64,000 nt of DNA, taken from Dehalococcoidia bacterium (GTDB lineage: Bacteria; Chloroflexota; Dehalococcoidia; SHYB01). The position numbers and the translations under genes are program-made. Shown one piece after another: positions 1 to 64,000 of the stretch (positions within the stretch are counted from its first letter, which is position 1; every line of letters starts with the position of its first letter). The notes beneath the pieces are model-generated. The model saw only the letters and a list, made by a program, of their open reading frames with translations. It was not told the DNA's origin and searched no databases. Location: positions 788,863-852,862 of the forward strand of contig OZ242299.1 in assembly GCA_965207995.1 (NCBI GenBank). The letters are read 5' to 3'.

Positions 1-1
1 G

Positions 2-352
2 ACGTCGTGGTTCCTGCCCCGGACGGTCGGCATCAACAAGGCCTTCGAGCTGCTCTACACCGCCGACTGGCTCAACGCGGAGGACGCGCTGAGCACCGGC
101 GTCCTAAACAAGCTGGTGCCCGCCGACAAGCTGATGGAGGAGGCGACGGCGCTGGCCCGGCGAATTCTGGAACGCCCGCCTGTCCCCAACAAGCTGATCA
201 AGCCGCTCGTCTTCCGGGGGCTCAACGAGAGCCTCGACGCGCACCTGCTCAGCGCGGCCGAGGTCGAGGTGCTGACCCTGTCGACGGAGGACCACAAGGA
301 GGCCCTGGGGGCCTTCCTGAACAAGCGCGAGCCGAAGTTCCGCGGCCGCTAG
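2..352 (+). CDS. enoyl-CoA hydratase/isomerase (crotonase) family protein, C-terminal fragment (5' end outside window)
   Basis: Frame-2 translation from the window edge reads ...LYTADWLNAEDALSTGVLNKLVPADKLMEEATALARRILERPP...HKEALGAFLNKREPKFRGR*, the typical crotonase C-terminal helix with the ...KEGxxAFxEKRxPxF ending; stop at 350-352. Confidence 0.7.
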   Translation, partial: TSWFLPRTVGINKAFELLYTADWLNAEDALSTGVLNKLVPADKLMEEATALARRILERPPVPNKLIKPLVFRGLNESLDAHLLSAAEVEVLTLSTEDHKEALGAFLNKREPKFRGR

Positions 353-1200
353 CCGGCGCGGACGAAGGTGGAGATCTTCTCCGCCAGCTCGGCGGCGCGC
401 CACTCCGCGGCGTTGTGGTCGCTCTGCGGCCACTCGAAGACCGAGCAGCCGGGGATGTAGTCCTTGGCAATCGCCGCCCGCTTGCAAAAGACCGGCTCGG
501 TGTGGCTGTCGACCTGGACGAAGAGCATCGGGGCCTTGATCCGCGGCAGGCACGACTGCCAGTCGTAGGTGAAGACGGCCTCGTAGATGCGCGGTGCGTT
601 CTCGCCGATCTGGGCGACGTCGAGCATCGCCAGCCGGAGGAACTCGCGCTCCTCGTCGGAGAGATCAGGCGAGGGCGTCCTCCCGGTGTTGAACCACATG
701 TTCATCACCTGGCTGTAGGCCCATGCCCACTGGCGCTGCAGGTGCGACCCGTCCGGCGCCGACTCCATGAGCTTGCGGGTCTTGGGGACGGCCCAGTTGA
801 ACGCCGTCTCCCGCTCCTCGCCGCGCTCGGTGAAGGTGTAGCCCATGACCACCAGGCGCCGCACGCGGTCGGGCCAGGTGGCGGCGACCTCGCCCGTCAC
901 GAGCGAGCCGGTGTGGCAGCCGAAGAAGTCGCTCGACTCGATGCCGAGCGCGTCCATGACGTGCACGACGTTGCGGGCGAGGTCGAGCAGGCCGAATTCG
1001 CCCTCCGGGAGCGGGCCCGAGCTCCCGCAGCCCAGCAGGTCGAGGGCGTAGACGCGGTGGTTCTCCGCAAGGATGGGAGTCATCGCAAGGAACTCGCGCG
1101 AGGAGCGCGGGTTCTGGTGCAGCAAGATGAGCGGTTCGCCCTCGCCGGCGGTGATGTAGTGGACCTGACCTTCAGGGGTGCTGGCGTAGCCGTGTTCCAT
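349..1200 (-). CDS. alpha/beta hydrolase fold protein
   Basis: Minus-strand ORF. Start chosen at MEHGYASTPEGQVHYITAGEGEPLILLHQNPRSS (cat at 1198-1200). HGxP-like oxyanion motif and GCHTGS nucleophile-elbow-like motif; the first 21 residues of the track ORF are Arg/Ser-rich and were discarded. Confidence 0.75.
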   Translation of the reverse strand: MEHGYASTPEGQVHYITAGEGEPLILLHQNPRSSREFLAMTPILAENHRVYALDLLGCGSSGPLPEGEFGLLDLARNVVHVMDALGIESSDFFGCHTGSLVTGEVAATWPDRVRRLVVMGYTFTERGEERETAFNWAVPKTRKLMESAPDGSHLQRQWAWAYSQVMNMWFNTGRTPSPDLSDEEREFLRLAMLDVAQIGENAPRIYEAVFTYDWQSCLPRIKAPMLFVQVDSHTEPVFCKRAAIAKDYIPGCSVFEWPQSDHNAAEWRAAELAEKISTFVRAG

Positions 1201-1204
1201 CGCT

Positions 1205-2209
1205 CTACTCCGTCGCGCCGTCCATGGCGTCGATGATCGACTGCACGTAGCGGTCCTCGTCATACCCTTCCCGCGGCGGGAAGGGGTACAGGATCGGTAG
1301 GTCGACGCCGGCGTCGCGGAACTCTTCGACCCGTCCCTTGGTGCGGCCGTATCCGGCGGCCACGGGAAGCTGATCGAGCATGTCCTCAGTCACGTGGGAG
1401 GCGGCGGCGCGGGAGTCGCCGCGGTCCCAGGCCTCCTTGAAGCCCGCCGCCTGCTCGTGGTAGCCCAGCTCCTCGTAGTGCATGCGGTAGCGGTCCAGCC
1501 AGGCGTAGAAGGCGATGGCGTCGATGATGTCGCTGCGGGCCTGGGCCTCGTCGCGGTGCGGGACGCACATGATGAAGGAGCCCACGTCGATCTCCGACGG
1601 ATCGCGTCCGGCCTCGCGGGCCCCCTCGGCGATGGCCTCGCGGATGCGGCCCACGTGGTCCTTGTCGGCGAGGTGGAGGATGACGCCGTCGGCGATCCGG
1701 CCCGCGATGCGGGCCATGTAGGTCCCGACGACGCCCATGTAGATCGGCACCTTGAAGGGTGCGCCCTCGGCCTGGATACGGAGGCCGTCGACGCCGCAGG
1801 CCTTGCCGTGGTAGGTCACCGTCTCGCCCGTGAGGAGCCGCCGCACGATCTCGACGTATTCCCGCGTCCGCGTGATCGGCTTGTCGTAGGGCATCTGGTG
1901 GACGACCTCGATCAGCCGCTGATGGCTGCTGCCGATGCCGAGGGTGAAGCGCCCGCCGCTGACGTGGTGCAGGGTCGCGGCGCCCAGACCCACCAGTCCG
2001 GGCGACCGGGTGAAGGCGCTGATGACGGCGGTGCCCAGCCGTACCCGCTCGGTGCGCGAGGCGACCGCCGAAAGGTAGGTGAAGGCGTCCCAGTCCTGCC
2101 CTTCGTGGAACCAGCAGATTTCGAGGCCCCGGTCGTCGGCGGCGCGAACAATTTCGACCATGCGGTCGACGGGGAGCGGTGCGTCGATTTGCAGTCCGAG
2201 TCTTGCCAT
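1205..2209 (-). CDS. LLM-class (luciferase-like) F420-dependent oxidoreductase
   Basis: 334 aa; bacterial luciferase-like TIM-barrel signature (…GLEICWFHEGQDWDAF…RVRLGTAV…GRFTLGIGSS…); stop 5 nt after the start of the upstream hydrolase gene. Confidence 0.8.
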   Translation of the reverse strand: MARLGLQIDAPLPVDRMVEIVRAADDRGLEICWFHEGQDWDAFTYLSAVASRTERVRLGTAVISAFTRSPGLVGLGAATLHHVSGGRFTLGIGSSHQRLIEVVHQMPYDKPITRTREYVEIVRRLLTGETVTYHGKACGVDGLRIQAEGAPFKVPIYMGVVGTYMARIAGRIADGVILHLADKDHVGRIREAIAEGAREAGRDPSEIDVGSFIMCVPHRDEAQARSDIIDAIAFYAWLDRYRMHYEELGYHEQAAGFKEAWDRGDSRAAASHVTEDMLDQLPVAAGYGRTKGRVEEFRDAGVDLPILYPFPPREGYDEDRYVQSIIDAMDGATE

Positions 2210-2211
2210 GG

Positions 2212-3117
2212 CTAGAAGATCGCGATCGGGTTCAGGGGAGAGCCGGTGCCTCCCACAACGTTGAGCGGGGCCGCGGTGAGCATGAACTCGTAGCGGCCCT
2301 CCTCCTCGCAGGCCTGGGCGAGGGGTTCGAGCAGGCAGCTATCGAGGAGCACGATGCCGAACCTGTAGAGGGCGGTGTGCGGGGTGTTGTCGCGGGTGCC
2401 GTACTCGTTGGGGAAGGCGTCGTGCATGTCCCAGGCGAGGACGGCGACGTCGCGCTCGCGGAGGAACTTATTGCACGACGCGCCGACCCCGGGCCGGCTG
2501 CCCTCGGTGGTGTAGGCGCCGGCGGCCCCGCGCCCCGAGTAGACCACGACCGCGTCGCCGGCGCCGACCTCGATTCCAAGCTGGTCGACGATGTCGTCGA
2601 GCTCCCAGTTGAGCACGGGATTGTCCGGCGTCACGCAGGGGACACCGCGGTATTTGGGCACGTTGAGGAAGACGCCGCGGGTGATGATGCCATCGGACCA
2701 AGCCTCGATGCCGTTGCAGGTCGCGCCGCGGGTGGTGATCATCTTGTCGGGGTCGGCGCCGTCCCAGCCGCCGCCTTCGACGTCCCAGAGGTGGTTGAGC
2801 GCGTCGACGTGGGTGGTGGAGACGGTGTGATAGTCGGTGCCGTAGAAGTCGCAGGCCTCGCCGCGGAGGCCGCGGTCGATGGTGTAGGTGTAGTGGAGGG
2901 CGGGGCGCTCGTTCTCGGGGCCCGCGATGGTGGGAAAGACCTGGCTCAGGGAGACCTGTCGTCCCTTCTTGACGAGGCTCGCGGCCTGGACGACCTTCTC
3001 CGGCGTGACGAGATTCATCGTCCCCTTGGGGCCGTTCTCGCCCCACCGGCCCCAGTTCCGGCCCTCGGTCATGATCTTGTTGAGCTCGGCTTCGGTGGGA
3101 AGTCGGGGATCTGGCAT
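2212..3117 (-). CDS. cyclase family protein (kynurenine-formamidase-like fold)
   Basis: 301 aa; HxDAxxH-like metal motif (HVDALNHL) and overall similarity to putative cyclases/arylformamidases; only 2 nt from the LLM gene, probably one operon. Confidence 0.7.
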   Translation of the reverse strand: MPDPRLPTEAELNKIMTEGRNWGRWGENGPKGTMNLVTPEKVVQAASLVKKGRQVSLSQVFPTIAGPENERPALHYTYTIDRGLRGEACDFYGTDYHTVSTTHVDALNHLWDVEGGGWDGADPDKMITTRGATCNGIEAWSDGIITRGVFLNVPKYRGVPCVTPDNPVLNWELDDIVDQLGIEVGAGDAVVVYSGRGAAGAYTTEGSRPGVGASCNKFLRERDVAVLAWDMHDAFPNEYGTRDNTPHTALYRFGIVLLDSCLLEPLAQACEEEGRYEFMLTAAPLNVVGGTGSPLNPIAIF

Positions 3118-3160
3118 CGCTACGCTCTCCTTCGGCCCGCTTGGCCGCTGCAGATTGAGG

Positions 3161-4309
3161 TTAGCCGCTGCTCAGCAGCTCGGGGCCGTCGGCCCGCACG
3201 ATGAGCTGGTCGCCCCAGATGCCGCAGGAGCCGGTCTCGGCCCGGATCAGGAGCGGGTGCATGACCATGTAGGCGTTCTCGGGGATCACGGTGTCGTCGG
3301 TGGCGGTGATGCTGAAGCCCTCGCCGATCGTCATGCCCAGGCCGTGGCCGAACCGGACGCCCGAGTAGTCGAAGCCGTAGCTCTGGGCGACCTCGAGGCC
3401 GGCGGCGTAGAGCTCCTTTGGCGTCACGCCGGGCTTCACGAGGGTGAGCATCTTCTCGTGGGCCGCGATGGCCGCGTCGCGTATCCGGAGCTTCTCGGCG
3501 CTCGTATTGCCGACCGCGGCGGTGCGGCAGACCTGGCCGTAGTAGCCTTCGTAGCGGGCGTTGACCTCGAGGGCGACGATGTCGCCGTCTTCGAAGACGA
3601 GGTCGTGGCGCTGATGGCCCCAGAGCCAGGGTTCGCCGGCGCTCATGTAGAGGCTGATGTACTCGGCGCCGGCCATGCGGGCGGCGTGCTCACAGATCGC
3701 CACGGCGTCGGACTGGCGCACGCCGGGCTTCGCCGCCTCCAGGAAGGCGTCCATACCGGCCTTCGATACCCGCGCCGCTCCCCGGATGAAGGGCTCCTCG
3801 ACCGCCGCACGGGACAGGGCCACCTTGTGCACCATGCCGGAGACGTCCACGAGCTCGGCCTTCGGGAAGGCCCGGCGCAGGCCGTCGATGGTGGTGTAGG
3901 GCAGGAAGCGCATGCCGTCGATGCCGAGCTTGCCCTCGGAGAAGCCGCCTTCGGTCAGCGCCTCGGCGATGGAGACGTCCCAGTCGCGCGGCGAGCCCTT
4001 CCCGACGTTGACCTTGACATTGGGGACCGGCGAGCGCCGCTGCGCAAGGCCGACCTGGCAGTTGGCGAAGCCGCTGCCGATGACCAGGGTGGGGCCGGCG
4101 TCGAGGGTGTCGACCAGCACCGACAACAGCTGGGAGTCGACGACGTTGAAGAAGTTGGTCAGATAGCGGACCGTGCCGCCCTCGACGATGCTGTCGGAAT
4201 CGACTACCACCAGGGCGTCAAGGCCTCGGGCGCGCGCCGCCGCGCGGGTGTTGTCGATGCGGCGCGAGATCTCCTGGGCGTCGAATGGGGTGTGCGTGGC
4301 AGTCGTCAT
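3161..4309 (-). CDS. M24-family metallopeptidase (Xaa-Pro aminopeptidase / creatinase fold)
   Basis: Start set at MTTATHTPFDAQEISRRID (cat 4307-4309). Creatinase N-domain followed by the pita-bread catalytic domain (…HGLGMTIGEG…, …VMHPLL…); upstream in-frame ORF extension is Arg-rich junk. Confidence 0.75.
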   Translation of the reverse strand: MTTATHTPFDAQEISRRIDNTRAAARARGLDALVVVDSDSIVEGGTVRYLTNFFNVVDSQLLSVLVDTLDAGPTLVIGSGFANCQVGLAQRRSPVPNVKVNVGKGSPRDWDVSIAEALTEGGFSEGKLGIDGMRFLPYTTIDGLRRAFPKAELVDVSGMVHKVALSRAAVEEPFIRGAARVSKAGMDAFLEAAKPGVRQSDAVAICEHAARMAGAEYISLYMSAGEPWLWGHQRHDLVFEDGDIVALEVNARYEGYYGQVCRTAAVGNTSAEKLRIRDAAIAAHEKMLTLVKPGVTPKELYAAGLEVAQSYGFDYSGVRFGHGLGMTIGEGFSITATDDTVIPENAYMVMHPLLIRAETGSCGIWGDQLIVRADGPELLSSG

Positions 4310-4332
4310 CGTGCTGCTCCCTTCGAGCGTTC

Positions 4333-5550
4333 CTAGCCGATCCACGGCCTGCCCGCGTTCAGGCGCGTCTCGATCTCCCGTCCGATGGAGAGGTTGAGCA
4401 CTTTGTGGCCCCCCTCGCCGTGCTGGATGCCGATGGCGTCGCGCACCAGCTTCTCGATGGGCATGCCCCGGATCACGCCGTAGCCGCCGAAGAGGTCGAG
4501 GGAGTGCAGGGCGATCTTGAGGGCGGTCTCGGCGCAGTAGACGCGGTTGGCCTTCAGGAGGTTGCGGTCGATCTCCTCGGCGTGGGCCACCATCCAGGCG
4601 GCGCGCCAGATCAGGCTTCGCGCCGCCTGGAGCGAGGTGTACATCTCGGCGATGGAATGCGCTATGGCCTGGTGTTGAATGATGTTCTTGCCGCCCTGAC
4701 GCCGCCCGTTGGCATAGTTGACGCCGGCGTCGAGCGCGGCCCGAGCCAGCGCCACGAGGTGCGCGGGGACCTCGATGTTGCCCGCGGCCTGATAGCGGCC
4801 CAGTTCGGGCGGCAGATACGCCTCGCGGCCGCCGAGCAGGTTTTCGGTGGGGATGCGGGCGTTGTCGAAAAAGAGCTCGGCCTGGTGGTAGGCGCGCCAG
4901 CCGATCTTGTCGTGGACGGTGCCCACGCGGACGCCGGGCGTCCCCTTCTCGACGATGAGGTAGCTGACGCCCTCCGCGGCGCGGACATTGGGGTTGGTGC
5001 GCACCCGGGGAATCCAGACGGAGGCGTTGTCGACGTGCGAGCCCCACTGCTTCACGCCGTTGACGACGTAGTGGTCGCCGTCTCGGATGGCAGTGGTCAT
5101 GATGCCCTCGCCGGCAGGGGCGTCGTAGTAGCCCATCACGTCGGCGCCGACGTTGGGTTCGGTGACGGGGAAGGAGAGGAGGAAGTCGTCTTCGTCGCGG
5201 AACCGGGGAAGATAGCGCTGCTTCTGGTCTTCCGTTCCCGCCACGAAGAGCAGGGGGGCGATCTTCCAGTTCTGGGAGAAGATCTTGGAGCAGCTCACGT
5301 CCTCGTAGGCCATCTCGTCGATGACGATGAGCTGAGAGAGGGCGTCGGCTTCGACGCCGCCCCACTCGGCGGGGAGCGTCAGGGTCCGCAGGCCGAGCTG
5401 CGAGCCCTTCTTGATGAGGTCCCAGGGGAAGTTGTCGGGGACGTCGCCCTGGTCCATCGCCATCGCGACGGGGCGTATCTCGTTGCGGGCGAAGTCGCGC
5501 GCCAGGCGCTGGAGGGCGCGCTGGTCTTCGGTCAGGTCGAATTCAAGCAT
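4333..5550 (-). CDS. acyl-CoA dehydrogenase
   Basis: 405 aa with typical ACAD N-terminal helical, middle beta and C-terminal helical domains (…LSFPVTEPNVGAD…, …YCAETALKIALHSLDLFGGYG…). Confidence 0.85.
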   Translation of the reverse strand: MLEFDLTEDQRALQRLARDFARNEIRPVAMAMDQGDVPDNFPWDLIKKGSQLGLRTLTLPAEWGGVEADALSQLIVIDEMAYEDVSCSKIFSQNWKIAPLLFVAGTEDQKQRYLPRFRDEDDFLLSFPVTEPNVGADVMGYYDAPAGEGIMTTAIRDGDHYVVNGVKQWGSHVDNASVWIPRVRTNPNVRAAEGVSYLIVEKGTPGVRVGTVHDKIGWRAYHQAELFFDNARIPTENLLGGREAYLPPELGRYQAAGNIEVPAHLVALARAALDAGVNYANGRRQGGKNIIQHQAIAHSIAEMYTSLQAARSLIWRAAWMVAHAEEIDRNLLKANRVYCAETALKIALHSLDLFGGYGVIRGMPIEKLVRDAIGIQHGEGGHKVLNLSIGREIETRLNAGRPWIG

Positions 5551-5636
5551 GGCGCGCCATAGTGTACACGCTCCCGCGCGGGGCGGGGCTCGCCCCGCCG
5601 AGGAAACCGTTGCCTAACTGGGACGGGGCAGGGAGT

Positions 5637-5706
5637 AGCGCCCTGCGGGCGCTCGCGCGCCTAGCGGCGCGCGCCCTCTCTCAAGTCTCCCCCAGAGGGG
5701 GAGAGG
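5637..5706. repeat. REP-like GC-rich palindromic element, type A (three consecutive hairpins)
   Basis: AGCGCCCTGCGGGCGCT / CGCGCGCCTAGCGGCGCGCG / CTCTCAAGTCTCCCCCAGAGGGGGAGAGG, each an inverted repeat. Near-identical copy at 12871-12940 and reverse-complement copies at 43285-43353 and 45531-45593. Confidence 0.7.
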
Positions 5707-5824
5707 CTTAAGGCGCTCCCCCAAGGGCCTCCCAGGAGCGAAAGGGGCGCTTTCTGATACAATGGCTTGCAAACCTGGAACGCCGAAGCCATCGGTGTCC
5801 CTCCTTCGAGCGCACATCGTCCCC

Positions 5825-8269
<2,445 letters not shown>

Positions 8270-8303
8270 CGCGGGCGGCCTCTACCAGCCCAGCAAGGCA
8301 CCG

Positions 8304-8753
8304 ATGCAGAGCGACGCCAAGACGGTAGCGGAGTACCTGGCCGAGCTCGACGCCGACAGGCGCGAGGCCATCGGGGCCGTCCGCGGCGTCATCCTGGACA
8401 ACCTTCCAGACGGCTACGAAGAGATGATGCTGTTCGGCATGATCACCTACGCCGTGCCGCTGAGCGTGCTCGCCGACACCTACAACGGCCAACCGCTCAT
8501 GTATGCCGCGCTGGCGTCGCAGAAGCGGCACATGGCCGTCTACCTCACCAACGTCTACGCCGACGGGTCCACCGAGGCCTGGTTCCGCGAGCGCTACCTG
8601 GCGACGGGCAAGCGGCTCGACATGGGGAAGTCGTGCGTCCGCTTCAGGAAGCTCGACGACCTGCCGCTGGACTTGGTCGGCGAGGCCATCGCCAGGACGC
8701 CCATCGACGAGTTCGTCGAGCTATACAGGGCGTCGAGGTCGGGCCGCAAGTAG
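8304..8753 (+). CDS. DUF1801 (YdhG/YdeI-like) domain protein
   Basis: 149 aa; family resemblance only, no catalytic motifs; function unknown. Confidence 0.6.
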   Translation: MQSDAKTVAEYLAELDADRREAIGAVRGVILDNLPDGYEEMMLFGMITYAVPLSVLADTYNGQPLMYAALASQKRHMAVYLTNVYADGSTEAWFRERYLATGKRLDMGKSCVRFRKLDDLPLDLVGEAIARTPIDEFVELYRASRSGRK

Positions 8754-8807
8754 CGCGGCGTTGACACCCCGCGCGGCGGTGGCGATTATCGCCGTGGGAG
8801 GGATGCC

Positions 8808-9869
8808 ATGACCGCGCTCCGCGTTATCGACGCCGACGGCCACGTAAACGAGCCCGAGGACCTCTGGGCGGAGCGACTGCCGTCGCGGTACCACCGGATG
8901 GCGCCGCGCCGGGTGCTGGACTCTCAGGGGCGTATCCGCCTCTTCATCGCGGAGGAGCTGCAGCCCTTCCTGCCCAGCCTCACCATGGAGCAGGCGCAGC
9001 GGCCCGGCGGCGTCGACCCCAAGGCGCGCCTGGTTGACATGGACGCCGAGGGGCTGGACGTGGCGGTGTGCTTCACCTCCATCGGGCTCTACTTCGGCGG
9101 GGTCGGCGACGCCGACCTCAACGCCGCCCTCTGCCGGGCCTACAACGACTGGCTCTACGACTACACCCAGGCGGCGCCGGACCGGCTCGCCGGCGTGGCG
9201 ATGGTCCCCCAACTCGACGTCGGCCTCGCGATGGAGGAGGCGGAGCGGGCCGTCGGCGACCTCGGCTTCAAGGCGGTCATGTGGCGGCCCAACCCCATCG
9301 CGGGGCGCGATCTCGACCACCCGGCCCTGGCGCCGTTCCTCTCACTCATGGAAGAGCTGGGGGCGGCGCTCGCCATCCACGAGGGCACGTCGCAGAACCT
9401 GCCCCAAGCAGGGCTCGACCGCTTCGACAACTACCTGTACCGGCACATGGTGTCGCACCCCCACGAGCAGCAGATGGCCTGCATGACGCTCATCTGCGGC
9501 GGCGCGCTGGAGCGGCACCCACGGCTCAAGGTCGTGTTCCTCGAGTCGGGGGCGGGCTGGATCGCGCACTGGCTTGAGCGGATGGACGACCACATCAAGC
9601 ACTGGGGCTACACCAGCGGCCCGCTGGCGCTGAAGCCGTCGGAGTACTACCAACGGCAGTGCTTCATCTCGGCCGACCCCGACGAAGCGATCATCCCCGG
9701 CCTCGTGCAGGCGCTGGGCGACGACACCATCGTCTTCGCCACCGACTACCCGCACAGCGACAGCATCTTCCCCGGCGTCGTCGCCGCCCTTCGCGACCGC
9801 GCCGACCTCGCCGAGGAGACGAAGGCCAAGATCCTCGGCGAGAACGCGGCGCGGCTGTACGGGCTGTAG
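8808..9869 (+). CDS. amidohydrolase_2 family metal-dependent hydrolase/decarboxylase (ACMSD/LigW-like)
   Basis: 353 aa; N-terminal IDADGHVNEP metal-binding motif, internal His and C-terminal DYPHSD motif, all typical of the amidohydrolase-2 TIM barrel. Confidence 0.8.
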   Translation: MTALRVIDADGHVNEPEDLWAERLPSRYHRMAPRRVLDSQGRIRLFIAEELQPFLPSLTMEQAQRPGGVDPKARLVDMDAEGLDVAVCFTSIGLYFGGVGDADLNAALCRAYNDWLYDYTQAAPDRLAGVAMVPQLDVGLAMEEAERAVGDLGFKAVMWRPNPIAGRDLDHPALAPFLSLMEELGAALAIHEGTSQNLPQAGLDRFDNYLYRHMVSHPHEQQMACMTLICGGALERHPRLKVVFLESGAGWIAHWLERMDDHIKHWGYTSGPLALKPSEYYQRQCFISADPDEAIIPGLVQALGDDTIVFATDYPHSDSIFPGVVAALRDRADLAEETKAKILGENAARLYGL

Positions 9870-9921
9870 GGGACGGCTCTGCGCCTGGAGAAGCGCCCTC
9901 CAAGGGCGTGGGGCTCTCCGG

Positions 9922-9950
9922 TTGCGTGTGGGATGCCGGGTGAGTATGAT
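9922..9950 (+). promoter_or_regulatory. candidate sigma-70-type promoter for vapBC (TTGCGT-17-TATGAT) inside a local AT-rich island
   Basis: Hexamers read directly; AT-rich segment 9935-9985 in an otherwise ~70% GC region; GGAGAAA Shine-Dalgarno 7 nt before the vapB ATG. Confidence 0.35.
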
Positions 9951-9982
9951 TTAACTACTCTGCAATTCATATTGGAGAAAGC

Positions 9983-10213
9983 ATGAGAATATCGGAGCGG
10001 GGTCAAATCACCATCCCCAAGCATCTGCGGGAGCGGTTCGGGATGCACCGCAACGTCGAGGTCGAGATTAGCCCGACCGACGACGGCCTGCTGATCCAGA
10101 AACGCACGGCGGCGAAGCACCCGGTGGACCGCGTGTACGGGATCCTGGGCAAGGGAGCACTCGGTGAAGGCGTAAGTGTCGACGCCTACATCGAGGAAAT
10201 CCGCGGGAGATGA
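9983..10213 (+). CDS. vapB: type II antitoxin, AbrB/MazE/SpoVT-fold (VapB-like)
   Basis: 76 aa; N-terminal swapped-hairpin motif RGQITIPKHLRERFGM; stop overlaps the toxin start (ATGA). Confidence 0.8.
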   Translation: MRISERGQITIPKHLRERFGMHRNVEVEISPTDDGLLIQKRTAAKHPVDRVYGILGKGALGEGVSVDAYIEEIRGR

Positions 10214-10611
10214 TCACCGCCGCGGATACCAACGTCCTACTCGATGTATTCGTACCGAGTGACGAATACGGTCCCCAGTCTCGCGAGTGGATTCGAGAGG
10301 CCTATAACGCCGGGGCGATTGTCGTGTGTGATGTCGTCTATGCGGAACTCGTTCCGTCCTTCGGCGATCGAGCTTCGCTCGAAGACGCGCTGCACGGCAT
10401 CGGCGCCACCTTATCTCCGATCAACTCCGCCATGGCTTATGAGGCAGGTCTGCGCTGGAAGCGATACCGCGGGGCCGGCGGCCCGCGAGAGCGGATCATC
10501 ACCGACTTCCTCATTGGCGCTCATGCCACGGTGGTCGCCGACGTTTTCCTGACCCGCGACCGCGGCTTCTTCTCAACCTACTTCCCGGAGTTGCGCGGGC
10601 CCGGAAGTTGA
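10210..10611 (+). CDS. vapC: PIN-domain ribonuclease toxin (VapC-like)
   Basis: 133 aa; conserved acidic residue at position 6 (MITAADTNVLLD), further Asp/Glu at PIN positions; 4-nt overlap with the antitoxin gene. Confidence 0.8.
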   Translation: MITAADTNVLLDVFVPSDEYGPQSREWIREAYNAGAIVVCDVVYAELVPSFGDRASLEDALHGIGATLSPINSAMAYEAGLRWKRYRGAGGPRERIITDFLIGAHATVVADVFLTRDRGFFSTYFPELRGPGS

Positions 10612-10722
10612 AGGGCACGCGCCGTCAGATCGGGCGTTGACCTCCGACGCGTGAGGGGCTACCGTCCCCACGCGGGCGCCCTCGCAGAGGCGTAGAGCAG
10701 GGCCGCCCCGAGGGAGGCGGCA

Positions 10723-11136
10723 ATGCCGGTCAAGGCCTTCGATCACGTGGCGATCCCGACGGCGGACGCGGAGCGGTTCCTGGCGTACTACAAGCGCCTC
10801 GGCTTCACCTTCATCAACGAGGAGAAGTGGCGGCGCGGCGAGAGCCCGATCTTCTCCCTACGCATCGGCGAGCACAACATGATCAACGTGCATCCCGAGG
10901 GCTTCACGGCAAACCTCCGAGGCGAGACGGCCCTGCCGGGCTGCGGCGACCTCTGCTTCGTCTGGGACGGCACGATCGAAGAGGTGCAAGAGATGCTGGC
11001 CAAGGCCGGGGTCGAGCCGGTCACGGGGCCGGTCCCGCGCTACGGGGGCCGGAACGGCGGGGCGAGCTCCTCGACCAGCATCTACATCGTCGACCCCGAC
11101 AAGAACCTCGTCGAGTTCATGGTCTACGACGAGTAG
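10723..11136 (+). CDS. VOC-family (glyoxalase/bleomycin resistance/dioxygenase fold) protein
   Basis: 137 aa; FDHVAIPT N-terminal motif typical of VOC proteins; GGAGG-like SD upstream. Confidence 0.7.
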   Translation: MPVKAFDHVAIPTADAERFLAYYKRLGFTFINEEKWRRGESPIFSLRIGEHNMINVHPEGFTANLRGETALPGCGDLCFVWDGTIEEVQEMLAKAGVEPVTGPVPRYGGRNGGASSSTSIYIVDPDKNLVEFMVYDE

Positions 11137-11158
11137 CGGGCGGCGGCCTCGACCCACG

Positions 11159-11956
11159 ATGAGCTACGAGACGGTCCGCTACGAAGTCGATGATGTTGGC
11201 GTCGCCGTGGCGACGCTCGACCGGCCGGACCACCGCAACGCCCTCGACAGCGTCATGCGCCGCGAGATCGTCGAGGTCTTCGCCCGCGTCAACGACGACC
11301 CGGACGTGCGCGCCCTTGTCCTCACCGGCGCGGGGACGGAATACTTCTCGGCGGGGGCCGACCAGAAGGAGCGAAGCGCGGGCGGCGCAATGCCGTCGGA
11401 GCAGATCCGGCGCAACCACCTGCATCCCACCAACGCGCTCTCGGCACGGCTGCAACGGGTCGAGAAGCCCGTCGTGGCGGCGGTGAACGGGACGTGCGTG
11501 GGCGGCGGGCTCGCCCTCGCGGCGGGCTGCGACGTCGTGCTGGCATCGGAGAACGCGCGCTTCCGCGTGGCCCACGCCGCGCTCGGCGTCGGCATCCTCG
11601 ACGCATTGGGCTGGCTGCTCCCCCGCCACATCGGCCCGCAGCGCACCTTCGAGCTCTACGCCACCAACCGCATCATGGAAGCGGCGGAGGCGAAGGAAGC
11701 CGGTCTGGTCTTCAAGGTCACCCCGCCCGACGAATTGATGCCGGAGGCGTTGAAGCTGGCACGAGCCTTCGCCGCGGGTCCGCCGCTGGGCATGATGATG
11801 ACGAAGCGCGCCATCCTGCGGGGCCGGGGCCGCGACCTCGATGACTACCTCGAGTTCGAGCGGCTGGCGTACCAGGTCTGCTATTACTCCGAGGACTCGA
11901 AGGAGGCGCGGCGCGCCTTCATGGAGCGGCGCGAGCCGAAGTACCAGGGACGGTGA
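11159..11956 (+). CDS. enoyl-CoA hydratase/isomerase family protein
   Basis: 265 aa; crotonase fold with oxyanion-hole region (…AVNGTCVGGGLALAAGCDV…) and C-terminal …EGRRAFMERREPKYQGR. Confidence 0.85.
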   Translation: MSYETVRYEVDDVGVAVATLDRPDHRNALDSVMRREIVEVFARVNDDPDVRALVLTGAGTEYFSAGADQKERSAGGAMPSEQIRRNHLHPTNALSARLQRVEKPVVAAVNGTCVGGGLALAAGCDVVLASENARFRVAHAALGVGILDALGWLLPRHIGPQRTFELYATNRIMEAAEAKEAGLVFKVTPPDELMPEALKLARAFAAGPPLGMMMTKRAILRGRGRDLDDYLEFERLAYQVCYYSEDSKEARRAFMERREPKYQGR

Positions 11957-11966
11957 GGACACACCC

Positions 11967-12860
11967 ATGAGCAAGGTCGCGCTGATAACGGGAGCGAGCC
12001 GCGGCATCGGCAAGGCGATCTGCGCCCACCTCGCCCTCGAGGGCTTTTCGATCGCGGTGACGGCGCGGTCGGTGAGCGAGAACGACATGACGCCCTACCC
12101 CGGCACGATCCACGAGACGGCGGCGTTGGTGGAGTCGTTGGGCGGACGGGCGCTCCCCATCCGCTGCGACGTCGGCGATCCCGACGACATCGAAGGGGCC
12201 GTCGGGAAGACGCTGGAGGCGTTCGGGCGCCTCGACGTCATGATCAACAACGCGCGCTACGAGGGGCCGGCCAACTGGGAGAAGATCGAGGACCTCGAAT
12301 GGGACTTGATCAGCACGGCCATCGACTGCAACTTCAAGGCCCCGCTCATGTTCATGCGCTTGCTGATTCCGCAAATGGCGAAGCAGGGCGGCGGCCTCTT
12401 CATCAATGTCACGACCGGCATCGAGGGTCACCTGCCAAACCAGAACATGCCGGGGCAGGCGTCGACGAGCCTGCTCTACCCCAGCACCAAGGCCGGCCTG
12501 AACTGGACAACGATGCTCATCGCCAAGGAAGTCCGCGAGCACAACATCGCCGCGGTGGGCCTCCAGCCGGGGGCAACCCTGGTGGAGCGGGTGACCGTCT
12601 CCAAGGAGGCGGGCATGGGCTACAACCTGCCGCGCCGCCACTCGGTGCACATGCCGTGCGTCGTCGTCTCGCACCTAGCCACGCTGGCCGACCCCATGCC
12701 CTACAACGGGGAGATCATCGTGGCGCACGACTTCGCCCTGGAACACGGCCTGATGACCGAGGACGAGATCGCCCACCCCTTCAAAGAAGGCGAGGTCTAC
12801 GACGCCTACGCCGAGCCCTACTGGCTCGCCCTCCGCGAGGCCCGCGCCGGGCGGGGATAG
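11967..12860 (+). CDS. SDR-family oxidoreductase
   Basis: Start at MSKVALITGASRGIGKA (atg 11967, SD GGTGAGGAC). TGxxxGIG cofactor motif, NNAG-like segment, catalytic YPSTK (Y-x3-K); the track ORF's 5' extension overlaps the preceding gene and is discarded. Confidence 0.8.
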   Translation: MSKVALITGASRGIGKAICAHLALEGFSIAVTARSVSENDMTPYPGTIHETAALVESLGGRALPIRCDVGDPDDIEGAVGKTLEAFGRLDVMINNARYEGPANWEKIEDLEWDLISTAIDCNFKAPLMFMRLLIPQMAKQGGGLFINVTTGIEGHLPNQNMPGQASTSLLYPSTKAGLNWTTMLIAKEVREHNIAAVGLQPGATLVERVTVSKEAGMGYNLPRRHSVHMPCVVVSHLATLADPMPYNGEIIVAHDFALEHGLMTEDEIAHPFKEGEVYDAYAEPYWLALREARAGRG

Positions 12861-12870
12861 GGCGGAGAGC

Positions 12871-12940
12871 AGCGCCCTGTGGGCGCTCGCGCGCCTGGCG
12901 GCGCGCGCCCTCTCTCACATCTCCCCCAGAGGGGGAGAGG
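12871..12940. repeat. REP-like palindromic element, type A (second copy)
   Basis: AGCGCCCTGTGGGCGCTCGCGCGCCTGGCGGCGCGCGCCCTCTCTCACATCTCCCCCAGAGGGGGAGAGG, about 90% identical to 5637-5706, same orientation. Confidence 0.7.
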
Positions 12941-12993
12941 GAAGACCCACCCCCGCTCCACCCGCTTCCAACCATCGACGGGAGTCGTGCAAG

Positions 12994-13020
12994 ATCTCCT
13001 CTGGGAGAGGCTGAGAGGGC
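12994..13020. repeat. REP-like hairpin module (short variant: TCTCCTCTGGGAGAGGCTGAGAGGGC)
   Basis: Shares the CTC..CTGGGAG..GA-CTGAGAGGGC core with the other family members. Confidence 0.5.
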
Positions 13021-13064
13021 TCGCCGCAGGCACCAGGAGAGCGGCCCAAACCGGCTCCGAAATC

Positions 13065-13093
13065 TTGACCCTCGACAGGGGCGGTGCTAGAGT
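13065..13093 (+). promoter_or_regulatory. candidate promoter for etfBA (TTGACC-17-TAGAGT)
   Basis: Hexamers read directly, about 100 nt upstream of the etfB start; weak -10. Confidence 0.25.
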
Positions 13094-13192
13094 ACACGGC
13101 GGTTCCGCAAGGCCTTCGCTGGGCGCACGTTTCGGCCCAGCGTTCTTTGTGTAAAGGCCCGAAAAAGTGACATCCCGGAAAGAGGCCGCCGC

Positions 13193-13993
13193 ATGAACAT
13201 CGTGTGCTTCGCCAAGCAGGTCATGGACCCCGAGACCCCCATGGTGAGCTTCAAGATCGACGAGGCCAACAACAAGGTCATGCCCGTGCAGGGCGTGGCG
13301 CCCGTGGTCAATGGATTCGACGAGAACGCTATCGAGGCCGCCCTGCAGCTCCGCGAGGAGCACGAGGGCACGATCCGCGTCGTCAGCCTGGGCAAGGAGC
13401 TGGTGCTCGACGTGATCAAGAAGCCGCTCTCGATGGGAGCGGACGAGCTCTATCTGCTGCAGGACGACGCCCTTGAAGAGGGCGACGCCTACTCGATCGC
13501 CCGCGCCCTCGCGGCGGCGGTGACCAAGCTCGGCGAGTACGACCTCATCCTCTGCGGGAGGCAGGCATCCGACACCGACCGCGGGCAGGTCGGCCCGGCC
13601 GTGGCCGCGCTGCTCGGCATCCCGGTGATCACCCTGGCGCGCGGCGTCAAGGTCGAAGACGGCAAGGTGATCGTCGAGCGGGTACGGCAGGACGGCAGCG
13701 AGATCGCCGAGGCGCCGCTTCCCGCAGTGGTGACGGTGAGCAACGAGTTCGGCGAGCCCCGCTACCCCACCCTCCGCGGCATCATGCAGGCGGGCCGCAA
13801 GAAGCCGACGGTGTGGACCGCCGAGGACATCGGCGTCGACACCGGCAGCGTCGGCGCGAGCGGCCGCGTGGTCGACCTCGACCGGCTCTTCATCCCCGTC
13901 GTCGAGAAGAACGTCGAGTGGATCGACGGCGACAACGGCGCGGAGAAGGGCCGCAACCTGGCGCTGAAGCTGCGCGAGGCCAAGCTCATCTAA
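13193..13993 (+). CDS. etfB: electron transfer flavoprotein beta subunit
   Basis: 266 aa; MNIVCFAKQV… N-terminus and overall ETF-beta signature; directly followed by etfA. Confidence 0.85.
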   Translation: MNIVCFAKQVMDPETPMVSFKIDEANNKVMPVQGVAPVVNGFDENAIEAALQLREEHEGTIRVVSLGKELVLDVIKKPLSMGADELYLLQDDALEEGDAYSIARALAAAVTKLGEYDLILCGRQASDTDRGQVGPAVAALLGIPVITLARGVKVEDGKVIVERVRQDGSEIAEAPLPAVVTVSNEFGEPRYPTLRGIMQAGRKKPTVWTAEDIGVDTGSVGASGRVVDLDRLFIPVVEKNVEWIDGDNGAEKGRNLALKLREAKLI

Positions 13994-14028
13994 CCCGACT
14001 TTATCTGAACGACAGGAGCAAGCGAACG

Positions 14029-15009
14029 ATGGCGGACAACCAGGGCATTCTCGTATTCGCGGAGGTCTCCGACGGCAAGCTCCTCGGCGTGGCCAAGGAA
14101 GGCGTCGCCGTAGCGCGGTCGCTGGCCGCCGGAGGCGACGTCTCCGCGATCATCATCGGCAGCACCGGCGACCTCGGCGCCGAGCTCATCGCCGCCAGCG
14201 CCGACAAGGTGCTGACCTTCGAAAACGCCGACCTCGCGTCCTACCAGCCGGACGCCTACGCCCAGGTGATGCTCCAGGCCGTCGAGGCCGTCTCACCCAA
14301 GGTCGTCATCATCGGCCAGACCGACGTGGGCCGCGACCTCGCCCCGAAGATCGCCTTCAAGCTCGGCGCGAGCCTGACCATGGACTCGGTCAACGTCACC
14401 ATGGACGGCGGCACGCTGAAGGCCACGAAGCCCGTCTACGGCGGCAACGCCCAGGCCACCTACGCCTCGGACGCGGCCCTGCACGTGGTGACGGTGCGCG
14501 TGAAGGCCTTCGAGCCGCTCCCACCGGACAGCGGGCGCAGCGGCAGCGTCGAGGCCCTCGACGCCACCGTCGACGAGTCGGCGGTGCAGGTCCGCATCAC
14601 CGAGGTGAAGAAGCAGAAGTCGGAGGGCGTGCGCCTCGAGGACGCCGACGTGGTCGTCTCCGGCGGGCGCGGCTTCGGCGGGCCCGACCCGTTCGAGGAC
14701 CTGCAGGCGCTTGCCGATGCGCTGGGCGGCGCCATGGGCGCGAGCCGCGCCGTCTGCGACGCGGGCTGGCTGCCCCACTCCTACCAGGTGGGACTGACCG
14801 GCAAGACGGTAACGCCCGACCTCTACATCGCCTTCGCCATTTCCGGGGCCAGCCAGCACATGGCGGGCTGCTCCGGCTCGAAGAACATCGTCGCCATCAA
14901 CAAGGACGCCGACGCGAACATCTTCCAGGAGGCGCGTTACGGCGTCGTCGGTGAGTGGGAGGACATCCTGCCCGCCTTCACCGACATGGTCCGCGAGCTC
15001 AAAGGCTAG
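14029..15009 (+). CDS. etfA: electron transfer flavoprotein alpha subunit
   Basis: Start at [13 protein letters not shown] (atg 14029, AGGAG 11 nt upstream). FAD-binding C-terminal domain (…[14 protein letters not shown]…[11 protein letters not shown]…); track ORF starts inside etfB. Confidence 0.85.
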
Positions 15010-15079
15010 GGCGCGCCGCCGGGAGCAGCGCAGGGGCGCGTCGAGGCGCCGGCCAAGGCCGCGCGCCGGAAGGGACGCG

Positions 15080-15505
15080 ATGGACCTCCAGGAGGTCTTT
15101 CAGCAGATCGAGTCGGCGGAAGTCATCTGCTTCCACTTCCCCTACCTGCGCAAGACGCTGATCGTCGACCCGCGCGCCGACGTCGAAGACCCGCCGCTGG
15201 TGAAGCTCGTGCCGATGGCGAAGTCGGCCGAGGAGCGCCTGCGCAGCCTCCGCACGCTGCGGCCCCGCTTCCCGAAGCCGGAGAAGGTCGTCATCGTGCC
15301 TTGGCCTCGCTACGTGGAGAGTCTGGAGAACCTCGGCGTCTGGCCGAAGCTCGTGGGCCGCGTGGCCACCGAGGGCCACCCCGAGCTCTCGAAGACGTTC
15401 GACGAGGTGATGGTGGAGCTGCGCCAGTTGGAGACGGCCGAGTTCGCCGCCGCCATCACCGGCAAGCAGTACCACACCATCTGGGAAGCCCCCAAGGACG
15501 AGTAG
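15080..15505 (+). CDS. hypothetical protein (141 aa) between etfA and cinA
   Basis: Start at MDLQEVFQQIESAEV (atg 15080). Normal amino-acid composition, same strand and tight spacing as flanking genes; no recognisable domain. Confidence 0.5.
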   Translation: MDLQEVFQQIESAEVICFHFPYLRKTLIVDPRADVEDPPLVKLVPMAKSAEERLRSLRTLRPRFPKPEKVVIVPWPRYVESLENLGVWPKLVGRVATEGHPELSKTFDEVMVELRQLETAEFAAAITGKQYHTIWEAPKDE

Positions 15506-15525
15506 CCGCCGCGCGGCCTCCTCCC

Positions 15526-16776
15526 ATGAAAGCCGAGATCATCTCCATCGGCACCGAGCTGCTGCTCGGTGAGATCGTCGACCTCAACTCGCCCTATCTC
15601 GCTGGCGAGCTGCCCAAGATCGGCGTCGACGTCTATCACATACAGTCCATCGGCGACAACATGGACCGGCTGCTCGACAGCCTCCGCCGGGGCATGGAGC
15701 GTTCCGACCTCGTCCTCATGACCGGCGGGCTGGGCCCCACCGACGACGACCTCACCCGCGCCGCCGTCGCCCGCCTCCTCGGCGAGGAGCTTTACGTCGA
15801 TCCGGAGCTCGAGGCGCAGGTCCGCTCCTTCTTCGGTAACCGCGGCATGAACATGCCCGAGAACAACATCAAGCAGGCCATGCTCATTCCCTCCGCCTCG
15901 GCCATTTCCAACCCGATGGGCACCGCGCCCGGCTGGTGGACGCAGAAGAACGGCAAGGTGCTCGTCTCGATGCCCGGGCCGCCGCGCGAGCTGCGTCACA
16001 TGTGGGAGAACGAGGTCCGTCCCCGTCTCCGCGACATGGTCGGCGGCGGCCTGCTGGTCTCGCGCACCTTGAAGATCACCGGCATCTCCGAGGGCGGCGT
16101 CGACGAGATGTGCGGCGACCTGCTCAAGGCCGCCAATCCCAGCATCGGCGTCTACTCGCGCCCCGACGGCATCCACGTCCGCATCGCGGCCAAGGCCATG
16201 AACGAGGGGGAGGCCGAGGCCCTCATCGGCCCCGTCGAGGCCGAGCTCCGCGGGCGGTTCGGCGAGCATCTCTGGGGCGTCGACGACGAGACGATGCAGG
16301 AGCACGTTGGGAAGCTGCTTGTCGAGCGCGGACTCACCCTCGCCACAATGGAGTCGCTCACCGGCGGGCTGCTCGGCGACACCATCACCAACGTCCCGGG
16401 AAGCTCGCGCTACTACCGGGGCGGCATCGTCGCCTATCAGACCGAGATGAAGATCAAGTACGGCGTCTCCCGCGAGACCATCGAGCGGCACGGGGCGGTG
16501 AGCGAAGAGACGGCGATCGAAATGGCCCAGGCGGCGCGGCGCGAGCTGGGCGCCGACGTGGGCATCGGCGTTACCGGCGTCGCCGGCCCCACCGAGCAGG
16601 AGGGCCGCCCCGTGGGCACCGCCTACATGGCCGTCGCCGACGCCGGGAAGCACGCCACGCACTACGGCAAGTACCCCGGCCGACGCGGCGACATCAAGAC
16701 CCGCGTCGTCACCAACGCCCTCTTCTACACCCGCATGCTCATCCTGGGGAAGGAAGCGCCCACGTACCGGCGCTGA
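15526..16776 (+). CDS. cinA: CinA-family competence/damage-inducible protein (nicotinamide-nucleotide amidohydrolase PncC-like)
   Basis: Start at MKAEIISIGTELLLGEIVD (atg 15526). N-terminal MoCF-biosynthesis-like domain plus C-terminal CinA domain (…MESLTGGLLGDTIT…). Confidence 0.85.
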   Translation: MKAEIISIGTELLLGEIVDLNSPYLAGELPKIGVDVYHIQSIGDNMDRLLDSLRRGMERSDLVLMTGGLGPTDDDLTRAAVARLLGEELYVDPELEAQVRSFFGNRGMNMPENNIKQAMLIPSASAISNPMGTAPGWWTQKNGKVLVSMPGPPRELRHMWENEVRPRLRDMVGGGLLVSRTLKITGISEGGVDEMCGDLLKAANPSIGVYSRPDGIHVRIAAKAMNEGEAEALIGPVEAELRGRFGEHLWGVDDETMQEHVGKLLVERGLTLATMESLTGGLLGDTITNVPGSSRYYRGGIVAYQTEMKIKYGVSRETIERHGAVSEETAIEMAQAARRELGADVGIGVTGVAGPTEQEGRPVGTAYMAVADAGKHATHYGKYPGRRGDIKTRVVTNALFYTRMLILGKEAPTYRR

Positions 16777-16778
16777 TC

Positions 16779-17591
16779 ATGGCCCAAGGCAGGACCGCCT
16801 TCGTCGAGGTCAACGGCGCCCGCATCCACTACGAGCTGGCCGGCGAGGGCGACGCCGTCATCTTCGTCCACGGCTTCCCCTTCGACCTCGGCATGTGGGA
16901 GCCGCAGGTCCCCGAGTTCTCCCGCCGCTTCCGCACCCTTCGCTACGACGCCCGGGGCTTCGGGCGCTCCTCGCTCCCCGGGGCCGTGCCCTACGGCCAC
17001 TACCACGACCTCGCCGCCCTGATCGAGCGCTTCGACCTGGCGCCCGCCCATGTCGTCGGACTCTCCCGTGGCGGTTCCATCGTGCTCAACTTTGCCCTCA
17101 CCTACCCCCGGCTCCTGCGCAAGCTCGTCCTCGCCGGCGCGTCGCCGGGACCGACCCAAGCGCATAAGCTCCACGACTCGGCCCCGAATGAGGGCTACCA
17201 GCAATTGCTCGACGTGGCGCGTGAGCAGGGCATCGACGCCGCCAAGGCCCTCTACCTCCAGTCAGGCATCTTCGCCGCGGCGCAGGACAACCCCGACGCC
17301 CTCGGCATGGTCAACCGCATGCTGGACGACTACTCCGGCTGGCACTTCGTCAACGACGATCCCCACATCGACCTCGATCCCCCGGCCCACGAGCGCCTCG
17401 CCGAGATCGCCGCCCCCACCCTCGCCATCGTCGGCGGACGCGACGTCGAGCTCTTTCACACCCTCGCGGGCATGGTGGAACGAGACGCGCCCAACGCGCG
17501 CAAGGCCGTCATCCCGGACGTTGGCCACATGGTCAACGCCGAGGCGCCCGAGGCGTTCAACCGCCTCGTCCTCGACTTCCTCGAAGCGTAG
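16779..17591 (+). CDS. alpha/beta hydrolase
   Basis: Start at MAQGRTAFVEVNG (atg 16779, 2 nt after the cinA stop). HGFPFD and GLSRGG (G-x-S-x-G nucleophile elbow) motifs. Confidence 0.75.
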   Translation: MAQGRTAFVEVNGARIHYELAGEGDAVIFVHGFPFDLGMWEPQVPEFSRRFRTLRYDARGFGRSSLPGAVPYGHYHDLAALIERFDLAPAHVVGLSRGGSIVLNFALTYPRLLRKLVLAGASPGPTQAHKLHDSAPNEGYQQLLDVAREQGIDAAKALYLQSGIFAAAQDNPDALGMVNRMLDDYSGWHFVNDDPHIDLDPPAHERLAEIAAPTLAIVGGRDVELFHTLAGMVERDAPNARKAVIPDVGHMVNAEAPEAFNRLVLDFLEA

Positions 17592-17608
17592 AGGTGCGCG
17601 GACGCTAT

Positions 17609-17624
17609 AGGTCTAGCTAGACCT
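17609..17624. terminator. perfect 16-bp palindrome AGGTCTAGCTAGACCT between convergent gene ends (possible bidirectional terminator hairpin)
   Basis: Read directly; overlaps the stop codon of the giant minus-strand gene and lies 18 nt after the stop of the plus-strand hydrolase gene; no U-tract. Confidence 0.25.
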
Positions 17625-20600
17625 CTTCGCCGTCGACGTCGATGTCGAACAGGCCGTCCTGGCCGTCGTAGCCCACCGCGACGTAGTAGAGGCCCGTGCT
17701 CGCCGGTTGGTAGACGACGGTGACACTCGAACCGCTGCCGCTGGAAGTGCCGGCGATCAGGTCGCCGTTGCTGTCGTAGATTCCGACGATCTTGACCTGT
17801 GTCGCGCGGTGCTTCTCCGGGACTTCGGCGCGCTCCGAGACCACCACGGTGTACTCGTATCCCTGGTCCATCTCGACCTTGAACCAGTCCTCGTCGCGGT
17901 CGTCGCCGTTCATGTCCCCAAGGAAGCCGCCGCTCGGGCCGTAGCCGTTGTGCTTGCTGGGGGCGGTGTACAGCTTACGAAGCGTGCTCGTGTCCCCGGG
18001 CGTGTCAAGGTCGCCGTAGCCGTCGGGCCCACCGGCATAGGGGTACCTCCGCTCGCCCTCGTACATCATGCAGATGTTGTTGACGCGGACCTTGATCTGG
18101 TACGTGCCGGTGCCGCCGCTTCCTCCAACCTCGATCCGGAAGGGGCCGGGGCTGCCCCACCACCAGCCTCCCAGGCTGTTCTCCCCGTAGCCACTGTCGG
18201 AGACGTGTGGGCTGTATTTGGCCCCCTCCGTCCCTTCCACGGCCTGAACGGAGATGAGTTCGGGATCGGCGAGGGTGAGGTTGCCAGGATGGGTGTCCCG
18301 GCCCAGCATGTCGCGGCCGTCCACGCCGATGACCTCGATGATGTAGTGCCGGTAGGGATCCGGGTCGAAGGTCCAGAAGGCCTTTTCGCCCGCTTGGGTG
18401 ATCTCGCCTATTTCGTCCAAGATGATGATCTCAGTGGCCAGGTTGTCGCACTCGGCGTTCGCCAGGGTGACCACCGCCGTACCGGGATCTCCAAGGACGA
18501 CCCCACTGGGCAGCGGCGTCTTGAAGCCGAGCCGCACCTTCTCGCCGCTGTCCTCGACGTTGTCGTCGAAGGCGACCACGGTGAAGGACTTTTCGTCCTC
18601 TCCCTGGTTGAAGGTCAGCGTCGTTGGCGCGCCCGACCAGTCTTCGGGAACGGCGCCCGCCATCGCCTCCGCGGTCACTTCGATGACCAGCCGCGACGGG
18701 GCCGGCTGGCTTAGGTGCACGACGACCGTGGCGTCTTCGCCGCCCTCGGTGGCCATGTACATATCGGAGCTGAAATAGACCTCGGTCTCGTCGTCGATGA
18801 CGGTGATGTTGACACTGCCCACGCTGATGCCGCTGTAGTCGGTGTCCGTGGAGGCCGCCGAGTGGGTGATGGTGGCCCTCTCCGCCAGCGCGTCGTCGTC
18901 CTGCTCGCCCGAAACCGTCACCGTCTGCTCGTCGTCCCAGTTGGAGTCGGTGAAGGTGAGCTCCGTCTCGTCGACGGATACGTTGGAGCTGCCCGACTTG
19001 GTGATGGTGATGACTACGTTGGCCGTGGGCTGCGAGGTCAGCACCACCGTGTAGGTGTTGCTGCTCCCCTCGTTGATCGTCAGCGAGGTCTGGGAGACCT
19101 TCACGCTCGCCCCGTCGTCGTCGTTGATGGAGATAACCGTCTCGTCGGGCGACACCGCGTCTACCCGGTCCAGCGTACTGGTGTCGAAGCTCAACTTCAC
19201 CGATTCTCCGTCGTCGTCCAGGCTGTCGTCGGTGGCGATGAAGTCGACGATGACTTCGGTCTCCCCGGTCTGGAAGGTCACGTTGTTCCCCAGGGGCGTG
19301 TAGTCGTTGCTGCTCGCGTCGTCCTGCTCGGTGGTGATGAGGGGGATGATCACCTGCCGCTCGGGGTCGGCGTTCAGCTTCACCTTGACCTCGACCGTGC
19401 TCCCCTCGTTGACGGAGTAACTGTCCAGCTCGAAGCTCACCTCGACGAACGGGTCGTCGTCGTCGTCGATACGGACCGTCGCCGCGTTCGTGGCCCCCTC
19501 GCTGACTCGGTCCGGGAAGTCGCCGGTATTGAACCTGAGCAGCACCGACTCGTTGTCGTCGTCCACCTCGTCATGTTCCGCTACGAAGGTGATGGTCTTC
19601 TCTGTCTCGCCACTCTCGAAGGTCACCTCTTGGGGCACCGCGTAGTCGGAGGCGCTTGCGCCGCCCTGCTCGCTCGCCGTGATGGAAACGACGACTTGCC
19701 GCTCGGGATCGGCGTTCAGCTTCACCTTCACCGCGACCTCGTTCTCCGCGACGTTGGGGGTGCTCGTATCGTCACTCTCCGCCACGTTGTACGTCGCCTG
19801 CCCGAAGCTCACCTCGACGGGCGGGTCGTCGTCGTCGTCGATGCTGACCGTCGTCTCGGGCGTTGCTCCCACTTCGACCCGGTCCAGCGAGCTGGTGTCA
19901 AAGCCCAGCTTCACCGACTCATCATCGTCGTCCACCGTGTCGTGGACCGCGGTGAAGGTGAAGGTCTTCTCCGTCTCCCCGTCCTCGAAGGTCACGTCGG
20001 CGGGCACGGTGAAGTCCCCGTCGCTCGCCCCGCCTTGCTTCAACTTGGTGATGGGGATGATCACCCGGCGCTCGGGATCGGCGCTCAGCTTCACCGTCAC
20101 CGTGACCTCGTTCTCCGCGACGTTGGTGGTGGTCGGATCGTCGCTCTCCGCAACTGAGTAGTCGGCTAGCTCGAAGTACACCGCCACGTGAGGGTCGTCG
20201 TCATCGTCAATGCTGACCGTCGTCTCGGCCGGGCTGCCATCGCTGACCCGGTCCAGCGAGCTGGTGTCGAAGCCCAGCTTCACCGACTCATCGTCGTCGT
20301 CCACCGTGTCCTCGACCGCGGTGAAGGTGAAGGTCTTTTCCGTCTCTCCGTCCTCGAAGGTCACGTTGGCGGGCACGGTGAAGTCCCCGTCGATCGCCCC
20401 GCCTTGCTTGGCCTTGGTGATGGGGATGATGACCTGCCGCTCAGGGTCGGCGCTCAGCTTCACCGTCACCGTGAGGTCGTCGCCCTCGTTGACGCTGTAG
20501 GCGTCGAGCTCGAAGCTGACCTCAACGGGCGGCACGTCGTCGTCGTTGATGGAGATCGTCGTTTCGACCACGGTCCCATCGCTGACGCTGTCTAACTCAC

Positions 20601-23523
20601 TGGTGTCCAAGGCCAGCTTCACCGACTCGCCGTCGTCGTCGATCGTGTCCTGTTCGGCGGCAAATGCGAACACGTGCTCAGTCTCGCCGTTGTTGAAGCC
20701 GACGACCGTGGGCAACGTCAAATAGTCATCCCTGGTCGCACCGTCCTGATCGGTTTTCACGATGGGAATGATCAGGTACCGCTCAGGGTCCACATCCAGG
20801 GTCACCTTGATTGTCACCGTGCCGCCTTCGTCGACTTCGTAGTTGGCCTCAGCGAAGCTCACCGTGACCGGCACATCCTCGTCGTCGATGGTCGTCACCT
20901 TGACGCTCCCGGCGGCGAAGTTGTTGTAGTCGGTGTCCGTGGAGGCAACGGTGTGGGTGATCGTGCCTTCGTCGTCGAGGTGGTCATCGTCCTGGTCGGC
21001 GGTGACGATGACCGTCTGCTCCTGGTTCCAGTCGGAGTCGGTGAAGGTAAGGGGCGTGGTGGCGTCAACAGATATATCGGGGCCGCTGGGCACGTTGACG
21101 GTTACCGTGACGTCGGCCGTGGGCTGGGAGGTCAGCACCACGGTGTAGGTGTCGGTGAGACCCTCTTCGATGGTGAGGCTGGGGGGCTCGATGGTGACGC
21201 CGGCGCCGTCGTCGTCGTTGATGCTGACCGTTGTCTGGGCGATGGTCCCGACACTGATGCGGCTCGGCAGGTCGGAGCCGAAGCTCAGCCTCACCGACTC
21301 CCCGTCGTCATTGAGCGTGTCCTGCGCCGCGGTGAAGGTGAACGTCTCCTCCGTGTCGCCGCTCGCGAAGGTCAGGGTCTCGGGCACGCCCGAGTAGTCG
21401 GCGGGGCTGTTCACGCCACCCTGATCGCTCTTGGTGAGGCGGATCTCCACCCGGCGCTCGGGATCGGCGCTGAGCGTCACCGTCACCTCCACCGTGTCCC
21501 CCTCGGCGACAGAGTAGGCAGCCTTGCCGAAGTTCACCTTGACGAACGGGTTATCGTCGTCGTTGATATCGATCGTGGCCTCGCCGTTGGTCCCCTCCGT
21601 CACCGCGTTGGGGAGGGTGCCGAAGCCCAGCTTCACCGACTCGTCGTCGTCGTCCACCGTGTCCTGGCGCGCGGTGAAGTTGAAGAACTTTTCCGTCTCC
21701 CCGCTCAGGAAGACCACGTTGCGGGGCACCCCCGAATAGTCGGAGCCGGTCGCGCCGTCCTGTTCCACCTTGTTGATAGGGATGACCACGCGGCGCTCGG
21801 GGTCTTCGCTGAGGCTGACCTCAACCCTCACGAGGTCGCCCTCGTCAACGAAGTAGGTGGCCTGCTCGAAGGTCACCGTCACCGGCACGTCCTCATCGTC
21901 GATGACGTCCACCTCGACGCTGCCCACGCTGATGCCGTTGTAGTCGCCGTCCGTGGAGCTAGCGGTGTGGGAGATGGTGGCGGACTCGTCGAGGTGGTCG
22001 GCATCGTCGTGGGCCGCCGTTACTCTCACCGTCTGCCTGTGGCCCCAATCGGAGTTGGTGAAGGTGAGCGTCGTTTCGTCGGTCGAGACGTCGGAACTGC
22101 CGGTCCTGGAGATGGTGATGACGACGTTGGCCGTGGGCTGGGAGTTCAGCACTACCGTATAGTCCCGGCTTCCGCCTTCGTTGATCGTGAGCGTCGTGGG
22201 GGAAACGATCACACCGGCGCCGTCGTCGTCGTTGATGCTGACGGTCGCCGTGGCGGTAGTCCCTTCGCTGACCTCGTCCAACTGACTGGTGTCGAAGCCC
22301 AAGGCAACCGACTCTCCGTCATCATCCAGCTTGTCCTGGTACGCGGAGAAGATGAAGGTTCTCTCCGTCTGCCCGCTCCTGAACGTCACGTCCTCGGGGA
22401 CGCCGGAATAGTCGTCGCTGCTCGCGTCCCCCTGCTCGGTCTTGGTGATGGGGATGACGACCTCTCGCTCAGGGTCCTTGTCGAGCGTCACCGTGACCCT
22501 GACCGTGTCTCCCTCGTTCACCGAGTAAGTGGCGGACTTGAAGTTCACCTCGACCGGCACTTCCTCGTCGTCGATCACTTTCACGCTGAGGCTGCGCACG
22601 CGGACGCCGTCGTAGTCGGCGTCGGTGGAGCTAGCCGTGTGCGAGATGGTGGCGGTCTCGTCGAGGTAGTCGTCGTCCTGCTCGGTGGAGACGGTGACCG
22701 TCTGCGGGGCGTCCCAAGTGGAGTCGGTAAAGGTGAGCGTCGTCTCGTCTACAGATACGTCGGCGTCGGTTGGCGTGCCGACCGTGACGACGACGTCGGC
22801 GGTGGGCTGGGAATTCAACCTCACGGTGTAGGTGTCTTCTTCACCCTCGTCGATGGTCAAACTGCTTGGGGAGACCCGCACGCCGACGCCATCGTTGTCG
22901 GTGATTTTGACCATCGCCTGGTTGTTGGGGCCCAAGGTCACCGCGTCGGGCAGCGGTGAGCCGATCCCCAGCGCGACCGCCTCTTCGTCGTCGTCCAGCA
23001 TGTCCTCGGTCGCCGCGAAGTCGAAGGTCTGCTCTGTCTCCCCGCTCTCGAAGATCACCTGGGTCGGTATACCCGAGTAGTCGGAAGGAGTGATGCCGCC
23101 GTACTGGGTCTGGGTGATGGGGATCACCACTTGGCGCCCGGGGTCGCCATCGAGCATGACCTTCACCGACACCCGGCTCCCCTCCTCGACGGCGTAGGTG
23201 GTCTGCTCGAAGCTCACCGCTACCTCTCTGATAGCCTCCGGGCCGTCGTCGTCGATGACGGAGATGGTGGTCGCCTTGATGGTGCCGGCGGAGACCGCGT
23301 TGGGAAGCTCTCCCAGGTCCAGCCGCAGCGACTCATCGTCGTCGTCCGAGACGTCCTGCGCCGCGGTGAAGGTGAAGGAGCTCGACGTCTCCCCGCTCTC
23401 GAAGGTGACGCTGGACGGCACGCCCGAATAGTCGGCGGACGTCAAGCCACCCTGTTCGGTCGCGGTAATGGGGACCACCACCTGCCGCTCCGGGTCCGCG
23501 CTGAGCGTCACCCTCACCACCAC
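17617..23523 (-). CDS. giant secreted Calx-beta repeat protein, C-terminal 1,968-aa portion (after the frameshift) with two C-terminal pre-peptidase (PPC) domains
   Basis: About 11 Calx-beta-like modules (F..Y.V.EG…L[SD].DPER.V.IPI……DY……V.F..GE.E..F.F.A..D..DDD.E) alternating with four ~105-aa modules (L.SQPTA.V..T……V.…LTFT..NW…QTV.V.A..D.D..DE..TI.H). The last ~270 aa hold two PPC-like domains (…DWFKVEMDQGYEYTVVV…GTSSGSGSSVTVVYQPASTGLYYVAVGYDGQDGLFDIDV). The first codon is GTG inside a Calx-beta domain, so this ORF is the continuation of 23333..25750. Confidence 0.8.
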   Translation of the reverse strand: MVVRVTLSADPERQVVVPITATEQGGLTSADYSGVPSSVTFESGETSSSFTFTAAQDVSDDDDESLRLDLGELPNAVSAGTIKATTISVIDDDGPEAIREVAVSFEQTTYAVEEGSRVSVKVMLDGDPGRQVVIPITQTQYGGITPSDYSGIPTQVIFESGETEQTFDFAATEDMLDDDEEAVALGIGSPLPDAVTLGPNNQAMVKITDNDGVGVRVSPSSLTIDEGEEDTYTVRLNSQPTADVVVTVGTPTDADVSVDETTLTFTDSTWDAPQTVTVSTEQDDDYLDETATISHTASSTDADYDGVRVRSLSVKVIDDEEVPVEVNFKSATYSVNEGDTVRVTVTLDKDPEREVVIPITKTEQGDASSDDYSGVPEDVTFRSGQTERTFIFSAYQDKLDDDGESVALGFDTSQLDEVSEGTTATATVSINDDDGAGVIVSPTTLTINEGGSRDYTVVLNSQPTANVVITISRTGSSDVSTDETTLTFTNSDWGHRQTVRVTAAHDDADHLDESATISHTASSTDGDYNGISVGSVEVDVIDDEDVPVTVTFEQATYFVDEGDLVRVEVSLSEDPERRVVIPINKVEQDGATGSDYSGVPRNVVFLSGETEKFFNFTARQDTVDDDDESVKLGFGTLPNAVTEGTNGEATIDINDDDNPFVKVNFGKAAYSVAEGDTVEVTVTLSADPERRVEIRLTKSDQGGVNSPADYSGVPETLTFASGDTEETFTFTAAQDTLNDDGESVRLSFGSDLPSRISVGTIAQTTVSINDDDGAGVTIEPPSLTIEEGLTDTYTVVLTSQPTADVTVTVNVPSGPDISVDATTPLTFTDSDWNQEQTVIVTADQDDDHLDDEGTITHTVASTDTDYNNFAAGSVKVTTIDDEDVPVTVSFAEANYEVDEGGTVTIKVTLDVDPERYLIIPIVKTDQDGATRDDYLTLPTVVGFNNGETEHVFAFAAEQDTIDDDGESVKLALDTSELDSVSDGTVVETTISINDDDVPPVEVSFELDAYSVNEGDDLTVTVKLSADPERQVIIPITKAKQGGAIDGDFTVPANVTFEDGETEKTFTFTAVEDTVDDDDESVKLGFDTSSLDRVSDGSPAETTVSIDDDDDPHVAVYFELADYSVAESDDPTTTNVAENEVTVTVKLSADPERRVIIPITKLKQGGASDGDFTVPADVTFEDGETEKTFTFTAVHDTVDDDDESVKLGFDTSSLDRVEVGATPETTVSIDDDDDPPVEVSFGQATYNVAESDDTSTPNVAENEVAVKVKLNADPERQVVVSITASEQGGASASDYAVPQEVTFESGETEKTITFVAEHDEVDDDNESVLLRFNTGDFPDRVSEGATNAATVRIDDDDDPFVEVSFELDSYSVNEGSTVEVKVKLNADPERQVIIPLITTEQDDASSNDYTPLGNNVTFQTGETEVIVDFIATDDSLDDDGESVKLSFDTSTLDRVDAVSPDETVISINDDDGASVKVSQTSLTINEGSSNTYTVVLTSQPTANVVITITKSGSSNVSVDETELTFTDSNWDDEQTVTVSGEQDDDALAERATITHSAASTDTDYSGISVGSVNITVIDDETEVYFSSDMYMATEGGEDATVVVHLSQPAPSRLVIEVTAEAMAGAVPEDWSGAPTTLTFNQGEDEKSFTVVAFDDNVEDSGEKVRLGFKTPLPSGVVLGDPGTAVVTLANAECDNLATEIIILDEIGEITQAGEKAFWTFDPDPYRHYIIEVIGVDGRDMLGRDTHPGNLTLADPELISVQAVEGTEGAKYSPHVSDSGYGENSLGGWWWGSPGPFRIEVGGSGGTGTYQIKVRVNNICMMYEGERRYPYAGGPDGYGDLDTPGDTSTLRKLYTAPSKHNGYGPSGGFLGDMNGDDRDEDWFKVEMDQGYEYTVVVSERAEVPEKHRATQVKIVGIYDSNGDLIAGTSSGSGSSVTVVYQPASTGLYYVAVGYDGQDGLFDIDVDGEEV

Positions 23524-25750
23524 GGCGTTGCCTTCGACAAACCGAGTAGCCGGTCCGTTCGAAGCTCACCGTCACGGATACCGGTGCTGTCGGTGCTGCC
23601 TCGGGGACTCGGGCGATTATCGTGGCATCATCGTCGACTATGGTGACGATGGTCTCGTCGTTCGTGCCGCCGAGGACCGCCGTCGGGAGGGTCCCGAAGT
23701 CCAGCTTCACCGACTCTTCATCGTCGTCCGCCTCATCCTGGACGGCCGTGAAGGTGAAGGACTGCTCGGTCTCCCCGCTCTCGAAGGTTACGTTCGACGG
23801 TACGCCTGAGTAGTCCGCGGACGTCATCCCGTTCTGCTCGACCGTCTCGATGGGAATGACCACCTGGCGCTCGGGGTCTTTGTCGAGGTTCACCTTGATG
23901 GTGACCATGCTCCCCTCGGTGACCCTGTAGCTGTCCCGTTCGAAACTCGCCTTCACCCGTACGTCGTCGCTGTCAAGGACGTGCACGTTGACGGCGGCCA
24001 CGGCCTTGCCGCTGTAGTCGCTTCCCGCCGCCGTAACCGCGTGGGTGATCGTGGCGGTGTCGTCGGTCCCGTCGAAGTCCTGGGCGGTCGAAACCATCAC
24101 CGTTTGCGCCGTTTCCCAGTTGGACGCGGTGAAGATGAGCGCGCGTTTGTCGACGGTTACGTCCGGGTTGTCCGGCGCCGTGACCGAGACGGTCACGTTC
24201 GCTGCCGGTTGCGAGGCCAGCACCACCGTATAGGGCTTGCTCAGGCCCTCGGCGACAGTCAGCGTGGTCGGGGAGACCGTTATTCCGGCGCCGTCGTCAT
24301 CAATGATGGTGACGGTGGCCTCGTTCGCCGGGCCCTCACTGACGCCGTTGGGCAGCGACGCGCCAAAGGCCAGCTTGACCGACTCGCCGTCGTTCTCTCC
24401 GTCGTCGTCGATGCTGTCCTGGACCGCGGTGAAGGTGAAGGACTGCTCCGTTTCCCCGCTCTCGAAGGTCACGCTCTCGGGCACGCCGGAGTAGTCGGCG
24501 CTGCTCGCGCCGTCCTGTTCGCTCGCCGTGATGGGAACCACGACGTGCCGCTCTGGGTCCGCGCTCAGGGTGATCGTCACGTCGACCTCGTCGCCTTCCG
24601 CAAGCGTGTAGGTGGCGGACTTGAAGCTCACCATCACGGACGGCACGTCATCGTCGTTGATGGAAACGGCCGTTTCGCTCGTGGCGCCGACGGTGACCGC
24701 GTTGGGCAGGCTCCCGAAACCGATCGTCACCGACTCATCGTCGTCGTCCACCATGTCCTGGACCGCGGTAAAGGTGAAGGTCTTCTCCCTCTCTCCGCTC
24801 TCGAAGGTCACGGTCTCGGGCACGCCCGTATAGTCGGCGGCGGTGACCCCGCCCCGCTCGCTCTTGGTGAGGGGAATGACCACCTGCCGCTCTGGGTCCG
24901 CGCTCAGCGTGACCTTCACGGTCGTTGCGCTTCCCTCGGCGACGACATGGGCGGCTTGATCGAAGGAGACGGTGACCGGCGCGTCCTCATCGTCGATGAC
25001 GGTCACGCCCACGCTGGCCATGCGGATGCCGTCGTAGTCGCCGTCGTCGGAGTTGACCGCATGGGCGATCGTGGCGCTCTCGTCCAGGTGGTCGTCGTCT
25101 TGGGCGGCGGACACCGTCACGGTCTGTTCGTCATCCCAGTTGGACGCGGTGAAGGTCAGGCTGCTCGTGTTCACCGACACGCCGGAGCCGCCGGAAGTCG
25201 CGAGGGTGACCGTGACGTCGGCCGTCGGCTGGGAGGCCAGCACCACCGTGTAGGTCGTACTGCCTCCCTCATCAACGGTCAGCGCGGTCTCGGACACGAC
25301 AACGCCGACGCCGTCATCGTCGTTGATGAACACGTCGGTCTCGTCGGTATCCCCTTCATTCACACCCGTGGGCAGGCTGCCGAAGGCCAACGAGACCGAC
25401 TCACCGTCGTCGTCCACGGTGTCTTGCGCGGCAGTCAGGGTGAAGGTCTTCTCCGTTTCCCAGCTCGCGAAGGTCACGGAGGCGGGTACGCCAGAGTAGT
25501 CCGAATCGCTCACGCCGCCCTCTTCGGTCGTGGTGATCGGGACCACCACCTCTCGTCCCGGGACGACGTCGAGCGTCACCGTGACGGTGACGCTTTGTCC
25601 CTCGGCGACGGCGTAGGAGCTTTGCTCGAAGCTGACCGCGACCCATGGGCCATCCTCGGACAAAGCAAAAGGCAAGGCCGCCGCGATCCCAATCACACCC
25701 AGCGCAGCAAAGCCCAGCACACGACTCTTGAGAGTGAGCAGGCTAAACAT
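23333..25750 (-). CDS. giant secreted Calx-beta repeat protein, N-terminal portion with signal peptide (authentic frame only from 25750 down to about 23541)
   Basis: Starts MFSLLTLKSRVLGFAALGVIGIAAALPFALSEDGPW (signal peptide), then 4 Calx-beta and 2 SQPTA-type modules. After …VSFERTGYSV the reading becomes nonsense (CRRQRRGGEG…); shifting by one nucleotide restores …VEGNAVVVRVTLSADPERQ, i.e. the start of ORF 17617..23523. Confidence 0.75.
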   Translation of the reverse strand: MFSLLTLKSRVLGFAALGVIGIAAALPFALSEDGPWVAVSFEQSSYAVAEGQSVTVTVTLDVVPGREVVVPITTTEEGGVSDSDYSGVPASVTFASWETEKTFTLTAAQDTVDDDGESVSLAFGSLPTGVNEGDTDETDVFINDDDGVGVVVSETALTVDEGGSTTYTVVLASQPTADVTVTLATSGGSGVSVNTSSLTFTASNWDDEQTVTVSAAQDDDHLDESATIAHAVNSDDGDYDGIRMASVGVTVIDDEDAPVTVSFDQAAHVVAEGSATTVKVTLSADPERQVVIPLTKSERGGVTAADYTGVPETVTFESGEREKTFTFTAVQDMVDDDDESVTIGFGSLPNAVTVGATSETAVSINDDDVPSVMVSFKSATYTLAEGDEVDVTITLSADPERHVVVPITASEQDGASSADYSGVPESVTFESGETEQSFTFTAVQDSIDDDGENDGESVKLAFGASLPNGVSEGPANEATVTIIDDDGAGITVSPTTLTVAEGLSKPYTVVLASQPAANVTVSVTAPDNPDVTVDKRALIFTASNWETAQTVMVSTAQDFDGTDDTATITHAVTAAGSDYSGKAVAAVNVHVLDSDDVRVKASFERDSYRVTEGSMVTIKVNLDKDPERQVVIPIETVEQNGMTSADYSGVPSNVTFESGETEQSFTFTAVQDEADDDEESVKLDFGTLPTAVLGGTNDETIVTIVDDDATIIARVPEAAPTAPVSVTVSFERTGYSVCRRQRRGGEGDAQRGPGAAGGGPHYRDRTGWLDVRRLFGRAVQRHLRERGDVELLHLHRGAGRLGRRR

Positions 25751-25759
25751 CCACGTTTT

Positions 25760-25788
25760 ATTGTAACCAAATATTGAACCTAGTTCAA
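25760..25788 (-). promoter_or_regulatory. candidate sigma-70-type promoter TTGAAC-17-TACAAT for the giant gene; -10 ends 9 nt before the ATG (near-leaderless mRNA)
   Basis: Minus-strand reading of 25751-25790 is …TTGAACTAGGTTCAATATTTGGTTACAATAAAACGTGG-ATG; about 100-bp AT-rich island (25751-25850) in GC-rich DNA; no Shine-Dalgarno. Confidence 0.4.
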
Positions 25789-25989
25789 AACCAGCACAAA
25801 TTCGTCACATCTCTTTCCTAACGGCACACCTTTTTCTCACAAGAGGACACCGGGGGCCGATTCCCCCAAGAAAGGCCTCCCACGCGTGCGGCGCGCACGC
25901 TCAGTTAACGCGCAACAGGCATAACGGCCAGGATGAGACAGCCCGAAGAGGAAGGGCGAGAGGAAGAAAGGGCTTACCGTCGGGCCGTT

Positions 25990-28900
25990 CTACACCGTCA
26001 GACGGCGGTAAAGCTGCGGTAGCCGCTCCGGCAGCGTGTGGATGTCGGCGACGACCTCGTAGCCCATGTCGCCGCCCATCATCGTCTTCAGGTAGTCGTG
26101 GCCGGCCCGGTCGACGGTGAGGCAGAACGGTGTGATACCCAAGCGCCGCGCTTCGAGCAGCGCCATGCGCGTGTCGTGGACCGCGTACTCTTTCTCCACG
26201 CCCTCGCGGCTGTAGCCCCGGTCCTGCGGCCGGCCATCACTGAGCAGGAAGAGCACCTTGGTGCGAGCCTCGTGGTCGTCGAGCTTGCTGACCGCGTGCC
26301 GGATCGCCGGCCCCATGCGCGTGGCGTGCATCGGCGTGATCTTGTCGAGGCGGCGCTTCACGTTCTCACCGAAGGTTTCCGCGATGTCCTTGACCACGTA
26401 GAACTCGACGTTTTCGCGACCGTAGCCGGAGAAGCCGTAGATGCCGTACTGATCGCCGATGGCCTCCAGCGCCTTGATGAGCAGCACCGTGCTCTCTTTC
26501 TCGATGTCGATGATCCGCTTGTAGGTGCGGCGGCTCATCTCCTCGCGGCGGGTGCGGAGCCACGTCATGTAATCGCGCGGGTCGTCGGGGAAGTCCCACG
26601 AGTCGAACTGCCGGCGCGTCTCATCGACGGCCTCGGCGGTCGAGGCGCTCATGTCGAGCAGGAAGCTCACCGCGACATCGCGCTCGATTTTGTTGCGTCG
26701 CCAGTAGATCTTGTCCGTCGGCGTGTCGCCCGCGCGGGCTTGGATCATGGCCTCGACGACCAGGTCGAAGTCGTACTCCTCCCCGTCGGGAAGGTGCTTG
26801 ACCCTCCGCAGCTGCTCCGGCGCCAGCGACTCGAACTGCTTCTTGATGCGCGAGACGAGTCCATAGTGCGCCCGCAGCGTTCGCTCGAAGAAGTCGACAG
26901 TGCCCTCATCCATGCGCTTCTCGCGCACCGCGCACCAGCGGGGCTTGTAGTCCCCGGCCCGGAAGTCCCACTCGTCGTAGAGGAACGTCTCGGCTTCGCT
27001 CGCCAGCGGGGCGTCGTCGTCCTCGCTGTGCTGGAACTGCGTCCCCTGCTTCGACTTGGCCTGCTGTTGCCGCGCCGCCTCGTTGATCAGGTTGTCGACG
27101 AACTGGCTCGACGACTGCGGCAGGTCGCCCTCTTGCGCCTCCGCGACCTCGATCTCGGCCGACTTTTCGAGCAGTTGTCGCAAGTCTTCCTCGGAGAGCC
27201 CCGTGATCTCCATCGGGTTCTGCGCCTTCGAGCGCTCGTTCTTGAGGTTGTCGAACGCCTGCACGAGCTCGGGCTTGAACTCGCCGCGGAAGTCCACCAT
27301 CTGGGGACTCTTGTATTCCTGCTCGTCGCCGTCGGGCTGGCCCTCGCCCGAGGCGCCCTCCATGAGGTCTTGCAGCATTTGGTCGAGGTCGCCCTCGTCG
27401 CCGTCCTGGCCCATCTCGTCCATGCTGCGTTCTTCGCCGCTTTCGGGGTCGGCCTCGACGTTGGGCACCGTGCTCAGCAGGTCGTAGATGCGGATCGTCG
27501 CCTCCGCCGTGTCTTCGACCGTCCGTTCCTCGTGTTGCATCGTCCGCACCAGCACCGCCAGAGCGTCGAGATACTCCGAGATCTCGGCCGGCGTCTTGAC
27601 CGTCCCCGTCTCCTCCAGGCTCAGCCGGACCAGCACCTCCATCGCCGCCTCCCGCAGCGGCAAGCTGTCCGGTTCCGGGCGCGAGCGCAGCGACTCGCGC
27701 TGCACCCGGCTGTAGCTCTCGCCGATGCCGGCGTACTCGTACTTCACCCGGTGGTCGATACGCCCGTCTTCGACGAGCATGAAGATGTCCGAGGCCAACT
27801 TCCGGTCGCTGAACAGATCGAAGAACCGCTCCAGGTCGATCCGCGCGCCGCCGTCGCCGTCGCGCTTGCCCAGGACGGCCCGCTGCTCCTCGGCGGCGAA
27901 GACCGTGGACGGCTTGTCGAACTGGAAGCCGAAGCTCCCGAACTCCAGGTGTGCTACCTGGTGGGTCGCGATGACCTTGAACCACGCGAAGTTCTCGTCC
28001 TTCGTGGTGTACCGCTCCACAAACGTAGGGAGGAAGATGTTGTCGCCCTCCGTCGTGGCATAGTCAGAAGACGTCCAACCGATCCCCTTGCCCTGCAGCT
28101 CGTCGGTGGGCCGCAGCTCGACCCGTTGGCCCGCGAGCGCGCGGCAATACATGGTGAGGACTTCGTTCACCCGCGCCAGATCGAGCCCCGATGAGAGGTC
28201 TTCGATGGCCCGCTCCGCGCGGCCCGATTCGAGGCGGAAGAAGGCGAGGCCGCCGTCCTCGTTCTCGTCGAGGACGCGCAGCCCCGCATTGAACCAGCCC
28301 TCCAGCCGCTCGCCGCGCAGCCGGTTCATCACCACCGGCGCGTTCTTGACGAACTCTCCCACCGCGGCAGCCGAGTGGTCGGCGAGCCGGTCGGCCATGT
28401 CGAGGAGCGGACCGTGCCAGTCCGGGTGCACCTCGCCAAGAGCGGCGGAGGCTTCCACGAGGAACGTGATCGTGTTGCCCGCCCCCTGCTGCGAGAGCTG
28501 CTGCGCCAAATCGAGGAAGCGTCCGCGCTGGCGGGGCTCCACGCGCTCGATGATCTTCGGGCCGTTCTCGAAATACGGCTTGACGTCGCGCCAGTTCCCG
28601 CGCACCAGCACCGAGCCCAGGTTCAGGAAGCTGACACGGTCGCCGGGGTCGATCTTGGGAAAGACGCCGCTCGCCAGCGCGAGGCACTCGTTCGCCAGGT
28701 CGTACGACTTCTGGGCCAGGCTGTCGATAAAGTCGACGAGGTCTTCAAGTTCCTGGAGGGTGAGCGCGCCCAGCAGCCGCGGGCTCGCCTCGAAGTAGGT
28801 CGAGGCCAGGGAGCTCGACTTCCACGTTCCCTTGTAGAGCCGCTTGCCGACGCCGGCCCAGCGCCCCAACTCCGAGCCTCGCACGTAGGGAATCACCTCG

Positions 28901-29223
28901 GGCGTGGCGCGGAAGAAGGACGATGAGATGACCGGCGAGTCGGACGACAGCGCTCGGCCCCACCGGGCCCACTCCATCACCTCGGGGAATTCGAGCGCCT
29001 GCACCACGCGCGGTGTCGACTTGAAGTACTCGGTCGCCGCTTCCCAGGATCGGAAGGTGTGCTGCGCCAGCGAGACGCCCTCCGCCGCCCACGCTTGGTA
29101 GTCGTCGGCGCCGAGGTGCTTGCGGGCCGCTTCCTCGGCGCCGCGGAACTCGGTGACCACGGACACGGGGAATCGCTGCAGTTGCGATTCGAACGTGGCG
29201 GGGTCGTAAGCCTTATCCGTCAC
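25990..29223 (-). CDS. von Willebrand factor A domain protein, CbbO/NorD-like partner of CbbQ-type MoxR ATPase (1,077 aa)
   Basis: C-terminal VWA domain with MIDAS DxSxS (FLLDMSASTAE); N-terminal ~350 aa has degenerate helical repeats as in CbbO/NorD; long acidic low-complexity insert (…PESGEERSMDEMGQDGDEGDLDQMLQDLMEGASGEGQPDGDEQEY…); 76 nt downstream of the ATPase gene. Confidence 0.8.
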   Translation of the reverse strand: MTDKAYDPATFESQLQRFPVSVVTEFRGAEEAARKHLGADDYQAWAAEGVSLAQHTFRSWEAATEYFKSTPRVVQALEFPEVMEWARWGRALSSDSPVISSSFFRATPEVIPYVRGSELGRWAGVGKRLYKGTWKSSSLASTYFEASPRLLGALTLQELEDLVDFIDSLAQKSYDLANECLALASGVFPKIDPGDRVSFLNLGSVLVRGNWRDVKPYFENGPKIIERVEPRQRGRFLDLAQQLSQQGAGNTITFLVEASAALGEVHPDWHGPLLDMADRLADHSAAAVGEFVKNAPVVMNRLRGERLEGWFNAGLRVLDENEDGGLAFFRLESGRAERAIEDLSSGLDLARVNEVLTMYCRALAGQRVELRPTDELQGKGIGWTSSDYATTEGDNIFLPTFVERYTTKDENFAWFKVIATHQVAHLEFGSFGFQFDKPSTVFAAEEQRAVLGKRDGDGGARIDLERFFDLFSDRKLASDIFMLVEDGRIDHRVKYEYAGIGESYSRVQRESLRSRPEPDSLPLREAAMEVLVRLSLEETGTVKTPAEISEYLDALAVLVRTMQHEERTVEDTAEATIRIYDLLSTVPNVEADPESGEERSMDEMGQDGDEGDLDQMLQDLMEGASGEGQPDGDEQEYKSPQMVDFRGEFKPELVQAFDNLKNERSKAQNPMEITGLSEEDLRQLLEKSAEIEVAEAQEGDLPQSSSQFVDNLINEAARQQQAKSKQGTQFQHSEDDDAPLASEAETFLYDEWDFRAGDYKPRWCAVREKRMDEGTVDFFERTLRAHYGLVSRIKKQFESLAPEQLRRVKHLPDGEEYDFDLVVEAMIQARAGDTPTDKIYWRRNKIERDVAVSFLLDMSASTAEAVDETRRQFDSWDFPDDPRDYMTWLRTRREEMSRRTYKRIIDIEKESTVLLIKALEAIGDQYGIYGFSGYGRENVEFYVVKDIAETFGENVKRRLDKITPMHATRMGPAIRHAVSKLDDHEARTKVLFLLSDGRPQDRGYSREGVEKEYAVHDTRMALLEARRLGITPFCLTVDRAGHDYLKTMMGGDMGYEVVADIHTLPERLPQLYRRLTV

Positions 29224-29299
29224 GGAAGCACTTCCATCGCCGGACTCTCGTCCTCACTGGAGCGGCGGCCGGGGAGCGAAACGTCGCCCGCCGCCGGGC

Positions 29300-30202
29300 C
29301 TAGGGGAAGATGCTCGAGACGACCTCTTCGATGCTGCGCTGCACCTCGTGGTCGTCGGTCAGCCCCCACACCACCGCCGCCTGACAGGCACGGCGAGCCG
29401 GAATGCCCCCCGCGATCAGCCGGCCCGCGTAGATGAGCAGGCGCGTGCTCACGCCTTCGTGCAGGCCGTGGTCCTTGAGGTGCCGCACCTTCTCACCCAG
29501 CTTGGCGAGATTCATCGCCACCTCGGGCCCCACGCCGGCCTCGTGCTCGATCACCTGCGTCTCGATTTCTCTGGGGGAGTAGTCGAACTCGAGCGAGATG
29601 AACCGCTGGCGCGTGCTGTGCTTCAAGTCCTTCAGCGCGCTCTGGTAGCCAGGGTTGTACGACATCACCAGCAGGAATTGGTCGCTGGCCTCCAGGATCT
29701 CGCCGCGCTTCTCCACGGGCAGCAGGCGCCGGTGGTCGGTCAGCGGGTGGATGAGCACCGTCGTGTCCTTCCGCGCCTCGACGATCTCGTCGAGGTAGCA
29801 GATGGCCCCGGCCTTCACCGCCCGGCTCAGCGGGCCGTCGATCCACTTCGTCTCCTGCCCCTCCAAGAGATAGCGGCCCACCAGGTCGCTGGATGTCAAG
29901 TCCTCGTGGCAGGCAATGGTGACCAGGGGCAGCCCCTTGCCCGTCCCATTCTTCGAGGCCGCCTTGCCGCGCTTCCTGCCTTTTACGAGGGGCCGGCCCA
30001 GCCGCCAAGACATGTACTCCACGAACCGCGTCTTGCCGCAGCCCGTCGGCCCCTTCAGCAGCACCGGGATCTTGGTCTTGTAGGCCGCCTCGAATACCTC
30101 CACTTCGTCGTTGACCGGCAGATAGAAGGGCTCCTCTTCGAGGAGGTACTCTTCGATGATGTAGTGGCGATAGAGCGTCTGCTCTCTGCCTGTTGTGGCC
30201 AT
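29300..30202 (-). CDS. CbbQ/NirQ/NorQ/GvpN-family MoxR AAA+ ATPase
   Basis: 300 aa; Walker [18 protein letters not shown], Walker B ICYLDEI, sensor/arginine-finger regions characteristic of the CbbQ subfamily; carries a ~20-aa Lys/Gly-rich insertion ([20 protein letters not shown]) after …WRLGRPL that is absent from the CbbQ consensus as I recall it. Confidence 0.85.
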
Positions 30203-30236
30203 GTCCCCTACTTCCTTATCCGCACCGGCGGTACGG

Positions 30237-30833
30237 CTAGGCCGCGACGCGCGCCTCGAAGGCCGCCCGCACCCGCTCCCGCACCTCGTCCAACGTGGCG
30301 TCCGTGTCGATTACCACGTCGGCATAGCTCTGGCGCTCCTCCGCCGGCATCTGCGACGCCATCCGCGAGCGCACCTGCTCTTCTTCCCAGCCATTCCGCG
30401 CCATCACCCGCTGCACCACCACGTCCTCCGGCGCCGCCGTCACCCAGACCTCGTCGACCAGCGACGTCCACTTCGCCTCGATCAGGATCGCAGCGTCCAC
30501 CACCACCACCCGCTTCCCCTCACCGCGAAAAGCCTCGATCCGGTCGTTCATGATGTCGCGCATGCGGGGATGCACAATGCTGTTGAGTTTTTCCAGGTTC
30601 GCGGGGTCGCTGAAGACGATGGCGCCGAGCTTCTTGCGGTCGATCTCCCGGTTGGGTTGGAGCAGGTCTTCGCCCCAGGTGTCGATCAAGTCTCGCCACG
30701 CCGGCATATCCGGCAAGTACGTTACGTGACCGACCTTGTCGGCGTCGATGACCTCGGCGCCTAGCTCTTCGAGAAAACCGGATACGGTGGTCTTGCCGCT
30801 GCCAATTCCGCCGGTCAGACCGATCACGAGCAT
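30237..30833 (-). CDS. coaE: dephospho-CoA kinase
   Basis: 198 aa; P-loop [14 protein letters not shown] at the N-terminus and overall CoaE signature. Confidence 0.85.
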
Positions 30834-31036
30834 GCGACGCCGACCCTCGTTCCCTTCTGGTATCCCCGCCGTAGGCAGTCTCGCATTTTAGCAGCGCCCC
30901 TTCTGAGGGGTCAAGGAAACCGCACCTTTCCCCGGCCAACGGCGGGCGGCGGCGCGAGGGCTCCCTCGGAGGCGCGGCGCGGTATACTGAGGGCGTAGCC
31001 CCAGGGAGCCGTGAGGCCCGTAGGACAGGAGCAAGC

Positions 31037-31600
31037 GTGACCGTCCTTCCCTTGCAATACGCCCCGGAGTCGGTGCTCCGCCGGAAGGCGAAGCGCGTCG
31101 CCAAGATCGACGCCAAGGTCCAGCGCCTGATCGACGACCTGATCGAGACGATGTACGCGGAGGACGGCATCGGCCTCGCCGCCAATCAAGTCGGCGTCCC
31201 CCTACGCGTCCTCGTCATGGGCATCCCCTATAAGGACCCCGACACCGAAGAGGTCTACCGCGAGGAATACGTCCTCGTGAACCCCGAGTTCGTCAAGAAG
31301 GGGGGCGAGCGGCTCGTATCCGAGGGCTGCCTCAGCATCCCCGGCTACCGGGGCCAGCTCACCCGCGCCGAGTGGGTCAAGGTCAAGGGCCTCGACCGCG
31401 ACGGCAAACCGGTGCGCCTCAAGGCCGATGGCATCATGGCCCAAGCCCTCGAACACGAGATCGACCACCTCGACGGCATCCTCTACGTCGACCGCATGAA
31501 AGAGCAGGGCACGCTCGACACCCTCGCCCCCATCGAGCAGGAGGAGTCCGAGGAGTCGGAAGCCCTGCGCGAAGTCTCAGGCGAAGTGCCCGCGGCCTAG
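31037..31600 (+). CDS. def: peptide deformylase
   Basis: GTG start with AGGAGC SD; three PDF motifs present: GIGLAANQVG, EGCLSIPG, HEIDHLDG. Confidence 0.9.
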   Translation: MTVLPLQYAPESVLRRKAKRVAKIDAKVQRLIDDLIETMYAEDGIGLAANQVGVPLRVLVMGIPYKDPDTEEVYREEYVLVNPEFVKKGGERLVSEGCLSIPGYRGQLTRAEWVKVKGLDRDGKPVRLKADGIMAQALEHEIDHLDGILYVDRMKEQGTLDTLAPIEQEESEESEALREVSGEVPAA

Positions 31601-31622
31601 CGGGCCGGGGGACGCCCCGCCC

Positions 31623-33116
31623 ATGTCCATTGCAGCAATCCTCAACGCCGCGCGCCGCGCGTTGGGCGAGCGCCACGCCTCCGCGTGGGTCGCCGGCGGC
31701 GCGGTCCGCGACGCCCTCCTCGGCCGCGAGCCCGCCGACCTCGACCTCGCCGTCGACGTCGACGACGTTGGCGAGCTGGCCCGCGCCGTCGCCGAAGCCT
31801 CCGGGGCCTCCGCCGTCGCCCTCGACGCCGAACGCGGCATCCACCGCATCGTCTCCCGCGACGACGGCTCGTCCGTCGACCTGACCCTCGCCGCGGAAGG
31901 CATCGGCCCCGACCTGCTCCGGCGCGACTTCACCATCAATGCCATGGCGCTGCCTCTGCAGCTCTGGCCCAACGCCGCGGCGCCCCTCGTCGTCGATCCC
32001 GCCGGCGGGCTGGACGACCTGCGAGCAAAGCGCCTCCGGGCCGTCAGCGAGGAAGGCCTCGCCGCCGATCCGGTGCGCATGGTGCGGGCAGTCCGTCTCT
32101 GCGCCGAGCTCGGCCTCGAACTCGAATCCCAGACGGCGGCGTGGATCACCTCCGGCGCGGCGCGCATCGCGTCGAGCGCGCCGGAGCGCGTGCGGGACGA
32201 GCTCGTCCGGCTCATACGCCCGCCCGGCGCGGCGCGCCATCTGCGCCTCCTCGACCGCCTCGGCCTGCTGACCCAAATCATCCCCGAGCTCGAAGCGGCG
32301 CGCGAAACCACCCAACCCAAGGAGCACTACTGGAACGTCCTCGAACACTCGATAGAAGCCGTCGGCAAGGTCCAAGGCGTCCTCCGCGTCGAAGCGCTCG
32401 ACCCCGAACCCGAACCGGCCGTCCCCTGGGACTCCCGCGACGACGACCACGCCGCCGAGCCCGTCGGCGGCGGCCGGACGAGAGCCGACGCCCTCCGCCT
32501 CGCCGCCCTCCTGCACGACGTGGCCAAGCCCGCCTGCAAGACCGTCGAGGCCGATGGGCGCATCCGCTTCCTGGGCCATGCCAAGGAGGGCGCGGTCATG
32601 ACCGAACAGGTCATGGAGCGGCTCCGCTTCTCGAACCGCGAGCGGCGCTTGGTCGCCGCGATGGTCCGGGAGCATCTGCGGCCCGGGATGATCACTCGCG
32701 AGCCGGGCGGCCCGAGCCGGCGGGCGCTCCACCGCTATTTCCGCGACGCCGGCGACGCGGCCGTCGACACGCTCTACCTCAGCTTCGCCGACTACCTCGC
32801 GGCGCGAGGCCCGCGGTTCGACCCGGCCGACTGGGCCGCCTACGCCGAAAGGATTCATGGTATCCTTGTCGCCTACTATTCGAGAGAGAGCGAGGCCACC
32901 GCTCCCCGGCTCGTCGACGGCCACGACCTCATGGGAGCGCTCGGCCTCGAACCCGGCCCGATCGTCGGTCGGCTTATGGAAACCCTGAGAGAAGCGCAAG
33001 CCGCCGGAGAGATCGAGACTCGGCCTCAAGCCATCGCCCTCGCCGGTAAGCTGCTCGCCGAGGGCTCCGCGGCTAGCTCCCCAAAGCGCCCCCAAAGGAG
33101 CCGGCGTGCGGATTAG
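31623..33116 (+). CDS. cca: CCA-adding tRNA nucleotidyltransferase / poly(A) polymerase family protein with HD domain
   Basis: 497 aa; Pol-beta nucleotidyltransferase head (GGAVRDALLGREPADLDLAV…RRDFTINAMA) and HD domain (…LLHDVAKP…). Confidence 0.8.
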   Translation: MSIAAILNAARRALGERHASAWVAGGAVRDALLGREPADLDLAVDVDDVGELARAVAEASGASAVALDAERGIHRIVSRDDGSSVDLTLAAEGIGPDLLRRDFTINAMALPLQLWPNAAAPLVVDPAGGLDDLRAKRLRAVSEEGLAADPVRMVRAVRLCAELGLELESQTAAWITSGAARIASSAPERVRDELVRLIRPPGAARHLRLLDRLGLLTQIIPELEAARETTQPKEHYWNVLEHSIEAVGKVQGVLRVEALDPEPEPAVPWDSRDDDHAAEPVGGGRTRADALRLAALLHDVAKPACKTVEADGRIRFLGHAKEGAVMTEQVMERLRFSNRERRLVAAMVREHLRPGMITREPGGPSRRALHRYFRDAGDAAVDTLYLSFADYLAARGPRFDPADWAAYAERIHGILVAYYSRESEATAPRLVDGHDLMGALGLEPGPIVGRLMETLREAQAAGEIETRPQAIALAGKLLAEGSAASSPKRPQRSRRAD

Positions 33117-34443
33117 TCGAAACCGCATCTTCCTTGCGATCATCGTCGTCGTCTTCACGCTGGCGATCCTGTCTCTGGTTTTCCGCACCGTCAACATCGG
33201 CGGCTTCGAGCGCGGCTCGGACGAGGGCCCGCTCGGCCTGCGGCTCGGCCTCGACCTGCAGGGCGGCACGCTGCTCATCTATCGCGCCGACGACCCCAAC
33301 GTCACGGCCGACCAGATCGAGGGCGTCGTCGACGTCATCAGCCGCCGCGTCAACGCTTTCGGCGTGACCGAACCCCTGATCCAGCAGAGCGGCAGCAACG
33401 AGATCATCATCCAGCTCGCCGGCATCACCGACGTCGGCGAGGCCATCGATCTCATTGGCGGCACCGCCCAACTCGACTTCCGCGAATGCCTCGACCCGCA
33501 GTGCTCGCAGAACCAGCCCGCCCTCGCCGAAGGCAACGGCGGCGTTACCAAGCACCTCACCGGCGAGTTCCTGCGTCCGACCTCAGCCGTGGTTTCCGAC
33601 CCCACAACAGGGCTCCCCGTGGTGACGTTCGACTTCAATGGCGAAGGCTCGCGCATGTTCGAGCAGATCACCCGGCGCAACATCGGCCAGCCTTTGGGTA
33701 TCTTCCTCGACGACGGCCTGATCTCTAGCCCAACGGTCCAGGCCGTCATCGCCGGCAGTGGGCGCATCACCGGCCTCACGCGCGGCGACGCCCGGATCCT
33801 CGCCATTCAGCTGAACGGCGGCGCGCTGCCGGTGAGCATCAGCGTGGTGCGGCAAGACGAAGTCTCCGCAACCTTGGGCGAGGACTCCCTGAACAGGAGC
33901 TACGCCGCCGCCGCAATCGGGCTGGGGCTGGTGATGCTCTTCATGCTGCTCTACTACCGGCTGCTCGGGCTGATCGCGGTAGCCGCCCTGGTCTTGTACA
34001 CCGTGTTGATCTTGGCCGCCTTCAAGATCGTGGGGGTCACCCTGACGCTATCCGGCCTCTCCGCCTTCGTCGTCTCCGTCGGTATGGCCGTGGACGCCAA
34101 CGTCATCATCTTCGAGCGTATGCGCGAGGAGCTGCGCGCGGGCCGCACGCTGGGCGCGGCCATCGAGGCCGGCTTCGACCGCGCCTGGTCGGCCATCCGG
34201 GACAGCCAGATCACCACCTTCATCGTCATGCTCATCCTCTGGTGGTTCGGCGACCAACTCGGCGAGCCGCGCGTGATCGGCTTCGCCATCACCCTCATGC
34301 TCGCGATCATCGCCAGCGTCTTCACCGCCTTCGTCGTAACCCGGACCATTCTTCGCATGCTCGTCGGCATGCCGTTCTCGGGCAATACCAGGCTCTTCGC
34401 CGACATTCGCGAGACGCAACGCACCACGCCGGCGGTGAGTTGA
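33106..34443 (+). CDS. secD: protein translocase subunit SecD
   Basis: 445 aa; N-terminal TM helix, periplasmic P1 domain, C-terminal RND-like 6-TM bundle with conserved …DANVIIFERMREE… motif; overlaps the cca stop by 11 nt. Confidence 0.85.
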   Translation: MRISRNRIFLAIIVVVFTLAILSLVFRTVNIGGFERGSDEGPLGLRLGLDLQGGTLLIYRADDPNVTADQIEGVVDVISRRVNAFGVTEPLIQQSGSNEIIIQLAGITDVGEAIDLIGGTAQLDFRECLDPQCSQNQPALAEGNGGVTKHLTGEFLRPTSAVVSDPTTGLPVVTFDFNGEGSRMFEQITRRNIGQPLGIFLDDGLISSPTVQAVIAGSGRITGLTRGDARILAIQLNGGALPVSISVVRQDEVSATLGEDSLNRSYAAAAIGLGLVMLFMLLYYRLLGLIAVAALVLYTVLILAAFKIVGVTLTLSGLSAFVVSVGMAVDANVIIFERMREELRAGRTLGAAIEAGFDRAWSAIRDSQITTFIVMLILWWFGDQLGEPRVIGFAITLMLAIIASVFTAFVVTRTILRMLVGMPFSGNTRLFADIRETQRTTPAVS

Positions 34444-34514
34444 GCCGATGCCGCGAGACGCAACACCGAAAGACTTGAAAGTACGAGAGGCATAAGGGCA
34501 GGACGGAACCCACC

Positions 34515-37220
34515 GTGTTCGAATTTGTAGCCAACCGGCGGCTCGCCTTCCTGTTTACCGGGCTCGTCATCGCCGCGTGTGTGGTCGCGCTCGTCGCGCC
34601 GCCGCGGCTGCCATTCGGCCTCGAGTTCTCCAGCGGCACCTCGCTGACCGTCGAGTTTGAGCAGCCCGTCGCCCTTGAAGACGTCCGGGCGCGCCTCGCC
34701 GAGATCGGCCACGGCGACGCCTCGGTGCAAGCCCTGAACGAAACCACCTTCTTCATTCGCACCGAATTCGTCGAGGAAGACCTGCTGACCCGGCTCACCG
34801 ACGCCTTCGGTCCGCTGACGCCCACCGGCTTCGAACGGGCCACCGACATGGCGGAGACGGTGCGCTTCGTGGACACGGTCGCGGCGGAGGACGTGCTGGC
34901 GGCCTTCGGCGACGAACCCGCCGAGGGCAGCCGCGTCGAGGTCGCGGGCGCCGACCGCTTCCTTGTCGCCGCTCCCGGCGCAGGCGAAGACCAGCTGGCC
35001 GAGCTCGCCGCCGCATGGGAGTCGATCGGGACGGTGACCCGCACCTCGTTCGACGAGAACAGTTTCGCCGAAGTGATGACCTTCCCCGAGGACACCGTTC
35101 TCACCCAAGGGGAAATCGATACGATCGTCGCCGGCCTTGGCCTTGCCGAGAAGGTGACGGCCGTCATCGAGGACTCCACCACCCTCTTCGTTGCCGCACA
35201 GGCACCCGGACCGGACGACGTGACCGCCTTTGTCGACACGTTGACCGGCCGCTTCGGCGAGGCCGAGCGCACCCCAATCGACCTCGAGCAAGACCCGCTC
35301 TTTATTCTGGAATTCGCCGGCACGGTGACTCTTGACGAGATCCTTGAAGCGCTCGTCGTCTTGCCCGTCAACGCAGCCGCGGGCAGCGGCGTGACGGTTA
35401 CCCAGCAGGAGGGTGGCGACTTCTTGCTCCAAGGAGAGGAGCTGGCCGCCAACGCCGACATCGTCGCCGCCGACATCGAGAACGCCGTCGGATCGATCGA
35501 GTGGCGCGGCTTCGGTGGTGAGGATGACCTGCTCTTCTCGCTCGATCTCGGCACGCCGGTCATCACATCCTTCGACTTCGAAAACGAGGTCGGTGCCCAG
35601 GGGCGGGCCGAACTCACCTCGTCGCAGGTGAGCGAGAACCGCTTCGGCAGCGTTGATGCCGCCATCACCGAAGAGGAGCTGGCGGACCTCGTTGAAGGGC
35701 TGGAGCTCCGCTTCGGGCTTGCCGACGTCACCACGTTCGACCCGGCGGACGACCTCGCTCTGGCCCTCACGTTCCCTGAAGAGGCATCTGTCGATCTCGA
35801 CACGCTGCGGGCCGAGATCAGCCTGCTCGGCCTCGACGAGGATGTTGCCGCGATAGAGACCGAAGGGAGCTTCGTCCTGCTGGGCGAAGCCTTCTCTGAA
35901 GACACGCGGCAGCAGCTCCTCGACGACCTCACAACCCGTTTCGGCGAGTTCGCGCAGGAGCCCGTCGCGGTGAATCCGGGGGCGGCCTTCATCGTCGACT
36001 TCGGCGCCGGCTACGGTCCCAGCGACATCGCGGAGGCCGTCGACGGCGCGAGCGACGGCGCGGCTTCGAGCGTTTTTCGCCCCTCAGCGGGCTCCTACGC
36101 GGTCTTCGGCCATGATGCGGCGGACCTCAACGAGAGTATCGTGGCCGCGGTCGAGGAGGCGTTGGGGCGCGCGGAGACCGGTCCGATCGACCCGGCCGAG
36201 GAGGGCTTGTTCACCGTCCGGCTCACCGACGCCGAGCAGTCCGTCCAAGCGGTGCGGAACCTGCTCATCATTCAGCAGGACGGGCCGGACGAGGACGGTC
36301 TGGTCGAGTTCTTCATCGGGGGCAACCGGTTGAGCTCTGAGCAGCAGGGGTTGATTCTCTCCACCCTGCAGAGCGAGTTCGGCGAGATCGTCTCCACTCC
36401 CTTTAGCCACACCACCCACGTGGCGCAGACGCTCGTTTTCGAGCGCCCCGTCTCTCCCGAGGCGGTGGTGAACGAGCTCGACGACGTGGGGTACGTCGAC
36501 CTGACGGCCGAGGCACGGGGCAACGGCATCTTCATCCGGGGCAGCCGCGCCGAGTCCGACGGACGCAGCGTGCTGCTCACCGCGCTGGGGAGCCTCGCGC
36601 CCATCAACACCGAGGCGGTCGACTTCACCTCGGTCGATGCCGAGATCGCCAAGCGCAGCATCCTGAATACCTTCTGGGCCGTGCTGGCGGGTACCGTGGG
36701 CATCCTGCTCTACATCTGGTGGGCCTTCCGGCGCATCCCGCGCTCCTACCGCTACGGCTTCGCCGCCATCGTGGGGCTGAGCCACGACGTGTTGATCGTG
36801 CTCGGGGTCTTCGGGCTGCTGGCGAAGTTCACCGGGGTGGAAGTCAACTCCCTCATGATCGTGGGCGTCCTGGCGGTGATCGGCTACAGCGTGAACAACA
36901 CCATCGTGGTCTTCGACCGCATCCGCGAGAACGTGATGAAGAGTCCGGGCCGCCCGTTCGAGACCTCGGTCAACGTCAGCCTGAACGAGACGCTGACGCG
37001 GAATCTCAACACCACGCTGACCACCGCCGCCGCCATCCTCGCCGTCCTCCTCTTCGGCGGCGAGACAATCCGCGACTTCATGGGCGTCCTGCTCACCGGC
37101 GTGATCGCGGGCGCGTACAGCTCCCTGATGCTCGCGCCGAATATCCTCGTGGCCGCGGAGAAGGGCGAGCTGCCCAAGCTCCGCATCCCCTTCCGCTCGC
37201 GCCGCACCGCAACCGCCTGA
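34515..37220 (+). CDS. secF: protein translocase subunit SecF with greatly expanded acidic periplasmic region (901 aa)
   Basis: TM1 (LAFLFTGLVIAACVVALVA) then canonical SecF head (FGLEFSSGTSL…), then ~550 aa of Asp/Glu-rich sequence with a recurring L..L...FGE motif at about 150-aa spacing, then the canonical SecF 5-TM C-terminus (…YGFAAIVGLSHDVLIVLGVFG…SVNNTIVVFDRIREN…). Confidence 0.8.
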   Translation: MFEFVANRRLAFLFTGLVIAACVVALVAPPRLPFGLEFSSGTSLTVEFEQPVALEDVRARLAEIGHGDASVQALNETTFFIRTEFVEEDLLTRLTDAFGPLTPTGFERATDMAETVRFVDTVAAEDVLAAFGDEPAEGSRVEVAGADRFLVAAPGAGEDQLAELAAAWESIGTVTRTSFDENSFAEVMTFPEDTVLTQGEIDTIVAGLGLAEKVTAVIEDSTTLFVAAQAPGPDDVTAFVDTLTGRFGEAERTPIDLEQDPLFILEFAGTVTLDEILEALVVLPVNAAAGSGVTVTQQEGGDFLLQGEELAANADIVAADIENAVGSIEWRGFGGEDDLLFSLDLGTPVITSFDFENEVGAQGRAELTSSQVSENRFGSVDAAITEEELADLVEGLELRFGLADVTTFDPADDLALALTFPEEASVDLDTLRAEISLLGLDEDVAAIETEGSFVLLGEAFSEDTRQQLLDDLTTRFGEFAQEPVAVNPGAAFIVDFGAGYGPSDIAEAVDGASDGAASSVFRPSAGSYAVFGHDAADLNESIVAAVEEALGRAETGPIDPAEEGLFTVRLTDAEQSVQAVRNLLIIQQDGPDEDGLVEFFIGGNRLSSEQQGLILSTLQSEFGEIVSTPFSHTTHVAQTLVFERPVSPEAVVNELDDVGYVDLTAEARGNGIFIRGSRAESDGRSVLLTALGSLAPINTEAVDFTSVDAEIAKRSILNTFWAVLAGTVGILLYIWWAFRRIPRSYRYGFAAIVGLSHDVLIVLGVFGLLAKFTGVEVNSLMIVGVLAVIGYSVNNTIVVFDRIRENVMKSPGRPFETSVNVSLNETLTRNLNTTLTTAAAILAVLLFGGETIRDFMGVLLTGVIAGAYSSLMLAPNILVAAEKGELPKLRIPFRSRRTATA

Positions 37221-37237
37221 CCCGTATCCGGGAGCGC

Positions 37238-37296
37238 TTTAAACCTCCCTCCCCCTGGGAGGGACTGAGGGCGGGCACTGCTCCCTCCTCAGCCCT
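37238..37296. repeat. REP-like palindromic element, type C (TTTAAACCTCCCTCCCCCTGGGAGGGACTGAGGGCGGG…)
   Basis: Inverted repeat CCTCCC…GGGAGG followed by ACTGAGGGCGGG; related copy at 45383-45480; between the secF stop and the CDF gene start. Confidence 0.6.
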
Positions 37297-37385
37297 CGGC
37301 TACGAAGTTGCTCCACGGGCGGCATAATGCAGCCAACGCGCTCCGGCCTGCGGCGGTGGGGGCGTGGGCAATCGGTGGAGCATCA

Positions 37386-38345
37386 ATGCGCGTTATCACG
37401 CTACTCAACACACCGGGAGGGGCCGCCGCCCTCTCACTCCTGGCCATCATCAGCCTCGTCGTCCTGAAGGTGACCGTCGGGCTCATCATCGGCAGCATCA
37501 GCGTCCTCTCCGACGCGCTGGACAGCGCCATGGACCTGCTCGGCGCGCTGTTCGCATGGATGGCGGTGTCCTTCGCGGCGCGGCCCGCCGACCGGGACCA
37601 CCCCTACGGCCACGGCAAAATCGAAAGCGTGAGCGGGATCGTCGAGGCGGGCCTCATCATCGTCGCCGCCGCCTTCATCACCTTCGAGGCCATCCGGCGG
37701 CTCGGCGGCGACTACGAGGTCACCAACGTCGGACTCGGGATTGCCGCGACGGCCATTTCGCTCGCCGTCAACGTCGCCGTCGGCTTCCATCTGCGCCGGG
37801 TAGCACGAAGGACCCTATCGCCCGCCCTCGAAGCGGCGGCGCAGCACCGCATTTCCGACATCCTCACCTCGCTCGGCGTGCTGATCGGCCTGGTATTGCT
37901 CTGGCTCACACCGTGGGCCTTCCTCGACTCGGCGGCGGCGTTGGGCGTCGCCGCGGTCATCACCTGGACGGGCCGCAACCTCTTCCTACGCGCCTATCAC
38001 GACCTGATCGACACCCGTCTCTCCAATGAAGAAGAAGACGCGATACGGGGCGTGCTCGACGAACACGCCGGCGCGTTCATCTCGTACTCGGAGCTGCGGA
38101 CGCGGCGCTCGGGCCGGTCGCGCCTCGTCGACCTCAACGTCATGGTGCCGCGGGTGGAGAGCGTGGCGCGCGCCCACGACCTCGTCGACATGATCGAGGC
38201 CGGCATCCACGAAGCCCTGCCCGGCTCGATCGTCACCATCCATATCGATCCCTGCGAGGGGCCGCGCGACCGGTGTGACGCGGAATGCCCGGCGGCGAGC
38301 CTCCCGCTCTGCCGTGCGGCGGCCACCTCAGCGAAGCGGCTCTAG
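37386..38345 (+). CDS. cation diffusion facilitator (CDF) family metal efflux transporter
   Basis: Start at MRVITLLNT (atg 37386). Six TM helices with …SVLSDALDSAMDL… and HGHGK motifs, C-terminal cytoplasmic domain with His/Cys-rich tail. Confidence 0.75.
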   Translation: MRVITLLNTPGGAAALSLLAIISLVVLKVTVGLIIGSISVLSDALDSAMDLLGALFAWMAVSFAARPADRDHPYGHGKIESVSGIVEAGLIIVAAAFITFEAIRRLGGDYEVTNVGLGIAATAISLAVNVAVGFHLRRVARRTLSPALEAAAQHRISDILTSLGVLIGLVLLWLTPWAFLDSAAALGVAAVITWTGRNLFLRAYHDLIDTRLSNEEEDAIRGVLDEHAGAFISYSELRTRRSGRSRLVDLNVMVPRVESVARAHDLVDMIEAGIHEALPGSIVTIHIDPCEGPRDRCDAECPAASLPLCRAAATSAKRL

Positions 38346-39226
38346 CCCTTTCCGTTCAGGCCCAGTTCCTCGGCGACCAGCCGCCGGTAGTCCTGGGCAA
38401 GCGCACGGGTGACCTCGCCTGGCGACCCGTCGCCGATCGCCCGCCCGCCAAGCTCGGTGACCGGCATGATCTCAATCAGCGAATTCGTGACGAAGATCTC
38501 TTCGGCTTGTTCCGCGAGGCCGAGCGGCACCATGCCGTGGGCGACGGTCACGCGGGCCTCGGCCAACTCGACAACGGCGTTGCGGGTAATGCCGGGCAGG
38601 AGGCCAAAGACCGTGGCCGGTGTGAGCAGCACCCCACCCCTCACGACGAAGACGTTGGTCATGGCCCCCTCGGTCAGGCAGCCCCGTTCGTTGAGGATGA
38701 GGGCCTCGTCGGCTCCGATGTCGGACGCCTCGGCGCGGGCCACGAGATTCTGAAGGTAGCTCGTCGTCTTGTGCGCCGCGGTCACCGAGCGGCTGTGGCG
38801 CGTCCGCGACGCCACGACGGCGCGCCAGCCGCGCTCGAACTCTCGGCTGCGGTCCTCGGCCGACGGCATGGCGCTCGCGGTCACCAGCACTGTGGGTTCG
38901 CCGGGGGCAGGGAGGGCGGGTCCGGAGGCCGACTCGCCACCGGTGACGGTGAGCCGGATGCGCGCATCCGCCAAGCCATTGGCGGCGATCGTCTCATCAA
39001 CGGCATGGGCGAGTTCGTCGAGGCGTCCCACGACCGGCAGCCCGAGCTCTTGGGCCGACTTCCCCAGCCGGTCCAAATGCTCGGACATGCGAAAGACGCG
39101 CCCCTCGTAGGCACGCATCGTCTCGAAGAGGCCGTAGCCGTAGAGCAGGCCTTGGTCGTAGACGGGTACCCGCGCCTCGTGCGCCGGAACCATCCGCCCG
39201 TTGAGATGGACGAGGGGCTCGGTCAT
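38342..39226 (-). CDS. class IV (D-amino-acid/branched-chain) aminotransferase fold protein (BCAT or aminodeoxychorismate lyase)
   Basis: 294 aa; fold-type IV PLP enzyme signature (…EGAMTNVFVVRGGVLLTP…GITR…). Confidence 0.7.
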   Translation of the reverse strand: MTEPLVHLNGRMVPAHEARVPVYDQGLLYGYGLFETMRAYEGRVFRMSEHLDRLGKSAQELGLPVVGRLDELAHAVDETIAANGLADARIRLTVTGGESASGPALPAPGEPTVLVTASAMPSAEDRSREFERGWRAVVASRTRHSRSVTAAHKTTSYLQNLVARAEASDIGADEALILNERGCLTEGAMTNVFVVRGGVLLTPATVFGLLPGITRNAVVELAEARVTVAHGMVPLGLAEQAEEIFVTNSLIEIMPVTELGGRAIGDGSPGEVTRALAQDYRRLVAEELGLNGKG

Positions 39227-39267
39227 TGCCCCTCGATTCTAGCCGTTTTCGCCGTGCGGGGGGCGCG

Positions 39268-39642
39268 TCACCGCTGCTTGAACTTCGACGGATCGATCAC
39301 GGCTCGCTCATGACTGCCCGAGCCGATCCTCACATCTCCCGACCAAGCCTCGACGTCGAAGATGAGCCGCCGCCCCTCCGTCCTGTTGAACGAAGCCTTC
39401 ACCCGCACGGGCCCGCCGACGGCGTGGGGCGCGAGGTGGCGCACGTCGACGCGCGCGCCGACGGATGTCAGGCCCTCCTCCAGGTGCTCCTGCATCAGGC
39501 GCAGGGCGACCCCCTCCATGAGCCCGATCATCGCCGGCGTGGATAGCATCTCAACAGGTCCGGCGTGGGTCACCCCCATGCCGGGCTTCGTTGGCAGCTC
39601 CTCCTCGCGGGCGGCCCCGGGCGGCAACAGGTCGTCGGGCAT
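39268..39642 (-). CDS. hotdog-fold thioesterase family protein
   Basis: Start set at MPDDLLPPG (cat 39640-39642), 124 aa; resembles the fluoroacetyl-CoA-thioesterase-like hotdog family; the start could also be the downstream MGVTHAG. Confidence 0.55.
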   Translation of the reverse strand: MPDDLLPPGAAREEELPTKPGMGVTHAGPVEMLSTPAMIGLMEGVALRLMQEHLEEGLTSVGARVDVRHLAPHAVGGPVRVKASFNRTEGRRLIFDVEAWSGDVRIGSGSHERAVIDPSKFKQR

Positions 39643-39754
39643 GTCGGCTCCTTCACTGTCGTAGATAGACCGGTCTTCGGATGGCGGGGCGCCTGAAGCT
39701 AGCACGCGGCCAAGCGCAGGGTCAAGCCGACACACCCCAGGCCGCGAAGAGCCA

Positions 39755-41629
39755 CTAGAGGCCGTACTTGGTCAGGCGGGCGATGGCGCCGCGCGCGGCG
39801 TCGTACTGCTCCGTGCTCACCGGCACGTAGTCCACGTCGGCGACCAACGCCGGCGCGTTCTCGATGTAGAACCGGACGAACTCACGGACGTGCGCCTTCT
39901 CCACCAGCGAGTCCACCCGCACGTAGATGAACAGCGGCCTCGTGAGCGAATAGTCGCCCGAGAGGATCGTCTCCTCGTTGGGAACGACGCCGTCCACGCC
40001 GAGCACCTTCAGCTTGTCCGCGTTCTCCGCGTAGTAGGCGTACCCGAAGTAGCCCTTCGCGCCCTTCTCGCCTGAGATGCCCTGGACCAGTACGTTGTCG
40101 TCCGAGGACGCGGTGTAGTCCGAGCGGGAGGCCCCCTCCTCGCCGACCACCTCGTCGGTGAAGAAGTCGAACGTGCCCGAGTCCACGTCGGGGGCAAAGA
40201 TGGTCAGCTCCTCGTCTGGAAACGAGGCGCGCACCTGGTTCCAGTTGTTCACCGTCGAGCCCGGCTCGTAGATCATCTTCAGCTCTTCGATGGTGAGATC
40301 GTCCACGAAGTCGTTGTCCGGGTTTACCACGACGGAAAGGCCGTCCCAGCCGACCAGCATCTCGACGAACTCGATGCCGTTCGCGGCGCAGAGTTCAAGC
40401 TCGGAGCTCTTGATCGGCCGCGACGCGTTCGAAATGTCCGTCTCCCCGGCGCAGAAGCGCTTGAAGCCCCCGCCCGTGCCCGATACGCCGACCTGCACCC
40501 GAACGCGCCCGTTCACCGAGCGGAACTCCTCGGCCACCGCCTCGGAGATCGGGAAGACCGTGCTCGACCCATCGATGCCCACGTCGCCAGAGAGGCCGCT
40601 CTCGATGGCGGGCACGCCAAGGACGCGGGCGATGGCGCCGCGGGCGGCGTCGTATTGCTCCGTGCTCACCGGGACGTAGTCCACATCGGCGACAAGCTCA
40701 GGCGCGTTCGCGATGTAGAACTTCACGAACTCCGCCACGTGCTGCTTGTCCCGCAAGGAGTCCTCTCGCACGTAGAGGAAGAGTGGCCTCGTGAGCGGGT
40801 AATCGCCCGAGAGGATCGTCTCTTCGTTGGGAACGACGCCGTCCACGCCCAGCACCTTCAGCTTGTCCGCGTTCTCCGCGTAGTAGGCGTAACCGAAGTA
40901 GCCCTTCGCGCCCTTCTCGCCGGAGATGCCCTGGACCAGCACGTTGTCGTCCGACGACGCGGTGTAGTCCGAGCGGGAGGCCCCCTCCTCGCCGACCACC
41001 TCATCGGTGAAGAAGTCGAACGTGCCCGAGTCCACGTCGGGGGCGAAGATCGTCAGCTCTTCGTCGGGGAACGAGGCGCGCACCTGGTTCCAGTTGTTTA
41101 CCGTCGAGCCGGGCTCGTATATCGCCTTCAGCTCTTCGATGGTCAGCTCGTCCACGAAGTCGTTATCCGGGTTCACCACGACCGAAAGGCCGTCCCAGCC
41201 AACCAGCATCTCGACGAACCCGATGCCGTTGGCGGCGCAGATCTCAAGCTCGGAGCTCTTGATAGCCCGCGACGCATTGGAGATATCCGTCTCGCCCGCG
41301 CAGAAACGCTTGAATCCGCCGCCCGTGCCAGACACCCCCACCTGCACGCGGACCTTCCCGGCCACCGAGCGGAACTCCTCGGCCACCGCCTCGGAGATGG
41401 GGAAGACTGTGCTCGACCCGTCGATGCCCACGTCGCCCGAGAGGCTGCTCAGATCTTCCTCGGGCTCCAAGGCCCCGGTTGTGGACGACGTCCCCTGCGG
41501 GTTGGGTGTTGCTGAAGGGTCGTCGCTGCCGCAGGCGGCGACCACCAGAGCAACCACGGCCAACAGCGCTGCGAGCATCGCCGCCTTCCTACGCAAGAGC
41601 GTAAGAGCCGGGGATCTGCGTTCCTTCAT
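39755..41629 (-). CDS. pstS: lipoprotein consisting of two fused, near-identical PstS-like phosphate-binding (periplasmic binding protein) domains
   Basis: Lipobox LVVAAC after [27 protein letters not shown]. Two consecutive ~280-aa halves ([25 protein letters not shown]…[17 protein letters not shown]) about 95% identical at protein level and about 95% at DNA level (period about 840 bp). Confidence 0.75.
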
Positions 41630-41691
41630 TCCGTACCCCTTTGGCGCTTCGCGCCACCTTCGCATTGACCAAGCCATGGTTGGCCCGCCGC

Positions 41692-41741
41692 GTTAAGCCC
41701 CAACTAACGGAGGGTTAACGGGGGATTAACTCTCTGTTAAC
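41692..41741. promoter_or_regulatory. Pho-box-like array: five direct repeats of GTTAAC-like hexamers with exact 11-bp phasing in the pstS/ruvB divergent intergenic region
   Basis: GTTAAG(41692) ACTAAC(41703) GTTAAC(41714) ATTAAC(41725) GTTAAC(41736), read directly; 11-nt direct-repeat phasing is the hallmark of PhoP/PhoB-type binding sites upstream of pst genes. Confidence 0.4.
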
Positions 41742-41852
41742 GCGTGCGACAGGCTGTCCTTGACACTGCGAGAAGCGCACTCCTAGCATGGCTCAAGGAC
41801 GTTGCCGTTCGGCAGACCGCCCGCCCTCCGGCTCCCCGAACGGCCCAGACGC

Positions 41853-42890
41853 ATGCAAGAGCGCATCGTTTCACCCAAACGCCGGCCCGAGGACACCACC
41901 GCCGAGGCGGGCCTGCGCCCCCGCTCCCTCGAGGAGTACATCGGGCAGGAGGAGGTCAAGGACAACCTCCGCATCGGCGTGCTCGCCGCGAAGAAGCGCG
42001 AGGAGGCCCTCGACCACGTCCTTCTCTACGGGCCGCCCGGACTCGGCAAGACCACGCTCGCCAACATCATCGCGGCCGAGATGGGCGTGAACATCCGCAT
42101 CACCTCCGGCCCCGCCGTCGAGCGCCCCGGCGACATGGCGGCCATCCTCACCAACCTCAAGAAGCACGACGTGCTCTTCATCGACGAGATTCACCGCCTC
42201 AGCCGCGGCGTGGAGGAAATCCTCTACCCCGCCCTCGAGGACTTCGCCCTCGACATCGTGATCGGCAAGGGCCCGACCGCGCGCAGCATCCGGCTCAAGA
42301 TCCCGCCCTTCACCCTCGTCGGCGCCACCACCCGCTACGCCATGATGAGCGCGCCGCTGCGCGACCGCTTCGGCGCGGTCTACCGCCTCGACTTCTACTC
42401 GCCCGAGGCCATCGAGCAGATCGTGTCGCGGTCGGCCACTATTTTTGAGCTCACCGCCGACGACGCCGCCGTCACCGAGATCGCCGCCCGTTCCCGCGGC
42501 ACGCCCCGCGTCGCCAACCGCCTCCTCAAGCGCGTCCGCGACTACGCGGAGGTGATGGGCGACGGGACCCTCAACGCCGCCATCAGCCGCGAGGCCCTCG
42601 ACCGCATGCAGGTCGACCGCCGCGGCCTCGATAAGATGGACCACCGCGTCCTCGGCGCCGTCATCGACCGCTTCGAGGGCGGCCCCGTCGGCATCGAGAC
42701 CCTCGCAACCTCACTCAGCGAGGAGCCGGACACGATCATGGACGTCTACGAGCCCTATCTCATCCAGCTCGGCTTCATCCAACGCACCCCCAGAGGGCGC
42801 ATCGCCACCCGCCTCGCCTACGAATATCTCGAACGCCCCTACCCAGAGTCGGCCAACCCCTCCAACCAGCCCACCCTCTTCGAAGAGTAG
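41853..42890 (+). CDS. ruvB: Holliday junction branch migration DNA helicase RuvB
   Basis: Start at [13 protein letters not shown] (atg 41853). Walker [12 protein letters not shown], Walker [11 protein letters not shown], sensor II and winged-helix C-terminus. Confidence 0.9.
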
Positions 42891-42904
42891 CCCCCTCTGG
42901 GCTC

Positions 42905-43018
42905 GCACCTTAAACCTCTCTCCCTCTGGGAGAGACTGAGAGAGGGCGGGGGCGGTGCGCGGAGGTCCCCTCCGGACCTCTTCTCCCCACGGGAGAAGAT
43001 TGAGATGAGGGGCCCCTG
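42905..43018. repeat. REP-like composite element, type B, copy 1 (GCACCTTAAACCTCTCTCCCTCTGGGAGAGACTGAGAGAGGGCGGGGGCGGTGCGCGGAGGTCCCCTCCGGACCTCTTCTCCCCACGGGAGAAGATTGAGATGAGGGG…)
   Basis: Three successive inverted repeats; begins 15 nt after the ruvB stop. Confidence 0.7.
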
Positions 43019-43077
43019 ACCACCACCAACGGCCACCCACACCCGTCACCCCCATCCCCTCCGGCCCCTCACGCGGT

Positions 43078-43188
43078 GCACCTTAACCTCTCCTCTGGGA
43101 GAGACTGAGAGAGGGCAGGCGCGGTGCGCGGAGGTCCCCTCCGGGCCTCTTCTCCCCCCGGGAGAAGATTGAGATGAGGGCCCCCCTG
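43078..43188. repeat. REP-like composite element, type B, copy 2 (tandem duplicate of 42905-43018, about 90% identical, spacers also related)
   Basis: The ~175-bp unit (element plus CACCACCAACGGCCA… spacer) is repeated head-to-tail. Confidence 0.7.
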
Positions 43189-43272
43189 ACCACCACCGAC
43201 GGCCATCGATACCCGCCATTCTCATGCGCCAACCATAGGGGCGACCCTTGTGGTCGCCCATCCCCTCATCTG

Positions 43273-43353
43273 GCGCACCTCAAACCTCTCCCCCTCTGGG
43301 GGAGATTGAGAGAGGGCGCGCGCCTAAAGGCGCGCGAGCGCCCGGAGGGCGCT
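43273..43353. repeat. REP-like element: shared 5' module GCGCACCTCAAACCTCTCCCCCTCTGGGGGAGATTGAGAGAGGGCG fused to a reverse-complement type-A body
   Basis: Reverse complement of 5637-5706 at about 90% identity; ends 6 nt before the stop of the LLM gene at 43359. Confidence 0.7.
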
Positions 43354-43358
43354 GCCTC

Positions 43359-44399
43359 CTACGCCCCCGGCGCCAGCGCCTCGATAGCGTCCTCCACGGA
43401 TGCGCCGGCCTCGCCCGTGCGGATGGGTGCGATGATGGGCAGGTCGAGCCCGATGGCGCGGAGATCGTCGATGCCGGCGCGGCACTCGTCGGCGGTCCCC
43501 ACAATAACCATGGCGCGGATCAGCCGGTCGGTGACGGCGCGGGCGGCCCCCTGCTCGTCGCCGCGGTCGAGGGCGGCGGTGATGGCGTGCGTCTCCTCCT
43601 CGAAGCCCAGCTTCGCGAAATAGCTAGCGTAGAACGGCAGCCGCATGCGGCCCGCGAGGATCTGCCGGAGCACGCGCGTGGCCCGCTCGTAGTCGTCGGT
43701 GACCGCGACCCGCACGTAGCACGCCACGTCGCACGCCCCCGGCTCGCGGCCCGCTGCCGCCTCGCCCTCGCGCACCAGACCCACGGCGTCCTCGACGTAC
43801 CCCTTGGGAGAGAAGTTGAGCAGGACGCCGTCGGCGATCTCGCCGGCCAGCCGCACCATCTTCGGCTTGAGCGCGGCGAGGTAGACCGGCAGCGGTTGCT
43901 GCACGGGCCGCACGTCGATCTGGGCGCCGCTGGTGCTAAAGACCTTGCCTTCGTAGGTGACGCGTTCCCCGGCAAGCAGCCGCCGCACGATCTCGATGGT
44001 CTCCCGCCCCCGTGTGATCGGACGGTTGAAGGGAACGCCGTGACCGCCCTCCGTCATCGGCTCGTGGCCCACGCCGAGGCCGAGGACGAACCGCCCGCCG
44101 GTCAACTCGTCGATGGTCGCGGCGGACATGGCCGTCATCGTCGGCGTGCGCGTGTAGGTGGAGAGGATGCCAGTAGCGAGGCGGACCCGCTCGGTGTGGA
44201 GTCCGAGGGCGGTGAGGAAGGTCACCGCGTCGCGCCCGAAGCCTTCGGGCAGCCAGACCGAGTCGTAGCCTAGCCGGTCGGCGAGCGCGACGACCTCCCG
44301 GACCTCGTCGAACCCGTACCGGCGCAGCCTGTCGGCCGTGCCCGGGTCTCGCAGGGCAAAGGCGGCGTCGGCTTCGACGCGGAGCCCGATGCGGCTCAT
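43359..44399 (-). CDS. LLM-class F420-dependent oxidoreductase
   Basis: 346 aa luciferase-like TIM barrel (…YDSVWLPEGFGRDA…GRFVLGLGVGH…). Confidence 0.8.
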   Translation of the reverse strand: MSRIGLRVEADAAFALRDPGTADRLRRYGFDEVREVVALADRLGYDSVWLPEGFGRDAVTFLTALGLHTERVRLATGILSTYTRTPTMTAMSAATIDELTGGRFVLGLGVGHEPMTEGGHGVPFNRPITRGRETIEIVRRLLAGERVTYEGKVFSTSGAQIDVRPVQQPLPVYLAALKPKMVRLAGEIADGVLLNFSPKGYVEDAVGLVREGEAAAGREPGACDVACYVRVAVTDDYERATRVLRQILAGRMRLPFYASYFAKLGFEEETHAITAALDRGDEQGAARAVTDRLIRAMVIVGTADECRAGIDDLRAIGLDLPIIAPIRTGEAGASVEDAIEALAPGA

Positions 44400-45337
44400 G
44401 ACGCGTTCACCACGTCGATCACCTGCTCCTTGAAGCGGGCGGCGTTGTCGGCGTACTCAGCGCACGACTCCGCGGGCATCATGCAAGTGAAAACGCTGAA
44501 GCCCATCTCCCGGAGGGCCATGATCCGCTCGATGACGGGGCCGTGGTCGAAGTCGGGCGGGTAGGTGGAGTCGAGCCCGCCGATGCCGCCGGTGCACAGC
44601 GTCAGCGGCGCGGTGCGCCCCACGCGCTCGGCGTGCTCGCGGGCAAGGTCGAGCCGCTCGCGGAAATCGTCGAGCGTGGCCAGCGGCGGCGTCAGCGTGC
44701 GGGGGAGTGTGCCCGAGACCGGAATCCAGCCGTCGCACCGCTCGATGGCGCGGCGCATCGCCTTCCGGCTGTTGCCGCCGACCCAGATCGGCGGGTGGGG
44801 CTTCTGCACCGGCGTCGGCTTCATCACGCAATTGCGGGCGGTGAAGTGGCGGCCGTCGAAGTCGAAGATCTCGCCCGTCCACGCCGCCTTCATCGCGTCG
44901 ATGGCCTCGTCGGAGAGCTCGTTGAGCTCCGCCCGGTCAACCCCCAGCGCGTCGAACTCCGGCTTCAGGAAGCCGGCGCCGACGCCGATGATCAGCCGAC
45001 CGTTGGAGATGGCGTCGACGGTCACCGCCGACTTCGCGGTGATGAACGGGTTCTGGTACGGCAGGATGAGGACGTGCGTCTGGACCCGGAGGCGGGTGGT
45101 CGCCGCGGCGGCCACGGCGAGCGCGGCCCACGGGTCGAGGGGGTGGATGCCCAAGTTCGCCGTCCAGTTCGCCTCCGGTATCCAGTGATGCGTCAGCTCG
45201 ACGGCATCGAAGCCGTTCCTCTCGGCGGCGCGCGCCATCGACGAGATTCCCTCGGCGCTGGTGAACTCAGGGCCAAGGTCCCACCGGTGGGTGAGGAGCC
45301 GCAGGTGGAACCTGGCGGGGCCGGCGGTGTCGAACAT
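44396..45337 (-). CDS. LLM-class F420-dependent oxidoreductase (second, divergent paralog)
   Basis: 313 aa; luciferase-like motifs (…GFDAVELTHHW…GRLIIGVGAGF…); 4-nt overlap (ATGA) with the downstream LLM gene. Confidence 0.8.
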   Translation of the reverse strand: MFDTAGPARFHLRLLTHRWDLGPEFTSAEGISSMARAAERNGFDAVELTHHWIPEANWTANLGIHPLDPWAALAVAAAATTRLRVQTHVLILPYQNPFITAKSAVTVDAISNGRLIIGVGAGFLKPEFDALGVDRAELNELSDEAIDAMKAAWTGEIFDFDGRHFTARNCVMKPTPVQKPHPPIWVGGNSRKAMRRAIERCDGWIPVSGTLPRTLTPPLATLDDFRERLDLAREHAERVGRTAPLTLCTGGIGGLDSTYPPDFDHGPVIERIMALREMGFSVFTCMMPAESCAEYADNAARFKEQVIDVVNAS

Positions 45338-45382
45338 GCGCTGCCCTCCTTACTTTGCGGGGTCGCGGAGCGCTTGCATTGT

Positions 45383-45480
45383 ACCTCCCTCCCTCCGGGA
45401 GGGACTGAGGGCGGGAACGTCCCCGCGGGGCGGTCTTCCCCCTCTCTCGCTGGGAGAGGGTTGGGGTGAGGGCGGGGAGC
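45383..45480. repeat. REP-like element, type C copy 2 plus extra hairpins (TACCTCCCTCCCTCCGGGAGGGACTGAGGGCGGG-AACGTCCCCGCGGGGCGG-…CCCTCTCTCGCTGGGAGAGGG…)
   Basis: Shares the GAGCGCTT-[CCTCCCTCC…GGGAGGGACTGAGGGCGGG] core with 37238-37296. Confidence 0.6.
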
Positions 45481-45530
45481 CGGGAGGGGTGCGCCAACGT
45501 CAACGCTGCCTGCGACCCCATGTTGCTAAC

Positions 45531-45593
45531 GTCTCCCCTGGGGGAATTGAGAGAGGGCGCGCGCCGTCAGGCGCGCGGGCGCCCGCAGGGCGT
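45531..45593. repeat. REP-like element, type A (reverse orientation, fourth copy)
   Basis: GTCTCCCCTGGGGGAATTGAGAGAGGGCGCGCGCCGTCAGGCGCGCGGGCGCCCGCAGGGCG, about 85% identical to 43285-43353. Confidence 0.65.
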
Positions 45594-45637
45594 CCCCCCT
45601 CGCCGACCGCGGATGCGCTAAGGTCTATCATGGAAGT

Positions 45638-47056
45638 ATGTCCATCACCGCCATAACCCCAGACCGCCAGAAGACCCTCGAGCAGATGCGCCGCATCTTC
45701 CGCCCCCGCGGCGTGGCCGTCGTCGGGGCGTCGGGAACGCCGGGCAAGATCGGCTACGCCATCGTCGAGAATCTCAAGAACGGCGGCTTCGCCGGCGGCA
45801 TCTACCCGGTGAACCCCCGCGCCGACGAGATCCTCGGCTATCCCTGCTACAAGAGCCTCGACGAGGTCCCCGACGACACCGACGTCGCCCTGGTCAGCAT
45901 CCCCGCCCAGGGGGTCGCCGGGCTGGTCGAGCCCGCCGCGGCGAAGGGGATCGCCGGGCTGGTCGTCATCAGCTCCGGTTTCGCGGAGACCGGCGAGGTC
46001 GAGCTCCAGCGGGAGCTCCAAGCATTGGCCCGCGAGCACGGCGTCCGGATCATGGGGCCCAACATCTACGGCTACTACTACACCCACGCCGGGCTCTGCG
46101 CCACCTTCTGCACTCCCTACACCGAGAAGGGCGGCGTTGCCCTCGTCTCCCAGAGCGGCGGCGTGGGCATGGCCATCCTCGGTTACAGCCGGTCGCGGCG
46201 TATGGGAGTCTCGGCGATCGTCGGCTTGGGCAACAAGAGCGACATCGACGAGGACGACCTTCTCGAGTTCTTCGGCGACGATCCCAACACCGAGGTCGTC
46301 GCCATCCACATGGAGGACCTGAAGAGCGGCCGCGGCTTCTTCGAGGCGGCGAGCCGCGTCACGCGCTCCAAGCCCGTGGTCGTGCTGAAGGGCGGACGCA
46401 CCGGCGCGGGCGCCAGGGCGGCGGCCTCCCACACCGCGGCGCTGGCCGGCGAGGACCGCGTCTACGGCGCCGCGTTCGCGCAGTCGGGCGTCGTGCGCGC
46501 CCACACGCTGAAGGAGCTGCTCGACTGGTCGCGGGCGCTGCAGATGCTCCCCGACCCTAAGGGCGAGAACGTCGCCATCATCACCGGGGCGGGCGGGCTC
46601 GGCGTCCTGCTCAGCGACGCCTGCGTCGACCGCGGCCTCTCCCTCATGGAGATCCCCGACGACCTCGACGCCGCCTTTCGCCAGTACATCCCGCCCTTCG
46701 GCGCGGCGGGCAACCCCATCGACATCACCGGCGGCGAGCCTCCGGAGACCTACAAGCAGACGATTCTCCTCGGCCTCAACGACCCCCGCGTCCACGCCCT
46801 TATCATCGGCTACTGGCACACCGTCATCACCCCGCCGGTGGTCTTCGCCAAGGTGCTCGAAGAGGCGATGAACGAGGCCCGGGCCGCGGGCAACGTCAAG
46901 CCCGTGGTCGTCTCCCTCGCCGGCGACACCGAGGTCGAGGAAGCGGCCCGCTACATCGAAGACTTCGGCGTCCCCGCCTACCCCTACGCCGCCGAAGACG
47001 CCGTCGCCGCCCTCGCCGCCCGCTACACCTTCTGGCGCGCCAACCACCGCGCGTAG
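45638..47056 (+). CDS. acyl-CoA synthetase (NDP-forming) alpha-domain / CoA-binding protein (succinyl-CoA-synthetase-like)
   Basis: 472 aa; N-terminal CoA-binding Rossmann fold (…VAVVGASGTPGKIGYAIVENL…) and ligase-CoA domain with phosphohistidine-loop-like segment (…GRTGAGARAAASHTAALAG…); no ATP-grasp beta subunit adjacent. Confidence 0.8.
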   Translation: MSITAITPDRQKTLEQMRRIFRPRGVAVVGASGTPGKIGYAIVENLKNGGFAGGIYPVNPRADEILGYPCYKSLDEVPDDTDVALVSIPAQGVAGLVEPAAAKGIAGLVVISSGFAETGEVELQRELQALAREHGVRIMGPNIYGYYYTHAGLCATFCTPYTEKGGVALVSQSGGVGMAILGYSRSRRMGVSAIVGLGNKSDIDEDDLLEFFGDDPNTEVVAIHMEDLKSGRGFFEAASRVTRSKPVVVLKGGRTGAGARAAASHTAALAGEDRVYGAAFAQSGVVRAHTLKELLDWSRALQMLPDPKGENVAIITGAGGLGVLLSDACVDRGLSLMEIPDDLDAAFRQYIPPFGAAGNPIDITGGEPPETYKQTILLGLNDPRVHALIIGYWHTVITPPVVFAKVLEEAMNEARAAGNVKPVVVSLAGDTEVEEAARYIEDFGVPAYPYAAEDAVAALAARYTFWRANHRA

Positions 47057-47093
47057 CGCGGCGCCCGCCCCTATTTCCCTAGGCACGCCCCTA

Positions 47094-47123
47094 TTGACAA
47101 GCACAGTACGTATGTTCTAATAT
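47094..47123 (+). promoter_or_regulatory. candidate strong sigma-70-type promoter TTGACA-18-TAATAT in a 60-bp AT-rich island, oriented into the 70-bp repeat array
   Basis: Read directly (CTATTGACAAGCACAGTACGTATGTTCTAATATGAAC); the only AT-rich patch for several kb. Confidence 0.35.
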
Positions 47124-47204
47124 GAACGCGTGGTCCTTAGGCTGAACGACGGAGCGTGAAACCCACCCGCCGCGGGGGCAGAGGCACAAGCCCGTCGGAC
47201 CGGG

Positions 47205-47489
47205 CCGGAACGTCGACAGCGCGATTTGCGCGGAGAGTGGGAGCCGTCCACCGCGGGGGCGGCAGACCAACGCCGGACAGGCAGGAACGTCGACGGCGAT
47301 CGCGCGGGGAGTGGCGCCGCCCACCGCGGGGGTGGCGAACGAACCGTCAGGCAGGAGCGTCGACGGCGATCGCGCGGGGAGTGGCGCCGCCCACCGCGGG
47401 GGTGGCGAACGAACCGTCAGGCAGGAACGCCGACGGCGATCGCGCGGAGAGTGGCGCCGCCCACCGCGGGGTGGCAAACCAACCGTCAG
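47205..47489 (+). repeat. tandem array: one degenerate plus three near-identical 70-bp units, each containing inverted repeats (CCACCGCGGGGGTGG; GACGG…CCGTC)
   Basis: Unit GCAGGAACGTCGACGGCGATCGCGCGGGGAGTGGCGCCGCCCACCGCGGGGGTGGCGAACGAACCGTCAG at 47281, 47351 and 47421; copies 2 and 3 differ at one position. Whole unit conserved (no unique spacers), so not CRISPR. The array ends 3 nt from the stop of the minus-strand DUF35 gene. Confidence 0.85.
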
Positions 47490-47890
47490 GCGAGCCGGAA
47501 CTTGGGCAGCGCGATCTCGTCGGTGACGTCGTCGAAGACGACCTCGACGGGAGCGCCGACGGCGAGGTCGTCCCACGACGCGCCCTCGACATTGCTGAAG
47601 ATCATCGGCCCCTCGTCGAGCTGGATCTGCACGACGTTGTACGGCATCGCGTCGGCGAAGCTCTTCAGGTAGGCCTGGTGCATCTCGATGCGCCCCCAGA
47701 TCACGCCCCGGCCGCTCGCCTCCGTCCACTCGATGCGCGCCGACACGCAGCGGGGACAGGAGAGATACGGCGGGAACCAGGCGTGGCCGCAGTCCAGGCA
47801 GCGGGGCAGCAGAAGTCGGCGCTCCTTCGCTGCCTCCCAGAAGGCCCGGTCCTCGCGCGTGACCTTAGGTAGAGGTCTGTCGTAGGCCAT
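47486..47890 (-). CDS. DUF35 family protein (Zn-ribbon + OB-fold; BbsA/thiolase-associated type)
   Basis: Start at MAYDRPLPKVTRED (cat 47888-47890), 2 nt after the thiolase stop. C4 zinc ribbon CLDCGHAWFPPYLSCPRC then OB-fold. The upstream extension in the track ORF is Arg/Gly-rich junk overlapping the thiolase gene. Confidence 0.75.
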   Translation of the reverse strand: MAYDRPLPKVTREDRAFWEAAKERRLLLPRCLDCGHAWFPPYLSCPRCVSARIEWTEASGRGVIWGRIEMHQAYLKSFADAMPYNVVQIQLDEGPMIFSNVEGASWDDLAVGAPVEVVFDDVTDEIALPKFRLA

Positions 47891-47892
47891 GG

Positions 47893-49041
47893 CTAAGCGT
47901 CCCTCGTCAGGAGCGTCGCCCCAGACACCGGCGCGAGGCAGGCGTAGAGCACGGCCCCGCAGTCGGCCACCTGGCGCTCGCCGCACTCGCCCCGGATCTG
48001 GCGGATGGCCTCGGCGTGGTGGTTCCACCCTTGCATGTACGCCTCGCTCATCATCCCGCCGCTGGTGTTCACCGGCAGCTCGCCGCCCCGGCGAATGCGC
48101 CCATCCTGCACCCAATCAAGCGCCTCGCCCCGCTTGCAGAACCCGAACCCTTCCAGCGCCCACAACACCGACACCGAGAAGTTGTCGTACACCTGCAGCG
48201 AATCGACGTCGGCCCGGTCGAGCCCCGAACGCTCGAAGATCTCGTCCGCCATGCCGGCGCAGGCCTCGGCCCACAGGTCTTCCGGCACGAAGTGCTCCCG
48301 AAGGGCCGCGCGCTCCGTGAAGGCAGCGATGCGCACCGGCGGCTTGCGCAGATCGCGGGCCCGCTCGAGCGTGGTCACGATGTAGCAGACCGCGCCATCG
48401 GTCACGAGGCAGTAGTCGAAGAGGCGGAGCGGCCGCGCCACGAACCGCGAGTCCAGATATGATTGCAGGTCGAGCGGGCTCTGCATCACCGCCTCCGAGT
48501 TCATCGAGGCGTGCTCGCGAATCGCCACCGAGACCTCGCCCAACCCGTCGGCCTTGCCGCCGAGTCCGTAGTCGGCGAGGTAGTGCTCATAGGCGAGCGC
48601 ATAGAAGGCGCCCGGAGAGGTGAGTCCGAAGACGGGGTCGTACAGGTCGCCGCCGCCCTCGTTGCCGCCGAAATGCACCCGCACCGAGCGCATATTCGTG
48701 GCGTACACCAGCGCGACGTAGTCGGCCATGCCCGCCTGCACCGCCAGCGACGCGTGGGCCAGCGCCACCGCACACATCCGCCCGCTCATCGGATAGGGCG
48801 CAAGGAACCGCACGTCTCGCAGCCCGGCCCGGTACGCCAGCTTGGGATAGTCCACCGAGCTTGCAACTAGGCCGTCGATTTGCTCCGCGCGCAGGCCGGC
48901 GTCGTCGAGGGCCGCCCGCAGCGCGTCGACGCCAAGCTGTTCCGCCGTGCGTCCCGGGTCGGGGTTGCGATAAAGGTCATGGAAGTCAGTCGTACCGACT
49001 CCCACAATCGCCGTGTTGCCGAAAACGCTATCCCGCGCCAT
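47893..49041 (-). CDS. thiolase-like protein (SCP-x / non-specific lipid-transfer-type thiolase; BbsB-like)
   Basis: Start at MARDSVFGNTAIVGVGTT (cat 49039-49041). Thiolase fold with catalytic Cys region (…YPMSGRMCAVAL…) and C-terminal …NTSGGMMSEA…; the DUF35 + SCP-x-thiolase pairing is a known two-subunit thiolase arrangement. Confidence 0.8.
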   Translation of the reverse strand: MARDSVFGNTAIVGVGTTDFHDLYRNPDPGRTAEQLGVDALRAALDDAGLRAEQIDGLVASSVDYPKLAYRAGLRDVRFLAPYPMSGRMCAVALAHASLAVQAGMADYVALVYATNMRSVRVHFGGNEGGGDLYDPVFGLTSPGAFYALAYEHYLADYGLGGKADGLGEVSVAIREHASMNSEAVMQSPLDLQSYLDSRFVARPLRLFDYCLVTDGAVCYIVTTLERARDLRKPPVRIAAFTERAALREHFVPEDLWAEACAGMADEIFERSGLDRADVDSLQVYDNFSVSVLWALEGFGFCKRGEALDWVQDGRIRRGGELPVNTSGGMMSEAYMQGWNHHAEAIRQIRGECGERQVADCGAVLYACLAPVSGATLLTRDA

Positions 49042-49212
49042 TGCCCACACCTCTCGTGCGCGCTCGCGGCGCATCTTCCCACAGGCGCCGCGGGCAGCGC
49101 CACTCAACCCTTGTGTACACCGGCCACACCCATTGACAGGGAACGGCCCTCCGAGTACCGTTGCTTCGCTCCGGGCCCTTCATGTCCGGCCCGGAAATAA
49201 GGGAGGACTTCC

Positions 49213-51147
49213 ATGAGGCGAATCAAGTCTCGCTTACTCCTGTTGGCCAGCGCTCTCATCGTGACGGCGCTTGTCGCCGCCGCCTGCGGCGGAGATGATC
49301 CAACGGCGGCCCCGCCCGCCCCGGCGCCCACGAATACGCCGGTGCCAGCGACCACGGCTCCCGAGCCAACCGCGGCCCCCGAAGCGACGGCCATGCCAGA
49401 GGCGACGGCTATGCCCGAGGCGACCGCCATGCCCGAGCCGACGGCCATGCCCGAAGCAACGGCTATGCCCGAGGCGACCGCCATGCCTGAAGCAACGGCC
49501 ATGCCCGAGGCAACCGCGGCGCCCGAGCCGACGGCGGCTCCGCAGCCGACGTCCACGCCGAGGCCGACGCCGACGCCGACGCCGATTCCGGAGCCCGTCT
49601 TCGGCGGCGTCCCCGACCTGCCCAACGCACAGTATGGCGGGACGTTGATCCGGACCAACTCCGCGGAAGGCCCGACGTGGGACCCGCTGAAGGAACGCAC
49701 GCAGAACACCCAAGACCCCATTTCCCCGCTGTTCGATCAGCTCCTGATCAGTCATCCCAACGAGCAGAGTCAACTCGTACCGCAGATCGCGGACAACTGG
49801 GAGATTTCCGCCGACAACCTGACCTACACGTTCAGCATCCGCGACGACATCACCTTCCACAACGGCAGCGCCCTCAACGCTGCAGATGTCGCTTGGACGT
49901 TCGAATTACTGCGCAGCCCTCCGGAGGGCTACAGTCCCATCAACCGGGGTCTCGTCGGCTCCATCGCCAGGATCGATACCCCCGACGACCGCACTGTCGT
50001 CCTTAACTTGAGCGAGCCCGACAACGCCTTCCTCTACGCAATGGGAGGGCATGGACGCATGCACATCCTCGACCAAGAGACCGTCGAGGGGGCAGGCGGC
50101 ATCGCATCGCTCAGGGAGTGGCCGCCGATAGGCAGCGGCCCCTTCATGGGCGAGCGGGGTGGACACGATCAAGGCGTCGGCGTCGAGGTCGTGCGCAACC
50201 CCAACTACTACGTCGAGGGACGGCCGTTCGTTGACAGCATGCAGTGGTTCTTCATCCCCGACAGAGGGGCGCAGGAAGCGGCATTCCTAGCCGGCCAGCT
50301 CAGCATCCTGACCGTGAATACCGGCGCAGGGATCGACGAGATCAATTCCCGGCTCGCCGGCAGAGCGTTCATCCAAGAGGTAGCGGACACCGTCTTCTGG
50401 GATCTGAACCTCGACTTCCACAGCGAAGACTCGCCCTTCACCGACATTAAAGTGCGCGAGGCCGTTTCATTGGCCCTCAATAGGGCCGAGGCGATTGAGT
50501 TGATACGGCAGGGACGCGGCGTCTTGGGCGGCGTCATCATCCCCGGCACCGGCTGGGAAATCCCCACGTCCGAACTACTGCAGTACGCCGGCTACACGGA
50601 GACCGTTGACGAAGGCGTGGCCAAAGCGAAGGCACTGCTCGCCGAGGCCGGTTACCCGGACGGCTTCGAGTCCACCATCTGGACCCGGAACCATCCCGCC
50701 TACCTGACGCCCACCGTCGCCATGCAGGAGCAGCTCGAACGTATCGGCATCCGCGCCAACATCGTGCAGGCCGAGCAGGCGGTCTTCTTCGCCGAGCAGC
50801 GGAACCTCGACGTCTGGGACATGCAGAGCGGCGGCCACCGCTACACCGGGACCGACCCGAACTTCATGATCCGCGAGTTCTACCTCACCGACGCGACACG
50901 GAACCTCAACTTCTTCACCGACCCCGAGGTGGACCGCCTCTTCTCAGAGCAAAACCTGGAGGCCGACCCCGGTAAGCGCCGTGAGCTCGTCAACCGGATC
51001 GAGCACATCGTTGTGGGCTTCTACGGAAACCCGGTGCTCTACTACAACAAGGCGAACTACGCCATGTACAACTACGTCAAGAACCAGGCGTACCACGCCT
51101 CCTACGGGTCCAACCAGGACTTCAGGGACGTCTGGATCGAACGGTAG
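49213..51147 (+). CDS. ABC transporter substrate-binding lipoprotein, family 5 (peptide/nickel/opine type), with long Pro/Ala/Thr/Glu-rich linker
   Basis: Signal peptide with lipobox LVAAAC; SBP_bac_5 body from about aa 140; linker aa 51-110 is ten hexapeptide units (EPTAAP/EATAMP). Confidence 0.8.
   Translation: MRRIKSRLLLLASALIVTALVAAACGGDDPTAAPPAPAPTNTPVPATTAPEPTAAPEATAMPEATAMPEATAMPEPTAMPEATAMPEATAMPEATAMPEATAAPEPTAAPQPTSTPRPTPTPTPIPEPVFGGVPDLPNAQYGGTLIRTNSAEGPTWDPLKERTQNTQDPISPLFDQLLISHPNEQSQLVPQIADNWEISADNLTYTFSIRDDITFHNGSALNAADVAWTFELLRSPPEGYSPINRGLVGSIARIDTPDDRTVVLNLSEPDNAFLYAMGGHGRMHILDQETVEGAGGIASLREWPPIGSGPFMGERGGHDQGVGVEVVRNPNYYVEGRPFVDSMQWFFIPDRGAQEAAFLAGQLSILTVNTGAGIDEINSRLAGRAFIQEVADTVFWDLNLDFHSEDSPFTDIKVREAVSLALNRAEAIELIRQGRGVLGGVIIPGTGWEIPTSELLQYAGYTETVDEGVAKAKALLAEAGYPDGFESTIWTRNHPAYLTPTVAMQEQLERIGIRANIVQAEQAVFFAEQRNLDVWDMQSGGHRYTGTDPNFMIREFYLTDATRNLNFFTDPEVDRLFSEQNLEADPGKRRELVNRIEHIVVGFYGNPVLYYNKANYAMYNYVKNQAYHASYGSNQDFRDVWIER
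49363..49542 (+). repeat. in-frame 18-bp tandem repeat (about 10 units) encoding (E/P)ATA(M/A)P linker
   Basis: GAGGCGACGGCTATGCCC-type units read directly. Confidence 0.7.
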
Positions 51148-51242
51148 CGGCGGATAAGCGTAAGCCATTGAAGAGGGGCGGGCCGTGGCCCGCCCCTCTT
51201 GCGCTTCAGCGAGAGGGCGAATAGCCCAGTCAGTACGAAGCG

Positions 51243-52202
51243 ATGCAGCAGTACGTAGTCAGACGGCTCCTGGCGATCATCCCGCTCATGATCGGGGTGT
51301 CCATTGTCATCTTCTTCGTCATGCGAGTGCTTCCGGGGGACGTGGCGGCGGTGATTGCTTCAAGGGGCAGTCCCGACACCGCGCCCACGGAGCAGGAGAT
51401 AGAGGCGGTCCGCCTGGCTCTCAATCTTGACCGCAACATCTTCCTTCAGTACCTCGACTGGGTGTGGGACGCCCTCCGCTTCGACTTCGGCGACTCCTAC
51501 TTCACCGGCAACTCCGTACGCGATGACATCATCCGAAAGCTCCCCGTGACCATCGAGCTCGGCCTGCTGTCGATCCTTATCGCTTGGCTCATTGCCCTCC
51601 CCGTCGGCATCATATCGGCGGTTAAGCAGGACTCCGTCTGGGACTACGCGGGGAGAATCTTCAGTATCTCCGGTCTCGCCGTGCCCACGTTCTGGGCCGG
51701 CATTCTGACCATTCTGATCTTGTCCCGCTATTTCAGTTGGTTGCCCCCCTTGGGATACCGGGAGTTCTTCGAGGACCCCCGGGGCAACCTGCTCCAGCTT
51801 ATCTTCCCCGCGCTGGCACTCGGCTGGACGCTCTCCGCGACCGCGGCCCGGATGACCCGCTCCTCGATGCTCGAAGTGTTGCGGGAAGACTATATCCGGA
51901 CGGCGCGCTCGAAGGGCCTCAAGGAAGCAGTGGTCGTTATGCGGCACGCGTTGCGCAACGCGCTGATCCCCGTCATCACCCTCGCCGGCTTCATGATTTC
52001 TCTGGTTATCGGCGGCACGGTCATCATCGAGAGCATCTTCAGCCTGCCCGGAATGGGCCTCTACCTCGTCCAAGCCATCGGAATACGTGACTTCCCCATC
52101 ATCCAAGGCGTCGTGCTCCTCATCGCTTTCGCCTTCGCAATCGTGAACCTAGTCGTCGATCTCGCCTACGGCTTCATCGATCCTCGCATCCGCCAGTCCT
52201 GA
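51243..52202 (+). CDS. ABC transporter permease (DppB/OppB-like)
   Basis: 319 aa; 6 TM helices, EAA-like loop (…RTARSKGLKEAVVVMRHALRNA…). Confidence 0.85.
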   Translation: MQQYVVRRLLAIIPLMIGVSIVIFFVMRVLPGDVAAVIASRGSPDTAPTEQEIEAVRLALNLDRNIFLQYLDWVWDALRFDFGDSYFTGNSVRDDIIRKLPVTIELGLLSILIAWLIALPVGIISAVKQDSVWDYAGRIFSISGLAVPTFWAGILTILILSRYFSWLPPLGYREFFEDPRGNLLQLIFPALALGWTLSATAARMTRSSMLEVLREDYIRTARSKGLKEAVVVMRHALRNALIPVITLAGFMISLVIGGTVIIESIFSLPGMGLYLVQAIGIRDFPIIQGVVLLIAFAFAIVNLVVDLAYGFIDPRIRQS

Positions 52203-52212
52203 TACCAGCACC

Positions 52213-53148
52213 ATGGCCTCGAACGAAGTAGCGCTCGACCCAGACGCCGGCAAAGGGCCGGTCCAGTACTTGGCCAACGCGGCCGTCGCTCTCGGGCAGT
52301 TCTTCAAGCAGAAGCCCCTCGGCGCATTCGGCGCGCTCGTTCTATTGGTCATGTTCGTCCTCGCGATCTTCGCCGGTGTTATCAGTCAGTACGACCCCAC
52401 CGAGTTCAACAGGTACGTAGACGAGAGCGGCACAGATAGGAACGCCACATTCCAGCCCCCGGACGGCACGTTCTGGCTGGGCACCGACGAGTTTGGCCGC
52501 GACATTTTCAGCCGCATCGCCCACGGCTCCCGCATCTCCCTCCGCGTCGGATTCATATCGGTCTTGCTCGGTACGGCGGGGGGCGCGCTCTTCGGCATGA
52601 TCAGCGGCTATGTCGGGGGGCGCTTCGACATGGTCTCCCAGCGGGTCATGGACGCGCTGATGGCGCTGCCCGGCCTCATCCTCGCCCTGATGGTCATCGC
52701 CGCATTGGGCAGGGGGGAGTTTCCCGTCATCGTGGCCATCGCCCTCAACATCGGCCCCAACGCCAACCGGATCCTGCGGGCGCAGTGCCTGACGATCAAG
52801 GAGCGGCCCTACGTCGACGCCGCGCGCGCGTTGGGCGCCTCGAACGTTCGGATCATCCTGGGGCACATCCTGCCGAACTCGCTGGCGCCGTTCCTGATCA
52901 TCGCGACGGCGGGCTTGGGCGCGGCCATCCTCATCGAAGCCTCGCTGAGCTTCCTCGGCTTCGGTGTGCCACAGCCGGCGCCGTCGTGGGGAGGGATGCT
53001 CACCGGAAACGCGCAGCAGTTCGCGATCGTCGCGCCGTGGCTCGCCATTGCCCCCGGCGTCGCCATCAGCCTCGCCGTCTTCGCCTTCAACGTCCTGGGC
53101 GACGCCCTCCGCGACGTCTGGGACCCGAGGCTCCGGGGCGCCTCCTAG
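52213..53148 (+). CDS. ABC transporter permease (DppC/OppC-like)
   Basis: 311 aa; N-terminal DppC-type extension and EAA loop (…YVDAARALGASNVRIILGHILPNS…). No ATP-binding subunit gene follows. Confidence 0.85.
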   Translation: MASNEVALDPDAGKGPVQYLANAAVALGQFFKQKPLGAFGALVLLVMFVLAIFAGVISQYDPTEFNRYVDESGTDRNATFQPPDGTFWLGTDEFGRDIFSRIAHGSRISLRVGFISVLLGTAGGALFGMISGYVGGRFDMVSQRVMDALMALPGLILALMVIAALGRGEFPVIVAIALNIGPNANRILRAQCLTIKERPYVDAARALGASNVRIILGHILPNSLAPFLIIATAGLGAAILIEASLSFLGFGVPQPAPSWGGMLTGNAQQFAIVAPWLAIAPGVAISLAVFAFNVLGDALRDVWDPRLRGAS

Positions 53149-53615
53149 GCGGCGCCCCCGGCGCTGCGCCGGTACATCTGCACCCAGTCGCCCTCGCACG
53201 CGACCTCGCCGCCCCGGCTCACGTTCAACGCCTCGAAGTGAAACGTCACGACGCCTCGGTCGCCGCGGCTCGTCTCGCGCTTGCCGGCGACCTCGATGCG
53301 GACGCCGACCGTATCGCCCGGGTAGACCGGCGACTTGAAGCGCAGCCCCTCGACGCCGAGAAAGCCCATGCTGTGCTCCGACGCGAGCCCCGCGGCGAAC
53401 ATGAGGCCGCTCACCACCGACACCGTCAGCATCCCGTGGGCTATGCGCCCGCCGAAGGGGCTGGCCTTGGCGTATTCCTCATCGACGTGCAGGGGGTGGT
53501 AGTCGCCCGACACGCCGGCGAAGTTGACCAAATCGGCCTCCGTGATGGTGCGCGCCGGCGCGGGGATGATTTCACCCACCATGTAGCCGTCGAAGTCCTT
53601 GTCTCGTGCGTGCAT
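53145..53615 (-). CDS. MaoC-family dehydratase ((R)-specific enoyl-CoA hydratase, hotdog fold)
   Basis: 156 aa; …DYHPLHVDEEYAKASPFGGRIAHGM… hydratase-2 motif. Confidence 0.8.
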   Translation of the reverse strand: MHARDKDFDGYMVGEIIPAPARTITEADLVNFAGVSGDYHPLHVDEEYAKASPFGGRIAHGMLTVSVVSGLMFAAGLASEHSMGFLGVEGLRFKSPVYPGDTVGVRIEVAGKRETSRGDRGVVTFHFEALNVSRGGEVACEGDWVQMYRRSAGGAA

Positions 53616-53688
53616 CGGTTCGCCTCCCGAGCCGGACGCCTTGCTATAATCGGCCCCCGCCGCCCCGCGGCGCCGGAGGTGAAGCGTT

Positions 53689-55284
53689 ATGCGCTCCTAC
53701 CAGAATGAGGAGATGGTCCTCGGCGGCGTGTTGCGCGAGCAGGCGGCAACGAGGCCGCACCGCATCTTCCTCCGGTTTGACGGCGCCGATCTGACCTTCC
53801 ACGAGTGTAACCAGATGGTCAATCGCGTCACCCACGGCCTCGCGGCACTCGGCGTGGGGCAGGGCGACAAGGTCGCCATCATGCTGCCGAACTGTCCCGA
53901 GTTCCTCTACCTCACCTTCGCGCTGGCCAAGCTGGGAGCCGTCTCCGTCCCCATCAACACCGCCTACAAGGGCGACCTGCTGGAGCACATCATCGTCTCG
54001 TCCGACTCGGCCTTCCTCGTCATCGAGGAGGAGTGGGTCGAACGGGCGGCAGCGGTCCCGCGCGCACTCGAACAGTTGCGGGCGATCGTCGTTCGGGCGC
54101 CCGGAGGAACGGCGCCGTCCATGGCCGGTGCCCGCACCGTCGGTTTTGACTCTTTAGTGAGCAGCGACACCGCCGAGCCCGGCATTGAGGTCGGCCACGG
54201 CGACCTCCAGGCGATCATGTACACCTCGGGGACGACGGGCGCATCGAAGGGCGTCATGGTCTCGCACGCCCACGCCATGACCTGCGGCCTCGATTGGCTG
54301 AAGTACACCGCATTCGAGGAAGACGAGGTGGTGTACTGCCCGCTGCCGCTCTTCCACGGCGTGGGGCTGTGGTGCGGCGTCATGGCGGTCCTCCTCAGCG
54401 GTTCGACCATCTGCATCGTCGACCGCTTCAGCGCCTCCTCGTTCTGGAGCGACGTACGCCGCTTCCAGGCCAATGTCTCGCTCGGCATCTTCTCCATGAT
54501 CCCGATCCTCCTGAACCAGCCTCCGAGGCCCGACGACAAAGACCACACCCTTCGCGCCTTCTACCTCGGCCAATCGGCCATGGACGCGCCGCTGCACGAG
54601 CGGTTCGGCGTGCGTTCCGTCGAGATCTACGGCAGCACCGAGCTCGGCATCGGGACGGGCAGCCCCTACGGCGCTTGGCGGCCCGGCTCGTGCGGGCAGG
54701 TCAACACCGACAGCTACGAGATCCGCATCGTCGATGAATGGGACCGCGAGACGCCCCCCGGCGTCCCCGGCGAGATCGTCGCCCGACCCGTCAAGCCGTT
54801 CGTGATGACCACCGGCTACTACAACTTCGCCGCCGAGACCGTCGCCGCCTTCCGCAATCTCTGGTTCCACACCGGCGACCGCGCCTATCGCGACGAGGAC
54901 GGCTACATCTTCTTCGTCGACCGGGTCAAGGACGCCATGCGCCGCCGCGGGGAGAACATCTCCTCATTCGAGGTCGAGCGCGGCGTCAACGCCCACCCCG
55001 CCGTTCTCGAGTCCGCCGCGATCGCCGTGCCGTCCGAGCTCGGCGAGGACGACGTCAAGATCTGCGTCGTCCTGCATCCGGGTGAGCAGCTAGCCCCCGA
55101 AGAGCTCCTCGCCTTCTGCGAGGAGCGCATGGCCTACTTCATGGTGCCGCGCTACGTCGAGTTCATCGACGCGCTGCCCAAGACGCCGACGGAGAAGGTC
55201 GAGAAGTACAAGCTCCGCAACGAGGGCGTCACACCGGCAACCTGGGACCGCGAGCAGGTCGGCTACAAGGTCAAGCGCGGCTGA
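53689..55284 (+). CDS. AMP-dependent acyl-CoA synthetase/ligase
   Basis: 531 aa; AMP-binding signature YTSGTTGASKGV, motif YGSTE and C-terminal lid domain. Confidence 0.85.
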   Translation: MRSYQNEEMVLGGVLREQAATRPHRIFLRFDGADLTFHECNQMVNRVTHGLAALGVGQGDKVAIMLPNCPEFLYLTFALAKLGAVSVPINTAYKGDLLEHIIVSSDSAFLVIEEEWVERAAAVPRALEQLRAIVVRAPGGTAPSMAGARTVGFDSLVSSDTAEPGIEVGHGDLQAIMYTSGTTGASKGVMVSHAHAMTCGLDWLKYTAFEEDEVVYCPLPLFHGVGLWCGVMAVLLSGSTICIVDRFSASSFWSDVRRFQANVSLGIFSMIPILLNQPPRPDDKDHTLRAFYLGQSAMDAPLHERFGVRSVEIYGSTELGIGTGSPYGAWRPGSCGQVNTDSYEIRIVDEWDRETPPGVPGEIVARPVKPFVMTTGYYNFAAETVAAFRNLWFHTGDRAYRDEDGYIFFVDRVKDAMRRRGENISSFEVERGVNAHPAVLESAAIAVPSELGEDDVKICVVLHPGEQLAPEELLAFCEERMAYFMVPRYVEFIDALPKTPTEKVEKYKLRNEGVTPATWDREQVGYKVKRG

Positions 55285-55320
55285 TCCGAGCCCCCTGTCC
55301 GCAGTCGTCTGTGCAGTCTG

Positions 55321-56427
55321 CTAGTCCATGTGGTAGAGCCGCATCGCGTTGCCCGCGAGAATCTGCTGCTTCTCGTCGGCGGGAATGCCCTCGAACGCGC
55401 GGTCGAGCACCGCCCATGTATTCGGCCAATCGGTAGCGGTGTGGGGATAGTCGCTCGACCACAGGATCTTGTCGAGGCCGATCGCGTGCCGAAGCTGCAG
55501 CGCCGACTGATCAGTGATGTAGGTGTAGAAGAGGTTGTGCTCGAAATAGTGGCTTGGCGGGTGCTTCGTCTTGACGTACGGAATCTGCAAGTCGCGCAGG
55601 TGACGCTTCTCCATCTGCTCCACGACGTAGGGCACCCAGCCGCAATCAACCTCCGCGAAGAGGAACTTCAGCTTGGGGAAGCGGTCGAACACCTCGGCAT
55701 AGATCAGCTCGTTCATCCGGTCCGGCACGCTGGTGAACCGGAAGGAGTTCTGCGCTCGTGTCGTGCTGTGATGGCCGACGGGTTCAGTCACGAGCGCGAC
55801 ATGGATGGCGATTGGGATGTCGGCCTCCTGCGCCACCGCCCAGAAGGGGTCGTCCGCGGGGGAGACGGGGTCTCCACCCGAGGGATAGCCGCCGATGACG
55901 ATCCCTCGGATTCCCGGCAGCGAGAGGGCGCGGTGGAACTCCGCGATCGCCTCCTCGGCCCCGCAACAGGGGATCATCGCCAGGCCGAAGAAACGGTCCG
56001 GGGCATGGCTGCAATACTCGGACAGCCAATCGTTATAGGCGCGGATCAGGGCGGTCTGGAGTTCGGCGTCCCCGCGGTTCCACCAGATGCCGTTCGAGAG
56101 CCGTGGCGTGGGGAACATCACCTCCGCGTCGACGCCGTCGATGTCGATCTCCCTGATCCGCTCCGCCGGGTCAAAGCCGCCCCGCCGCACGTTCGCCCAC
56201 TTGACCCACGGCGATCGCTTGTCGGCGGGATCGGTGGCGCACTGGTTGAGCCCGAAGTGGACCGGGTCGGCGGCGCCTTCGATCACCCAGGCGTCGCCCT
56301 TTTCGAACCGCTCCATGCGAGGGGCGCGGTCGGCGAACTTCGCGGGCACGCGGTCCCGCCACAGTTCCGGCGGCTCGTTCACGTGGGAGTCGCCGGAAAT
56401 CAGCTTGTACTCGATCCGCTTTGCCAT
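55321..56427 (-). CDS. amidohydrolase_2 family protein (LigW/ACMSD-like decarboxylase/hydrolase), paralog 1
   Basis: 368 aa; ISGDSHVNEPP N-terminal metal motif, internal …IAIHV… and C-terminal SSDYPHT. Confidence 0.8.
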   Translation of the reverse strand: MAKRIEYKLISGDSHVNEPPELWRDRVPAKFADRAPRMERFEKGDAWVIEGAADPVHFGLNQCATDPADKRSPWVKWANVRRGGFDPAERIREIDIDGVDAEVMFPTPRLSNGIWWNRGDAELQTALIRAYNDWLSEYCSHAPDRFFGLAMIPCCGAEEAIAEFHRALSLPGIRGIVIGGYPSGGDPVSPADDPFWAVAQEADIPIAIHVALVTEPVGHHSTTRAQNSFRFTSVPDRMNELIYAEVFDRFPKLKFLFAEVDCGWVPYVVEQMEKRHLRDLQIPYVKTKHPPSHYFEHNLFYTYITDQSALQLRHAIGLDKILWSSDYPHTATDWPNTWAVLDRAFEGIPADEKQQILAGNAMRLYHMD

Positions 56428-56476
56428 AGCTGAGGCGAGCCCTATTGGGGCAATTGAGGGGCGCTGACCCTCAACA

Positions 56477-56854
56477 CTATTTGGGCCGGTCCTCCGGCTT
56501 CATCACACCCTTGGGCGGACGATCCCGAATGGTCAGGAACTCGGCCCCCTCCGGCCCAGCGACGAGCGGCCCGTAGACCGTGCCCTCATCGATGGCGAGC
56601 GCCGTTCCGGGCTTGTAGACCTCGCCGCCAACCGTCAACTCGCCGGCGGTGACGTAGAGAATTTCGTTGCAGGGATGCCAGTGCGCCGGGACCTCCATGC
56701 CGGGGTCGTAGCGCGCCTTGCCGAAGAAGGGGCCGGTATCCTCGAAGGCCGCGATGGGATAGCGAGAGCGCGTCCGCAACTCCACGCCGTCCTTCTCGAA
56801 CCGGCTGCCGCTCTTCCAGGGCAATTCGTCTTCGATAATCACGCGTACCGCCAT
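56477..56854 (-). CDS. cupin domain protein
   Basis: 125 aa; cupin motifs (…MEVPAHWHPCNEILYVTAGEL…GTALAIDEGTVYGP…). Confidence 0.7.
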   Translation of the reverse strand: MAVRVIIEDELPWKSGSRFEKDGVELRTRSRYPIAAFEDTGPFFGKARYDPGMEVPAHWHPCNEILYVTAGELTVGGEVYKPGTALAIDEGTVYGPLVAGPEGAEFLTIRDRPPKGVMKPEDRPK

Positions 56855-56886
56855 GCCGCACCTCCGTTGAAGTCTTCGCTACTCCG

Positions 56887-57993
56887 CTAGCCGATGTGGT
56901 AGAGGCGCATCGCGTTGCCCGCGAGTATCTGGTGCTTCTCCTCAGCAGGGACGCCCTCGAACGCGCGGTCGATCGCGGTCCAGGAGTTCGGCCAGTCGGT
57001 CGATGTGTGGGCGTAGTCGCTCGACCACAGGATCTTGTCGAGGCCGATCGCGCCCCGGTTCTGTACCGCGTAGTTGTCGGTGATATAGGTGTAGAAGATG
57101 TTGTGCTCGGTGTAGTAGCTCGGAAGGTGTTTGGTCTTGACGTAGGGGATCTGCAGGTCCCGCACGTGGTGCTTGTCCATCTGTTCGATGACGTAGGGCA
57201 CCCACCCGCAATCGACCTCCGCGAAGATGAACTTGAGGCCGGGGAAGCGGTCGAACACCTCGGCGTAGACCAGCTCGTTGATCCTCCCCGGCACGCTGGT
57301 GAACCGGAAGGTCGCCTGGGGGATGGTCGTGCTGTGGTGACCGACGGGCTCGGTCGCGAGGGAGACGTGGATGGCGATGGGAATATCGGCTTCCTGCGCC
57401 GCTGCCCAGAGCGGGTCGTCCGCTGGAGAGACGTGGTACTCACCCGAGGGATAGCCGCCGATCACGGCACCACGGATCCCGGGCAGGGCGAGGGCGCGGT
57501 GGAACTCCGCGACCGCCTCCTCGACTCCACAGCAGGGCATCATCGCCAGACCGAAGAGGCGGTCCGGCGCATGGGTGCAATACTCTGAGAGCCAGTCGTT
57601 GTACGCCCGGATCAGGGAGGTCTGAAACTCCGCGTCCTCGCGGTTCCACCAGATGCCGTTCGAGAGGCGTGGGGTAGGATACAGCAGCTCCCCATCGACG
57701 CCGTCGATGTCGATCTCCTTGATCCGTTCCGCCGGATCGAAGCCGCCGCGCCGCACGTTCTCCCACTTGATCCACCGTGACCGCTTCTCGATTGGATCCG
57801 AGGCGCATTGATTGAGCCCGAAGTGAACCGGGTCGATGGCGCCCTCGATGACCCAGGCGTCGCCCTCTTCGAACCGCTGCATGCGCGGGGCGCGGTCGGC
57901 GAACTTCGCGGCCACTCGGTCCCGCCACAGTTCCGGCGGCTCGTTCACGTGGGAGTCTCCGGAGATGAGCTTGTATTCGGTCCGTTTCGTCAT
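56887..57993 (-). CDS. amidohydrolase_2 family protein, paralog 2 (about 80% identical to 55321..56427)
   Basis: Start at MTKRTEYKLISGDSHVNEPP (cat 57991-57993); same 368-aa length and motifs as paralog 1. Confidence 0.8.
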   Translation of the reverse strand: MTKRTEYKLISGDSHVNEPPELWRDRVAAKFADRAPRMQRFEEGDAWVIEGAIDPVHFGLNQCASDPIEKRSRWIKWENVRRGGFDPAERIKEIDIDGVDGELLYPTPRLSNGIWWNREDAEFQTSLIRAYNDWLSEYCTHAPDRLFGLAMMPCCGVEEAVAEFHRALALPGIRGAVIGGYPSGEYHVSPADDPLWAAAQEADIPIAIHVSLATEPVGHHSTTIPQATFRFTSVPGRINELVYAEVFDRFPGLKFIFAEVDCGWVPYVIEQMDKHHVRDLQIPYVKTKHLPSYYTEHNIFYTYITDNYAVQNRGAIGLDKILWSSDYAHTSTDWPNSWTAIDRAFEGVPAEEKHQILAGNAMRLYHIG

Positions 57994-58148
57994 CGGTTCA
58001 CCCCGCGCCGTGGGCCGGGCAGCCCTGAGATCCGCCGCTAGTCTACTTGATTCCGGCCAACCCACGCCTCCATGCGATTCGAGCGGACGTTGTTGGTGCT
58101 ATTCTGTCGGCCATTCCCTTAAGTGAGCACGTCTCGCGGAGGCGACCC

Positions 58149-58691
58149 ATGGCGCGCGTACCCTACATCACCCGTGACGACCTTGGCCCAGCGGAGCAGC
58201 CGCTCTACGACGGCATCGTGGAGCCCCGCGGCGGCAGGCTTGCCGCCGTCTTCTCGCTGCTCCTCAACGCCCCGGAAATGGCCTCGCTCGTGGGCGATGT
58301 CGGCGCCTACGCCCGCTTCCGCTCCCAGATCCCCGGCAACGCCCGCGAGACGGTCATCTTGACCACGGCCCGCGAGATCGGCTGCGCCTACGAGTTCACC
58401 CACCACATTCCCATCGCCCGCAAGGAGGGCGTGCGCGAGCTCGTGATCGACGGGATCAAGGCGGGCAACACCCGCGGCATGATCCCTCAGGAGTCGGTCT
58501 TCGTCGACTACGCCAAGCAGGTGGTCAACAACAAGGTCAATGACGCGACCTACACCGCCATCGAGCACCTGCTCGGGCGCCAGGGCGCGGTTGAGGTCAC
58601 CGTGCTCGCTGGCTACTACACCATGCTCGGCCTCTCCATGATGGCCCTCGGCGTCGAGCTCGAAGAAGGCGTCGAGGACCTGTTGGCTTAG
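58149..58691 (+). CDS. carboxymuconolactone decarboxylase (CMD/AhpD-like) family protein
   Basis: Start at MARVPYITRDDL (atg 58149); 180 aa, all-helical AhpD-like fold with …EIGCAYEFTHH… motif. Confidence 0.7.
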   Translation: MARVPYITRDDLGPAEQPLYDGIVEPRGGRLAAVFSLLLNAPEMASLVGDVGAYARFRSQIPGNARETVILTTAREIGCAYEFTHHIPIARKEGVRELVIDGIKAGNTRGMIPQESVFVDYAKQVVNNKVNDATYTAIEHLLGRQGAVEVTVLAGYYTMLGLSMMALGVELEEGVEDLLA

Positions 58692-58797
58692 CCGCCTAGC
58701 CCCGCGTGAGCACCACGCTCCGGTAGGCGTCCACGGTGGCCCGGAAGGTGACAGCCCGGGCCGCCATGTATACTCGCGGCATTCCGAAAGGTGCCAC

Positions 58798-59649
58798 ATG
58801 AAAGGGACGCTCGGCCCGAACGATCTGGTCATCACGGGCGCGACGCTGGGCAACCCGCCCTACCGCGCCATCATCGAGGCCGCCGCCGCGGGCGGCTTCG
58901 ACGGCGTGTCGATTTCGCCGACGCGGGCGTACCTCGCCGCCAAGGAAGGGGGCATGAAGGCCACGGAGATGCGCGCAATCGCCGAGGCGAACGGCGTGGT
59001 CGTCAACGACGTGGACGCCGTCGCCGTCTGGACCGGGTCCGACAGGCCCAGCACTCACGGACCGCCGGCGAGCGAGGACTTGGTCTACGAGGCGGGGGAG
59101 GCGCTCGGGGCGACCTTCGTCAACGTCGTCTTCGGCAGCGACGGCCCACTCCCCGTCGATCAGGTCACCGAAGCCTTCGCCGGGGTCTGCAAGCGGGCAA
59201 TCGACCGTGGACTCTGGCCATACCTCGAGTTCGTCCCCTCCATGCGGGCGGTTCCCGACGTGGCGACGGCGTGGCGCGTGGTGCAGGACTGCGGCTGTCC
59301 CGAAGCCGGACTGCTCGTCGACACGTGGCACTGCCGGACGGGCGGCACGACATACGACGAGCTGCGGGTCCTTCCCGGCGACCGCGTGACCGGGGTGCAG
59401 GTCAACGACGCTCCCGACGAGCCGGCCGAGGAGCTCATCAAGGTCGGCATGCAGCGCCGGCTTCCGCCGGGCGACGGCGTCCTCGACCTCGTGGAGTTCA
59501 TCCGCATCCTAGACGCCATCGGCTCACAGGCACCGCTCAGCATCGAGGTCTTTTCCACCGAGCTGGTGCAACGGCATGCTCCGCCGGAGCTCGCCAAGCT
59601 GCTCGGCGATTCCCTGCGAGCGGTCATCGCTCAAGCACGCCCGGCCTAA
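58798..59649 (+). CDS. sugar phosphate isomerase/epimerase (xylose-isomerase-like TIM barrel) family protein
   Basis: 283 aa; AP-endonuclease-2/xylose-isomerase-like barrel features (…GFDGVSIS…LLVDTWH…). Confidence 0.7.
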   Translation: MKGTLGPNDLVITGATLGNPPYRAIIEAAAAGGFDGVSISPTRAYLAAKEGGMKATEMRAIAEANGVVVNDVDAVAVWTGSDRPSTHGPPASEDLVYEAGEALGATFVNVVFGSDGPLPVDQVTEAFAGVCKRAIDRGLWPYLEFVPSMRAVPDVATAWRVVQDCGCPEAGLLVDTWHCRTGGTTYDELRVLPGDRVTGVQVNDAPDEPAEELIKVGMQRRLPPGDGVLDLVEFIRILDAIGSQAPLSIEVFSTELVQRHAPPELAKLLGDSLRAVIAQARPA

Positions 59650-59745
59650 CGCCGGCCGCGAGCCGGGCATCTTGGCTAGGGGAGCCCTGAGCGCGCGCGT
59701 GTATACTCACCGGCGGCAATTCGCCCGCGCAGGGACTCGCCGCGC

Positions 59746-61158
59746 ATGACGCATCCCCTCGACCCCATCTTCCATCCCCGTTCGATCGCGGTTGCAGGGG
59801 CGTCCCCGGACTCCTCGAAGTCGGGAAACCAGTTCTTCAGGAATCAAGCCCATCATGGGTTCGCAGGGGACTTGTACCCGGTCAACCCCCGGGGCGAGGA
59901 CGTGCTTGGCTACCGGGGCTACAAGAGCCTCGACGACATTCCGGGCCACGTCGACTACGTGATCTCCACCGTGCCCGCCGAGGCGGCGCTCGACCTCATC
60001 GAACAAGCGGGCAGGAAGGGGACACGCGCCGTCCATTTCTTCACCGCCCGCTTCAGCGAGACGGGCGACCGCGAAAAGGCGGAACTGGAGCGAGCGCTCG
60101 TGGCGCGGGCGAGGGCCGCCGACGTCCGTATCCTCGGGCCCAATTGCATGGGCATCTACCACCCCAAGCACGGCATGGCCTTTTGGCCCTCGCCCAAAGA
60201 GCCGGGGAACGCCGCCGTGCTCGCCCAGAGCGGCGGCAACATGCTGGAGCTCATCCACGTCACCTCGCAGCGGGGGCTGCGCTTCAGCAAGGTGATGAGC
60301 TACGGCAACGCCACCGACATCAACGAGGCCGACCTCGTCGAGTACTTCGGGCAGGACGAGGAGACGGCGGTGATCGGCGCCTATATCGAGGGCGTGCGGG
60401 ACGGGCCGCGGTTCGCGCGGGCGCTTGCCGAGGCCGTCCGCCGCAAGCCGGTGGTGATCTGGAAGGGTGGGCGGACATCGGCCGGCCAACGCGCCGCGGC
60501 GTCGCACACCGCCTCCCTCGCCGGATCGGAGGAGATCTGGCGCGCGCTCGCCCGGCAGACCGGCGCGGTCCTCGTCGACAGCCTTGACGACCTTGGCGAT
60601 ATGCTGATCGCCTTCGCCAACTCGCCGCCGGCGGCGGGGCGGCGCGTCGGCGTCGTGGGCGGCGGCGGCGGCCGCATGGTCGAGAGCGCCGACGCGTGCG
60701 AGGACGCCGGGCTGGTCGTCGAGCCGGTTCCCGAGTCGGTGCGGGAGGAGTACCGCGCCAGGTTCCCCGAGGTCGCCGACTGGATCACCAACCCCGCCGA
60801 CATCTCTATCCTGGGCGGCTCCGACCTCGACGAGGCCGCGATCTTCGAGATGTTCGCCGCGCGGCCGGAATACGACCTCCTCCTCGCCAACCTCCCAGGG
60901 CCTTGGCTCTTCGACGGGCAACGGACCGAGGGCCAGATCATGGCGCCGGTCGAGCGCCTGGTTGAGACGGCGAGGCGCTCGGGGAAGCCCGCCGCCTTCG
61001 TCGTCAACGACGCGGTCAGCAGCCGCCGGGGCGACGTCGACGTCACTCTGCGAATCCGAGCATGCGTCGCCGAGGCGGGTCTCCCCGTCTATCCTAGTAT
61101 CCGCCGCGCAGCGCGGAGCCTATCGCGTCTCGCCGCGTTCTACGCCGACGACCGCTAG
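59746..61158 (+). CDS. acyl-CoA synthetase (NDP-forming) alpha-domain / CoA-binding protein, paralog of 45638..47056
   Basis: 470 aa; same architecture (…IAVAGASPDSSKSGNQFFRN…, …GRTSAGQRAAASHTASLAG…), about 40% identical to the first copy. Confidence 0.8.
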   Translation: MTHPLDPIFHPRSIAVAGASPDSSKSGNQFFRNQAHHGFAGDLYPVNPRGEDVLGYRGYKSLDDIPGHVDYVISTVPAEAALDLIEQAGRKGTRAVHFFTARFSETGDREKAELERALVARARAADVRILGPNCMGIYHPKHGMAFWPSPKEPGNAAVLAQSGGNMLELIHVTSQRGLRFSKVMSYGNATDINEADLVEYFGQDEETAVIGAYIEGVRDGPRFARALAEAVRRKPVVIWKGGRTSAGQRAAASHTASLAGSEEIWRALARQTGAVLVDSLDDLGDMLIAFANSPPAAGRRVGVVGGGGGRMVESADACEDAGLVVEPVPESVREEYRARFPEVADWITNPADISILGGSDLDEAAIFEMFAARPEYDLLLANLPGPWLFDGQRTEGQIMAPVERLVETARRSGKPAAFVVNDAVSSRRGDVDVTLRIRACVAEAGLPVYPSIRRAARSLSRLAAFYADDR

Positions 61159-61189
61159 CCCGCGTAATGGCAGAGGGGGCTAGGCCCCG

Positions 61190-62128
61190 TCAGCGGAGCC
61201 TGCCTTCGAAGTACGCCGCGATCCTGCGGACGTATTCTTCCGGCGCCTCCAGGTAGCCGTCGGAGTGCCCCGGGCTGTCGACGAGCCACAGCTCGCTGCC
61301 CGCCGCTGCGGCGCCGTGCACACGGATGCCGTGTTCCACCGGCACGCGATCGTCGTTCTTGCCATGAATGACGAGGATGGGGTAGTCGAGGGCGGCGACG
61401 GACTTTTCGGGAATCATCTGGCCCAGATCGATACCGTAGAACCACTTGGCCATCACCCGCGCGGGCGGGATGAAGGCGGGAATCATCCAGCGGGGGAAGG
61501 GGGTCTTGAGCGCGGCCTCGTTGGCGACGAGGTCGTGGACCTTGGCATAGGGGCTGTCGAGGGCCAGAGCATAGATCGCGGGCTCCTGCTCCGCAGCCAA
61601 AACCGAGGCGGCGGCGCCCATCGAGAAGCCGAGGATGCCAACCCGCTCCGGCGGAACACCCCGTTCTTCAAGATAGTCAAGGGCGCCGAGCACGTCGCGC
61701 TGCTCGAAGAAGCCGCCGGAGGCCCGGTCGCCCCCCGAGGTGCCGTGGGCGCGCAGGTCGAACATGAGCGCGCCGTAGCCTCGCGAGGCAAAGTCGGCGG
61801 TGATCGGAAGGATGTCGTCCCCGGTCCGCTGCGACCCCTGGCCGTGCACGAAGAGCACCACCGGCCCGTCGGGCGGCGGAGCAACGTACCAACCTTCCAA
61901 CACGAGTTCGTCGCCACGGGGGTTGAACCGCACTTCTTCGAACGTCAGACCGAAGTCGCCGGGGTCGCCCTCATGGGGGTCCCGCTCGGCGGCCGTCGTG
62001 CCCCGCGCGATGAGGAAGGCGATGAGCAGGTAGCCCACGACCAGGACGACGAGCGCAACGCCGATGCCGATCCAAGCCCGGAGTCCGAGCCGCGGCCGGC
62101 GGGCCAAAAAGCTGGCAATGCGTCCCAT
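61190..62128 (-). CDS. membrane-anchored alpha/beta hydrolase (dienelactone-hydrolase / S9-like)
   Basis: Start assumed at MGRIASFLARRPRLG (the track ORF begins 36 nt upstream at 62164); single N-terminal TM helix, HGQGS…GFSMGA (nucleophile elbow) and C-terminal HGKNDDRVP…GH catalytic triad elements. Confidence 0.7.
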   Translation of the reverse strand: MGRIASFLARRPRLGLRAWIGIGVALVVLVVGYLLIAFLIARGTTAAERDPHEGDPGDFGLTFEEVRFNPRGDELVLEGWYVAPPPDGPVVLFVHGQGSQRTGDDILPITADFASRGYGALMFDLRAHGTSGGDRASGGFFEQRDVLGALDYLEERGVPPERVGILGFSMGAAASVLAAEQEPAIYALALDSPYAKVHDLVANEAALKTPFPRWMIPAFIPPARVMAKWFYGIDLGQMIPEKSVAALDYPILVIHGKNDDRVPVEHGIRVHGAAAAGSELWLVDSPGHSDGYLEAPEEYVRRIAAYFEGRLR

Positions 62129-62247
62129 AGATCCCCCACCTGTCGCCCGCATCATACGCCGCACTGCCGCGCGCTGCAGCCAGGCGCTCTATAATCGAGG
62201 CCAGCTGTCAAGGGCGTCCTTCAAGAACGCGCGAAAGGAATCCACAG

Positions 62248-63129
62248 ATGAACGGCCCCGCACGACTCACCGAGCTGCTGGAACGGGACGGCATTATCAC
62301 CGCGCCGGGAACGCACGACGCCATCACGGCCAAGCTGGCCGTCCAGGCCGGGTTCGAGGCCTGCTACGTCAGCGGCAGCGGAATCTCGACCGCCTTGACC
62401 GGCCTTCCCGACGTGGGCATGGTCACGCTCACTGAAATGGCGAAGGCGGTGCGCTACATCAACGACGCCGCACCCGGCATGCCGCTCATCGTTGACGGCG
62501 ATACCGGCCACGGCAGCGCCTTGAACGCGATGCGCTACGTCCACGAGCTCGAACGCTCGGGAGCGGCGGCGGTCCACATCGAAGACCAGGAATTCCCCAA
62601 GCGCTGCGGCCATCTCGACGGTAAGACCATCGTCCCCGCCGACGAGATGATCGGCAAGGTGCGCGCGGCCCTGGAGGCGCGGTCCGACCCCAACTTCCGC
62701 ATCATCGCCCGCTGCGACGCCAAGGCCGTCGAGGGGCTCGCGCCCGCCATCGAACGCATGAAGCGCTACGCCGACGCCGGCGCCGACATCATCTTCCCCG
62801 AGGCGCTGCAATCGGAGGAGGAGTTCCGCACCGTGGCCGAGGCCATCGATATCCCACTGCTGGCCAACATGACGGACTTCGGGAAGACGCCCTACATCAG
62901 CGCCGACCAATTCGAGGCCTGGGGATTCAAGATCGTGATCTTCCCCGTCTCCGCCCTGCGCATCGCCAACCACGCCGTCCTCGAATTCTTCAAGGCGCTG
63001 CGCGACTCAGGGACACAGAGGGAGCACCTCGAACAGATGCTGACGCGGCAACATCTCTACGAGATCATCGACTACGACAAGTACCAAAACTATCAGGACC
63101 AGTTCGCCTTAAGCGAGCCGCCCTCGTAA
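62248..63129 (+). CDS. isocitrate lyase/PEP mutase superfamily protein (methylisocitrate lyase / carboxyvinyl-carboxyphosphonate phosphorylmutase-like)
   Basis: 293 aa; ICL/PEPM motifs (…AGFEACYVSGSG…, …IVDGDTGHG…, …HIEDQEFPKRCGHLDGK…). Confidence 0.8.
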   Translation: MNGPARLTELLERDGIITAPGTHDAITAKLAVQAGFEACYVSGSGISTALTGLPDVGMVTLTEMAKAVRYINDAAPGMPLIVDGDTGHGSALNAMRYVHELERSGAAAVHIEDQEFPKRCGHLDGKTIVPADEMIGKVRAALEARSDPNFRIIARCDAKAVEGLAPAIERMKRYADAGADIIFPEALQSEEEFRTVAEAIDIPLLANMTDFGKTPYISADQFEAWGFKIVIFPVSALRIANHAVLEFFKALRDSGTQREHLEQMLTRQHLYEIIDYDKYQNYQDQFALSEPPS

Positions 63130-63222
63130 GCCGCAATGCGGGTATGGGGTATGCTAGAAGGGCCTTCCATGATGGCCTGAGGGGCGGCGAGGGTGCCCCC
63201 GGGCACGAGAGCGAAGGCATGG

Positions 63223-64000
63223 TGAGGACCTCATGCACTACGTCGATTTGATCGTGGAGAAGCGCGACCACGTCGCCACGATCACCTTCAACCGCCCCGA
63301 GCGGCTCAACGCCTTCCGCCGGCACACCTACCACGAGATGTTGGAGGCCCTGGCCGACATCGACGCCGACGAGGATGTCCACTCGGTGATCCTGGCCGCC
63401 AACGGGCGCGGCTTCTGCACCGGGCACGACATGGGCGAGGCGCCGCAGCCGCCGGAGCTCCGACTCAGCCGGCACGCCGGCGGGCGCAAGTACTCCGACA
63501 TCTGCGAGGCGCTGCTTCAGCTTCGGCAGCCGCTCGTCGCGGCGATCAACGGCTGGTGCGCCGCGGGCGGCTTCGGCTTCGCGCTCTGCTGCGACGTCCT
63601 GATCGCCGGCGAGGAAGCCCGGTTCTACAACCCACAGATCAAGTTCGGCTATCCCAGCCTTCCCGGCGTCGGGGCGCTGCTCAATCTCTACACCTCGCCG
63701 GCCGTCACCAAAGACATCATCCTCGGCCGCCGCAACGTCGACGCGCAGGATGCGCTGCGCATGGGCATCGTCAGCCGGGTTGTCCCCAACGACCGCCTCC
63801 TCGATGAGGCCTGGTCCGTCGCCGCAAAGATGGCCGAGACCCCGCCCGACATCATGGCGATGCAGCGCGAGATGATGAACCGTATCTGGATCGCGCAGTC
63901 GGGCGCCTACCTCTCTTTGGTCACGGGCCGCGACACCGCCATCGCGGGTCACTCCCTCCCCGACTGGGAAGAGACCGAGGCGGACTGGAAGAACCAGACC
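63223..64000 (+). CDS. enoyl-CoA hydratase/isomerase family protein (3' end beyond window)
   Basis: Start atg 63223 with the same GGTGAGGAC SD as the SDR gene; MHYVDLIVEKRDHVATITFNRPERLNAF… crotonase N-terminus and oxyanion region …AINGWCAAGGFGFALCCDV…. Confidence 0.75.

Follow-up and report, generated by a model that had tools for sequence, protein, structure and literature searches.

Between two convergent genes of a Dehalococcoidia bacterium there is a promoter-like site followed by head-to-tail repeats of about 70 bp that contain inverted repeats. Does this layout specify an RNA, either a structured one of the repeat-antitoxin kind or an antisense transcript, or is it a minisatellite that formed in the gap? 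We examined this question in a 64,000-nucleotide stretch of the contig (called the window here) and in the corresponding junction of four relatives. The results favor, with a probability of roughly three in four, a lineage-specific VNTR or minisatellite that arose from the end of the neighboring DUF35 gene in the gap between the two convergent genes.

The array and its setting

The gap is bounded on the left by an acs-like gene that ends with a stop codon at 47054-47056 and is predicted to encode a protein with CoA_binding_2, Succ_CoA_lig, and Ligase_CoA_2 domains (Pfam). Facing it on the right is a gene for a DUF35 protein with zf-ChsH2 and OB_ChsH2_C domains (Pfam), which is translationally coupled to a thiolase-like gene at 47893-49107. 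The acs-like gene on the + strand and the DUF35-thiolase pair on the - strand converge across 429 nt of intergenic DNA (Table 1). Longer open reading frames on both strands overlap or follow the array; neither Pfam nor PADLOC gave a match for them, and they are antisense shadows. Pfam also recognized nothing coding in the repeat array itself, which keeps no consistent reading frame, 70 not being divisible by 3.

The tandem 70-bp organization proposed in a sequence-only reading of this DNA is real, as both Tandem Repeats Finder and a repeat search recovered it. Tandem Repeats Finder placed the array at 47203-47491, with a period of 70, 4.0 copies, 89% matches, and a score of 403. The four units, U1 to U4, are unequally similar to one another. 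U2 and U3 are 99% identical and differ at one base (47358), with bounds of 47278-47347 and 47348-47417 in the repeat search. Compared with U2, U4 is 81% identical in an ungapped alignment (one G is missing) and 94% identical in a gapped one, and U1 is 86% identical when gaps are allowed. When read on the - strand, a unit consists of a TGA, then a hairpin, then a decayed gene tail, and the complement of the DUF35 TGA stop codon (47486-47488) lies inside U4. The inverted repeats that had been described for the units, CCACC...GGTGG and GACGG...CCGTC, occur in every full unit.

Rather than a spacer, the 80 nt from the promoter-like site to the array contain an older, decayed unit, U0, which shares with the other units GCCCACCGCGGGGG and a GGAACGT head and whose hairpin is broken in the window (CCCACCC / GGGCAGA).

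Table 1. Features of the acs-like / DUF35 junction, in positions of the window.
Feature	Positions	Strand	Basis or remark
acs-like ADP-forming acyl-CoA synthetase gene, alpha-type, 472 aa	45638-47056	+	Pfam; left convergent flank
Two direct copies of G(C/A)CCGCCCCTATT, 20 nt apart	47063-47095	+	Repeat search
Sigma-70-type promoter-like site, TTGACA-18-TAATAT	47094-47123	+	10/12 positions match
U0, old decayed unit	47133-47202	n/a	Alignments
U1, degenerate 77-nt unit	47203-47279	n/a	Tandem Repeats Finder, repeat search, alignment
U2 and U3, two 70-nt units, most recent duplication	47280-47419	n/a	Tandem Repeats Finder, repeat search
U4, 69-70-nt unit adjoining the DUF35 gene	47420-47489	n/a	Repeat search, alignment
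DUF35 / ChsH2-like zinc-ribbon OB-fold protein gene, 134 aa	47486-47890	-	Pfam and translation

Origin from the DUF35 gene end and variation in copy number

The sequence-only reading noted that the end of the DUF35 gene resembles the degenerate first unit and suggested that slippage seeded the array there. No other stretch of the window was found to match as well. Aligned with the first nucleotides of U1 (47201-47236), the 3' coding end of DUF35 (47491-47526) agrees at 75% of positions, with a core in which 21 of 25 are identical. None of 3164 background windows taken from the 64 kb reached its local score of 15; they scored 14 at most (mean 7.7, sd 1.2). The match falls exactly in register, one array period past U4. 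Every unit starts with 25-36 nt of decayed gene end, and this pseudo-copy is best preserved in U1. The DUF35 protein terminates in ...DEIALPKFRLA, and this C-terminus is identical in relatives, including those without any array. Because the gene end is conserved as coding sequence even where there is no array, it is the template and the units are the copies; the last ~36 nt of the coding sequence (47490-47526) are the template of the unit head. Both the register of the homology and the coding conservation in array-less relatives bear out the proposal that the array was seeded at the DUF35 end.

To compare this junction across relatives, we retrieved alleles via homologues of the acs-like protein (94-98% identity) and via members of the DUF35 cluster (91-93%). 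This gave five alleles (the window, L019, L023, L022, and L024) with flanking genes that share 89-95% DNA identity. The window allele has an intact promoter-like site, a U0 with a broken hairpin, and four units. The allele of L019 has an intergenic region of 215 nt with identical promoter hexamers, a U0 hairpin broken as in the window, and one unit. That of L023 is about 200 nt long and contains TTGACA-18-TACTAT, preceded by an unalignable flank, followed by a U0 with a perfect 7-bp hairpin and by one unit. In L022, the intergenic region is 265 nt long and the promoter is degraded, with 3/6 matches in the -35 hexamer, a 21-nt spacer, and a -10 hexamer of TACCAT; U0 is intact, there are no units, and the gene-proximal part contains unrelated palindromes instead. 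The intact U0 hairpin of L022 and L023 reads CCTGCCC-ACCGCG(G)-GGGCAGG. The L024 allele is 40 nt long, with no promoter, no U0, and half a unit consisting of the hairpin half only. No homologous unit was found in sister lineages in which the DUF35 gene has a different downstream neighbor (P0001, P0002, P0004, and P0222). Thus, the five alleles carry 4, 1, 1, 0, and 0.5 units, respectively, which is the variation between assemblies that the sequence-only reading itself had named as speaking against a repeat RNA.

Could the true copy number be one, with the extra copies in the window produced by mis-assembly? Tandem repeats are error-prone in assemblies, and relatives carry a single unit. However, the copies in the window differ from one another, U2 and U3 by 1 nt, U4 by 4-5 nt and one indel, and U1 by ~14%, and therefore the pattern is unlike that of a looped graph traversal. 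In addition, a 100%-identical DUF35 protein is encoded on a 2.79-Mb contig, suggesting a long-read, near-complete assembly. We consider an assembly artefact very unlikely. The count in L019 comes from a short-contig metagenome assembly in which repeats may have collapsed, whereas L022, L023, and L024 are on long-read-style contigs free of this weakness, with a coverage of only 3.5x for L023.

The single unit of the relatives is most similar to an inner unit of the window. The units of L019 and L023 share 97% and 94% identity, respectively, with U2, and 82% with U1. Because U2 is the closest to them and U1 is only 82% identical, the window lineage has evidently undergone a recent expansion while an outer copy decayed.

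We infer that recombination or slippage produced these changes. A tandem duplication of ~70 nt, comprising the final ~30 nt of DUF35 coding sequence, the TGA, and ~40 nt downstream with the hairpin, would have placed a pseudo-copy of the gene end at a distance of one period from the genuine one. The resulting two direct repeats could then have undergone unequal homologous recombination or replication slippage. Units have been gained and lost repeatedly: an old one, U0, has decayed, a single unit is the common state in relatives, and the window genome has expanded to four. At their left edge, U2 to U4 read GGC-A-GGAACGTCGAC, which looks like gene-end sequence (GGCGAGCCGGAAC) joined to that of the U1 head (GGAACGTCGACAG), as would be expected from an unequal crossover between the two.

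The promoter-like site and a possible transcript

The promoter-like site was found as the sequence-only reading described it, within an AT-rich island. This island has a GC content of 47% in a window of 67% GC. The site is located 38 nt past the acs-like stop codon and 80 nt before the array, with a predicted start near 47130 that points at the array and the DUF35 gene. One such match was found in 7 kb, where 0.5 +/- 0.9 are expected, and on its own this is within chance. There are eight such sites in the whole window, and five of the seven others lie just upstream of Pfam-confirmed genes (encoding Amidohydro_2, ETF, RuvB, CoaE, and a Calx-beta protein), so the motif is predictive in this genome. 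Judged on this basis, the predicted promoter would be active at about even odds or better. No conserved open reading frame follows it: a GTG at 47130, 7 nt past the -10 hexamer, opens a 9-codon frame that is not conserved in L023 or L022. The direct copies of G(C/A)CCGCCCCTATT, the second of which abuts the -35 hexamer, are present in L019 and are not a conserved part of the element because they are absent from L023, L022, and L024. No other copy of the AT-rich island was found in the window or in the retrieved loci except at orthologous sites. In L020/L021, a promoter is found downstream of the acs-like gene; we considered the island as a remnant of it and rejected this, as the similarity score of 6.5 equals the shuffle mean.

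Evidence for selection on the promoter-like site is thin. Between the window and L019, the stretch covering the promoter and U0 is 96.6% identical compared with 88% at third positions of the acs-like gene (p = 3e-4), which hints at constraint on this stretch. A recently shared block could explain this identity because third positions in the adjoining final bin of coding sequence likewise reach 98% identity. The promoter core of the window agrees with that of L023 at 26/30 positions; this equals the neutral third-position level of 83-86% and is thus no evidence of selection.

The sequence-only reading also proposed a structured non-coding RNA, and this was not upheld. An Rfam scan of 46800-47800 with E <= 10 returned nothing but chance matches to miRNAs, within the coding sequences on either side. 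The 376-nt region folded no better than dinucleotide shuffles, with z = -1.4 for the + strand and -1.15 for the - strand, and the same was true of two-unit alleles (z = -0.6 to -1.8). RNAalifold, applied to the stretch from the start site to the first unit in the window, L019, and L023, found compensatory changes in 0 of 40 pairs. For single units, z was between -0.8 and +0.8 against shuffles on either strand, in predictions by a tool that leaves pseudoknots outside its scope. It is true, as proposed, that each unit could fold autonomously, but this is uninformative at such z values: in DNA of 75% GC, every 70-mer forms hairpins. The absence of the unit from the remaining sequences that were searched, described below, likewise speaks against a structured RNA.

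The one piece that is kept in every allele is a GC-rich hairpin with the loop ACCGCG(G), which occurs somewhere in all five. In the units, it has an 8-bp stem and the loop ACCGCGG, and in L024 it alone occupies the 40-nt gap between two stop codons. Across nine instances, 80.6% of cells pair; shifting the partner by 1-3 columns lowers this to 58.6% or less. Double changes occur in two pairs, both from one lineage, and the covariation is not significant: in 76 to 140 of 500 trials, shuffled sequences attained the same values. The unit hairpins include two G.U pairs, one in U1 and one in U2-U4, that are wobble pairs on the + strand only; this weakly favors a + strand RNA. A GC-rich stem-loop just downstream of one or more stop codons is therefore present. 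A terminator scan of 44000-51000 found no terminator-like site, and the unit hairpins are not followed by a canonical U-tract; a weak one, UUUCACGUU on the - strand, accompanies the U0 hairpin alone, in L022 and L023. GC-rich bacteria often use tail-less hairpins, and a terminator function is hence compatible with the missing U-tract. Our best guess is that the hairpin is a putative terminator or an element that protects 3' ends between the acs-like and DUF35/thiolase transcription units. Additional copies are tolerated but not needed.

A credible promoter facing the 3' end of an opposing operon is a trait shared with cis-antisense RNAs from the 3' ends of convergent genes. The locus could be read as a cis-antisense or small RNA gene, in which the promoter at 47094 drives a + strand RNA of U0 and the units. 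This RNA, composed of hairpins and inverted copies of the DUF35 3' end, might pair with the 3' end of the DUF35-thiolase mRNA or block its transcription, with the number of units tuning the effect. The geometry of the promoter is good and its motif is predictive in this genome; the window, L019, and L023 all have the layout of promoter, U0, and unit; between the window and L019, conservation of the left intergenic part exceeds that of synonymous sites; the G.U wobbles favor the + strand; and the heads of the units are complementary to the DUF35 mRNA at its 3' end. Set against these points are the degraded promoter of L022, the loss of both promoter and U0 in L024, the neutral level of identity of the promoter core between the window and L023, a fold no better than shuffles and lacking covariation, a terminator scan that found none, and copy numbers that range from 0.5 to 4 in close relatives. 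One allele has a degraded promoter and another has none, so any antisense RNA is dispensable, and this loss of the predicted promoter in two of five alleles is also what sets the locus apart from cis-antisense RNAs. We judge this reading unlikely, and a functional antisense or small RNA of any sort at the locus is about as improbable or slightly more so.

A narrower version has the promoter, U0, and the units forming a young, lineage-specific regulatory RNA gene that arose from inverted copies of its target's own 3' end. The + strand RNA would then carry one to four imperfect antisense DUF35 mRNA tails with a hairpin after each, and changes in unit number would adjust either the repression or the transcriptional insulation of the DUF35/thiolase operon. 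If true, this would be a visible case of the birth of a small RNA from a gene-end minisatellite; we regard it as a long shot.

Comparison with known repeat systems

The sequence-only reading likened the array to ToxI-type antitoxin RNAs and remarked that no ToxN-like toxin gene follows. Pfam and PADLOC agreed with this remark, as they found no such gene after the array. In type III loci, the toxin gene is preceded by a terminator, which in turn is preceded by tandem repeats, and the ToxI repeat is 36 nt long (PMC3401426). A promoter followed by tandem direct repeats, the trait that the locus shares with ToxI, CptI, and TenpI arrays, corresponds to the front half of this layout (PMC3401426) and is not diagnostic alone. 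The remainder of the layout is not found. The array runs into the 3' end of a convergent gene with no toxin gene on the + strand, and the open reading frames that overlap or follow it have no Pfam or PADLOC match. There is no terminator-like site, and U4 reaches the DUF35 stop codon without a spacer. The 70-nt unit is twice as long as the 36-nt ToxI repeat and is partly decayed coding sequence, no conserved fold was seen, and the array is dispensable, with relatives retaining only 0-1 units. There is no terminator-toxin module either. The lack of a toxin gene effectively refutes the comparison with type III antitoxins, and a ToxI-like array is hardly credible here.

Copies of the unit elsewhere in the genome, and the genes beside them, had been put forward as another route to a partner gene. 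Allowing up to 3 mismatches, we found no second copy of the 25-nt hairpin core in the 64-kb window. We searched genome and metagenome collections with a degenerate pattern, CCACCGCGGGGN{0,1}YGGCRRACSAACS, that covers all four units. Four matches were found in 185,579 species-representative genomes; none of them extended past the pattern, and they are chance matches. Another four were found in JGI metagenome contigs, again with none extending past the pattern, in a collection that apparently does not contain the sample of L019 and thus gives a weak negative. The unit was therefore found nowhere else in the window or in either collection, and within the sequence searched it is private to one locus. 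For genome scans the locus is a caution: a promoter and hairpin-forming tandem repeats in DNA of 70-75% GC do not amount to a repeat-RNA system, and such a claim needs a fold that beats shuffled sequence together with a partner gene.

Like the unit, REP/BIME elements and bidirectional terminators are GC-rich hairpins that lie between convergent genes, where they plausibly end transcription or shield the 3' ends of mRNAs. Hundreds of dispersed copies are typical of REP/BIME elements. By contrast, the hairpin here is local, and a U-tract is missing from the unit hairpins.

Among known systems, bacterial intergenic minisatellites such as the mycobacterial MIRU-VNTR come closest. Supply et al. reportedly found in 1997 that MIRUs occur at dozens of loci, mostly inside operons between co-directional genes. 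The array resembles MIRU-VNTRs and other bacterial intergenic minisatellites in having head-to-tail repeats of tens of bp in an intergenic position with a strain-variable copy number, and it resembles MIRU-VNTRs in having repeat boundaries tied to the stop codon of an adjacent gene. It differs in that it was found at one locus only, lies between convergent genes, and can be traced to the 3' end of a neighboring gene. MIRUs have been described as minisatellites that are mostly intergenic and vary in copy number (PMC3635867).

As one more bacterial intergenic VNTR, the array is of little import for biology at large. It is an unusually legible example of the birth of a minisatellite, in which a duplication across a stop codon would leave a pseudo gene-end that seeds unequal recombination. 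Alleles with 0.5, 1, and 4 units persist naturally, and the array is a possible strain marker for the population.

Predicted promoters and AT-rich islands

In the window, five gene starts are each preceded, at a distance of 13-100 nt, by a TTGACA-type -35/-10 pair; the genes encode an Amidohydro_2 protein, ETF, RuvB, CoaE, and a secreted Calx-beta protein. Given these positions, sigma-70 promoters of the consensus type seem to be both in use and recognizable in this genome of 67% GC. We also found further AT-rich islands that contrast with the otherwise 67%-GC window, and the predicted promoter of the Calx-beta gene is within one of these (25705-25855).

Features identified in the window and in related loci
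Feature	Locus	Position (strand)	Detail
TTGACA-type -35/-10 pairs	Window	8761, 13065, 41760 (+); 30914, 25788 (-)	
AT-rich islands	Window	9913-10028, 25705-25855, 57057-57145, 63029-63118	60-nt GC down to 0.32-0.45
369-nt period repeat	Window	19427-20474	2.8 copies, 81% matches; inside ORF 17617-23565 (-)
Second Calx-beta protein	Window	23333-25804	Adjoins the 369-nt repeat ORF
VWA protein	Window	25990-29253	Neighbor of the Calx-beta genes
Perfect small hairpin	Window	47047-47061	CCGCGC-GTA-GCGCGG, read directly from the sequence
In-frame 18-nt repeat	Window	49360-49585	~8.8 copies; 54-nt units were scored as well
Perfect palindrome	L020; also L021	7455-7480 (L020)	TATAGCAG-CTTA-CTGCTATA
Two palindromes	L022	7600-7680	GAGAAC-ATAC-GTTCTC and CCGTCAA-N10-TTGACGG
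Region downstream of DUF35	L001	1850-2200	
Region downstream of DUF35	L002	3290-3893	
Region downstream of DUF35	L025-L034	~2906-3800	

Hairpins and palindromes near the acs-like and DUF35 genes

The small hairpin in the window overlaps the stop codon of the acs-like gene (TAG, 47054-47056) and may be the acs-like 3' hairpin. In L020 and L021, related loci with an acs-like gene, a perfect palindrome sits between the acs-like stop codon and a gene encoding 81 aa that is followed by a DUF2283 gene. This palindrome resembles an operator, and the two genes would then form a small module that is possibly toxin-antitoxin-like.

In L022, the allele of the acs-like/DUF35 junction from a close relative, two unrelated palindromes replace the gene-proximal stretch of intergenic sequence. 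The 11-mer AGAACATACGT of L022 recurs on the opposite strand in the spacer of the putative promoter downstream of the acs-like gene in the window (47107-47117), a match that could reflect a small inversion or mere coincidence. In the sister lineage (L001, L002 and L025-L034), the sequence beyond DUF35 varies in length between 685 and 898 nt. Palindromic elements of the CTCTCCCCC...GGGGGAGAG type fill it, together with short repeats rich in G. These elements may represent a dispersed REP-like family that is not related to the 70-bp minisatellite unit of the window.

Repeats within coding sequences

The protein encoded by the ORF that contains the 369-nt repeat is 1982 aa long and carries 10 Calx-beta domains. 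This repeat consists of coding domain repeats and is not a non-coding array. The 18-nt repeat encodes PEATAM/PEPTAM repeats that form the Pro/Ala/Thr-rich linker of an SBP_bac_5 solute-binding protein, directly after a lipoprotein-like signal peptide (LVAAAC). BLAST of the window against L022 gave offset matches to this region, suggesting that the copy number of the 18-nt repeat differs between strains.
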